This document shows, piece after piece, positions 1 to 64,000 of a stretch of 64,000 bases of DNA. The notes under the pieces were generated by a model. That model did not search any database. It was not told the origin of the DNA and was given only the letters and a program-made list of their open reading frames with translations. The DNA is from Moniliella sp. 'wahieum' (taxonomy: Eukaryota). A program made the translations under genes and the position numbers. The stretch is from positions 1-64,000 of the forward strand of contig RSEE01000151.1 in NCBI GenBank assembly GCA_003971905.1. The letters run 5' to 3'. Each line of letters starts with the position of its first letter. Within the stretch, counting starts at the first letter, position 1.

Positions 1-532
1 GTTACGGATCGTGGCTGTTCGAGCGGGTCGGCGAGCGAGTGTTGCTGGCTTGGAGACGGATCTTGACCACTCCATCGGGTTCACCACAACACGGCCTCGG
101 TCGCACCGGCCATGAGACCAGCCAGGAACACATTCCGAGGCGGCGTCACGCCCGTCTGCTGTCTGCCAGCCAGGACTTGTCTCGGCAAACGAAAAGAAGC
201 GCACTGCCATCTTGGTACAATGCCCGTCACCCAGCGCCCAGCCCTTAGAACCCAGACGGTTTCCTTCTTGACAATGTGCACCCCGGTGGCAATGAACCCG
301 CGTGGCTTGCTGCCCTTACCACGCCGGCTCAGCTGCATGCGCACCTTGATCGTGTCCAGAGCTGGGGGCAAGGAGGAGGGGGGGGGGGGGCGTGTCAGTA
401 CGGGTAGGGGGCTACAAAAGAATGGGCGGGAGGGAGGAGACGTACGGTGGCATGTGATCGCCTCGGAGAAGCCGGCGATGCCGCCGGCAATGAGGTGGGT
501 GGAGGGGGCGACCTTCTTGGCGTCTTTGACAT
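1..532 (-). CDS. SFC1: Mitochondrial succinate-fumarate carrier, 5' part; runs off the window start; intron ~362-446
   Basis: Stitched frames give HLIAGGIAGFSEAITCH|PLDTIKVRMQL...RGFIATGVHIVKKE...VFLAGLMAGATEAV...VKIRLQAQQHSLADPLE. Contains the carrier signature Px[D/E]xxKxR and the SFC1/ACR1-type QHSLADPL loop. GTACGT donor, CTGAC branch and CAG acceptor. Confidence 0.88.
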
Positions 533-1508
533 GGCGGGCGGGCGGGCAGATGGCGGGGGGGGGGGGAGGGAGGGAGGGCGGAGAAGACGAGGCGGAAGGC
601 GTGCTATTATAGGCTGCGGGGGGCCGGTGGATCGGCGTGGAGGGCGAGGGCGCCCGGGCGGGGCGGCTGGCTGCCGCGCCGACGGCCCAGGCGGGCGGGC
701 TGGGCAGAGCGTGAGAGAGCCGCGGGAGACGGGCGGGGAGTGAGTCTGAGTGGCGCGGGCGCTGGCGCTGGGCCGGGCAGCGGCCGTCGGCCCAGCCGGG
801 GGCGAGTGTCCGCGCGCGGGGTGGGGTTGCCGGCGGGCCCCGTGCCCGGGACACACACTGGCGCCGTGCGGCGCCCGGGCGCACCAGCCGGAGAAGATGC
901 GGAGACGGCAGGCGGCCAGCTGCGCCCATCGGCGGTTCCGGCCAGCCGGGCTTGGGGAACCCGAAGCCGACGCCGCCACGACGCAGGCGAGGGAGCGTTG
1001 ATCGGAATGATCGGGATCGGCTGGCCAGCCAGTGCTTGCTGATCGAGATCGATGCGGACAGACGAATGATTAAGATTGTGGATTGATTATTCACCGCCGA
1101 CTCACCAGCGCAGACGCTCCTCTGTGCTCGCGCCGCGGTGGGTGTGGCTTGGCGACATGGCTCTGTTACGTCATGCGTGAGGGGCGTGGGTGTGCGGGTG
1201 GGCAGGGTGCCACGCACCACCAGAAACCCCCGCAACCGAAGAGGGCTCCTTCTAAGTGAGTACGAGTACGCTTACGCGTATTCCACACCGAGTATTCAGC
1301 AGCACGGTGGCCATCTGCGCGCTACAATCTAATGCCACACGTCAATTTGAGCTGCCCCATCATGCATCATGCATCACCCGTTACGGATGGCATTCATATT
1401 CAGTCTCCATCCTCGTCCGCGCGTCATCTCGGCTGATGAACGCCGCAGCCGACGCCTCCCCAGCGCACCCCGTGCGCGTTTTGGTCGTGCATCCTGCCTC
1501 GCCTCCCC

Positions 1509-4422
1509 TCACGCGTTCAACGCCGTCGTCCCCGTCGTGCCAGCCGCCGCAGCCGACTTGGCTACCCCCTTGGCCGTTGTCCCGCCCAGCACCATGTTCT
1601 GCAGCTGTTTCGCGTCGAGCCCATGTGCGTGGCGCTGGTCCGCCGCCTGCTCCTCCCATTCCGCCGCGGCAGCCTGCGCGCTGCCGCTGCCGCTGCCACC
1701 GGCATCGGGCAGCGCCGAGTCCTGCGCCTTGTGAGCCGGCTGCTGGAACGCATGGTTGCCCTGCCGGGCCCACGCGCCCGGCTGGTGGTGACCTTGGCAC
1801 CAGCGGGAGCGAGGGAAGAGGCGGCATATGTCGGTCCACCGACGGCTCGGCGGTGCGACGATCGGAGGCCAATGGCTGTACTCGCTGGTCGAGGCGGGGA
1901 AGTTGATGCAGTCCAAGTCCCAGGTCGAGCGCAGGCGGGCGGCATGCACTTGGATTCTGTCCACTCCCCCGCCGACACGAGCGGGCTGAGGCGCCAGTAG
2001 GCCAGCAGCGCCAGCACGGCCGGCCCGCGGTCAGTTGCACGCGCACCCGAGGCCGCAGCCGGACCGGAGCGTGTCCAGCACGGCGGCGAAGGTGAGGATG
2101 CCAAAGTAGAGTGCTGGCAGATAATGGTGGAGGAAAAGTTGACGGTGCATGGCAAAAAAGGGCAGGTAATGCAGGCCATAGCCAGCTACGAAAAAGGCCA
2201 GCAGACCATCGTAGTGCGCCCCAAGCGTATGGGCATGGTGCAGCTCCTTGTACCCGCGCTTGGCCCGCAGCACCAACAAGATTCGTACTGCCACATACAA
2301 CCCAACCGACGCCAGCGCCGAAAGCCAGACCAACGGATTGCCCAGCAGGTACACTTGCCGATGCTGCTGGGACCAATAGTTGACCCCGCGCCGGAGAAGG
2401 GGCCACTGGTGCGGGCGCGAGTCGTAGGCGTGCCGAGCGGTGAGGCCGGCATTGTCGTCCACATCACTTTTTGAAGCTCGACAAACTTGGCCAAAAGCCA
2501 GGCCGCGCGTATTGTGACTTTTTGCGCGTCAGCGTCCTGCTCGAGCATGGGATGCACGTTGGTCTCAATGTAAAACAGCGTATTGGGCCGTAGGCTCGCG
2601 GTTGCAGGTCACCTCTTGCTGGCCAAACCCCCAGTCGGGCAGATAGACAGCGTGACTAAACAGGTAGCATCCCAATGCGGCGTGACGCAGACGGAACACG
2701 GTGCGGAGGCGAGCAGCTCGTGCTGCGCCGCCCCGCGCCTCGATTCGGCCCGGTCAATCTCCACAATCCAATTGTCGTTGGCGTCGCCGGTAAAGCCGGG
2801 GAGCCATAGGCCGAGACCTCGTTTTGGTAGTCCGCCTCGGTGATGGGCGGACGAAGGTTATGCGAATGGAGACGCGTGTCGGACGTACGATGCACCAGAC
2901 GTACTTGCGCCTTGTCCTTGACCCACTCCAGCTGGCCAGGTGCTTGTCCACGTCGCGAGGCGAGCCAGGAGGAAGCGTGATGGGCACGCCGTTGGCGTCG
3001 ACCAGCGGGGCGCCCTCCTGCGACGGCACAGCAACAATCTCCCACACATTGTTGTCATCCTCGTGCGGGTAGAGGGACCTGCTGCTGCTTGGAGCCGGTT
3101 TGGTAGTTGAACGCGTGCGAGTGGAGGTACCCCCTCGCGTATGGATGTGGCGGATGGTTACCGCGCTGCCCAGCGCGACCTGGGCGTACGTGTCGTGCAT
3201 TTCTCGACCGTGCAGCGTGCGCTGGAACGCAGGGACATGAACCCGTCTCCTCCGCCCGAGTGGGTAAGGATGGCAAAGTGGATCCAGAACGTCGATGCAT
3301 ACACGGTCAGAGGCACAATGATCAGCGCACCAACGCGCGCAACAAAGTGCCGCCCAAGGTCCCAGAGGGAGGTGCGCTGGTCCGCCAGGCGCAACCAAAG
3401 TTGCACGATTGTCGCCACCCCGACTGTAGCCACAGTGAAGAGCCCGACCCACTTGACACTCAAGACGAGGCCAAGCGAAGCGCCGACGGCGAGCAGCCAC
3501 ACCCACCAAACGCGGCTAAAGGGACGACGGGCGTCCTCCTTGCCAAAGCAAATCCAGCACAGCGCCGTGGTCGCAGTAAACAGCACCAGCGGGGCATCGA
3601 GAAGAATATAGTGACTCTGCGTCGCCAACGCATTGTCAAGCAACACGAAACAGGCCGACCAATGCGGACCCGGTCCGCACCCCCCCACGCAGCGTGACAA
3701 ACGCCACGGGCACCAAGAGCGCGCCACACACGGCCGACACGCGCCGCATGCCCACGTACGGCACAGGCTGCCCAGGCAACTCACCCACAATGTACTCGTT
3801 GCCAATCCCGCCAAAGTTAAACTTACCGTCGTACCCCCCCACGTACGCCGCGAGCGTGATCAAGAGCTTGGCCAGGGCGGGTGCACGTCCATAAAAAATT
3901 CGCGCCGCAGGTACTTGCCGGCAAAATTGCCAAAATGGACCTCATCAAATCTGGGTGCAGCTGGTGGTCAGCCCCATGGGCATGGACATAGGCATGGGCA
4001 TGGGCATGGGAATGGGAATGGGAATGGGCATTGCGTTGGCAGATGGGACAGGGGGGGCGTACACGACGCTGCTGGGGCGGTCGAGGTGAGAGAAGCGGAG
4101 CCAGGCAGCGAGAAGGGTGAGGACAGCGACAAGACGCCATTCGACAGGCCAGCGCCGTTCCCAATGCGGCAGACCAGGGTACAGACGGGTAGGCTCGAGC
4201 CACTCCAGGCAGAGAAGTAGAGCCGGCAGTGTGGCTGGCAGGCGGATAGGCCACTGGCTTGGCCGATGCGGCTGGGGAAGGCGCGGGCAGACCGGCGTTG
4301 ATGACAGCGTCGCCATGGGACCGCGATGGAGGAGGGAGGCGCGGGGGCAGCGCAGAGACCCAGTTCCCCCGGCTGGGGAAGTGCGCCCGCGCACGCACCG
4401 CCTGGGCTGTCGGGAAGGACAT
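1509..4422 (-). CDS. PMT1: Dolichyl-phosphate-mannose protein O-mannosyltransferase, PMT1 subfamily; intron 3951-4062; multiple apparent frameshifts
   Basis: [33 protein letters not shown]-domain [15 protein letters not shown] and [58 protein letters not shown]-terminal TWDLDC. Subfamily assigned from recalled motifs. Confidence 0.88.
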
Positions 4423-4786
4423 GACGAGCGGCCTGGCTGGTGAGCGAGGCGATGGCGAGCGTCCTCCCGCCTGGCCACACCGAGTACTGACGACGGGCAG
4501 CAGCAGCAGCAGCCAAGCGCTGGCCGGCTGGAGGGCAGTGTCGCGTCGGGCCTGGCACGTGGAGCGCCACACCGCTCGCCTTCAATCTTTCAGTCCCACG
4601 TCGTCCGCCGCTGCGATGTCCAATCATCACTGTGCAATGTTCAAATGTCCGCCTGAACGTTTGACACTCCCCGCTCACGTGATACATGAGTTCAGGCCGG
4701 AGGAGGCAGAGGCTGAGGCGCCAGGCTCGCTACGCAGCCTGCGGAAGCACAGCCGACTACGCACCGTCCTCGCCCCCTCGGTGTAC

Positions 4787-4874
4787 CCATCCATCCATCC
4801 ATCCATCCATCCATCCATCCATCCATCCATCCATCCATCCATCCATCCATCCATCCATCCATCCATCCATCCAT
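4787..4874. repeat. (CCAT)22 tetranucleotide microsatellite
   Basis: 88 nt of uninterrupted CCAT units upstream of PMT1. Confidence 0.97.
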
Positions 4875-4913
4875 TCCATCAACACGCCCTGCCTGCTACC
4901 CTTCCAGCGTAGC

Positions 4914-5390
4914 ATGCTCATCTCATCCAAAGCCAAGGATCCGCAAGCACCGCACCAGCCCTCCTCGGCCCAGCCTCCTTCCCCCCTCCCTGCTGCCCCC
5001 AGCAGCCCCTCCGCCATGCCAGGTGCTCCTCATCCCCCCGCAGCCGCCCCAGCGCAGCCGCACGATTGCGCACCACTCCACCCTACTGGGCAAGGTGCGT
5101 TCCACGCTGTCATACATATGCTCCTCTCTCTCCTGTTCTTCTTGCTGACCCCCCTCCCCCCGGCCTGTGGTCCAGTGTACATCTGCGTCGCCACCGTCGG
5201 CCCGCAGCCATCTTCGGTCGAGGGCGTGCAACTGGACAGCCAATTGCGCGCCACGGCAGCGCTCCAAGCACGACGGATGCTGTTGGAAGCATACCTGTAT
5301 GCGTTGCTGTTGTGGATCGTGATTGGCCTGGTCACGTCCGAAGTCGCCTTTGGTACCATGCGCCACCATCAGCTGCTGGCGTGGCGCTGA
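4914..5390 (+). CDS. Hypothetical small membrane protein
   Basis: ORF with a Pro-rich start and hydrophobic stretches ([18 protein letters not shown]); possible GTGCGT intron donor at 5095. No family recognised. Confidence 0.3.
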
Positions 5391-6063
5391 GCGGTCAAGC
5401 TTCAAGGTTGAACTGGCGCCGCGGGCGCCGCTCATGCATCATGCACATGCGTGGCTGTTCGGGTTTGAAATGGGTTTCGCACCCTCTTTCCCAGCCAGTC
5501 ATCCTGAAGCTTGAAGCCTGAAGCCTGAAGCCTGATGAGCCGCGCCAGTGTGCATCCTACGTTTCTTATCTGCGTCGGAACCGATGCAGTCCTTTGTGCA
5601 CGGTCTCCTCTGCTGCCCTCCACGTGCCGACGGGACAAGGGGGGCGCGTGGGGCAAGCTGTGAATCGTTGTCTGCTCCGCCCGCTCCTTCCGAAAATAGG
5701 GGAGGGGGCGCGATTGTTACGAGTTTGGTCTTGTTTTTTTTATATTGTGTTGGGCTATCGGTTATCGATCGTTGGCCCGGGTCGACCCAGGAAGCTACTG
5801 AATACTATGTGCATCGTCGTAAAAGTTTCGGTAGATGGGGTGAGGCCTGAGGGGATGATTGGGAGTGTGTGGTACAGGGAAGGCGCGTGGCGCGTGGCGG
5901 GTGGCACAGGGAGCGTGGGGGGTACTGAACGTCGTCCGTGAAGCCCAGGCAAACGGGTGCAAAGCAAGGTGGGAGAGGGGCAAGGTATGCATTGCGGGGC
6001 GTCCGAACAAGGATGTGTGTGGCTGGTAGGATGAGGATGAGGATCCGTACTGCGAGTCGGTGC

Positions 6064-6439
6064 TCAGTACTGCCTGTTGGGATCGTTGGCCAATTGTTCG
6101 GCCCTTGCTGCATTCTCACGCTCGCGCGCGCGGTCCGAGGCCTGGACCATAGGCGCCGACATGCGGAAGCGCTGGCGCATGTCCAGGATCCCTCGGCGGC
6201 AGGCGACGTAGGAGCGGTAGACGTTGAGGCATTCGGTCGACATTTCGTCTTTGTGATGCCGGAGGCAGTCACTGGGCTTGATGCCGTCGCGTTGGACACA
6301 GGGACTGGCCATCAAGCACTCGGCCAACTCCTCCCGCACGTCCTTGCACTGTCAGACGGGGGAAGGGGGCGTGTCAGCGCACCAGCGCACCAGCGGGGGG
6401 GAGAGGAAGCAGGGAACAGGCACGCACCACATTGACCAT
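6064..6439 (-). CDS. PET191: Cytochrome c oxidase assembly factor Pet191/COA5 (twin Cx9C-type); intron 6349-6427
   Basis: Spliced protein MVNV|CKDVREELAECLMASPCVQRDGIKPSDCL...ECLNVYRSYVACRRGILDMRQRFR; GTGCGT...CTGAC...CAG intron. Confidence 0.92.
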
Positions 6440-7478
6440 GGTGAGCTAGTAGCACAGTCCGACGCAGCGCAGCGCTCAGAAGAAGCCGTGGCGGTGCGGA
6501 CGACGTCGGCGCCCGGTCCAAACGGAAAGCCAGCTGCGCGGAGGGGGGTGAAATTGCAATTGGCCAATTCCGCCCGACGCCGGGAGTGGCGCAGCCGCAT
6601 CAGCCAGGGCCCCTCACGCTCACGCGTGCCTCACGCGCACGCCTCACCCATCGCCGCGGTTGTTGATCGTCGACGCCAACCCGTTGGTCGGGTCGGGCGT
6701 CGGGAGGCCACACAAAGGGGGAGGCCGCGCCTCGGACGTCCCTGGGCAGCAGGGCGAGCGCCACAACGGACACGTTGGCGGGCGACACAGTTGCGTGTGC
6801 TTTGTGTTGGCCTCGGCGCTTGGGACGAGGACACAATCCCAATTGGGTGGCGGTGGATTAGGATTAGATTGGAGGGAATGGATGACTAGATGACTGCCCA
6901 GTGGCTCGGATTCTTTTTGTGTGGCCCACCAGAGCCACCGCCAGCCGGCCAGTCTGTAGATAGGCTGCCATTCGACGGCCACCCGCGCCTTGCCTTCCAC
7001 CACCACCACCACCAGATTCTGCTGCTGCCATCGCTGGCACCCCGGTGGACTTGGTCTGACGCCAGCGCATGTGTCCTGCCATTGTACTCGCCCACTCGCC
7101 TCCGTCCCTCCTGCCGCCAGCTGCGACTGCTGTGCTTCCGCCTCGTCCGTGTCTGTCTGTGTATCTGTATCTGCGTCTGCATCAGCATCTGCATCTGCGT
7201 CTGCGTCTGAGTTGCCCCTCTTGCTCGGTGCCGGCGGTTCGTGCGAAACCCAAGCAAGCGGCCCGGATCGTCCAGCTGCCCCTTGCCACTCTTGCCACCG
7301 CCCATTGCTGGTGAGCTGTGCCGCCCGACTGTTCCTTGTTTCTTTTCTGAGAACAACGTCATCTGAAGCAACGTGTGTGTGGCTGTGGCTGTGTGGGTGT
7401 TTGTCTGTGAGCGTACGCGCTGGTAGTGTACTCTCTGCCATTCTGCCTATCATCCCCTCCACGCCCACCTCTGCCGCG

Positions 7479-10400
7479 ATGGCCTCAGGCTCCCAAGGCC
7501 TCTGCTTAGATCCCCCTCCTTTCCAGTCGCCCCTTCCTCCTCCCGACCCACTTGCACCCACTGCGCTCCATCCCGGATGGGTGCTCACCTCTGCCCCATC
7601 GCCCATCGCTGGAGGTCACCCCCTCCGGTACGCCGTCTTTGCCCGCCCCATGGAGCAGCCACCCCATGGTCGTGAATACCGCCGCATTCGTCTCGCTAAT
7701 GGGCTCGAGGCTCTCCTGATCCGACGTCCAGTCTGTCCATGCTGGCGCCGCCTTGAGTGTTGGCGTCGGAAGTCTGTGTGACCCAGACGAGCTTCCGGGC
7801 TTGGGTCATCTCTGTGAGCACCTCCTCTTCCTTGGTACCGAAAAGTACCCCAACCAGCACGAGTACACTGGCTTTCTTTCCAGCACGGCGGCGACTCGAA
7901 TGCCTTCACAAAGATGGATGAGACCGTATTCTATTTCGCCCTTGGTCGCGACCATCTCGAGGGTGCTCTGGACCGTTTTGCCCAATTCTTCATTGCCCCG
8001 CGTTTCGATAGCGATTGCACTGAACGAGAAGTTCGGGCTGTTGACAACGAATTTAAGAACAACGTTCGTGTATGTTTTGTCTCCTGTGCTTCCCTTGGCC
8101 TCGTCCTGATGTATTGTCTCGTCCGCTCACTATTCCTTGTCTTCCCAGCTGGATGCCCATCGTGAGTTCCATCTGATCCGCAGCCTCGCCAGCCCACATC
8201 ACCCGCTTCATCGCTTTCTTTCGGGGAACCTGGAATCGCTATGGACCACGCCACGCAAACAGGGCATCAATGTGCGCGACGAACTACTCCGCTTTCATGA
8301 GCGCTACTATAGCTCCAACCTAATGAAGCTCGCTGTCGTGGCGCCCGATCCTTTGGACACTATGACTGAGATGGTCGTCTCCCAATTCTCTGCTGTTCCC
8401 AACAAATTTGTTCCTCGTCCCAGTTTTGGCCCTGATCCGATTGATCCCAGTGGGCTTGGAACGGTGGTGAACTACCGGCCAATAGGAAAGCTGATCAATC
8501 TTCGTCTTATCATCTCCATATCCTATCTCAAGCCTCACTGGCGTAGCCAGCCTGGCCCGTTTCTCACTCACTTTTTCGGTCACGAAGGTCCCGGATCCAT
8601 CCTCGCCTACCTTCGCCGACAAGGTTGGAGCAACTTGTTAACCGCCGCTATTTTTGGCGGTGCTGTGGGCTTTGACTTTCTCCAAATCAGTATGCTCCTC
8701 ACTCCCCAAGGGTTGATCCATTGGGGCGAGGCAGTAGCCGCGGTATTTGATTATGCCGACTTGTTGCGCACATTTGTCGAGCACAACGGCGGTACGTTCC
8801 CCCAATGGGTGTTTGACGAACAAAACAACTGAGCGAACTCAGTTTCACTACCAGCACGCGCCTTGGCGCTGCCTTCACCGCCATGCAACGCGCCACTTCT
8901 TTGCATGACGATCTCTCCCCCGAATGGACCTTAGCCGACTTGAAGTACCGAGAGATGAACCCCCCCTGCTCTGTTCCTTGCTGGACCAAATCCGCCCCTG
9001 GCGAGCTCGCGCTTTTCTCGCCGTACCTGCGCCGCTCTCTGAACCGACCACGGGACCGAGCCCGTTGCCGCCACCGACCTCACGGGAGAAATGGTACGGC
9101 ACCGAGTATTCTGTTTCGCCCTTCCCTTCGTGGATTGCAGACGTACATCGTCCACGTACCCCCGACTTGCTTTGCCCGGACCCAATCGGTTTATCCCCCA
9201 CACCCTGCGCTCAGTTTCCCCCAAGACGCGTTTCTCTGACACGTCCTCCCCGCTCCTCTTGTCCCATTCTCCTCGTCTTCGGCTCTGGTACCAACCCGAC
9301 CTGCACACCACCGAGCCCAAGGCGAACCTGTGGCTGCGATTCAAGTATTCCCACCGACCATCACCCCGTACGAGAAGATGGTGGTGCGCATGTATTTGGG
9401 AACGATGCAAATGGCCCTGTCCGAGTCTGTGTACGACGCACAACTGGTTGGTCTTCGAATATTTCCTTTACCTGGCAACGGATGCGCGGAGATTGTTGTG
9501 ACGGGGTGTTACAGCGATACGTTGGGATCCACTCTCCGTAGCCTTCTCGAGCACATCAAGACGTTCACCCCCAACCAAGCGGCTTTGGAAAGTGTGATGC
9601 ACCAGCTTCGCACGGCATGGTCTGCCTTTGAGGCGAGAGAGCCGTACGTGCTCTTGGGTAACTATTTTACTTGGTTCTTCCATGACGATTCATGGCTTCC
9701 TCCTCAGCTTCTACAGTCATTGGAGCAGCTGGATGCGATGGATGTGGTGCGGTTTCGAGATGAGATGCTCCTGCGGACGTCGGTGGACCTCTACGTGTGA
9801 ATGGGAATTGCGATGAGGAGGTTGTGCTGGCGATGCAAGACATGGTGACTGAGATCTTGCCCCCGCGTAGCCAATCCTTGATGGACACCGATCCCTCACC
9901 TGGCCGTACAGCCTCCTGCTCGACCCGCACACCCCGACACCCTCCTCCGCTTCCTGGCGAGCGACCCGAATCATCCCAACTCGGCTATCCTCTGGTACGT
10001 CCAGATGGGCGATGCGCCCGGACCGACGTGGTCATGCACGCTGCGCTCGAGTTGCTAGTCACCATTGCTCAGCAACCGCTGTTTGATGAGCTGCGCACCA
10101 ACCACAACTGGGCTATCACCTTGCCGTGTCCTCCTGTGTGCACGCCAACAGTCTCGGCTTGGCCATCAAACTGCAATCGGAGTACACGGTGCGTGGGCTG
10201 CGCAAACGAATCGAGCACTTTCTGCGGGACCAGCTTGCCTCGCTCCTGGACACCATGTCGTCCGAATCCTTTGTCGCGCGCCCGCTCGGCTCTGGCCGAA
10301 CAAACGGTCGCAGCCGACACGCTGACTGCCGAACCCCAACTGCTCGCGGTGCGCGATACCATCTCGACCAACACATTTGATTTCCACCACGGCCGCCGCC

Positions 10401-10829
10401 TGGCCCAGGCCATCCAAGCCACCTCCTTGCCCGACCTGCAGCACCTGTTTGCCACCCACGTCCACCCGACAGCCCGCACCGATCCAAGTTGATCATCGAA
10501 TCGAATCGGCGCACGCTAAGCCCCTCCGCGGCCGGCCCCCGCGGGGCACCAGCAGCCCCGCTAGTCCAGCCACGTCTGGTGCGACACTGGGCGTAGGCGC
10601 TGGCCAAGCCAGACCTACCGCGCCAGGGCACAGTGCTGCCCCCCTGCCGCCCCTTCCGCAGACCACGGTCCACTCGCTGGCTGAAGCACAGGCGCTGCGC
10701 AGCCGCCTCCGTCGATCCTCCCCTGCTCGCCGGTGCAGCCGTGGGCCCAGTACACCCCCTCTCCTGCATTGGTATAAGTTTAGCTTACCTGGCCCCCGTG
10801 CCGCTGGGTGGCCGCTCAGGACGGTGTAA
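7479..10829 (+). CDS. M16A insulinase-family zinc metalloprotease (Ste23/IDE-like); intron ~8070-8148; frameshifted
   Basis: REYRRIRLANGLEALLI, SVGVGSLCDPDELPGLGHLCEHLLFLGTEKYP (inverted HxxEH), GALDRFAQFF, EREVRAVDNE, FHERYYSSNLMKLAV, FFGHEGPGSILAYL, EKWYGTEY, QPLFDELRT. Confidence 0.88.
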
Positions 10830-11927
10830 CTCCATTGTGCGCATCGGCCCATCGGCCTTCGGTTGCTTGTCCGGCGCTCCATCCCCATCCCCACCCCACT
10901 TTGCGCTTTGCGCTTTGCGCTTTACGCTTTTGGGCGTGACGCTTGTGCCCCGCGCTCGCTCGCTGAGGCCAGAGGATGCTTGGCTCGTACGGTGCTTCCT
11001 CAGGTGGCGCTGCTGGCACGCACGCACAGCACAGCACAGGAAAAACCACTGTACCACGCTGGTGCTGCATTTGCATTTGCATTTGCTTTGGCACGACCTT
11101 TTCGCAGTCGTGAGGCAATCCATGGATGCCTACCGTCATACCCATAATCACTACTACGTTGCCAGGTGTTTGGCTTTCACCTGGTCCCCCCCGCGCGTAT
11201 GGTTCATGACATGTTCGACAGACCTGGGCTGGCACCATAGCCTGTGAGCGGTGTTGATCCTGGGCGGTCGACGAAGAGTGGTTGCGGCTTTTGTTCGTAC
11301 CAGGACGGATCGACATGCGCTGGCTTGGGGAGGTTGCATCCCTTTCTGCATATGCAGATGTTACCGTGTCATCGCTTATAGCACGCGATGTTGCCTATAT
11401 AAGAGTTCCGACGTCACTTAAAAGAGGAAAGGTTATACATCTCTTTCTACAGCAACATGGCTAGTGGCCAGGTGAACACAGGACAAGATCAGGGCTATAC
11501 TGGGTATGCCGCGGCTGCAGGCAACAGGTACCGGTTACCAAGCATCGCGTGTGCTGTATTACGTACCAGACACACAAGCAGAGGATGTTGGGGGAAGTGG
11601 GTCAAGTCCTCGTGAGGATTGGCATCACATATATACACGCATGTACTGTAAGCGAAGACAAAAGAGAGCATACAGTTCGAAGCGGGAGAGAGTACGCAGG
11701 CTCAAGGGCGCACGCTACTGCCAAAGAGGCATAATATATTCCGTCCTCTTCCAAATCTCTGATTCCCCTCTCTCTTGGCCCAGCCTCCGCTTCCATGCTT
11801 CGCGTCAGGGCCTGAAACCAAAAACACAAGCGAGAGAGGAGGGAAGAGGTGAGGGGGCTACAAACAGATGAGAAAGGGAGGGGTGACACTAGGCGCTTGT
11901 CTTGGCCTGCCCTCCTTCCACGAAGCA

Positions 11928-13484
11928 TCATAATTGGGTAAAAAAAGGAAGGGCAGCACCAAGAAGCAGATCAACACGCTGGCCACCGAGCCACCCAACA
12001 AGGAACGTGCCATGGTGATGTGGTGCGGGGTGGCATAGGTGCTGGCCTTTGGTACGATTGGTGTGGTTGGTATGATGCGGTGGCCGATCGCCTGGGTTGG
12101 TGGTATTGGTAAGCCAGGGGTTGCGCTGGTTAAACCCATCGTAAAAGAGCCGCTGCAAACTCAGGTTGGCCGTGTAGACGGCAAAGTCGAGGTGGGTAGT
12201 GTTGGCCAAAAAATCCGCCGTGTGCGAGGCTGGGAACTGACCGCCAAAGTCAGTGGCGAGCGCCGAAACAAAGTTGGCTCCGCGATCCAGATGGTTGGAC
12301 CCTTGCCATTGAGCTTGGCCCGACGTGGCCCCCGTCCCAATATCAAACAACGCCAGCGCATACCCCACTGTGCGGGTCCGGAAGCGGGCCACAACGTCGG
12401 TGCCATTGTTGTGCATCACGTCCCCCGCGCATACGCTGGGACCTTGGTCGTGTTTTGGTGGATGCCGTAGGGCCAGGTATCGTACGTGTCCGTCGTGCTG
12501 GTGTTCGTGTAGGGTCGTTGGGACGTAAGCCAGGCCCAGGAGCCCGGGTTGCCAATCCAAAACCTCACGTTGCTGTCATAGTACTTGGTCTTTTGAGCAA
12601 CGCATACCGTTGCGCCCCCTGGCCGCCCAGCGAGTGGCCAGCTACAACGACCTGGTTCAGGTTAGGAAAGGTCGTGTTGTCAAACAGGGTGTCAAGCAGC
12701 GCATCCAGCGCCTCGTAAGCGCTTATCTTTGTGCATGGGCGGATTGCGCGCCAGCCCGCCCATTTGCCACAAGGATTTTTCAAAGCACAGCCAGGCCGGC
12801 AAGCACGATCCGGCGTTCATGTCGTCCATGTTGAGAAAAGCCGGACCGATGATACCGACCGAATCGTTGGTGATTCCCCACCCGTTAAAGGGGGGAAATG
12901 TCTGGGTGGCAACGATGATCTTGGCACTGTACATGTACGCTGCATACTTCCAAATGTCCCGTGGCTTGCCAGGCAGGACAACGACAAAGCGCTTGATTTG
13001 GGTAGGGTCCGAATACGCTTGGTAATAGGGTAAGATGCCCGATTCGTTGTGGTACTTGTTCCACACTCTCAAGCTCGTGTTCAGTGTAAGCCAGCAAGTC
13101 GGGGAGAGCTTGCCAGCCAGACGCTTGGCTACCGTTAGCGGGCGCGTCCACCGGGTTGGCCAGATTGGCGTTCCAACTGTACTGAATTCCATCGCCCGCA
13201 ACCGACTGGCCTGGACGTACGCGAGATTGCCATTCGCTGTGCTCTTGACCCAGGCAGGTTGTCTGCCAGCTGGGCTGCTCTGCATAGTGGCCCTCTTGCA
13301 TGTCGGCCGTGATGGGTGCCTGCTGGGCATCCGAAGGAGGAAAAGCTGTGTTGGCGCTGGGAGAACCAGACCCGGTGCCAGCTGGATCTTGGCGCACATC
13401 TATCCGCCGGCCACAGCACCTCGTTGGGCCAGGGGCAAGGAGTGCTATTGCACACGACGACCAAAGGAGCAGGTTGGGACGCAT
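11928..13484 (-). CDS. Secreted or membrane-anchored alpha/beta-hydrolase-fold protein of unknown function
   Basis: Signal-like N-terminus MRPNLLLWSSCAIALLAPG, VVVLPGKPRDIWKY, nucleophile elbow VVVAGHSLGGQGAQRYA, and a hydrophobic C-terminal segment in one frame (SVASVLICFLVLPFLFL). Confidence 0.65.
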
Positions 13485-14545
13485 GTGCTGTTTCTACACG
13501 CGAAAGAGGAGATGAGAGCAGAAAGGGAGGGACGGCAGTAGGCGTGGTGGTGGTGGGCTGGACGAAGTGTCAATCTACACCCTATCCAGCGTCTCTGGGA
13601 TGTGGACATGCCAATAAGATGTGTGGGGTGGGAGCGGGCGCTGGCATGAGAATAGAAGCAAAAATAGGCTGCGTATGCATATCAGGTTGTATCTAGTGCT
13701 GTATAGCTATAACAGTGATAGAGGCACGTTCGTTGCGAGGTATCATACAGAGTTGACTTTCGCATGGGCCCTGCGGCGTTTGCCGCCGCCCTCCGAAGGA
13801 GGGGTGAGGCCTGAGGGCGTTGCCACCGTCTTACACTGGCCTTGTCCGCCTCCTCTGCTCTGCTTTTTGCTCTCGGGTATTATATGGACTCCCACTTGGG
13901 CCCCACAGCGCTGCTCACATGTCACACGAGTAGGCATCGCTTGTCGTCAGCATCTTTCGCCGCCACCCTATACATATAGTCGCCGGCAACTCCGAGGCCG
14001 GCGCCACCTCGGATCCCCGCAACCGACGCAGGCAACGCAGCTGATTCAGGAGGGAGGGGAATTATACTCTCTCGTCTCGCTCTGCCGCTGCGATCACAGT
14101 AGTATCATCCACATCTCAGATCTCATCCATCTCATCTCAGGCCCTCTATTATATACACACCGCTCTGGTATACTAGTCCCCGTCCATCGAGCCTGCCACA
14201 CTCGCTTCTTCTCACCATCCTATAGCACTGTTCTACCCGCACCCCATTACCTTCGTTTGGAGAAACCCCTTCAAATCCAAAGCAGTATATATCACTGTGG
14301 GTAACTCTACTGCTGGAGAGGGTATAAAAAGCTTATTTATTGCGGTGTGGCGAGACGTCTGGGATTCGTGGAGATACCTGTACTTGCTCGCTAAAGTTAC
14401 CAGTGGCTAGCAATGCTTTATCTTTTCCGGTGTTGGGCGGGTAGTTGGTTGGGTAGGTGATTAGTACCCTTCGCCAGCAATCTTCCGATAGACATGGTGT
14501 AGTGTCGTCCTTAGGTCAGATTTACAGTCACTACCTTTCCCTCAA

Positions 14546-14617
14546 GGGCGGATAGCTCAGGGGTAGAGCGCTTGCTTAGCATGCATGAGGTCCGGGGTTC
14601 AATTCCCTGTTCGTCCA
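14546..14617 (+). tRNA. tRNA-Ala(AGC), no intron
   Basis: GGGCGGA/TTCGTCC-A acceptor with G3:U70, TAGCTCAGGGGTAGAGC D arm, TT-AGC-AT anticodon loop, GGTTCAATTCC T loop, followed by a T-run. Confidence 0.95.
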
Positions 14618-15017
14618 TCTCTTTTTGGCAGTCCGAGACCGCCCGTGTCAAGTCGGGTGGGCTTCCTCAAGCTTGGTAAACACTGTTGCCAACATTGGGC
14701 GGGGAGGGGGGGGTGGGAGGGAGCGCTGACGCGTGATGGCGTGGTGGCGTTGCCGTCACGCGTCACGCGTCACGACCCTTCTCAGAGCGACGTCTCGAGT
14801 TTTGCGCTATTGCCTCGTACTGGCCCACTCACTGCTGTTTTCCCAGACGCCTCTGCCAACTTCACCTTCCGGCTACGCCACGCGCACAAGAAGACATCGT
14901 AACAGGTAACATCCATCCACAGAGAGTGCATTAACGGAGACTGAGCATGGGTGGGTGGGTAGGCCGCGGGTAACGAGAAAAGGGTGAATAATAGAGAAAC
15001 GCATCTGTGTGAGGCGA

Positions 15018-15092
15018 GAGGAGGAGAGGAGAGAAGAGAAGAAAGAGTGGAGAGGGGTGCAGAGGAGAGGAGAGGAGAGGAGAGAGAGAAAG
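15018..15092. repeat. Purine-rich (GAGAG/GAGAA)-type low-complexity repeat
   Basis: Imperfect pentamer purine repeats visible directly. Confidence 0.8.
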
Positions 15093-15102
15093 GCGCCCAA
15101 CT

Positions 15103-16799
15103 TCAAGGCTCGTCCATCGGTTGGAGTGCGGCGGTGGTGAGTTGACGAACAGAGAGCTTCCCTTGGCTCGGCTGTTGTGCCAGAAACGGGCTCCCACCAC
15201 TGTCCCACGACGGCTCCCGTTGCCGCCACGGCGCGGGCGGGAGCAAGTCGCGCGCCATGTCCGACGGCGCAGCGAACGGGTTGGGGTTGCACATCGGTTC
15301 GGAAAAGTTGGTCATGCTCTCCAGCGCGGGCCGGCGCGTAGAGGGCACGGGACGCCGGCCCAGCAAAAACGAAAGTCGTTGCTTGGATTCCTGCAATAAG
15401 CCTCCACGTTCCTTGGGAGAACTCGAAAGCGAAGACTTGCTGGTGCTCGCCGTCGGCACCCGCACCGCATCCCTCACCCCCCACGCATTCAGCAGCACCG
15501 ATAGATTAATCGTCTGCTGGGCGTGGGGCCGAAGGGCAAAAACTGCATTCGGTCCCCGGACCCAGAACAAAGATTCCGCCCGGCGCCGACCGTGCCGCGG
15601 GGGAAGGGCGAAGGCGACGCAGGTTGGGCGTACTCTTTGCTGGCCGCGGTGTCAAAGTGGGTTCGTCAGCGTACCCCTTCAGACCCAATGCTTCGGACGC
15701 TGTGCGTTTGGGGTCGACATAGAGCGGCAAAGAGAAGGAGAGCGTGCGTTGGAGCGCGGCCAGCTCACGAATCGAGCCGGGGCCAACGACCAAGAGGGAG
15801 AGACCGGGCGGGCCAGCGAGCTCGGGTGCAATTGGGCTAGCTCCTTGAGCAGCCTTTGGAACGAGGGGCACGTCCAGGAGGAGGGGAAAATGACGACCGT
15901 CTTCTTGTCCAGCAACGTGGACAAGCGGACCGCTACGCCATCCTCCTTATACACCACCGCCCTCCCGGCATCTGCGACCTCCTGGGGAAGAGGGCGCACC
16001 TCTTCCAGTTGACCGTCGTGCTCTGCTTCCGCCACCGCCGTCCGGGGCGCAGGCAACAGACTGAAGTCCACCACGGCCGAATCGGGCGAGGCTACAGAAT
16101 CGACGACCGGCACACGGGGTCCACTCGGTTTCTTCCCTTTTTGCAGGGAGGTGCGACGGGCAGTGCGCACGCGGCGAAAGTCGCGCGGGGTGAGAGAGCC
16201 TTCGGAGGTTTGGCTAGACACGGTCGAAGCTACCGAGACAGAGAGAGCGCGGTGCCGAGCGTGTCACACGACTGGCCATGGACAAGGGAGTGGGTCCGAT
16301 CGTACTCGGACGCGGACGCGGCCGAGGTGGTATCGGAAACAGACAAGTTGTCCATCACAGGTGCTTGCTCCCGTTGAGCCTCGGACGAGTGGGCACTGGC
16401 CGCGGCTCCGGGCTGGGCATAGGCCTCAGAACCGGTGTCGAGGTGGGTGCCAAGCCACTCGCCCGCGTCGGGGGGGAACACGCTGGGCTCCTCCACTGCG
16501 GATTGGACGCAGCGCCCCAGCGCGCCAAGACGGGGAGGGAGGCGTTGGAGGGGAGGCGGTGCGGCGCGGGCTCGGTGCGGCGCGGGCGACGGGAAAAGGT
16601 GCTGGGAGAGAAGATCTGCGGTGTCGTCGTCGGCAGCAGGAGACGGCTCGGGGGGCTGGGGCGCGGCGGGGTGGGGGTGGGGACGGTGGTGGTGCGGCTG
16701 CTGGCGGGTGTGGGTGGTCTGGGTGCTGAGGGCGCTGGCGGCGGTGTTGGAGCGTGCGCGTGTGGGCGGCACAGCGTCGGGTGTGGGGGAGCTGTGCAT
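15103..16799 (-). CDS. Peroxiredoxin-like 2 (AhpC/TSA-2, AAED1/PRXL2-like) domain protein with a long disordered N-terminus
   Basis: EVADAGRAVVYKEDGVAVRLSTLLDKKTVVIF..., LLVVGPGS..., LYVDPKRTASEALGL and GGIFVLGPG follow the PRXL2/AAED1 motif order. The catalytic segment is atypical. Confidence 0.6.
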
Positions 16800-17170
16800 G
16801 GGAGGGGGGGAGGAGGGGGAGGAGGAGCGGAGGAGGAGGAGGAGGTGGTGGTGTGGTGGTGGTGGTGGCGACGGCGGATGGATGAACGCAGCCGCCACGC
16901 ATTCGCCTGCCCGCTGCTGCCGGCTGCCGCCTGCTGCCGCCCCATTGTCCCCGCTGGGGCTGGCGGTGGTGTACGTCAGCACGCCCGCCGCCCCGCACGC
17001 ACGCCTGCTGCAATTTCAAAAGCAGGTGGCTCCCTGGCGAGTGTGACTAGTGACTGGCACCGTCGCACATCACATGTGACCGCCCATTTCACATGCGCCC
17101 TTCGCAGGCCACATGCTCGCAGCACGCCACGCTGCTCATCGCGAGGAGCGCCGCCGGCGGGGTCAAGTGA

Positions 17171-19880
17171 TTGCCCAGCGACGAAGAGCACCAGCAGAGA
17201 TCGCCCCAGCGCCCATGCGCCCCTCGTGGCCCCCCAGCAGCCTCCACCCCCGCCCCGTCGGCCGCCCGCCCCCGCCGTCGTGCCTCGCTGCCGCACCCGC
17301 AAGGTCCGATGCGATCGCACCGGCGACCAGCCCTGCTCCCACTGCCGCCGCCGCCAGGAGGCCTGCATCTCCCTCCCCGCGCCCCCACCGCGCTCCGACC
17401 ACCCAGACACGCTCCTCCTCGCCGACCGCGTCCAACGCCTCGAGCACATCGTGGCCCGTGCAGGCCTCGACCGCCGTCCGTCCTGCTTCGGTTCCCCGTC
17501 CTCCCTCTCTTGCCCCGCCGAGCAGGAGGCAGGCCCGCGTCTGCTTTCTGCTTCTGATGCTGGCGGTGCTTCTGATCACCAGCTGCTGCTTCCGGTCCAG
17601 CTACTGCTTCCGATCCGCCTGCTTCCCACCCCCGCCCCAAGCGCCGCCGCTCCCGCTCGCCATCTCCCTTGGCAAGTGTCGTCCAGGCCGTCTCCACAGT
17701 CCGCGACCACGACGGCTTTGACCATCAGATCCTCAATCCTCTGCCCCCCGCCCCCTTCCACAACCACCCCATCTCCGACCGCCTCTCGCATCCTCGCAAT
17801 CCGGCCGACGCACCTCGCTGCCTGGTAGCAAGCGCGCCCGACACGCCCTGCACTAACCACAATCTTGGCCCAGCTCCCCTCGCCCGACGAGTGCGATATC
17901 CTGGTTACCACTTATTTACCCGTGTCGAGTGGCTGCACCATGTCGTCCACGCACCCTCTTTTATCTCGTGGTTTGACCAGTTGCGCGTCAGCGCCAACGC
18001 CCCAATTTTGCCGCCTATGCTGCCGAACAATGGGCTGCGTGTGATTGGCAGCAACTGGCCCTTTGTTTGCCATGCTCTGCCTCGGCCTCTTGTTCGATAC
18101 GACCATCGATCCAGCACGCCATGCGCGCGCGGCGGCGCTGTACGACAGCTCGTGTCTGGCCTTGGAGAAGGGCAAGCTATGGACCACCATACGATCATCT
18201 TGGTGCAAACCTTGATTCTCCATGGTCTCTGGCTCAATGACAATGGCCGCTCCGATCGGCACCACGTCAACTTGGCTGTCGCACTTCGTGTTGCCCATCT
18301 TGCCGGCATTGCGCAGCAGGACAAGCCCGGCTGGAACCCGAACCGCAGCTGGATCTGTTCCGCTTGTCCCGACCCGAGTGCGATGGACTTGACGCCGGAC
18401 GCGGTGCGCGAGATGAACCGACGGTGATTGGAGTCTGGTGTGCCAAGATTATTATACAGCGTCCTCCTGCAGCTTCACTTACCACGTCAACCCTCACCAA
18501 ATCCATATTTCCCACCCGCACAATCTGGGCGACGACCAACTCCTCTCCGCCCCCGCTTCAGTTTCGATCCACCAACGTGCAACGTCCGCCAGCTACGATG
18601 TATGCAAGATCCCATTTGCCCAGACAGCACGCGAGTTTGTCGACCTGGTCAACGACCAAGTGCGCTACCAGGACATTGTGTCGCTCGAGCAGCGTGTGCG
18701 CCGACTGTGGGACGAACTGCCGCTCTACTTTCGTCAAGAGGTGCCCCGCCCGAAACCCACTACGAACGCTTTTTTCAGCGCCCACGCTCGCGTGGCAACG
18801 TCTCTTTTGGCCATCACCAAGGAAAACCGAATTTTGCGGTTGCATCGACCGTTTGTGGTGCGCGGGCTGCGTGACGAAGCCTATGCTGGCTCCACCCGCT
18901 CCGTCCTGGCTGCCGCGGTGGCGCTGCTCAACTTGGGTCGCCAAGGTCGTGGCCTCGCGTTCCCAGGCTTGCGATGGTGGGTGGTGCGCATCCACATTTT
19001 CACGGCCGGCGTGGCACTGTGTATCGGCCTGCAAGCCAGCCGGGCCAAGATTCCGGTCTGTTTGGCGCCCGAGGTGATGCGGCAGTACGTGGGGCATGCG
19101 ATGGATCTCTTATCCGATGGCCTCGCCTGCAGCCCCGCTGCCACCTCCGCCGTGGAGATCTTGCAGTCGCTCTTGCAGCACGCGGGGTACGCTCAGTCGC
19201 CCTTCCCTTCCCGTCTCCTTGCCCAGGAACTGCGTCTGCATCTGCGTCTGCGTCGCGTCTGCGTTCATCTACATCTACATCTGCATCTACATCTGCGCCT
19301 GTGCCTGTGCCTGCCTCTGCCTCTGCCTCTGCGGTGGTGCCGTTTCCTTCCCCGTCTGAGCTGGACCCGGCACTCCCTTTACCCGCCCCCGACGACGGCC
19401 TAAACTTCCCCGCTGGCCGCCCCCTGTGCGCGTGCCTGGCCCGGTACCCGCCCCGGTTCCTGCTGTATCTCCCTCCAGCCTGCCGCCCGCGTCCATGTCC
19501 CGCTCAATTGGCTGACCGACTGGGCGCCAGCGGCGCCGCCGTTTACCGACGATGAGCTGATGGAGGTGCTTGATACATTTTGGAACGGCACTGCTGGTAC
19601 GGGCGCGCCTGCTCGTCAGCTTGACGGCGTGTGTGGTGCCCCCATCGGTTTGGGTGGGCGAGTCCGATCGACTGGGGCCTTGGCAGAGCTGGGCATATGT
19701 CCAGGTATTGGGTTTCGGTGTTCGGGCGCGAATGGGAGATGGGAAATGAGAGATGGGAGTTCGGATGGATCACGTTGGATCGTGGTTGTTAGCGCGGTGC
19801 GCAGCCGGACGGATCGATCCGACCTCGTTGCCCTACGGGAACACTCCGTGTTGCGCCCCCAAATCGCCTCCCTGTTGTAA
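17171..19880 (+). CDS. Zn(II)2Cys6 fungal transcription factor with middle homology region; ends approximate
   Basis: SC..CRTRKVRCDRTGDQPCSHCRRRQEAC followed by LADRVQRLE; VEWLHHVVHAPSF, EMNRR..W..LC.QD, PHNLGDD, LRLHRPF, RWWVVRIHIFTAGVAL. Confidence 0.85.
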
Positions 19881-20248
19881 CAGCTTCTACTTATCCCCCC
19901 CTCGCCGCTATATTACCACGAAACGTACCGCCACCGGGTCGAGGGTGTGTGGTGTGTTCCTCTATTTATCCATCTGTCCGCTCTGTTCCTGCTATCCGCT
20001 GTTTCAGCTGTCTCGCGAGCCAGGATGACTCCTTTGACATCGAAGCCCTGCAGTGTGGGTTCTGACTCGCTCCATGTGGAGCAAGAGGAAGGTAGTCAGT
20101 CTGCGAGTCTATAAGACCACGTCACTCCGCAACCCAAGAAAAGAACATGTAGCCTTTTTGCATAGCCATGTTTTGCGCCGGCGGAGGGCCGGCCGAAGGC
20201 CACCCACGGTTAGCCTCCGCCCCCCCCTGCCCGTACACAAGCAAAAAG

Positions 20249-20340
20249 TGACTTCGCCCGGGCTCGAACCGGGGACCTTATCCGTTAACGTGCGCAAGGC
20301 TATGTTAAGGATACGTGATAAACAACTACACCACGATGCC
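20249..20340 (-). tRNA. tRNA-Val(AAC) with 18-nt intron (20285-20302)
   Basis: GGCATCG...CGAAGTC-A acceptor, TATCC-TT-AAC-A[intron]C-GGATA anticodon arm, GGTTCGAGCCC T loop, T5 terminator. The D loop lacks one G relative to copy 2, probably a sequencing error. Confidence 0.92.
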
Positions 20341-20570
20341 ATTGATGCAGCTGTCCACCGATGCATCCTCGGTCGTTTTGACGCCGTTCTGCCTATGTGG
20401 TGGCACGGTACACGAGCGAAGATCTGCAAAGACACGAGCTAATCCACACGCTACGACAACCGACCATCTCAAATGTACACCTCGTTCCGTCCGGGAGCCA
20501 AAGGAGAGGGGAGTGAATAGATTTGTGCATTGCCGAGCAGCCGATCGGCGGGGGAGACACGTTTTACGCG

Positions 20571-23500
20571 TTAGAGCGGAGCAGAAGCGTCCGAGGCAAC
20601 GCGCGGCTCTGGCTCCAACTCTTCGCCCAGCAGCCACCCTACGCCGCGCGTCAGACTAAACCCGCCGTGGGGCACATGGAATGGGATCCGCCCGGCCTCG
20701 CGCCGCGGGCCCCGCCTCGTCCTGAGTGCAGAACCGACGGCACCTGTTCTGGAGCGTAGGAGGAGGAGGAATGGTGGAGGAGGAGGCCGTGCTGTCTCGG
20801 ATAGCATGTGCAAGCGAGGCAGCATCGGCGTCTTGGCCCTGGGCCAGTGCGGCGTTGGAAGCGGGCGCGGCACGGATCGTGGCTCGGGCCACGGAAGAAG
20901 AACCGAGCTGCGGGCCGCATAGTGGCTCCCTTTTCCGATAACGCGGCCAGCTGCTGGCCCACCAGCCCGCCCAGCCCACTTGCCGTCTCGCGCAACCCGC
21001 CCGGCCGCGAAGGCAGGGGACCGAGAGCCCACGGAGGAAGCTGCTGCCGCGTTCGGCGGAGGCGCCTCGGCGGCATGGCCTCCAGCCCACCACGCTCCTC
21101 CTCGGCGGTCGCGTCAGCGGGCGTGTCGGCGGGGCGGCGGCGCGTAGCGGCGTGCGGCGTGCCAGCAAAGGCCGGACTCAGCTTGCCCGCACTGGCCAGC
21201 AGGGCAGCCAAGGGCGTTGCCGCGGCCGCGGCCGACGCATACTCGCCCACCACTGCTGGCACGCCGAGGCCAGCGAGCAAGCCTTCGCCCGTCGGTGCGG
21301 CGGCGGCCGCCGGCGCAAACAGCATGCCGCGCGCTCGTCGGCATCCAGGACATGAGGCTTGGTCCCACCCGCGCCAGGCACGCAGCAAGCGCGCCACCTG
21401 CTCCTCAGGGCAGAGGTCAGTTGCTTGTCCCAACAGACCCAGCTGCGCCAACGGTTCTTCCCAGGCCGCTTGCTTGCCCAGCTGATACGCCACCTTCCAC
21501 GCCACCTCCTGCGCAGGCAGCAGCATCCCCGTGCACTCTCCTCCGTCACACAAGACGTGCCAGCCGACCTGGCTTGGCGCCCGCGCGCACGTTGTTGTAA
21601 GCCGTGCACCTTCAGCACCCGTTCTACCAACCCGGCGGCCCGGGTCCAGTCGGCCGCCGCCATCGCAGCCTCGGCCATGGCCAACACCTGCGCCTCAATC
21701 ACCGGTTTGCCCACCTTGCTCCCGCTCGGTTCCGGGTAGAAGAGCAAAGAGAAGGCGTCTGCTGTCGCACTTGCTTGCTCTGGCCCAGCTGCGGCGCACG
21801 GTTGAGTTGCACTGCCAGACCAACCAGCGCGTCTGACGCTTTGATGCCTCAGCTTGATGCGCCACCACTCGTGCCACCAGCTCGACGCACCCAGCCACAC
21901 GGTCGCCTCGCCCCGCGGGCGTTCGGCCACCGCGCGAATCTCCGCGGGCCGTATCAAGCCAGGGTGCTCGGACGAAGGCAGACGATACGCCCAACTTACT
22001 CGTTGCCACAGAACGCCTTTCCGCCGTCAAGGCCGGCGTGGCGGGCAGCACCTCCAATATGGTACAGTGCAGTGTGCGTTAGTATCCCTCACCTTCCCCC
22101 CACGCAACGAACTGAGACAACAGCAATGCAACCCAGCACGTACATTCATCCGCCAGCTTCATCGCGCCACTGGTCAAGTTGGTGGAGGTGGCGTCGTTCG
22201 TAGCTACTGCGCGCTGCAGCGAGCCAACACCGCTTCGATCTGGGTGGAAGTGAGGGCTGGACAGTACGACGGGCGAGGCCAGTAGCGATCCAAACAGGTA
22301 CAGCCCGCCCGACGCAGTATGCCCAGAAGGCTACCTGGTACACTTCGGTCCGCGTCAGGGGCGCAAACAGATGAGGTTCGTGTTGGGATTCGGGATCAAG
22401 TTCGGGAGGTGGGGCGATAGACTGTTCGTGGCCCCCATGGGTCCTCTTCGTCCTCCGCAGCAGCAGCCGTAGGGACATCCAACAGCGCACTCAATAAGCT
22501 CCGCCACGCGCTTTCCTGCGCTTGCTCGGAGCGGGCAAAGCTCCCGGTGACCAGCGCATATAGGTGCTGGAATTGGACTTGGCGCGTCGAGGCGCAGGTA
22601 CCATGCGAGGGGCATGTGCGACGCGTCCCACGCCTGCACCACCCGCAGCGCAGCCAAGTGCGAGCCAACGTGGCGAGTGCCGAGGCGGAAGGAACGGGGG
22701 TGGGGGTGGGGGCGGGGGCGGGGGCATGGGTACGGAGGTGGGCAAACAGGCTCTGTGCATCGGGCAAGACAGGTGGATTGGGCAACCGAGGCGAGACGCC
22801 CAAACTCTCCAGAGCCAACTGGACTTGTTCCACTGACGGCGAAGCGGAGGCCAGCGGGGTTCGCTGCTGTGACACAGCGTGCTCGACCATCGCCACCGCC
22901 GCCGGGTTCGAGCGCGGGGACGTGTAGGCACATGCGAGCACAACGAGGGGTAACGCGCCTTCCAGCGGATCTGCCAGCGACGGACACGCCAACAGTGCCC
23001 ACAGAAGCGAGAAGGCGTCTTCGGCTGGGAGCGTCGGCCCAACAGGAGGTGCAGCCGCGTCGGAGCGCCGAGCCCAGCGGGCAAGGGTGAAAAGGATGCC
23101 GATCAACGTGGCCCGCACCGCTGGCGCGGTGGGGGCCGGGGGGCGCGAGGCCAGCAGCGTCGCCCGCTCCGCCAGCTGGCCCAACAGAGGGACCAACACA
23201 GTGGCCAGAAAGGGTCCAAGGGTGGCGGAACGGCCTGAAGGAGCTCCATCACCATGTCGGTTCGACCGGATGCGGCGTCCCTGGCAAGCGCCAGCTCCAG
23301 CTCAGGCAGCGTTGTTGGCCCGACTCCAGGACCGACCGCGGCCAAGCTGAGGACATGGAGAATGGCAAACGATTTGCTCAGTAGAGCCAGGCCGTGGGCC
23401 GCTTGGCCCGCCGAGGCGAGACTATGCGGGCCGCGGGGAGCAACGTGGGCACTGACCGCGGCCAACACGGCGGCTGGCACGTGTTCCTTGTCCAGTTCGC

Positions 23501-24400
23501 GCAGCGTGCGCGCGTACCAAGCATAGAGCGCATTGGCCGGCAAAGCCGATGTCGCAGCATCGGTAGGAGGGCCGAGCACGGCGCTGGCCGCCTCGGGCTC
23601 ATCGGCCGGGTCAGCCACAGGCGGAGGCCGGGAGGCGTGGCGGTCCATGCGCTGGTTTCCCGCTGGTCGGGGCCTGGGATAGGCAGGAGATCAGCGTCGA
23701 CGGCGGCCGCAATGGCCTCCGCCGTGCCGGCGGTCTGGATCAGGAGCTGGAGCAGGCGGAAGCGGTGGGCGGCGAGGACGGGGCCAAGGTGGGGGTGGTG
23801 CAAGAGTGCGGCAAGGGCGGGATAGTTGTGGGGGGGCTCGAGCAGGCCAGCCGCTGCGTCGGGAAGAGCTGGCCGAGTAGCAGCGAGAGGGGAATGTCCT
23901 CGGCCGGGGCCCCAGCCGCCAGCGGCGGCGCAACCGCGTCCAGACGGCGTGCATAGCTGAGGAGCAGCGCACGGGCGCGCAGGCGTGGGTCGCTGGCCGT
24001 GGCGGACGCCGAGGCGGTGGCGGGGAGCACGTGCTGGACAAGTTCAGCGACCCAGTGGGCATACGCAAGTGGATACGCCGTTCTCGCACCGGGCGGTGAG
24101 CTGGTGCAGGAGGGAGAGGATGGCGCGCAGCTCCCAGGCGGCGTCGTCGATGGCAGTGAGGGTGGCGAGCGCGTGCTGGCGGGCGTCAGCCGAGACGGGC
24201 GCCTGCGCCACCGCCTGGATCCAGGAGTGCTTCAGCGCAGCGTCCTCCTCGTCGCTCCGCATCGTGTCGTTGCCACGGACGGAGGCGAGGATGGGGAGGA
24301 GGCCGTTGCAGGTGGCCAAGCCGCCGCAGCGGCCGACCGACGTGGCGCTGCCTGCCCTCGTCCCGGGGATCAGCAGGTGTGTCCTGCCCAAAGTGCCCAT
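20571..24400 (-). CDS. SEC39: Sec39/NBAS-family Dsl1-complex ER tethering subunit; frameshifted; start approximate
   Basis: LIRPAEIR, MAEAAMAAADWTRAAGLV, and AWKVAYQLGKQAAWEEPLAQLGLLGQATDLCPEEQVARLLRAW (resembles the NBAS W.VC.QLG...ELMAFALTHCP..I..LL pattern); C-terminal LTRGVGWLLG. Confidence 0.7.
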
Positions 24401-24411
24401 GCACGGCATGA

Positions 24412-24506
24412 GGCATCGTGGTGTAGTTGGTTTATCACGTATCCTTAACACTGGTTCTCTGCCTTGTTAACGGATAAGGTCCCCGGTTCGAGCCCGGGCG
24501 AAGTCA
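24412..24506 (+). tRNA. tRNA-Val(AAC) with 20-nt intron (24451-24470)
   Basis: Same exons as 20249-20340, complete A box TGGTGTAGTTGG and B box GGTTCGAGCCC, T6 terminator. Confidence 0.95.
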
Positions 24507-24692
24507 TGTTTTTTGAGTCCAGCAGCGGAATGTGCTCGAGCGGAATGCGATTTTTTGGGCGGCGCCGCTCCCATTTCGTTTCCGCGTCCGCTGCTTGGCC
24601 GGCAAAAAAAAACCAGTGATGCGGTTGGGCAACTCTCTCGCCACTGCTTTTTTCCATCTCGCCTGCCGGCTTCACCTCCCCCTGCCGTGACC

Positions 24693-25816
24693 ATGACCCG
24701 CTACACCAAGCTCGAAGGACGCAAGAAGAGTTCCTCCCGCCTCCAACCACTTTGGTGACCGCGATGCGCCCGACGCAGATGTCCCGCCTAGCGCCCTGCC
24801 TCTCCTCCTCCGGCGTCTGCCCCCATTGACCCGGCCAGCACAGGCAAGCCCGCGTCCGAGTCGCCCCCGCAAGCCAGCGGAAACGATGCTACGGACGGCA
24901 AGGTCGATGTGAACCAGCTGATCAAGCGTTCCAAGCTACTCAAACTCAAACTCAAGAAAGCCAAGACCCCCGAGAAGAGGAAAGCACTGTCCAAGCAGTT
25001 CCACCAAAACGAACGCCAGATTGCCGAGCTGGGGCCCGCCAAGGCACAGGGAAAACGGAAGCGCGAAGATGGCGATCACCGGGGTGGGAAGCGTAAGTAT
25101 CTGTTCTGCAGTTGAGGCAATCAGTGGCTGAGGTACTGACCTGGTTTGTATAGGCGTTTTTACCCAAGAAGAGCGAGCTGAGTACCGGCGGCAAAAGCGG
25201 GTCGAAGAGCGGGCAGCATCGGTGCGATGCTTTGCCTGTCGCGGCCATGGACATGCCGCCAAGGACTGTCCCAATGGCTCAACGCTTCGTCTACCGCACT
25301 CGACTCGGAGACGCCGGGCACCCATGACGTGACCGGGTCGTCGGTGGTTGGCATTTGTTTCCGTTGTGGATCAAAGGACCATACGCTGGCGCAGTGCACC
25401 TTGCCTGGCGGTGGTAAGGGTGCAGCACGAGGTGGGAAAAACTTGCCGTTTGCAACATGCTTTGTCTGTGGCGAGAAGGGTCACCTGTCGCTCGCGTGCC
25501 CCAAGAACAAGGCGCGTGGTGTGTACCCCAATGGCGGTTCCTGCCGCTTGTGCCAGAGTGTGGAGCACCTGGTTCGGGATTGTCCCTTGCGGGAACAACA
25601 AGCCGTATCCGATCCCAAACTGGGCGCGGCGATCGCAGACCAGCCCACCGCGGTGGGCCCGACGAAGATGACTTTCATGCATTTTCTCGTGTCCGCAATG
25701 AAGTTGATACGGACGAGGCCAAGGCCCAGCTGCAAGCCAAGGACCTTGCTCGCCGACGGGCTCCACCACCTGCGGCGGCCAAGAAACGCGAAACCAAGAA
25801 GGTGGTTACCTTTTAA
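24693..25816 (+). CDS. ZCCHC9-like protein with four CCHC zinc knuckles; intron ~25093-25153
   Basis: MTRYTKLEGRK; CFACRGHGHAAKDC, CFRCGSKDHTLAQC, CFVCGEKGHLSLAC, GVYPNGGSCRLCQSVEHLVRDC; C-terminal KKVVTF. Confidence 0.85.
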
Positions 25817-26739
25817 CTTGTTATGAATCCCTTTGCCCATCAGTCTTTCATTGTGCCCCTTCGAACATTTGTTTCCCTTTTACGGAACCGCTGGGGCGCT
25901 GGACAGGCCCCGATGGATGCACTTACATAGAACGCGATCAACCAGAGCCGTCCTCGATAACGCGTCTCCTGCGCTCGGCACTCAAGAAAAAAACACATCA
26001 GTTGTATGATATCAGGCCTCTTTCAGCTGCCAACACCCGTTGCCTCCCCGAATGCCAACAACTATAGCACCATGGGGTCTGGGCTTGGCATCGACTGCGA
26101 TGCATCGCCCATCCCGGAAGCGGGATGCACTTCGGCATTACCATTCACCCCGCTTGCCAACATTGCCAATCGCCTTATCGGCCAAGGTGGAATGACATGG
26201 CCGCCAGCCCCATGTGAAGATTGCTACTATGGCAACAGTACTTCAAAGGCTTACTATGCACGGCACTGATGCGTTCAAATACGTCTTTCATGTTGGCTCG
26301 CCACCCTGTGCTCTCTTTTAGAGTGGAAGCGGCTGAGGCCCTGGCCGGGAGTGTTAGAGAAGAATCTGTAGTTGATGCACGTCAACCTAGCAGCAGAGCT
26401 TATGGTATAGACCCACGAGGAGGTCCATGGTGCAGGTAATATCCCTTTCATGGGATGCCACCATCTCGATCGCGAGACAAATCTAGTAGGACGGGTCCAA
26501 TCCGGTATGATCAGATTTTGAGATAGGGAACTCGGTTGACGATCGATGAAACATGAGGAACACAACCATGACACGACGGGGCGACAGACAAGAACAAGGG
26601 AGCGGGTATCGAGCGAAACTCGAGGACTCGACAGAAGAGCCTAGGGGAGCATTCGGCACAAAAGGACTGCTGCCATGGACACGCACGACCAATTGCAGAG
26701 GCGCGCAGAAACTAGTAATCGCTGCGCGGTGGGAGGGTG

Positions 26740-29700
26740 CTAGAGGAGCGAGGGTGGGAATCCGTGTTGACCACCAACAGCGGGCCCGCGCGGGGCCGAC
26801 CAAAGAACCCGTCCCCTGCCTCGCCCGCCCGGCTTGGCTCCCCACTGGCTCCCGATCGAGGAACGGAGAGGCGCGCTGCTCTCGGACGACAAGTTGGGAT
26901 CAATAATCACCGGGACAGGAAGGAAGCCCACTGGACTGCCAGGTTGAGAGAGCGCCACGGGCAACGTCTCGGTTGAAAAGGTCTCGTGTGGGCCGAGAGA
27001 GACGAAGGGGAAGGGACCGGTCCTTGTTCTGTCTCGAGTGGGCGGTCGGGTCCTGAAGGGTCTCGTTGCGTCCCCGGCAAGCCAGGTGCTTCCGGGGGGA
27101 AAGGGAGCGAACCGAGGGCTGGAACGTGCCCTCGGCCCCGACAGCAGAATAGGCCAACTGCATCCGCGCGCCGGCAGAGGCGCAGGCTCGTACACTCGCG
27201 GCCGACTCCCCCGACGGAGAGCCGAGGCAACAGGACCAAACGATTCGCGGCTCGATTCGGACGAGGACAGTGCGGTGCCCGCTTCCACACCGCCCTGCGT
27301 TCCTCTTGCAACATCCTGGCCGGCAACCGGCCAGTCGGGGGGGCGAGGCGAGTGTAAGCTGGGCTCAGGCACCCACGCTGGTGGCTCCCTAGCCCCTTCT
27401 TCCATAGGTAAAGGAAGCAGAGTGGGCAAGGCATACCCCTCTGCCCGGGCGGTAGAGCGAGGGGGAGCTTCCTGCTGCCGCTACGCCTCCCAAGCCCCGT
27501 GGATCCGGTTCTTCCTCGGACTCTAGTCTCCCAGCGTTTGGGAGTACCGCGAGGGCGGGAAGCTGGCCGTCACGCCCGCAAGGGGCAGAGGAGGGGGAGG
27601 CTGTGGTAGTACAGGGTACGGTAGCGCGCCCAAGGCCCATGTGGACGGCCCAGCAGCAGGAAGAGAGGCAGCACTCGCTTCGCTCCCGCCGTGGCTCACC
27701 GCACCGAGGGACTCAGGCGTTGGGGAGGGAGTGGGAACAGGAGCGAGAGGGAGGTGGACAGAGCCGTGTGAAAGTCAGTGGGGTCCGAGTCGGACGGGGT
27801 GACGTGGTCGCTGGTGGGCCCGACGGGCTGGCGCCCAGCGGGGTGGTGGTCCGAGACAGAGGGCAGCGTGCCAGGCGGCAGGACAACTGGGCGGACGGGG
27901 ACGGGCATATGCAGTATGCCCGTCGCGCTCCGCGGCGGGGACCGCTCCGCCAACGCTGCATGGACCGTTCCCGGTGTTTCCATTTCAGCGCCTCGGATCC
28001 CAGGGATAGATGGGCCATTGGAGTCGGGTATAATGCCCTCTTCATGTTCGCCAGCCTACCCGGTGCAAGACCGAGCACGTTGGGAGGCACCAAGGAAGGC
28101 GGTGCTGTCGTCGGCACCGCCAGCCCCGTGGGGGGCGAACTGGAACACGTCCCGACTCCAAAGTGGAATCCGACGAGTTTGCGAGCGAGACAGAAAGGGC
28201 GGACGCCATCGAAAGATCACTGTCCATGCCGTCGCCATAGTCCTGGTCGGCTGGTTCTTGGGCAACGAGACGGACACCATGGTATGCGTCGGATCGGCCG
28301 TCTGGTGGTCGCCCCCTCAGAGTGAAATGGCGCGACAGCGCCTTCGGGAGCTACCAAAGCCCCCGTAGCCACACCTGGCTCATCAACCTGTTTCCCACTC
28401 AGCCATTGCCCAGGCGCCATCACTCCTGAAATGGGATTGACGGGGGTTTGGGGCTAGGGGTCATGTCGGGCGAAGGTGACTGGGCTTGGGTTGCGCCCGC
28501 GTTGCCTGAAGCTCGGAGAGAAGGGGGCAGCGAATCGCCCACTGCGGCCAGGGCAACGTGAGCTGTGCCCGGCGGGGAGGCGAATGTGCCTTGGCCTGCA
28601 GGAATGCCCCACAGTTGCAGCGCAGGCATGCACCAATCCCGTACGCTTCGGGCGAGTCCATCGTCTGAAACGAAGGAGAGGCGGCCATGTGCATCCCATC
28701 GCCGTCGAATGGGGTCCGATCAAATACATCGGGCGTACCTACTGCGTGGGCGGGTGTGCGACCATGCGTCAGGCACATGCGCCGTGCCGCCCGACCCAGC
28801 CGCGTGCTGGAGCACCTGGGATGGGTTGAAAAGGGACTCCAAGCGCTGTTCCCGCGCGGGAACCAATCCCAACAGCCCTGCAAGCCGGGTTCGGGCCCGG
28901 GTCCACCATCGATTGGTGGAAGGAGAAGGAAGAAGCTCGCTCGTTGGTCTTGGGGGGACGGACGCTGCCGTAGTGGACGCAACGGTGTCAACTGGAGGTT
29001 GGGACCTTCGCCTGGCAAGTAAGCCAGGCGCCTTTTCCCCGTGGCGCCCTTCTCCCCAGACAGGGAGGCTTTCCGTCGTCGAAAGGGCAACAGAAGACAG
29101 AGGAGCAGCAGTACCACTACCACCGACCCCCCCACCCCCCCACCACTCCCCCAATGATCTTACCCACTTGATCCGATTGTACGAGGGTAGGTTGCTTCCC
29201 TTGGGACAAGGATCCTTGCGGCAGAGTAGGGCTGGGGTCAGCCGTCGAGGTAGTTAGGTTGGCAGGGTTGGAGTCCGAAGGGAAGGGTGCAGGTTGCCAG
29301 GTGGTGAGACTGTGCGTGACTGTGTAGTAATCCATCTCAGAATCGTTGTGTGACGATGCCGGGTGTAGATGTCGGTAGAACGGCCCAGGGCGCTGCCAGA
29401 CAACGCCGTGGGGTGGGGAGAGGGAGGTCGGAGGATAATGGTGGGGGCGGCGGGGGTGGTGGAGGGAGCGGCGCTGCTAGCGGTGGTGCTGCTAGCGATG
29501 GTGCTGGTGCTGGTGCTGGTGTCACTGGCTGGCACAATTGTCTCGTAACATAATGGCTGGAACACAACAGGGTGCCAGGCTGTAGTTGGGACAAGGGAAA
29601 CCTTGGTGTAAGTCTTCTCCGCGCGGTCGAGCCAGGCAGGAGAGACGGAGTGGTCAGGAGCAGGCTCAGGGTCTCGGGCGTAGGGTTGGCCATGGAAGTG

Positions 29701-30034
29701 AGCCAGGCGATAGCGCTTGCGGCGATGCGCCCTTAATGGGGGAGGGTATCAGACAGGAGTGTGTTACAAAGGAGTGTGGGGAGAGGCTGGGGGCTGGGGG
29801 GGGATGCGGGGGGCGGTAACAGTAACCGTGACGGAAATGGTCGTGGCAGGAGCAGGGTGAGAACGAGTGTGAGTTTGGTGTGTGAGTGGTGTAGACTGTG
29901 GTTTCGACGTATGTGTGAACGGCAGTGGAGGTGGAAACGAAGGGGTCCAACTGGTTTGGGCGGGCGGGCAGAGGGTGTGTGTAGGTGGTGTGTGCAGGGC
30001 TAGCGCTCGTGCCCGAGGCGGACGCACGGTCCAT
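26740..30034 (-). CDS. Hypothetical single-pass membrane protein (Ser/Thr-rich N-terminal region, Pro/Ser-rich tail; Mid2-like architecture); ends approximate
   Basis: STSTSTSTIASSTTASS tracts, then KIIGGVVGG...VVVVLLLLCLLLPFRRRK (TM helix plus basic stop-transfer), then a long low-complexity tail. Confidence 0.55.
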
Positions 30035-31801
30035 GGTGGGAAAGGCGGGGCGGAATGGAAGGAACGAAGGACAAGGAAGGAAGGGACAGTTAAACTGGAG
30101 ACAGGGCGAAGCAAGACAGACGTCAGTCAACATCATCGCGATGGGCGGTGGCGCCCGGTGCGAGGTGGGGCACGGAGGGATGCGGAGAGGAGGCCAGCAA
30201 ACTCACCGATAGTGGGCCTCGAAGAAGAGGCGCTGGTGGGTTAGGGTCGGGTGTTCAATTGACTAGGGGCATGGCGCGGCGGGGCGGCGTCGAGCGGGCG
30301 GGCAGGGCAAAGAGCGTGGAGAGGCGAGCTGGGGATGGTAAAGAACGTGAGGGTGGGAGAGAGAGGACAGGGCGAGGAGGGCAGCGGAGGTGGGAGACGA
30401 GGGCGACGAGAAGGGGGCAGAGGAAAGGGAGCCACACGAGACGACGGCCAGGGCGGAGGCGGAAGGCGCTGGCACAGAAGGGCACAGAGCGCACGCGAAA
30501 GACCGCCGCGCAGAAAACCAACACAGACACATCCCCCGCCAGACAGCGGACGGGCAGATCTCTGACGCAGAGACTGAGGGCTGCCTGAGGCTCAGCCTGA
30601 GCGCTGAGGTGCTGAGTCCTTGCTCCGATCGATGCTCTTCGATGCTGCGATGCTCATCGTGAACGCGTGAACGCGTGAGCGTTGCTCGCCTGCTGTTGCT
30701 CTGCGAGCATCCGACGGCAGTCGCTGGGCGCTGCTCTGCCTGGTCGGGCTGGGTCACACGCCTGGGCCACGCTCCACAACAACACCCGACCCAACCGAGC
30801 ACTGGGCACCTGGGCTGCCCCGGGCGGATTGCAGGCACAGCGCCAGTGCCGCCGATGGCTGTACTCGCACTGGCCTGTCGGATCGACGCCATGTGTGTTA
30901 GGACCGAGAGCATCTCGCCTGTGTCCTTCGCCCGGGGGTGGCTCGGCGTATTCTCACACTGCTCGGGCGCCACTGCCCCCATCCCCTAGGGCGTAACTTA
31001 AAACACGTAACACGCGTCGTCATCGGTGATGTATGATTCAGGATCGCCGTTTGCTCGCAACACACACACTCGTCACGCGCCGTGTTCTCCCGGCGGTCAC
31101 GAGGTCACTAGTCACTACACTGGTATGGCACACAGCATGGCGCAAGTGCAGCACAGGAATTGTTGGTCACGCATGTCACATGTCACGCGTCACATGTCAC
31201 ACCGCCTCACCTGGGTGCGTACCCAGCATGGCACATGTCAGTCCTCCACGGGTGCAATTTGAAACACGTGAATCCTGAATGGCCCAGCCGAGGTATGAAA
31301 CTTGCGGCCGGTTTTCAAGAGCTTCAAGCTTCGAGCTTTCTCAAACCTGTCCAGAGGCCACCGCGGACACAAGTTGACGACACGGCGGATGAAGCTTGCA
31401 TTCAAGATTGAAGGGAAGAAAGGGGGAACCTGCCCAACAGAGCACTTTCACCCCCATCCCGTGCCTGTCCGCACAACGCCCTTATTGCTCAGACTGAGTA
31501 TTGAGTGAGATTCGGGCCTCGTTGATCAAACTCTGACGGTGACTGGTGCCCGGCGACCCAAGATTGCATTCCCGACATTTCAAACTTCCTGGCTTCACCG
31601 TTTCAGAAATGCTTCCTAAGTGAAACACTGGAAGCAGTTTCCCATTCGATACGGACAAAATGTGCCGCAGCATGCCAGTAGGGTTTGCAGTCCACTGCCC
31701 CCGGGCGGTCGGCGTGTTCTATTTTCGTCCATAGGGTTGGCTCGGTGGTCCGTCTAGCTTTGCGCTCGATCCTCGTCTCTCGACTCTCCAAACCCACCAT
31801 C

Positions 31802-32458
31802 ATGGAGAACGACAAGCACCAACTCGTGGACCTCTACGTTCCCCGCAAGTGCGCCGCCACCGGCCGCATCCTGCAGGCCAAGGACCACGCTTCCGTTCAG
31901 ATCGCCGTCGCTGACGTCGACGAGGAGGGCCGTGCCATCCCCGGCGCTTCGACCGTGTTTGCCATCTCGGGCTTTGTCCGCAAGTCGGGCGAGAGCGACG
32001 ACTCGATCAACCGCCTCGCCACCCAGGAGGGCCGTATGTACTTGTCCTTTTTTCCCTTATCCCCCGCTAGAGAACTGGTCCGATCCGAAGGCCCTTTGCT
32101 CCCTCCATGACGTGATCCTGCCGTACTCTGCGCCCCCCCCCCCTTCTTGTCCACGCTCCCGACAGTCTGCCCCACCCACTGCCACGAGCAACTTTCAGGG
32201 TCGGGGCAGGATTCAGCCTCTTAGGCTATGAGCGGATATTAATGGCCACCACCTTAGAGCCCGGGCGTTTAGTATCTGTGGATGCTTGGGTGTCAAAGTG
32301 GTGGTACACTCTTATCTCGTCGCAGGCGGATTGCGTTGTGGTGGATGGCAGGACTTCTACCAACTTTCGCTCTACGCACGGTGGTTCTTATGGATTGTTG
32401 TACTGACGCATCCTTCTTTTCTGCAGTTCTTCGCAACGTGTGGAGCTACCAAAAGTAA
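31802..32458 (+). CDS. RPS21: 40S ribosomal protein eS21; intron 32034-32426 (393 nt)
   Basis: [34 protein letters not shown]...[31 protein letters not shown] donor, TACTGAC branch at 32401, CAG acceptor. Confidence 0.97.
32151..32311 (+). ncRNA. Intronic box H/ACA snoRNA, probable snR3 homologue (guides LSU rRNA pseudouridines equivalent to yeast 25S U2129 and U2264)
   Basis: Hairpin 1: CGCTC / GACAGT pocket / CTGCCCC..GGGGCAG / GATTC pocket / GAGCG. H box ATATTA at 32236-32241. Hairpin 2: CCACCAC / pocket / GCCCGGGCGTTT..GGATGCTTGGGT / GTCA pocket / GTGGTGG. ACA at 32306-32308, 14 nt from the upper stem. Confidence 0.85.
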
Positions 32459-32809
32459 ACAGTCTGCACTGGTTGCTTTCTTGACATTGTGCCCCTCTCA
32501 CTGTTGAGGTCGGGGTCTACACCGTCCCGCTATGCCCCCCCGCATTTCTCCAAGGGCTCGTTCTGAGCTTGTGCGATGTACTCCTAGCTCCCCTTTCCTC
32601 ATTAAAACTATCTGCTCGCCAGACACTTCCTTTTGTAGGGCACATGATAGATGGTGGTCCGACTAAAGTGGCACGATGGGATTTCGCTTTTTCACTTCGT
32701 CGATGATGGAGATGATGCCGATGACGTCCAGGACTTTGACCAGGGAATATGGTACGCCTTGAAGCTTGATGTTTTGACGGGCTTCGCCTTGGGGACGCAT
32801 GGAAAAAAG

Positions 32810-32915
32810 TGCACTCGCCGGGATTCGAACCCGGGCAACAACTTGTAACAGCTCCTCGTGATGGAACCCCAATGGACATGGGAAAGTTGCATCTTAACCA
32901 CTTGATCACGAGTGC
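32810..32915 (-). tRNA. tRNA-Gly(CCC) with 34-nt intron (32845-32878)
   Basis: GCACTCG/CGAGTGC-A acceptor, CAACT-TT-CCC-A[intron]A-AGTTG anticodon arm, GGTTCGAATCCC, T6 terminator. The anticodon lies in homopolymers, so TCC cannot be fully excluded. Confidence 0.9.
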
Positions 32916-33188
32916 TACACGCCGGAGTCCCGACGATTATGTTTATAACAAAGTCCTTGCTATGCCCTCCGCCACACGCTTCGAAGTTCATATATCACTT
33001 CCTACACCCTTGAGCTATTGTCCATAAACGATCTGGGGGAATACTTCGGTTCCAGTGACAGTGGAAGCAACCAACTGAAGACGAGGTGGGAGTCGGTGCA
33101 CTTCACACAGCCCGCCGGGATGATCCTGATGTTTGTTCCATTCAACACAGTATACCCAAGTCTGTTGATTGTATTTTGCTAGTGTACA

Positions 33189-34028
33189 TGTCACGGGCTG
33201 CGGCGGACACGAGATGGTCCGACCGAAGCTGAGGCCCGTCTGCTCCGCACAGGCCCAGTAGAGCGTGCTCCGCAGGCCAACCGAGTGTGATGATGGTTGG
33301 CTAAATCAAGTATCGTGGCCGAAGGGCCATGCTCAGCGCGACAATAGTCGCCTCCCGCCCAAGTCCACGTCGGCCGGCCTAAATAAGGCCACCGAGCTTC
33401 CAATGCCGTGGCGGCGTCTGCCGCCTCGTCCCCGTTTCCTTTTCCTTTCTCGATCGCGCCTGCGGCGACCAACCCCGCTTTTGACGTGTCTTCCTTTCTA
33501 CACCCCCTCTTGTATCCGTTTCCTTTTGATCCTGCCTGTACCCCTGGTTGATGGGGATCTTTTCCCCCACCTTCCATTCTCGTCCTTTCTCGTCTCTACT
33601 TTCGTCCCTTTCCGCCTATCCTGTCCGACCCCTGCCCGTTCCCAGCCAATTTATCCAGTACAGGCAGCTTCTCTTGTTAGCGTCCGACTTCTCCGACCTC
33701 GTCCTCCAGCCCTTCGTCAGTCCAATCGCGCGAGCCCTCCTTCGGTCGCGGCGATTCCCCGTCTCAGTTAAGGCAGTGTTTGTCCGCCGCTGCCTCCTCC
33801 CGTCCCTAAGTCCCGGAGGCTTCAGACACGTTACTACGGCCCAAGCCGGTGTAGACGCAGCCTTGCCACACCTGCAGCCGCCCCACCAAAGGCCTCTCCT
33901 TGTCCCTAGCTCCGCTCGGACACACCAACCAGCCCAAGCCCGAAACTACCGTGAGTCGACCTTCCGTCTCCTAAGGGATTGTACCCCAAGAACCTGGGTG
34001 AGCCCCCTGGCGGGGCCCGCCCGTGACA
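33189..34028. mobile_element. Solo LTR of an LTR retrotransposon (840 bp) with 5-bp target-site duplication GTACA
   Basis: Begins TGTCACGGGC and ends GCCCGTGACA (TG...CA termini, perfect 10-bp inverted repeat). Flanked by GTACA at 33184-33188 and 34029-34033. TAAATAA at ~33380 is followed by a pyrimidine-rich tract. No gag/pol coding recognised. Confidence 0.85.
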
Positions 34029-34556
34029 GTACACTCCGTACTCTCACGATGAATCGTGTCTACCCATATATCTGCTTTCGAACTCTGCTCGTCGATACTC
34101 CTCTGTCCAATCGCAAGTGGTAGGTTCGGTGCCGCGGTAAGAGCCCATTATACCCGTCGGCTCCACGCGCTACTACCGCGTCTACGATTATAACAAAAAA
34201 ACTCCTATATCTTGCCCCACAGGCCACACACCGCGTCCGGAGTTGTCCACCTATATAGTAAGTACCTCACGGAGTCATCCCCCCAAATGGTCTACACCAG
34301 CAGATATCAGTACGCCGTTGTCATTCCGTTTTCGCACCTCACATCAAGACGTCTGCTTTCCACGGGTGTGGCATGTGGTGGCACTATGAATGAAGGACCG
34401 GTCCAAGGGTTGGAAGATGCAACAGTACACCTTGTAGCACCTTGGGACAAACCGTGTTTGGTGATTAGCCCAACGACAAAATGTTTGCTTAACTTTGGGC
34501 AGAAAAAGGATACAGAGCCGACAGCGGTCCATGTAAGGTAGGAGCGAAAAAAGGGA

Positions 34557-34652
34557 TCTCCCCTCTGGGAGTCGAACCCAGGACATTCAGAGCGGATGGA
34601 CTCCACGAAAACCAATTACAATCTGACGCTCTTCCAACTGAGCTAAGGAGAG
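34557..34652 (-). tRNA. tRNA-Tyr(GTA) with ~23-nt intron (34593-34615)
   Basis: CTCTCCT/AGGGGAG-A acceptor (C1:G72), TAGCTCAGTTGGAAGAGC D arm, TCAGA-TT-GTA-A[intron]C-TCTGA, GGTTCGACTCCC, T6 terminator. Confidence 0.95.
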
Positions 34653-35498
34653 AACTTGCTTCGAAGTGATGCATTTTGGCATTTGGAGCTCAATAGGCGT
34701 GCGAGCGGCTGTTTACTCCATTTTTTTTCTCCTGCTACGCTGGTGTTCGCACACCTGTCGATACGCCTTGTGTCGGCAACCGAGTTGATGAACTCACCAG
34801 CCACACGAAAATCCCAAACCTTCTCATCAGCCTCGCCCAAGTATCTCTTGGCAAGAATGTTATCGGGCTTCTCCTATCAATTTTCATGGAAGCACATCGC
34901 ACAGAGAAAAGTTGGCTTGTTCTACAATACAACACCAGCCACCACAATGGTCTGCTCTTTCGATCGGCCTGGTTACTTGGAGCCAAGCGGGGGCTGGCTC
35001 AGCTGCCTGCTGGCTGCGTCTCGAAATCCAATACGTTCGGAATTTCCCGGAGCGAACTGGTGACAGTGTGTCTACCGTGCGGGGACGCGTATGTATCCAA
35101 GATCTTTTCGCCCGATTGGCGGGGATCAGGTATGCACAGTGCAGCTATGCCAGCATTGACGCGTTTGCTGACGGCGACGCCTGCTATAATGTGACGGATG
35201 GGGGTCTGTCGGAGAAGTTCAGGACAACCGGGTTTTGGCACACTCTTCTTTCCGACCCAAAGGCGCGCTTTGCCTTTTGGAGCTAAATCGCATAATGACG
35301 TAGCGATAAAACAAGTAGTTGTATGTATATCTAGTCTCCGTATGCGTAATGCGCATACTTGGTACCACGACCAAGTGGAGGTGGAGGTGGGGGCACAGAG
35401 GGAAGGAAGGATTACGACAAGAGAAAAAAGAAGGGGGCACCGTAACTAAGGATCAGACGTGATTTTGGGTTGGAACAGTCGTTGGAACAAGTTCCCCT

Positions 35499-38400
35499 TC
35501 AGTCGACAACGTTTCCGTTGGCGATGCGTTTACCTTCGGCTGTGGCCGGCGCAGGGGAGGCAGAGAGGCGCGAGGTAGGGATGGCAGAAAGGTGCGGCGG
35601 ACGTCTCCCACCACAGGCAATCCGGATGGCCTCAATTGTGAACTGGACCATCATCGCCGTCCGAAACTTGTAGTCCTCCCACTTGGGTCGAGGAGCAGAA
35701 CGAGGGGGGAAGCGGCGCGCGAGCCACAGGTACAACAAGCATGTCCGATGCAGCGATTCGAGCTTGCTCAGGGTATCGACATGTACTTTGGGTGCGGTCC
35801 GGTCGACAGAGGCGGCTGCGTCCCGACGACGTGCGTATGCCAACACCGATGATGACTCGCCCTTTGCCTCTCCCGCTGCCTTTGACCCATCTGGGTTATC
35901 CGAAGCAGACGCCTGCCAATTAGGAGGTAGATCGATCAGGGGGTTGACCGGTTGCTGCTCCAGCGCGGTAAATGGAATCTGGTCGGCGCCTTTGGCAAGC
36001 GCCTCGGCTTCCAACTGCTCCATCTGCAGCAGTGTAGGTAACATGCCGCTCGCCTCGATCGCCTGGTCAAACAGGACGGGTGAGCCCTGGATAAAGTGAC
36101 GAGCAAAAGCCTCAAAGGCATCCATCACCCGCGGATCCCGCATGTTCGCAGGCGCATCCGAGAAGAGGAGCTGCTGCTCAATCGTCAAATGCTCACCCGA
36201 ATCCGATGGGACGAGTTTCTCGGCATCGGCGGCCTCGAGTCCATCTTTGGCCTGCTCCAAAGTGCTTTGCACATTGTTCGTGTCCGACCAACGAGCCCTT
36301 GCGACCTTCTCAAACACTTCTAGCACATTGAGTTGGTCAGCAGCGTTGGCTTGGAAAAAGAGGTCCTCGTCGATCTGAACCAACATCTGAGCATCGCGTC
36401 GTAGGGCCAGAAGCGACCGTCCGGCCCCGTTGGTAGGCGAGGGCTCTTCGTTGGCAAGCGAGAGCTCCCTGTCGGCAGACGAGGGCTCCTCGTTGGTAGG
36501 CGAGGGCTCCTCGTTGGTAGGCGAGGGCTCCGCGTCGGTAGGCGAGGGCTCCGCGTCGGTAGGCGAGGGCTTCGTTGGCAGGCGAGGTGCGTGGCGAGGG
36601 CTCTTCGTTGGTAGGCGAGGGCTCTTCGTTGGCAGGCGAGGGCTCTTCGTTGGCAGGCGAGGGCTCTTCGTTGGCAGGCGAGGGCTCTTCGTTGGCAGGC
36701 GAGGGCTCCCTGTCGGCAGACGAGGGCTCCTCGTTGGTAGGCGAGGGCTCTTCGTTGGCAGGCGAGGGCTCCTCGTCCACAGCACCAGTCTCAATCGTCA
36801 GATCCGTTGTGTCTTGATCAGCACTTGCATCGGGACTAGGGAGAGAATCAGCCAATCTGGCTAGGTCGACCGCAGCCGCTGGTGGGACCATGAAGGCGGC
36901 TCGGGGGATGGGTTGGGAAGGCGCTTGGAGCGCCTTGACCAGCACGGCGAGGTCTTTGGGTTGCATGGTGGTAACGTTACCCTGCAAGCCTCCAGTGGGG
37001 CCCTCGTACCCGCCTGCCTGCTCGGCAATTTGCCTGATCTGCGTGCTGGTCATGTTTTGGACGCCGAGTTGGTCGTCGTACTTGGTCAGTCGATGGAACA
37101 CAATCCGGTTGATTTTCCTGGTCCAGAGGCAAAGTCAGCTTTATGAGAAGTCCAAATCGCAAGAGCAGGGAAAGGTCAAACGTACAGGCCCAAGCCATGT
37201 TCCAGTCCAGCGTCCTGGCTGGCCACCATCACATGGTAGCCGGAAGTATGATCGTTGAACAAACGGATCTGCTCAGCGAGCGTCTCGGGGGGTAGCCCAT
37301 CATACACAACGGCACACATCAACCCAGTGTTGTTCCACTATGCGTTTGACATCAAACACCCGGTCGCGGGAAGAAGTGACGAGGCAGTCTCCCCTTCGAA
37401 CCCGACCAAAATCATTGTTAAAAGACATGGACTGCACTTCCATCGGTATCTTACGTTGGTACTGATGGATGTGCACCGTGTCTCCAGTGGCTTTGGCAAT
37501 CTTCTCGATCAGCGGAATGACGCTTTGCTCGCCACATAGATGGAGCTCCTTGGCGGGCACGCCCAACAACGCATTGGTCCACGCATGGCCACGTTCGGGT
37601 CCAAGATCATTTGGATCTCATCAATCACCGCCACTCCACCGGCACTTCCGGTACCACCTCCTCCACCGTGCACGAGGTGAAGGTGGCCGAGTCCTCGAAC
37701 ACGCGTTCCTCCTCGGCGGTAAGTAAGTTGCACTTCCGCGTTTGCTCCCCTAGCTTTGGTTGGGCAGAATTGATGGGTACCAAATCTCGTGTGCGCGTAG
37801 GCGGAGCGGACTGACGTACAACCCGGTCTTGGCATCCATGAGGCACTTCAGGGCATGCTCTGTTCGGCCACTGTTGCCTGCGCCGACGTGAAGGTGAATC
37901 TGACGGGTCATGCCGTGCGTGATGGGATAACGGTTCATAGGTGTACGGTAGTCCAGCGCCTGGACCAGATTCCGGATCCGCTCTGCTTCCGTGATTGCTG
38001 GCTCAACGATTTGGAAAGTGAGCAACGGGCTTTGGCTAGGTGTCACCAATGCCTTCTCTACAAACTTGAGGAACATATTGGTGAGCAGTCGGCCAATCAC
38101 TTTGACATCCGGTTCTAGCGCCAACGTTGTCCGTAGTTTCTCGAGCGGCCATCCTTTCTGCTCGAGTTCCTCGAGGAAAGTAGGGTGCCGAGAGCATACC
38201 GTATTTCAGCCCGCATCCTGTTGGACCAAAGTTCAAGTAAGGGCCCGAGAGCGGGATGAGTGGGGTGGGGGGGGTGAGAGGGGTAATCTTGAGGTGGGAA
38301 ATAACGAGGCGTGCAATTTCGTCCGTCACACCATTCGCGGGCATCAAGTCAAGGATGTAGGGATTCTTGCTAAAGTCGGGCAGATGATTGCCAATCCTGA

Positions 38401-39485
38401 GAACAATCTGTTTGGCGACAGCAGCTCGACAGGACTAAATTCAGGAGGAGCGGGTGCATTGTCATCGCAATCCTGGAGGTGAGGTTGATTAGGCAACGAG
38501 GAGCTGGTGCGCTGGGTGGTGATATCATCTGAGAAGAATGAGGTGAAGTAGGGGCTGGGGCTAACTGGGAAAGAGTTGGTGCTGGAAGTGGCATTGGGGG
38601 GGTCACTACCAAGAGGTTTGGCGTTGCCAATGGATTCTTGGGAGCCCGATGTCGCGCCTGGACCTCCTTTTGCAGTTTCCTTGATTTGGGCCGCACTGGA
38701 GGAACGGGGTTGGCACTGTCGCTAGCGTCGGCGGAGCCCGTTAGGTCCTTCGGTGCACCCTGCTTTGATTTGGGCGACACGGGAGGAATGGCGTTGGCAC
38801 TGCCGCTAGCTTCGTCGGAGCCCGCTAGGTCCCCTTTGCATCCTGCTTGATTTGGGCTGCACTGGAGGAACGGGGTTGGCACTGCCGCTAGCTTCGACGG
38901 AGCCCGTTAGGTCCTTCTTGCGCCCTGCTTTGATTTGGGCGGCACTGGAGGAACGGGGTTGGCGCTGCCGTTGGATTCGACCGAGGCCGATTTGGGGGGC
39001 GGGTCCGTGTTAGGTTTTGGTTTTGGCTTTGGCTTTGGTTTGGTCGGCTGAGGGGGAATGGGCTTAGCACTTTCGCTGGATTTGTCCGAGGTAGAAGGGA
39101 CACTGGTCTCCTCTTGCACGTCCTGTTTGGGTTGTTTTGGGTTGGGGAACTTGGCAGGAGCGGGGCTGAGATTAGGGTCGGACTTAGCTTTGGCCTGTGG
39201 GCTTGTGGAGGGGGGCTTGCCCTGGGGGATGTTGTCATTGGGGCTGGAACTGGAGAGACCGGCATTGGGGCCAGCTTCGCTGTCGGGGGCTCGCGCTGCG
39301 TTGGGGGATGGATGGTGGACAGGGGTGGAGGGGGTTGTGGGGGCCGGAGGCGCGTGGCTGCCGGTAGATGGCGTGCCCGCGGGGGCGGCGGAGGCGGAGG
39401 TGGAGGCGAGCGCGTGGCGGACGAGCAGACGGCGGCTGGCCAGCACACGCGCCGGCTGAATGCGCGCCAGGGAGGCGACAAGCAT
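35499..39485 (-). CDS. SUV3-family mitochondrial RNA helicase homologue with degenerate ATPase motifs; intron 37118-37185
   Basis: Presequence-like MLVASLARIQPARVLASRRLLVRHA; IHLHVGAGNSGRT, PLRLRAHEIW, CNLLTAEE, SCTVE, VAVIDEIQMI, AKELHLCGE, GDCLVT, LPPE, KINRIVF, SQI-like TQIRQIAEQAGG; Suv3 C-terminal LESLHRTCLLYLWLARRFP. Confidence 0.85.
36428..36777 (-). repeat. 21-bp coding tandem repeat (~16-17 units) encoding [N/D]EEPSP[A/T] inside the SUV3-like gene
   Basis: GGCGAGGGCTCTTCGTTGGYA units on the + strand, including a variant sub-block that occurs twice. Confidence 0.95.
38681..38975 (-). repeat. ~84-bp coding tandem repeat (~3.5-4 units) encoding DLxGSxEASGSANPVPPVxPKSKQGA
   Basis: TTGATTTGGG unit starts at 38681, 38765, 38847 and 38930. 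Confidence 0.9.
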
Positions 39486-39971
39486 CGCAGCAGGCAGCCT
39501 AGCCGATGGCAGAACACGCCGCCGCTCTTCCCAACCGCCGGCTTGGGGCGGCAACCTGTGCTCCCTCCCACCCGCTACAAGAAGCAGCCCGTTGCAGTGG
39601 CCAAAAATACCTGCTCGGTGCAATGCCCCCCCCGGGAGAAGGTACGCTTCCGCCTGCTGCGGAACCAGGCCGGGCCTGTGTGGCGCCGCACAATTGAAAA
39701 CAGCATCGCCTGCGGCATCACATGCATCACATGTGATAGCCGCCATATGCGGCCACGTGACATGCCACCCTTGGCCTGCTTTCGACTTTCACTCGTGTCT
39801 GCCTCAGTCCCCCCCAGAGGCCCCTGCCCAATCAAAGCACTGCCTGCTGCCGCCCGCACCCATCCCAGCCACGCTTTTCGTGCCCCCACTCCGCGCGTCC
39901 AAGCGCAGACCCACCCCACGCCGCATCTGCTACCGCCGTGGCCACCACCCAGAGCGGCATCCAGGTCCTCC

Positions 39972-41445
39972 ATGCTGATGTGATCCAGTGTCGCCCAAGG
40001 TAAGGGTTTGCGACCATGGGCGCGCTTCGTGCTGTAGGCCCTTGAGCTTGTGGTCCAACGCAACCTGGACGAAAACGACAGACCAATGGTTTCGGTTTTT
40101 GTCGCCCCCTCCTAGTTTGCCCCCAAGCAAGACGTAGCCGCCTATCCGCATATCCTACCTGACGATTTCGCCGCCGCTTTGGCCTCCATTTTCCTCAGCC
40201 CCCTTGGGAGCCAGGATGGCCCAACTCCTCAGACCAGTCCCCGGATTTGCCGCGCCGCGTGCCTCGCATTTTTTCCCAGGTGTGGAGGAGATGTACCGTC
40301 ATGGGTTTACCCATTGGGGTCGCCGATCAGGCGAGTCCCTTCCTTCAGGCCGAGGTTTTGAGCAAGCAAATGGGGGGCACATCCCGCCCCGCCTTCTTCC
40401 GCGGTGGCTTGTCACACGGCTCTTTCACTTGTCTATCCCGATCATACTTACTTTGGTCACAAGGAAACCAGTCCTTATTCTCCTTCATCTTGTGTCCGAT
40501 CTTCAGTTCTCCTATACGCTCCTTCGGGTGACCATGGGGTCATCAGGCCAATCGATCGCGATCCCAAACCTTCGCTTTCCCTCATCAGCCGCAATACGTG
40601 TCTCTCGCCCAAGGTGCGTGCGCCCCGTATCACCCATCTCTCTCACGTCTTGTTCGGCGATTCGGAGGCATAGGAAATGTCGTATGAAACGCTCCGAATG
40701 ATACAAGTGCTCGATGCCACTCTTTCCACTTTGGCAGTCGAGATTCGTCAAGTTCTCTAAGATAAAGTGTACCTCGCACATGACTACCATTAATGGTCCT
40801 CGCACTGTAGACCCTTTGAAAGCACTCTCCAGTGTCATCTTCTCGGGTATGATCAACATTGCGGATGCGTTAGTTGATGGTCGACCGGCTGGTAAACCGA
40901 TCCGGACTGATTGGCAAAACGTGTTGCTTGGGATTCCGTTTGCGTTTGTCTTTGTTCCATGCTACTCTCCTGGAGGCAAGTGCCATGAAGTGCGCACTTA
41001 CGAACATCAGTGCTCCTAGTGCTCACTCACTACTTGTTCCCCCAAAATGGCTTCGCGCTTCGCTTCCGAAATGCCTTATTAGTTCTGTGATAGACTGCAG
41101 TGTGGCCGGTGTGACCCCCATGTTTGTACTCATTACCTTTTCCCCCTCCAAACTCCTTGTCTCTCGTTCTGATGGTCGAGGGCACGTATGGGGAAAGATC
41201 CTCTCCCTCATCATGCGTAGACGTCGTTGGCGTCTCTATAGTGGTACTGCCCTCGCAAATGCAATCAGCACCGAAGCGTCGGTCGACGACCAAAGCGTCC
41301 AAATTTAGAGATCGCAGCGTGGATCTGCTCTTTCAACTTCAAAAAATGCATTTCGTCAGATGCATCCGAGTTGATCGATGAGTTCGACAGCGAGCTGTCC
41401 GCCACCAGCGGCCTTTCGCCCAGTACCCAGGGTGGGAGCCACACC
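39972..41445 (+). CDS. Uncharacterised intron-rich gene upstream of VMA12; structure uncertain
   Basis: Splice signals GTAAGG ~39999...CTGAC...CAG ~40198, GTGCGT 40614...TAG 40673 and CTGTAG 40810 join coding-like segments (LSPK|EMSYETLRMIQVLDATLSTLAVEIRQVL; PLKALSSVIFSGMINIADALVDG; LEIAAWICSFNFKKC). No family recognised. Confidence 0.4.
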
Positions 41446-42624
41446 ATGCCCAAGCTTCTGCTTTCGGCGGAAGCCTCCTCCACACTCCACTCCCTCTTCT
41501 CGGGACCGAGCTGGATGCGGCTGTGCGGTCCGAACTAACCGTGGCTCTTGAGCAGGGTACCCTCCCGCCCCCATCTCCCACAGCAGAAAAGACCCAGGAC
41601 CCACCGACTTGCCTGCCATCCCTCCTTCTGTTCCCAAGGTGGTGCACCATGCTCTCTTATCCAGGTGGTTGAGGCCATGCGCGATGCGGAGGGCAAGGCC
41701 CCACCCTGGCCAGCCTGGTGAAGGGTGCGACGGTCTACCACCCTCCGCGGCCGGTGTACAAGCGCCCCCCCGAGTTGGATGCGCTCCTGGCGCGGATCAA
41801 GGCGGCACAGGACAAGGCGGCGTACGAAGCCATGGTGCACGGAGACGATGTGTCTCTGTCTGGCAAACCAGGCATGCACGGAGCGGGTGTGCCCGCGGTT
41901 GTGCCTCACGAACCTACCCTCCTTGCTGCCCCCCCCATGGACGAGAAGGAAGCCTGGCGTCAGATGCGCTCTGCCTTGTCGGCCATTGCCTCGGTTTCTT
42001 CTCATATGGCAGGCGTTGTGACGGCAGTATGGCAAGCGGGCGGAACAGCGTCTGTGGTATGGGTAGGTGCTTTCCTTTCTTTCTGTTGGCTTCTTCCTTG
42101 GACACGAGACCTGACACGCTTTTCAGAAAACTCTGACCGCCCTCGGCCTGGCCCTGATTGTGGCTGGGGCCGAGACGTTTTTGTACATGCGTGGCTTTGG
42201 CTTTTTCCAGCCTAGCGCACGTCATTCACCTTGGCCTGAGCCGGTCTCTGCATCTGCGCCTTCCACCCGGCCGCTGCCTACTGCCACCCTGCCCAGCGAG
42301 GATGTCCTGGCTCGGTTGCGACAAGAACAGGATCAAGCCATCAACCAGCATCTCGCTCACCACCCTCCTCCCGTCCCCCCCACCCCGTCCGACGCCGACG
42401 CGAAAAACAGAGCAATAAGACCCACACCACTCCTCGGCCGTGGCCAGCCGCCGGGGAGCCCGCAAGCGCAAAAACAAGTAACCATCACCTCCGCTCGCGC
42501 GCTACTTCCCACCAGTGGATTTGCCTCCTGGAGCTATGTATCAACTGTGGCCCGCTTCCACCTTACCTGTTTTGAGGAACCAACAATCGTGACAATGAGA
42601 AAGAGAGATGACGGAGATGGATAG
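41446..42624 (+). CDS. VMA12: V-ATPase assembly factor Vma12/Vph2 (TMEM199); intron ~42060-42126; 3' end uncertain
   Basis: LVKGATVYHPPRPVYKRPPELDALLARIKAAQDKAAYEAMV...WRQMRSALSAI followed by hydrophobic helices ending AGAETFLY. Confidence 0.78.
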
Positions 42625-43366
42625 GTTAGGCGGAGGATGGCGGACCGGGACAGGCCTCGTCACTCTTTTGAACCACCGAGAGGGCCGGCCGAGTTGTCCG
42701 TCCTGAGGCGGCACACATACAGGGTAGTGCGGCGTGTACCATCACATCATCACTTGGCCCAGTCGTTGACGCATAGCTTGACGGGGCAGCCCAGGACAGG
42801 TGCCGGTGAGGAGACAACTGGCTGTGACGACAAAGGGTCATAGGATTTTCCGTATCCCTCCTGCAGCCTCATGTGAGGATCTCTCCTGGTCATCTATGCG
42901 CAGCTCTCTCTCTGCCCCTCACCTCTCAGAGTTACTAGTTCCTGCCGACTGTTGTGCGGGGGCGGGGCATGGAGAGGGGAGACGAGGCTCTTGAGGCCTG
43001 AAGCTTGAAGTGGGATGACGCGGACGCAGCGCGAAAACGCGACGCGTGCGCGTCGTCTGCTGGGCCACTGGTGCGTACCTAACTGAGCTACTGAGTACTG
43101 GGTTACCGAGTCCTGAACTCGGCGATGTAATTCCGCTGCAAATTTGCCGTCCAGCGCCCAACGACAGCCTCTCGCCCCCAGCGCTTTGCATGCTCCGTTC
43201 CGCCCCGGCCTTTTTTTTTTGCCGTCAGGCCGCCGTCTCGCCATTTTTTTCCCTCCTCCCCCCGACCAACCACCTGGACGCGACTTGAAGAGCGGCGGCC
43301 CGCTGGCAGACGGTTATCTGCCCTTTCACCCCCCACCCCACATCTGTCTACCCACACCCCACCACC

Positions 43367-45408
43367 ATGAAGTACATCTGCGTCTCCGGCGGTGTCATCT
43401 CTGGCATTGGCAAGGGCGTTATTGGTGCGTGTCTCCCAGCTGGGTCTACCCATCCAACCACCGGTCTCCTCCCTTGCCTGCTAACCTACCATCCTTAGCC
43501 TCTTCGACCGGCCTACTGCTCAAGACTCAGGGGCTCAAGGTCACCGCCATCAAGATCGACCCGTACATGAACATTGACGCAGGCACCATGGCCCCTACCG
43601 AGCACGGTGAGGTGTTTGTGCTGAACGACGGCGGTGAGGCGGACCTGGACTTGGGCAACTACGAGCGCTACCTCGACGTTACGCTCCGCCGCGACAACAA
43701 CATTACCACGGGCAAGATCTACAGCCAGGTGATTGAGAAGGAGCGCCGTGGTGACTACCTGGGCAAGACGGTGCAGATTGTGCCCCACTTGACCGACGCG
43801 ATCCAAGAGTGGATTGAACGCGTGGCGCGCTTGCCCGTTGACGACACAGGGGAGGAGCCCGATGTGTGCATCATTGAGCTGGGTGGCACGGTGGGTGACA
43901 TTGAATCTGCCCCGTTTGTCGAGGCGCTGCGTCAGTTCCAGTTCCGCGTTGGCCACGAGAATTTTGCGTTGATTCACGTGTCTCTTGTGCCCGTCATTGG
44001 GGGGGAACAAAAACCAAGCCGACCCAGGCGGCGATCCGCGATCTGCGTGGTCTGGGCCTTGTGCCCGACATGATTGCCGCCCGGTGTGCGCGCCCGCTGG
44101 ACCGGGGCGTGATCAACAAGCTGTCCATGTTCTGCCACGTTGGACCGGAGCAAGTGCTGGGCGTGCACGATGTCAGCTCGACGTACCATGTGCCGCTCCT
44201 GCTGCAGCACCAGGGCATGGTCAAGTACTTTGAGAAGCGTCTGCAGCTCAACTTGGGCTCCCTCACGCCCGCCATGCAAGCGCGGGGCGCGGCGTTGCGC
44301 CAAAAGTGGAAGGACCTCACCATCTCGGTCGACCGGGCGATCGAGCCGGTGGAAATTGTCCTGGTGGGCAAGTACACTTCGCTGCACGACTCGTACATGT
44401 CGGTGGTCAAGGCGTTGGAGCACGCGGCGATGCGCGTCGGTCGTACGCTCAAGTTGACCTGGGTCGAATCGACAGACTTGGAGCCCGAAACGCAGAACGA
44501 CAACCCGGTCCGGTACCACGAGGCATGGCACTCGGTTTGCTCGGCCCGGGGCATCCTCGTACCCGGTGGGTTTGGCAAGCGGGGTACAGAGGGCATGATT
44601 GCCGCGGCCAAGTGGGCGCGTGAGAAACGGGTGCCGTTCTTGGGCATTTGCCTCGGCTTCCAGATTGCCGTGGTGGAATATGCGCGCAACGTGTGCGGCA
44701 TGACCGAGGCCAACTCGGCGGAGCTGGAGCCCAACACGCCGGAACCGGTGGTGGTGTACATGCCCGAGATTAGCAAGACCCACCTGGGCGGTACGATGCG
44801 CTTGGGCCTTCGCCCCACCATCTTCCAAGACGGATGCGAGTGGTCGCAGATCCGCCAGCTCTATGGCGACCAACCAGTCGTCTGGGAGCGCCACCGTCAC
44901 CGCTACGAAATCAACCCGGCCAAGGTGGAGCAGCTCGAGAAGGGTTCCGGCGCCAGCGCCGACGAGGAACCGTACCTGGCGCCCCGGGCCCCTCCGACGC
45001 GGCAGCCTTCGTACCCTATGGGCGAGCTCTTCCTCCCGTCTTCCGACGCATCCACTGGCCCGCCGGCCGAGAAGTTGGTCTTTGTCGGCAAGGACGAGCG
45101 TGGGGCGGATGCAGATTGCCGAGATGAAGGACCACCCGTATTATGTTGGCTTGCAAGCCCACCCGGAACTCGTCTCGCGGCCGCTCAACCCGTCGCCGCC
45201 TTTCCTCGGCTTGGTTGCCGCGGCGGCAGGCCGTCTGGACGACCAGATTGCGCGCCAACGCGCCTCGTTCAAGCCCCCGCACCCGGAGGAGGTGATGCTG
45301 CTCGAGTCGGAGGTCCAGCGTCGTGCCGAGGCCGACGCGCCGAACGCGATCGAGCGCTTTATCAAGCCCGCTGGCACGCCCCCGGGCACGGCCACCCCCG
45401 TTTCGTAA
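43367..45408 (+). CDS. URA7: CTP synthase; intron 43425-43498
   Basis: [71 protein letters not shown] (catalytic Cys), [13 protein letters not shown]. Confidence 0.97.
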
Positions 45409-46529
45409 CTTGCTCGGCCTGCCCGCTGGGGGTCCCAGTGAGCTGAGATGGAGCAGCGGTGGTTCCTCACCGAGTCGACGGCGATCATCAATCAGCATCG
45501 GTCATTTGCGTGGTGTTGGCACCCATAGAACACGCTGGGAGCTTGTAGCCGGATGCCTGAGCCGCAAGCAGGTGGACCCAGTGAGCTAGTGCGGTCGGGT
45601 TAGAAGGGTGTACTGCTTAACAGGGATGTCGTGACAGGGGACGCGTTTAGCTTTATGTTGTACGTTGACCTAAGCCTTAGCGTGTAAAAAAAACTGGCGT
45701 GCAACCCATCTTGACTGCTGCCGGCTGCTGCCGCCGCTTGCTCAATGGGGCCAGACGGGGGTTGGGTGTTGTGCAGATTGGGCGCTCTGTTTTCGCTCTG
45801 TTTTCGCTCGGCTCCGACCCAGTGCTCAAGCGCTGAGCGTTAGCGCTCCGTGCTGCGTGCTGCGTCGCCCTGCCCCCCCGGCTGAGCACCCACACCACGC
45901 CCATCCCCCTCCCGACACTCGCCCCGGGCGAGCAGCGAGCATGGAGCAGCGCACCGCACGGCGCCAGTGCACGGGACGGCACCCGATGCAGGCACACGGC
46001 CCCCCGCCCCCTCCGGGCACTTGGGATGCACTACACTGCCCTCGTCCGACCGCGATCGGCGTAGCGCCGGCCGCATGCGGAGCAGGCACCAGCACGGCGC
46101 CCGTGTGCGCCTGGTTCCAGCACGGAGGCAGCCGGGTCCGACAACGCCGCCACGCAAAAGCCAAGCCGTGCGGGCGGCCCGGCAGAGGGTGCCCGGCGGT
46201 GGCCGCTGGCCTCTTCAAGCTTCACCTGGAAGCGTGAAGCTTCAAGCTTGGCGAGAGGGGGCGAGCCCTTGGGTGCTGCGGCGGAGTCTGCTTGAACCAC
46301 CACCCCCACCCCTCCCTTGCGCTTCTGCCCTTCCCCCTGCCCCCCTCCGCCCCCTCCGCCCTCTCCCCCCTCCCGCCCCCCTCCGCCCCTCCCGCCCACA
46401 CTCTCTTCATCCGCTGCGGCTGGCCGCACTCCGCCCACAACTCTTCCCCTCTCTCCTCGCCCTCTCTTGCTCCTCTCTCTTGCTCCTCCCTCTTGCTCCT
46501 CTCTCTTGCTCCTCTCTCTCGCTCCGCCC

Positions 46530-47845
46530 ATGCCCGCCCACCCGCCTTCTGCGCTCCCCAGCTGGCCTGGCCCGCCGCCGCGGCCCACAGCTTCCCTCCC
46601 CCGAGCTGGACCTTGACCTGGCTCCTGTTCCCGCCCTCGTCGACGCCAGCGACGACGACGACGACGTTGACAGCACCCGCAGCTCCCCTTCCACCTCTCT
46701 CGGCTCGCTGCGCGACTTTGCTGCGGTGGGAGTGCACCCGATTGGCGCCAAGCCGCTGCCCGACGAGGTCCTGGTCCCCATCCAGTCCGTCGCCCCTGGC
46801 ACGCTCACCCACTTTTCCCATCCGCCGCGCGTCACCACCTTCCGCATCGACCCTACTCCTCCCTGGCTTGCTTCGTCCGAGCCGGACAGCAATGCACTGG
46901 TCGAATGCTGGGACTGGGACAACACGTTTGGTCCCGCCCCGGTTCTGCCCACTGCCTCTCCCCGTCCGTCGAGCCAGACCCATGGACGCAACGGCCAGCG
47001 CCGTGCGCTCTCTGCCTCTCTTCTTCTTTCCTTTCCGGCGCTCGACGCTTCCCCCCCCCGGCGTCACCGCTGTCGCGCTTGTCGATCGCCATGCGCCACG
47101 CCGTCCAGCGTCGTCTTAGTTTCTCCTCCGAGACCAGCCCAGACCAGCCTGTCAGTCCGGGTCGGAGCCACGCTTCTCTCTCCCGCCTCGGTCCGCCGCA
47201 GATCACTGTCACTTCCCCCGACGGTCTGACTTACCCATTTGTCGACTCGGACTCGGACTCGGATCTGGATGAGGATGAAGATGAGAACCAGGACCGTGGC
47301 CTGGGTCCGGAGAGTCATACGACATGCGCTCCAAAGGTGCAGTCCGATGCCACGCCACGCTCAGTGCAGGGATGTGCGATGGACCTGCCTATCCCCACCG
47401 TGCTAGTTACTCCCCCGAGTCAGAATCGGGATGAAGCGAGGGCCTCTACCGCAGCCTCTCTGGATCCCGTCTCCGAGGCGACAGAGACGGACTGCGTCCC
47501 CGTGGCGGCCCACTTGGACCGATTCAAGGGAAGACGTTTGACGACGAGATTGACCTCTCTCTGGATCTGGACCTCGATCTTGCCTTCACTGGCATGGATC
47601 TGGCACCGGTCTTGGGCTCCCCGGCACCTAGGTTTCCCAGCCAATGGAGTGGAGAGTGCGTTGCGGTTACGTTTGACGATCCCCTGCCCTCGCACGAGGA
47701 GAGGGAATGCGAGTGGAACAACGACGCTGGCTCTTCCCCCTTTGCTGTCCCGGCCGGCATCCCTCTTCGTCCGCGGACATCGTGCAAGCGGCGAGCCGGA
47801 CGCAATATGGTCCATCGTCTCGGCCTTCGGGCCGGACAGGCCTAA
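46530..47845 (+). CDS. Hypothetical disordered acidic protein with internal duplication
   Basis: Coding-like frames with DDDDD and DSDSDSD tracts and twice-occurring LDLDLA...EC(W/E)W.N motifs; preceded by a CT-rich repeat (~46440-46520). Confidence 0.4.
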
Positions 47846-48520
47846 GACCCGTCGGAGGAAATTGATCTTCCTCCCCTGCCCACCTTTAGCTGGCTAGAGG
47901 TTCGGGCGTGTGCCCTGCTAGTCGGGGTTGTCCAGGGACTACTTCCACGCCTTCATTCGTATCTCCCCCCCCCCTCCCGCTCGCCCTCTTCCCGTGCTGC
48001 CTTGTCCGTCGCGGTATGTACATGTTGCGATACCTGTCGGCCCTTGTCTCGTCCCATTTCTCTTTGCCTTCCGTAACTCTTCTTTTTTTGCCCCCGCTGG
48101 CGCCTTGGTATGGTGACTGGGTACACCTGATCCCCACCCGTTTGCACGGTTTGCACAGCGCATCGATCGAGCTCCGATCCCAGCCAGCTGCGTGGCCGGG
48201 CCAAACGTCCGGTCGACCAGTTTGATGTCTGCGGTTCACCTCGTTGCCGTGCCATCCGTAGTGTGAAAGACAATGAGACGCCATTGCAATCTCATCCTCC
48301 TCTCATTCCTACTACTGCCATATATCAGTTCCCAGCTGAGCACCAACAGCGCTATCTCCTGCTAGCCTGCTGGCCCCCGCCGAGACAGCATCCCATCCAT
48401 CCCGTCGGATTACTAGTCAGAGTCCAGATGTATAAAGGAAAGAACAGGTACCACCACCACCCATGGGATCCAAGCGCACTCATCAGTTCCGCTCCGCCTG
48501 CGCCCCGTCCGTCCCACCGC

Positions 48521-50115
48521 TCACAACGGTCCTCGCCGCAGCGCCCCGGCCCACACTGATGGATCCGCATCCAATTCTTGCGCATCCGACTCGTCCGACG
48601 CCTCGTCCGAATCAAACGGGTTCAGCTCCATATCGGCGTCCGTCTCACCAGGCCGGAGGGGCCGACCAAGGGAAGACGCAAATGGGTGTGACGATGGCCT
48701 GGCGGGAGTGGCGGGCCAAGAGGAGCGTGGGCCGCCAAGGCCGGGAAGTTCGTCGTCCGACACCTCCTCCACGTCCAACACCTTGATCGTCCTTCGACCG
48801 AGCCAGCGTGGAGGCGAGTCCAGCTCGGTATCGGGCAGTGCTATTTGGCCTTCTGGGCCGGGCGCGTCCTCGAGCGGAGGCGAGGTGGAAAAGTGGCGGA
48901 TTGCGACCGCACCAACGCCGCGACCACCATCCCGCCCAAAATCAGCGCGTTGTGCAGCGAGACAAGATGGAACTCGTCGGGGCTCGCCATCTCGTCCAGC
49001 TTTTGGCCAATGGTCACATAGATAAACGAACCGGCCGCGATGCCCAACGCGGTCGAGATCCAAAAGGTGGGCAGACTGATGCCTAGGTGCGGGGCGAGGA
49101 CGTTGATGACGCTGTGGGGCGGGACGGGTGCCATGCGGACCACAACCAAGTAACTGATCAGGTTTGATTCTTGGTTGATCCGCGCTTTCCAGCTGTCCAC
49201 GCGGCGCTTCCAGTTGGGCAACACACTCAGCAACGCGCCCATCGGCTTGCTGATCAGGTACGCCAGCGACGCCCCGTGGCAATCGTCTGGCCAGCGCACA
49301 AGAGGAAACCAATCCAGTCAATACATGAAGAGACAAGAACACAAGCGGCGATGAGTATCAATTAGGCGGGACGTACACAACAACCAATGGGTAGGCAACT
49401 TTGGTGCCCCACATGGCCCCACCAAGGATGGACATATATGTGCTTCCCGGCACGGCAAAGGCCTGGAGGAACAAGTAGACCGATACCCAGGAGATCAGCA
49501 GACGGGTATTGTACCGGTCCTTGTACCGTTTGAGTAGCGTGTTGAGTGCCTTGAGGTGATCAAACGAGCGAGGCACGCGGAAATCTGCCTTGTCCGCCGC
49601 ATCCATCCGCGGCAAGACGCAGTACAGCGTCACGCCCAGCGCCACCACCGACACGACAAACATCACAGCCAGCTTGCTTGCCACCGACACGAGTACGCGC
49701 CGCCGCTCGGCACGCGTAAGCGGCTTGTACGCCGGATCCATCGGATCGTCCGTATCCTCCAGCGGCGGGCCCTCGAGCCACTGCCGCACCCGCTGCCGCA
49801 CCCGCGCAACCCGGCTCGGCCGCCGCGCCGCGCGCCATGCGGCAGGTCAGTGCGCTCGGAAAAGCCTCGATGAGTGATGCCGGCACTCGTGTCCGACGCA
49901 GCATCTGCCTCAGACTCGTATGCGGCGTCGGCGTCGGCATCGAGTTCGAGCTCGGAGCTGTCGCGGTCGTCGCGAGCCGAGGCGGCGGGCCGGCGGAGGG
50001 TATGGAGGCTGACACGGCTGAAGGCCGAGTCGGTCTGGGCGCCGTCGTCGACGTCGTCGACGTCGATGGTGTTGCCACGCGGGCGGCGTGGGTACGTGGG
50101 ACGGAGGGAGCGCAT
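48521..50115 (-). CDS. TMEM41/TVP38-like DedA (VTT-domain) membrane protein; intron near 49290-49375
   Basis: FRVPRSFDHLKALNTLLKRYKD, YLFLQAFAVPGSTYMSILGGAMWG, GASLAYLIS, SYLVVVRMAPVPPHSVINVLAPHLGI..FWISTALG. Confidence 0.85.
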
Positions 50116-50453
50116 GATGGCGCACGGCGCTCCAGAGCTGCTGGTGGCGGCGGCCGAGGGGGCGCGGGTGGCGGCGGCGGTGCGGCGCAGCGGTGAAAGT
50201 TGCAGGCGGGCGCCCAATGCATAACCCTGCTGCCCAGCCCAGTGGCTTAGCCAATCCCCTGCTGACCTCAGCACCCGCCTCCCTCCCGCATCGCCATTAC
50301 GAAGACAGCACACAACCCTACCCGGCACCGCGCCGGGCCAGCCCACACTGGCGCCGTGCGGCGCTGGCAGGCGGCATGCATGCTGGCCGGCTCTTTTCGC
50401 CGCCACGGCCGCCGCCAGGCGGCAGCATCCAGCCCACCACCCCCGCCTCCGCC

Positions 50454-51057
50454 ATGCTGCCCACCCCGCGTCGCCGTCGACTTTGCCAAGGTCTACTCCC
50501 AGCTCGCCCTCGGCCCCGAAACCATCTCGGGCCTCGCCGCCTTCAAGAAGCGCGCCGACGACGCCAAGAAGCACCTCGTCTCCCTCCAGGCCGAGCCCAC
50601 CACTGTCGACTTTGCCCACTACCGCAGCATCCTCAAGGTGCGTCTCCCCTCCCCCCCCTGTGCACCCTGCGCCCCCGCCCCCCGACCATATCACTGACTC
50701 CTCTGGGTGCACCGCGCTGGCGTGCAGAACACCAAGGTGGTGGATGAGCTGGAGAGCTTGACGTCCAAGTTCCAGCCCGTGACGTACGACGTGGCGGCGC
50801 AAGTCAAGGCGATTGACGCGTTTGAGGCCAAGGCAGTGGAGCAAGCCGAGGCGTCGGCGCAGAAGGTCGACAGCGAACTTGTCTCGCTCAAGGCGACGCT
50901 GGACAACATTGCCCAGGCGCGCCCGGCGGACCAGCTGACAACGACGGACGTGATCAATGCCAAGCCCGAGATCCAGGCCACCGTTGCCGAGATGGTCAAG
51001 ACGGCAAGTGGGGCGTGCCCGGGTACTACGAGATTTGGCACCCTTTCCGTCATCTAA
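50454..51057 (+). CDS. ATP7: Mitochondrial ATP synthase subunit d; intron 50638-50727
   Basis: VDFAKVYSQLALGPETISGLAAFKKRADDA...TVDFAHYRSILK|NTKVVDE...YDVAAQVKAIDAFEAKA...TLDNIAQARP..LT...KW.VPGY.E.FG.L. Confidence 0.95.
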
Positions 51058-52258
51058 TTGCGCGCCCTTGCACTGCACTCTGCGGCAGCGAAAGGTCAAC
51101 CATGCTTTGTTTCCCATATGCTCCCCCTCTGGCGACTCGGAGTGGAGGAAGAGGCTCAGGAAGTGGCGGATGGGGACAGATAGGTGGGAAGGTGCGTACG
51201 GGTGGCTCAAGCGGCGATGCGCCCGGGAGGACGGGGATAGCTGGAAGGAAGGCCCGGTGTGGGCCTGGGACTGGTGTGGCTGGGGTGCCGATGTTGACGC
51301 CCGCAGCAGCATGGGACAGGAGAGGGGCGTGCGTTGCCAGCTTGAGTCAGTCTTGCGACTGTTCTGTCTTCTCATCGCGGGCATTGACGTTTGTCTACAG
51401 TAGCATGCAAAGAAGTGAGAGGGATCGTAACAATACTCTACGAATGGGGGGAGGTCCATGAGGATGCTCGTGGCTCATGAGCGGCGTAAGCGGGGGGGGG
51501 AGGTACAAATCAAACGGGGCTTATTGTTAGTATAAAAAGTGGCAAAGGAAGAGCCGTGAGGAGTAAGCTGGTGTTGGCATTGGCATTGGCATGGCATTGT
51601 CATTGGCATTTGCATCTCGCCTACCATCGGCAGCCGACTCTGTCAATTGGTCATCTCCTCTGCCGCTCGGCCAGTTGTTGGCCCGGAATCTGAGTCCGCT
51701 TCTTCTGACTCCTCTACTGGGCTTGCCTCGTCGTCCCCGCTGAAAGACAGGCGCCTGGGAAGGTCGGGAACGCTTCGCATCTCGTCATTTTCCACATTGC
51801 CACCTTTGTCTCCATCTTGGTCCTCATCCACCTCTTCGCTCTCTCTTCGGCCCGCGCGCAGTTGCCTAACTGCCCTTCCTGCGCCCGCGCCTCTACCCCC
51901 TGCGCTGGCTCGCCTCATCGGCCTCCTCCTCTGGGGACTGGACCGTGCACCGTATTAGTCCATCGCTGGGAGTGCTCAAGAAACGGTCGCGAAGGAAGCG
52001 AGCACGGACAGGCCATTCGCATCCCAACACCACTGCAGGGAATATTCAACTGGACTGTGAGGCAATAGAACATGGGCTGGATCATGCCAGGGACGGTCGC
52101 GTACTCCACAGCGCTTTCCTCGAGGAACCAAGTGGAGGAGGACTGCAGCGGAAACGGTGACCGTCTTAGCGCTATGCTCCCATCCTATTTGACCGACTTG
52201 GGCTGAAACGCTGACCGCAGTCCCGATCACTTCGTTGATGATGTGCCGTACACAAATC

Positions 52259-52457
52259 AAGAAGAGAAGAGAAGAGAAGAGAGAAGAGAGAGAGAAGAGA
52301 AGAGAAGAGAAGAGAAGAGAAGAGAGAGAGAAGAGAGAGAAGAGAAGAGAGAAGAGAAAGAGAAGAGAAGAGAAGAGAAGAGAAGAGAGAGAAGAGAAGA
52401 GAAGAAGAGAAAGAGAAGAGAAGAGAAGAGAAGAGAAGAGAAGAGAAGAGAAGAAAA
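52259..52457. repeat. 199-nt pure polypurine (GAGAA)n-type tract
   Basis: Only A and G on the + strand across the whole interval. Confidence 0.97.
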
Positions 52458-53386
52458 TATGAAACCCACCCTTGCCTAGCTGCCTGACGTGTTCCCGAGG
52501 CCCATTCGAGCAATGCAGGGAAAGTACACAATCGGTACTTTCCACTGCTGTGACGCTGGGACCCCAGTCTCCCCAAATAAACAGGCAAGATACCGATTCG
52601 AGCGGTCCACGTCGGCGGCACTCACAGTGGTCGGTCGGCACAGTGGACCGTATTGAGCACAGGATGGGTAGTTCGCTGCGTCGACGGCTCATCGATCCTG
52701 GCTGTCCCCCCTCTGTGCGGCCATGGCCCCACACTGCCTGCCCCCACCCTTGCATCAACCCGTGCCGATACAGCATCGAGGTGAACACCTCAGTTCGATG
52801 CTTACAGATGCCCTCGCCTACCATACCCGCTGCACCAACGGACATGGTGGGATTCGATTGGCTCCTTTCTGTCCATTCGCCCCTGTCGTAAGCAATGGCA
52901 ACGGTGTCGGCCCGCAGCCTCCTGCTGGCCACTTGCAATCTACAGGCAACTCGGCGGCGCTACATCAGGCCCAGCGTACACGGGCGAGGGAACGAGGCAC
53001 TAAATCATGACAACTAGGGGGGGGGGGAGCGTGTCTGTGTGTATTTTTCGTTTGTCAAACCAACCGAGGAGATGGATCGCCGTTCAGGGCCAGGCCAGGC
53101 CCGGCCAGGCGAGAAAAACAAAAAGAAACCAAAAGAAGAGAAAAGAGAACCAAGAAAATAGTGTCCGTTCCATTGGCCAGGCTGCCCAGAACCGCAGTCC
53201 GTCGGCTTCGTCTCAATCTCACCACATGTTACAAAAAACAGAGAAACAAAATAGAGAGTGGATGGAGCCAAGAGGTGGAGGGTTGGAGGGGGAGGGGGGG
53301 AATAAATGTCCGAGGGGAAGAAAGGGGGATGGGGAGGAACGGCAACGCAACGTCGAGTAGCCTGCCGCGCTGCGCTGCCGGGACGA

Positions 53387-54827
<1,441 letters not shown>

Positions 54828-56785
54828 GGCGGGGGGGGCGACGGACACTCGCCAGCCAGACTGCAGATGGGGCGCAGGTGGCGCGGGCGGTGGTGGCGGA
54901 GACGCACGCGGCGCAGGTACGTAAGCCAGCCGCGGTACTCAGCGCAGCGCTCAGCCCCGCACGGGCCTGTGGGTGGTGGGTATGATGGGGTGGGAATATG
55001 GAGCTTGTTGCCACCGCCGCAGGCCTGCAACTTTCAACCGGCGCCCCTCGACGCTACCCCATGTCGCCGCAGCCTCGCTTCCAGCTTCAATATCCAAACC
55101 GCACGGTGGGTCAATGCAGTCGGCCCAGGTAAGCTGGTCGCCCCCCCCCCCCCGCCGCCCTCCGCCATGTCTGGCTGGGCTCCCGTCGGCGTCGGCATCC
55201 TCGCCTGCGCCGGGCCTGCACCGCCACAAAGGGCCCCAACCAGACCCTCATCCGCTCCTCCGTCCTCCTCGCCCTCACCTGCTGTACCTCATGTGGGCTA
55301 TTGTCTACCTGGCCCAGCTCCACCCATCATCCGTGCATACCTCCTGCCCCCATCCCATCCCCGCTCTTGTCCGCTGCAGCCGCTTACCTCCATCTGCTCT
55401 TCTAGGGCCCAAACGCCCCGACTTGCGCTTTGAGGACTAACCGACCACGTGCTGGCCCCGCGTCGGCAACCCCCACGACTCGTACATTGATCCGTTCTGC
55501 GTCCCTGCCTTCTGCCTTTTCTTTTCCATCCTTCCGACCCCCCTCCCCCTCGAGCGCCTTATCTCCTGCCACTTCCCAATCTAATATTATACCGTGCGTG
55601 CCATCTCCTTCCTCCAACGGCCTTGGGTCCCGGCACACCGAGCAACCTCTCAATCCAGCTGCTTGCAATACCACGCCGCGGCGCTCGACGCCAAACCGGG
55701 CACGTCATTCGTGGCTGATTTGCTCTCGCTTGAGCGGCGGTGATGGCGACGGGCGACGGGCGACCGCTCCCCTCAGGCCTCACTCTCGACAGGGACACAC
55801 TGGGGGCGGTGCTCGAGTACGCGATGCTACCGTCACTAGTCCGGAACGGCCCATGCGTTCGTCGGGGAAAACGGAATTCTCCAACATACACTGCCGGTCG
55901 CTTGTTGGAGTGTCAATCCGCTGAAAATGGTAGCGCCTGCGCGGCGGACAGAACAGATGTGCGTATGAACGAGTGCAGCTATAACGACGAGGTGAAATGG
56001 ATGGGTACTGGGTATTGCATTCAAGGGGACATAGGTCCATGTGGAAGACATGGACCAGCGCAGCAACCAGACAATTGTTGACCCCGCGAGGGGGGGACGA
56101 GATCGTCGGGCATACCAGTGGCCAGCAGAACCGCTGCGCTCCGCGAGGGAAGGGGTGGGAAGGAAAGGGTGTGCCCGCACAAAAATTTGGCCGCTCGCCA
56201 CGCGAAAGGCAGTGGGCGATAGCCGGTAAGCGGTAACGGGGAGAGGGTTGCTCTAGCATCGCACGATAGAGGCCAGACGAGAGAAGGGGCTGCCGGCAAA
56301 GACAGCCCACCCGCCGGCCCACAATAAGGACGCAGTATGAGTAAGGAAGAGAGAAAAGCCGTTTTGCCGGCGCACCCGAAGAAATACGCAGCGCGCAGGC
56401 GCCCTCATTCCGCTCGCGGGCGGACCAGGGCGCCTCCACGAGGGGGCGGCCGGTGGCAGCGGTGCACATTGAAATTGCAACGGAAGTGCGTGTGGTTGAA
56501 ATGTAGCAAGCGACCGCATGTGGATTTGAACGTTTAAGCTGCCGACGTGGAGGGCGAGCTGCAGCGCGGCGGCAGACACACTGCTGCCGTGCGGCGATGG
56601 GCCAAGGCTGGCGCTGTGCCCGTGCGGGATGCGGCACCAGGCCAGTGGCGGTGGAGCGCTCTTGCGCTGCCTGCCTCGAGGCACGAAGGCAGAGCGGGGA
56701 AGCCCACCAGCCAGCCCATCCCATCCGTCCATCCGGCGCTTGTTCCTCCCCACCACCGCCGCCTTGCGCCCGCTCCTTTGCCGCC

Positions 56786-58395
<1,610 letters not shown>

Positions 58396-58772
58396 GTCTG
58401 GCCTACTGCGCCATCTCTGTTGGGGTGCCGTGTTGGGAAGATGGGGCGTGGCAAGAGGGGGACATGCACACAGTGCTACCTACTCACCTACTCTGCAACG
58501 CAATGCGATTAACTTGGTTTTGCTCGACACGAGCTCATGCTCTCTGATAGATAACAGAAAAGCCAGTGTTCGTCTTGTTGTCGTCTTCTACGTTGGTGGC
58601 GGTGGTGCGTTTCCCGGGGGTCGGGTCGGTCGAAGAGGTTGGGAGTTGGTCGGAAGGAGCGCGTTTGTGTTGGTCTACCACTATGCTGCGCCTTGCGTCT
58701 GCACGTCATGCATCATGCACCACTCATCACGCACCGTAGGGGATGCATTTATTTACAGTGCGCTCAGGCCGC

Positions 58773-61569
58773 TCAAGCCAGCGTGGCCGCCGCATGCGAC
58801 AGCACCACCTTGCCCGTCTCCTTGACCTTGGCCACAAACACCACCTTCTTGTCCTCCTTCCACAGCTCCGTCACCACCGTCTCGCCCGGGAAGACGTCGA
58901 GGCAAAGCGCACCTTGACCGACGAGATGGGGCCGTACGTGTCGACGATCGCCTTGGTCGCCACGGCAAACGTGCAGAGACCGTGGAGGATCGGGCGAGAA
59001 AAGCCGCCAATCTTGGCAAAGTCGGGATCAATGTGCAGCGGGTTAAAGTCGCCGCTGAGGCGGTACAGCGCCGCCTGGTCCGGGTTGGTCGTACGTTCCA
59101 CCACAGCGTCCGGCGCGCGCGTCGGCGGCGTATTGACCGCACTCGCTTCCCCACGGTCATTGCCCGTCTTCTTGCCGCCAAAGCCACCGGCGCCACGGAT
59201 AAAGACGGTAGACTGGTTCTCAAACAGTAGGTCCCCAGACTCCTTTTCGTACGTCTTGGTCACCGTCGTCACTGCCGCCGCCTTGCCCTTGTCCAGCACC
59301 TCCAGCAGCGCAGGCTTGTTGACCAACGTGCCCGCCACCGGGATCTCCTTGTAAATCTTCAGGTACTGTTCGCCGTGCAAGAGCATCATCGGGCTAAAGT
59401 TGGGCAGCCAGTCGAGCGGGGAGCGAGGACGAGGCGGCAAACTGCGGAATGACACCAAACGTGGGCAAGGCCTGGAAGTCGTCCGCTTGCTCAAACGTGT
59501 AGTTGAGCTCAGTCGCCTTGGCCCCGACACCGAGGTTGTACAGAATGACATCCTTCTCCTCGTACGTGTACTCCGGCTCAACCGCCTGCTGCTTGGCCTC
59601 CCGGACCAACTCGGGGTCCTCGGGATCAATCAGCGACGCCTCCCCACCTTCCTCAGCCTCCTCCACCTCGTCCCCCTCGCCATCCAAGTTGGCCATAATG
59701 TCGCCCAGCGCCTCCTGCGTGTCCGCGGGCCAGCTGGCGCGCTCCGGGTCAAAGTCAAAGATGCGCGTGATGCGCGCGGCGACCTTTTCGGGGTGAGGGG
59801 CGTCTGGTGGCTAAACGCCACTCCGCCCGCACGCTCCCAGCGCACAGCGGCCACCCAGCCCGACACCTCAAACAGGCCCTTGGTCACCTCGTCATTGTCC
59901 TCCGAAGCCAGGTAGGCAACCAAGGGCGCGACAAAGTCGGGCTTAAACGCATCCACCATCTCCTGGGGCCAAATTGTCGCCGTCATGGCCGTGCCAGCGT
60001 TGGGGCAATGGTATTGGCCAAAATGTTGTACTTGGCACCCTCAATCGACAGGGTTTGCGTCAGGCCCAGGATGGCCGCCTTGGCGTCGAGTAGTTGGCCT
60101 GGCCAAAGTTGCCATACAGGCCAACGGCCGAGGTGGTGTTGACAATGCGGCCGTACTTTTGTTGGAGGAAAATGGGCCAGGCAGCCTTGCAGATCGAGTA
60201 GGTGCCACGCAGGTGCACGGCATCACCACCTTCCACTCCTCATCCGTCATCGAGGCAAACGACTTGTCGCGCAAAATGCCCGCATTGTTGATCACGGCGT
60301 GCAACCCGCCAAACGCCTTGACCGCCGCGTCGACAATCTTCTGCCCATCCTCCACCGAGCCAATCGCCGGCGCCGCCTTGCCGCCCGCCTTCTGGATCGC
60401 CGCCACACCTCGTTCGCATTCTTTTCCGAAAAGTCATTCACGACCACATTCGCACCCGCCTTGCCAAACAAGAGCGCATACGCCTTGCCCAGCCCAGCGC
60501 CGGCACCCGTAATCAGCACCGTCTTGCCATCAAACCGCACCTCGCCTCCTGCTCATTGGCAGGGGCCTTCTTGGCGCGCTCGAGCAGCTCCAGGTGGTTG
60601 GCATCCGTAATCGACGTGGGGTACTCCACTTCGCCATCAAAGTCGAGAATGTCATCAATCTTGGCCTTGATCGCAGCGGGGGTAAACGTGTCATCGGCGG
60701 AAGACGTGGCCCTTGGTGCGTTGACGACGCAGCCCGGCATTGAAGCCGGCACCCGACTCGATCAGCTGACCCGTCACATCCGCATTGGCAGCACTGACAA
60801 GGTAGGCCACCAGTGGCGCCACGTACTCGGGCTGCAGCTTCTCCAAAATCTCCGGCGGCATCACCGTCGCCGTCATTTGCGACGCGGCAATCGGCGCAAT
60901 CGTGTTGAGAATGTTGTACTTGGCGCCCTCGATCGACAGGGTGCGGGAAAAGCCGTAGAGACCCAGCTTGGCCGCACTGTAGTTGGCTGGCCAAAGTTGC
61001 CATAGATGCCAGCGGGCAGAGGAGATGTTGATGATGCGCCATACTAGAGCGAGGCAAAAAGGCAGGGGGGGGAGGGGAGGGGGTCAGCAAGGACCACAGC
61101 AAAACAACGAGAGAGAGAAAAACAACATACCTTTTGCTTGCGCATGTAGGGCCAGGCGGCATGCGCACAGGCGTAGGATCCCGTCACGTGGACCGCAATG
61201 ACCGCGTCAAACTCAGCGTCCGTCATGGCCTTGAAGGACTTGTCGCGCAAGATGCCGGCATTGTTGATCACAATGTCGATCCGGCCCCACGTGTCGACAG
61301 CCTGCTTGACCAGCTTGTCGCCCTCAATGTTCGAGTTGTAGTTGGCAATCGCCTCGCCGCCGGCGGCCTTGATTTGGGCCACGACGACGTCAGCCGCCTT
61401 CTTGCTCTTGTCCTCACGGCGGGGCCCAGGTCATTCACCACCACCTTGGCGCCGCGGCTGGCGAGGAGCACAGCATACGCCTTGCCAATACCGTTGCCGG
61501 CGCCGTGACGATGGCCACGCGGTTCTTGAAGGAGATGGCGCCGTTCTCGAGCTCGGGAAATTCAGACAT
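58773..61569 (-). CDS. FOX2: Peroxisomal multifunctional beta-oxidation enzyme type 2 (two SDR dehydrogenase domains plus hydratase 2); intron 61044-61130
   Basis: Two Rossmann motifs (AIVT..GNGIG and [14 protein letters not shown]), two [27 protein letters not shown], hydratase-2 motif [30 protein letters not shown]; ends [10 protein letters not shown]. Confidence 0.96.
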
Positions 61570-63387
61570 GCGGGAGAAAAAGCGGGCGCTGGGTGGGAAG
61601 AGCGGCGGGCGTGGCGGTGCGCGCGTTAAATGGTCCAGGCGGGGGGGGGGGGGGGTGAAAGGAAGGCGGCGGCCACACGGCGCCAGTGCCGCGTGCCAGC
61701 GCCTGGGCTGCCTGCCCCAGCGCCGCCTGCGCCCGGCTGCCCCGGCCCGGACGCCGCCGTGCCGGGGGCCGGACACCGGCAACCCTACCGCCTAAACCCG
61801 CACACGGCACGGCACAGGGGCAGCGCGGGTGGGGCGATGACGTACTCCTGCCGCCGCCGCGTCAGCGTGCTGCGTGACACGTGAAAAGCGCACGGCCCGC
61901 CCCGCGCCAACCCTAACCAGCTCCCCCACACCACCGGAGCTTCAGCTGGGCTCCCACAGAAAACACGCCACTCGCCGGCTCTCGAGTCCCGCCGTGGGTT
62001 CATATTCAACCTGAATCGCTATGCTAGTACCCCCTTGTTGTGGCCCCAGAAGCCCAGTTGGACAATGCCTCCCTCCGCCCACGCGTGCTGCCCGAAGCGC
62101 AACGCCGCTTCCCTCCAACCCATCATTAACAGCCGCACAGTTAAAGCACCCCGCCCTCTCGGCAGCTCTGCGCTGGTGTGCAGTCTTTCTGAGGGTTCAG
62201 TTGGCACTGCGACAATTCAGTGGCTACTCCAGAGCGTCTTGGAGCTGCGGGCGTCAATGGCTCAGTTGTGCTACTCTTTTTGGATGTTGGCCCGAGCCGC
62301 CGGACTCGTGGCATCGTCCACATGCCCACCACCGTTCGAGAGAGAAGTACAAATGTAGAACAGCTCTTCGATTTACTCCAATTGATTTTCAGACTCGATT
62401 CAACGTGTTGAGAGAGTTAGTACCCATCATGTATAATGTGTCGTTTTGTCCGGGCGCAGGTTACGGTAACAGGAGATGGGAGATGAAGTAGGGCCTAAAT
62501 AGTGGCGGCGCAAATGGATTGCATGTCGGGACCAGGGGCGGAGGGCGATCCTTGAGGCACTGTGGCAGGAGGGCGGTGGGGTCAACGAAGAGTTGTTGCC
62601 GTCGGAGATATCGTCCATCTTGGGGCCGGCCGCGTTGGGTTCAACGGCGCGGCAGTTGGACATGGGGTGGGAAGGAGTGAGGTAGGGCGGGAGAGAGATG
62701 TCAACAAGGTGGGATGGGTGCCAGTTGGGCTAAAAAGCCAAGAAGGCTGAATGGGATCTTAAACCTAACATGTAACAGGAAATGGAGATGGGGCAAAGGA
62801 TGAGGATCATATTCAGCGAGGGGAAAGAGGGCGAGGATATATGCATCAGAGAAGAAGAGAATATGCGAACCAAGTCGCACTAAGAAGGAAGGGGGAGCAT
62901 AGTCAAACGGGAGAAACATGGTCTAGAACAAATCAGGGAGACCAGTCAACCGATGACTAGAAGTATGACCAGGTGGGTCCGATTCCGACACCATACGGCA
63001 CTTGCCAGACTTGTCCTCTACCAGTGCTCCTGTACAGCCTACTAGTACGCTACGACCTTGGACTCTCTTCGCACCCACTCGGACTCTCTTTCACACTTTC
63101 ATTCTTCCGCAGAGAACTCGAAATGGGGCACCTGGCCAGGCGGGGTACGGGGGAGGAGGAAGGGAGAGGTGGGGGCCAAGAAGGGGAGGGGAAACGAGGT
63201 CCAATAGCCTCTGGGTGGGATGCACCGGTGTGTGCGAGAGAGTGAGATGCGCATGTATACATTGTCTGTTCATCGAGGGCTGCGCCGCGTCCCATCTCTC
63301 CCAGCCTACGCACTTACCCGCCATACAGGCGACGTCTGGTGGGCGCACACGTGTCGATTGGTGCGGCTCGCTCTTACCGCTCAGGGC

Positions 63388-63911
63388 TCAGGTACGACAG
63401 GTGTATCCCAGACAAATGCCCAGGACAATGGCAGCGATGCATAGCAGAGTGACAAGAATGGCAAAGACAATACGCAAGACCAGCCATTTGGTCAGGGGGG
63501 GCGGCGCAGCGGGGAACCACGTCGGGCGGAGCTGCCAGCTGTGTATGGCAGACCGTCCTCGTAGCCTGGGCCTGGGCCGGGCCCTGTGTCGTGCGCTGGG
63601 ACGAACCTGGGCCCGGCTGAATAAACGGGAGCATGGGCTGACAGCTCACTCATCTCCACCGGCGTGGCAGACAGGAGGGTAGTGGACGGAAGAGACAACC
63701 GTGTGTCAGGCACAGCCGGGGGGTGGGGCTCGGGACAGGGGAGATGGCTAGGGCGGCCGTCTCGACGAGCGGAGGAGGGGGGCTACCAGTAGCCGTGTGA
63801 GATGTGCCGGGGACAGGCGGGAGAAGGAGGAAGCAGGGGTGTGGGATTGGACTTTGTAGGGCGTAGCGGCGCAGCGGGGGTAATGAGCGTCGCTTGGCTC
63901 GCCATGCCCAT
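63388..63911 (-). CDS. Hypothetical small Pro-rich protein with a C-terminal transmembrane anchor
   Basis: Stitched frames: Pro-rich region, APVYSAG...GYEDGLPY, then KWLVLRIVFAILVTLLCIAAIVLGICLGYTCRT*. Confidence 0.5.
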
Positions 63912-64000
63912 GGTGGAGAAGAGGGAAAAGAAGGACCCAGCACTGCTTGCGTTCCGCTTAGGGTGATCGGGGCGGACCGACCGGTTGGCCAGAGACCAAT

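Follow-up and report, generated by a model that had tools for sequence, protein, structure and literature searches.

The SUV3-family gene lies on the minus strand at 39485..35499 of the 64-kb window (the whole stretch of DNA that we analysed) and is marked by the Pfam families DEXQc_Suv3, Suv3_C_1 and SUV3_C. SUV3, or SUPV3L1, is a mitochondrial DExH-type RNA helicase, conserved as the motor that drives the RNA degradosome of mitochondria; in yeast Suv3 works in mtEXO with Dss1, and in human SUV3 works with PNPase. The coding region (35499..39485) runs from an ATG at 39485 to a stop codon at 35501..35499 and is made up of 14 frame segments, with 12 frameshift breaks and one intron. Its conceptual product has 1312 positions, comprising 1299 whole in-frame codons, a Leu codon split by the intron, and 12 X. 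All strings quoted in the initial annotation (DEIQ, the other motifs and the C-terminal signature) were found on the minus strand; its description of a full-length SUV3 homologue is borne out for family and domain order, but the gene is not one continuous open reading frame here. This was the only SUV3 locus in the 64-kb window, where no second copy was found. Downstream of it lies a tRNA-Ile, and upstream lie a Vma12-like gene and a CTP synthase gene.

The predicted protein opens with an Arg-rich presequence, MLVASLARIQPARVLASRRLLVRHALAS (39402..39485; this and all following features are on the minus strand), recognized by composition. Residues 1-60 contain 5 Arg and no Asp or Glu, a composition from which a mitochondrial targeting signal may be suspected. 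Within a Pro/Ser/Lys-rich N-terminal extension sits a tandem repeat with a period of 82 nt (38681..38989, 3.7 copies), coding for units of about 28 residues, KSKQGAPKDLTGS..ANPVPPV.P; it contains four of the 12 frameshifts, all of the class in which one base is missing. The SUV3 N-terminal domain begins with PPEFSP and ends shortly before Walker A; it occupies 37900..38448 and is 45% identical to the homologue P0271 over 180 columns. A 68-nt intron (37118..37185, GTACGT...GCTGAC...CAG) has intact GT, branch site and AG signals, and falls where P0271 reads into intron ('..GLNL YV..') and where P0001, P0004 and P0005 stop. An insertion of EEPSPxN heptads, encoded by about 16 copies of a 21-nt tandem repeat (36428..36777, with one frameshift near 36570), separates the helicase core from the C-terminal domain. 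The nine differences among eight of these units, split 5/1/3 by codon position, were uninformative as a test. The C-terminal region (35502..36416) carries the Suv3_C_1 and SUV3_C matches and includes LESLHRTCLLYLWLARRFP at 35762..35706. The two tandem-repeat insertions are lineage-specific, a difference from other SUV3s.

Membership in the SUV3 family is clear. DEXQc_Suv3 matched two fragments with 57.2 and 59.8 bits (cut-off 27) and a third with 18.1 bits, Suv3_C_1 scored 31.8 bits (cut-off 22.5) and SUV3_C 29.4 bits (cut-off 27). Helicase_C gave no match at E<=0.01 in searches with 10 separate fragments, RecA2 being split into three by a frameshift and the intron. In a PDB sequence search, fragments matched the human SUPV3L1 chains and the Suv3 chain 6f4a_B, and the C-terminal 313 aa matched nothing at E<=0.01. 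The protein therefore resembles SUV3/SUPV3L1 in domain order, in Pfam families and in matching human and fungal Suv3 chains of solved structure, as well as in its Arg-rich N-terminus and conserved C-terminal signature. It resembles basidiomycete SUV3s in particular in tree position and in sharing an intron position with close relatives: in the tree it groups with P0271 and P0001 within the basidiomycete SUV3s (SH-aLRT 98), on a terminal branch of 0.89 versus 0.06 and 0.26. The N-domain identities among the SUV3-like protein, P0271 and P0001 (0.45, 0.37 and 0.42) do not place the SUV3-like protein outside the P0271/P0001 pair, so that simple orthology and a young duplicate fit equally well.

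The motifs of the helicase core have changed profoundly. Walker A (motif I, 37861..37884) reads GAGNSGRT in place of the canonical GPTNSGKT, with Pro>Ala, Thr>Gly and Lys>Arg, the Arg codon being CGA (37866..37864). Motif V (37186..37223) reads ASQDAGLEHGLGL in place of ASDAIGMGLNL, is two residues longer and is altered at three invariant positions; we also write it ASQDAGLEHGLG(L), as its final Leu codon is the one divided by the intron. Motif VI (37006..37032) reads QIAEQAGGY where QIAGRAGRY/F is canonical (Gly>Glu, Arg>Gln, Arg>Gly, with the codons GAG, CAG and GGG). Alignment to the human SUPV3L1 chains sets GAGNSGRT against GPTNSGKT and QIAEQAGGY against QIAGRAGRF. Invariant positions have changed in the RNA-contact motifs (Ia, Ib and IV) too: in motif Ia (PLRLRAHE, 37786..37809) an invariant Leu is Arg, and in motif IV (CLVTSSR, 37366..37386) an invariant Phe is Ser. 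The latter is the equivalent of human Phe373, an RNA contact (PMC13261141). Nearly all helicase motifs are thus affected, save motif II (DEIQ, 37611..37622) and the HLCGE stretch, which are intact.

These losses are unique to the SUV3-like protein among the homologues fetched. The Walker A Lys (G-K-T) is present in 190 of 190, GRAGR in motif VI in 111 of 111, and DEIQ in 170 of the 177 with a motif II string; all 136 motif V strings match the consensus, this count being of strings caught by a pattern of the canonical form. The core has 69 columns with a conservation of 95% or more among 109 canonical SUV3s, which we call invariant; the protein differs at 18 of the 69, the canonical median being 0 and none of the 109 matching as few, while at less conserved core columns it falls within the canonical range. 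The pattern of motif loss is far outside chance expectation. The initial annotation had raised the question of whether relatives share the substitutions; of the homologues found, the nearest two are canonical. We were not able to find any relative with the same changes: a 151-aa fragment gave no matches in a word-index search, the best match in an exhaustive search of representatives was canonical (49% identity), and so was the best match to a 105-aa fragment (59% identity).

The 12 breaks in the frame are indels of one or two bases. Seven of them lie in the homology-supported part, spanning 37329..38415 (at ~38415, 38288, 38183, 37776, 37633, 37595 and 37329); six of these lack one base, the one at 37329 is of another class, and most adjoin short runs of C, A or G. 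Breaks of the same type occur in five conserved genes nearby, with two in a CTP synthase (at both of which its closest relatives, P0151 and P0152, are uninterrupted), three within about 0.4 kb of a kinase, five in MFE-2, at least four in an M16 peptidase and at least two in PMT. One base is missing in 10 of the 12 SUV3-like breaks and in 10 of the 16 background breaks, the latter count having been reckoned by hand from coordinates. Since neighbouring conserved genes are broken likewise, the indels are probably assembly noise and give no evidence of decay, and we rejected the frameshifts as proof of a pseudogene. Their density, 12 in 3.9 kb (~3.1/kb), does exceed the background lower bound from the five neighbours of at least 16 in ~8.9 kb (~1.8/kb), so that some breaks could be real.

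Might the odd motifs themselves be errors of the same noisy assembly? The window is demonstrably rich in indel errors of one or two bases, but the motifs differ by substitutions and by codons inserted in frame, and K>R (CGA) and T>G each need two base changes in their codon. Substitution noise is low: the terminal branch of the CTP synthase in the window is 0.004, and over 652 columns this protein shares 92% identity with P0151. The 60 changes private to the SUV3-like core are, moreover, dispersed across the whole of it. An artefact is therefore barely credible as an explanation. The initial annotation had described Walker A, motif V and motif VI as disabled by real substitutions, and the codons that need two base changes uphold this; it had also set these substitutions apart from indels elsewhere in the window, and here the motif changes are indeed not indel noise, but indels occur inside the SUV3-like gene as well. 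As for motif V, neither of the other two frames, inspected by eye, reads as canonical, and we rejected a hidden compensated frameshift there.

SF2 helicases require the Walker A Lys and the motif VI Arg residues. The protein could nevertheless be the sole SUV3 of the fungus, highly atypical and still active, with the Walker A Arg and other residues compensating. The single SUV3 locus in the window, the N-domain distances, which suit a young duplicate no better than simple orthology, and the unchanged DEIQ and HLCGE would all agree with such an enzyme. We consider it very unlikely: three nucleotide-site motifs have changed together, a non-Lys Walker A occurs in none of 190 homologues and a motif VI other than GRAGR in none of 111, the requirement of SF2 helicases for these residues speaks against it, and the near-neutral character of the core changes described below argues against a preserved catalytic machine. 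In human SUV3 a single Walker A substitution, G207V, is reported to abolish both ATPase and helicase activity (PMC2800237).

We then asked what the sequence tells of constraint. After correction of the frame there is no stop codon in 1299 codons (14 segments, with frameshift-aware alignments to 7 homologues). When 15-25% of residues were changed neutrally in simulations, the 730 homology-supported codons acquired 4.7-8.1 stops on average, and runs remained stop-free in 4 of 400 cases at 15% and in none of 400 at either 20% or 25%. The core of the SUV3-like gene has changed by ~0.22-0.25 per site, and neutrality at that size predicts about 7-8 stops per 730 codons. The N-domain and core have GC1/GC2/GC3 of 0.61/0.39/0.66, a coding pattern. 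As a test of decay, codon periodicity did not discriminate, the GC3 of 0.66 lying within the neighbours' range of 0.57-0.85.

The rate of change differs by domain. The core carries 60 private changes, versus 6 and 12 in the two nearest canonical relatives, and has evolved some 5-10 times faster than in them; in the N-domain the corresponding counts are 27 versus 19 and 33, with no acceleration. Past motif VI the protein matches 29 of 39 conserved columns, where the canonical medians total 31. The acceleration is thus specific to the core, and it is not genome-wide, because the CTP synthase branch is so short. Within the SUV3-like lineage itself, core and N-domain branches are nearly equal (0.37-0.40 and 0.46), so that neutrality of the whole gene fits as well, provided that the N-domain is near-neutral in every lineage. 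The private core changes have a mean BLOSUM62 of -0.32, versus -0.58 for unselected single-step mutations, and 432 of 5000 simulations reached -0.32; for the relatives' private changes the mean is +1.11. By conservation class, the SUV3-like protein keeps 0.75, 0.85, 0.67 and 0.47 of residues relative to P0271, and P0001 keeps 1.00, 0.97, 0.83 and 0.56. A similar excess loss in every conservation class is what blanket relaxation would give.

These last measurements bear on a decaying copy, that is, a duplicated or unitary SUV3 that has lost its function and is drifting, with some of its frameshifts real and masked by assembly errors. Degeneration is the usual outcome for gene duplicates, and such a copy would account for core replacements about as radical as neutral expectation, for excess change roughly equal across conservation classes, for damage to almost every motif except II and HLCGE, for the near-equal branches of the two domains and for a frameshift density above the background lower bound. 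Against drift stand the total lack of stops where 7-8 are expected, an outcome that no run at 20% or 25% change produced, the N-domain without acceleration and the C-terminal columns at canonical level. The intron signals, the ATG and the presequence are also unbroken, and the frameshifts are of the type found in neighbouring conserved genes, CTP synthase included. We regard decay as possible, if on balance unlikely. The earlier proposal that the locus is kept as a gene gains from the absence of stops, the intact intron signals, ATG and presequence and the undegraded N- and C-domains, but the near-neutral radicalness of the core changes does not side with it.

We propose, at about an even chance, that the SUV3-like gene is a still-maintained, ATPase-dead SUV3 derivative. 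It would be a nuclear gene of a Ustilaginomycotina fungus, descended from the mitochondrial RNA helicase SUV3, whose site for ATP binding and hydrolysis has probably been lost through the Walker A Lys>Arg change with a reshaped P-loop, the disappearance of both motif VI Arg residues and the rebuilding of motif V; several residues of the RNA-contact motifs have been altered as well, and the 12 frameshifts would be errors of a noisy assembly rather than lesions of the gene. Such a protein could most likely neither hydrolyse ATP nor unwind RNA, and may be retained for a role in which just its shape and its two terminal domains (N and C) are needed. Conceivably it occupies or tunes the partner site of the 3'-5' exoribonuclease in the mitochondrial degradosome; alternatively it might pair with an active SUV3 or serve as an RNA clamp. 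From the sequence we infer that the protein has lost its activity, is still under selection and resides in mitochondria, as we do any role with a partner. The damage to motifs Ia, Ib and IV weakens the RNA-clamp role and, together with the near-neutral core changes, keeps a decaying copy a serious rival.

In human cells, an ATPase-dead SUV3 is further reported to act as a dominant-negative and to slow growth (PMC2800237), so co-expression of the fungal protein beside an active copy might be harmful. Like the human G207V mutant, which is reported to be still mitochondrial and to disturb RNA turnover (PMC2800237), the fungal protein is an SUV3 with a Walker A lesion. Unlike G207V, a laboratory point mutant otherwise intact in its core, it has many further changes, and these could modify or abolish interference of that type. 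A bold extension, which we hold improbable, is that the ATPase-dead protein is the sole SUV3 of the fungus and a purely structural partner of the exoribonuclease, with another helicase doing the unwinding or with unwinding dispensed with; mitochondrial RNA decay in an aerobic basidiomycete would then proceed with a dead SUV3. Less boldly, a young duplicate might have been retained as a natural, built-in antagonist of the active degradosome, or as its regulator, like the dominant-negative human G207V.

Pseudohelicases have been described in other settings, among them yeast Utp25p (PMC9539457) and Deinococcus radiodurans PriA (PMC4504706); no pseudohelicase derived from SUV3 was found in literature searches. 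The SUV3-like protein shares with both, as they are described, a helicase fold without functional helicase motifs, which was retained in those cases and is proposed to be retained here. Those proteins come from other helicase families and act in other cellular processes, and their retention and function are backed by experiments, whereas for the present gene both are proposed from sequence statistics. The fungal protein also differs from SUV3 itself: its Walker A Lys is gone, as are the two motif VI arginines and the geometry of motif V, and 18 of its 69 invariant positions are changed. In plants, SUV3 and its SUV3-like paralogue are both described as helicases, with ATPase activity reported for AtSUV3 (bioRxiv 10.64898/2026.10.23.761044). 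The plant pair offers a precedent for an SUV3 duplication after which one copy specialised (bioRxiv 10.64898/2026.10.23.761044), but that duplication is ancient and widely retained, whereas the fungal copy is catalytically degenerate and duplication is only a candidate origin. Should the gene be a decaying duplicate, the event would be an ordinary one, and its chief value would lie in a warning on calling gene decay in unpolished assemblies. Should it be a retained ATPase-dead SUV3, SUV3 would have a function separable from unwinding, for example as scaffold, partner-binding or regulation, and the protein would be a natural counterpart of the engineered dominant-negative mutants for studies of mitochondrial RNA decay.

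The SUV3-like gene lies on the minus strand, with its ATG at 39485 and its stop codon at 35501..35499, as read from stop-to-stop ORFs and three-frame translation. The gene is broken across frames: its homology to SUV3, a mitochondrial RNA helicase, switches frame repeatedly, and there is no single open frame. In Pfam scans, three fragments matched DEXQc_Suv3 (57.2, 18.1 and 59.8 bits, with a cut-off of 27), and the last ORF matched both Suv3_C_1 (31.8 bits; cut-off 22.5) and SUV3_C (29.4 bits; cut-off 27); the 10 fragments, scanned one by one, gave no Helicase_C match. Solved human SUPV3L1 chains and the Suv3 chain 6f4a_B also matched these fragments. The first 60 positions of the protein contain 5 Arg and no acidic residues. 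On re-reading, all strings and coordinates quoted in the initial annotation were correct, namely Walker A GAGNSGRT (37884..37861, with the CGA codon at 37866..37864), motif II DEIQ (37622..37611), motif V ASQDAGLEHGLG(L) (37223..37186), motif VI QIAEQAGGY (37032..37006) and the C-terminal string LESLHRTCLLYLWLARRFP (35762..35706), all on the minus strand. A tBLASTn search of the window found no second SUV3 locus, leaving this gene as the sole one there.

The Walker A Lys is present in all 190 SUV3 homologues that we fetched, and GRAGR in all 111 that extend to motif VI. When aligned with 109 canonical cores, the window core is off consensus at 18 of the 69 columns with conservation of 95% or more; among the canonical cores the median number of such deviations is 0, and each of the 109 agrees with the consensus at more columns than the window does. 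Motifs I, V and VI hold three changed columns each, the remainder falling in motifs Ia, Ib and IV and in the TVEM, RLTPL and YGxLPP stretches. Human Phe373 contacts RNA according to excerpts of PMC13261141; the corresponding Phe is replaced by Ser in this protein. It is unlikely that these odd motifs are an artefact. They consist of substitutions and in-frame codon insertions, and the multi-base, in-frame substitutions claimed by the initial annotation were borne out, with several codons differing by two bases and not by indels. The substitution noise of the assembly is low, as seen in the window's CTP synthase, whose terminal branch measures 0.004 and which shares 92% identity with its relative P0151 over 652 columns.

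Single-base indels had been placed elsewhere in the window; however, the SUV3-like gene itself carries 12 frameshifts, which together with one intron divide it into 14 segments totalling 1299 whole in-frame codons with no in-frame stop. Using a frameshift-aware, protein-to-DNA aligner written for this analysis and checked first on the CTP synthase, we found breaks at about 38415, 38288, 38183, 37776, 37633, 37595 and 37329 that were consistent against seven SUV3 homologues, and no stop codon was crossed on these alignment paths. Ten of the 12 breaks belong to the one-base-missing class. Four frameshifts lie in an N-terminal tandem repeat (38681..38989, minus strand; 3.7 copies of an 82-nt period) and one in an array of about 16 copies of a 21-nt repeat coding EEPSPxN (36428..36777, minus strand). 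The 82-nt period is not a multiple of three, and its four frameshifts, all one-base-missing, each fall where a repeat unit begins; they look like a context-specific, systematic consensus error. A 68-nt intron (37185..37118, minus strand; GTACGT / GCTGAC / CAG) splits the final Leu codon of motif V. At this position the close homologue P0271 runs into an intron, and the homologues P0001, P0004 and P0005 stop. The database proteins P0151, P0271 and P0007 extend into intronic or untranslated DNA ('..GLNL' followed by 'YV..' is one example), and thus seem to be ORF-level predictions made on short contigs; their ends indicate where introns lie, not where the proteins truly terminate.

Breaks of the same 1-2-base kind occur in the neighbouring genes. 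The DNA is that of an Ustilaginomycotina fungus. Its CTP synthase (43367..45402, plus strand; one short intron after exon 1), 70% identical to that of Tilletiaria anomala, the nearest named match, and 91% and 87% to its two closest relatives, has one frameshift at 44009, adjoining a G7/A5 run, and another at 45105. In the two closest relatives the sites are intact and the frame continuous, the clearest sign of uncorrected 1-2-base deletions in the assembly. Four other genes, assessed by Pfam profile-coordinate continuity over overlapping ORFs and checked by eye on translations, carry several frameshifts each with no space for introns: a CaMK-like protein kinase (53900..54500, minus strand; 3 breaks within about 0.4 kb), the multifunctional beta-oxidation enzyme MFE-2 (two SDR domains, hydratase, MaoC; 58776..61561, minus strand; 5 breaks), an insulinase-type M16 peptidase with HLCEH (7720..9797, plus strand; at least 4) and the protein O-mannosyltransferase PMT (2034..3941, minus strand; at least 2). 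The breaks in the neighbours thus number 16 or more over about 8.9 kb, compared with 12 in 3.9 kb for the SUV3-like gene; 10 of the 16 counted, reckoned from coordinates, are one-base-missing. Since conserved neighbours share this kind of break, the frameshifts are uninformative on decay of the SUV3-like gene.

In the tree the gene clusters with the canonical P0271 and P0001 (support 98), on a branch of 0.89 versus 0.06 and 0.26. A three-way comparison with these two gave 34 private changes for the window in RecA1 (3 in P0271, 1 in P0001), 26 in RecA2 up to motif V (3 and 11) and 27 in the N-domain (19 and 33), indicating a roughly 5-10-fold acceleration of the helicase core and none of the N-domain. 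Beyond motif VI, the window agrees with the consensus in 29 of the 39 conserved columns, where the medians of 108 canonical sequences sum to 31, and core columns below 95% conservation are within the canonical range. Judged on sequence, there is about an even chance that the gene is still maintained, its helicase core having lost most constraint. The intact splice signals, ATG and presequence, the unaccelerated N-domain and the normally conserved C-terminal region all fit this reading; a decaying copy is the less likely but serious alternative. Stops would also be expected under full neutrality: nonsense changes make up about 4.5% of the non-synonymous mutations of these codons, and neutral simulation of 730 homology-supported codons at 15, 20 and 25% residue change yielded means of 4.7, 6.6 and 8.1 stops (stop-free runs: 4/400, 0/400 and 0/400), against none observed. 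Decay would fit the window-private core changes, which are nearly as radical as unselected mutations (mean BLOSUM62 -0.32, attained in 432 of 5000 simulations, versus -0.58 expected for unselected single-step mutations; +1.11 for P0271/P0001, attained in 0 of 5000). It would also fit an excess loss relative to P0271 that is similar across all conservation classes, and nearly equal branch lengths of the window lineage for core (0.37-0.40) and N-domain (0.46), whole-gene neutrality being compatible with these if the N-domain is near neutral everywhere.

SF2 helicases require the Walker A Lys and motif VI Arg residues for ATP hydrolysis. With this Lys and both motif VI Arg lost, hydrolysis by the SUV3-like protein should be abolished, and an active but atypical helicase is unlikely. 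A single Walker A substitution in human SUV3, G207V, kills activity and is dominant negative, according to excerpts of PMC2800237. If a dead SUV3 is retained, its most plausible role would be that of a degradosome partner or competitor, acting through its N- and C-terminal domains. We were not able to find any SUV3 described as a pseudohelicase in a full-text literature search, whose coverage excludes most subscription journals; the excerpts matched on pseudo-helicases deal with Utp25p, PriA of D. radiodurans and others, with no SUV3 case among them. In the relevant match among the best 12 of 80 on SUV3 paralogs and fungi, the excerpt describes both copies of a plant SUV3 pair as helicases, unlike the gene reported here.

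An ORF for a fungal Zn(2)-Cys(6) transcription factor (16218..17825), a CCHC zinc-knuckle protein (25182..25823) and a Vma12-like V-ATPase assembly factor (41673..42212), all on the plus strand, are ordinary fungal neighbours with no SUV3 link shown. Long ORFs reaching 349 aa, among them one at 38934..39983 (plus strand), run antisense to the SUV3-like gene and to other genes; none has a Pfam match, and they are probably not genes but by-products of a G+C content of about 60%. A tRNA-Ile(AAU) (34554..34653, minus strand) is located some 850 bases past the SUV3-like gene on its 3' side and, at ~100 nt, probably carries an intron. Further tRNAs were detected at 32810..32915 (minus strand; Rfam only), 24412..24506 (plus strand; tRNA-Val(AAC), an ARAGORN call below the Rfam gathering score) and 14546..14617 (plus strand; tRNA-Ala(AGC), by both Rfam and ARAGORN).
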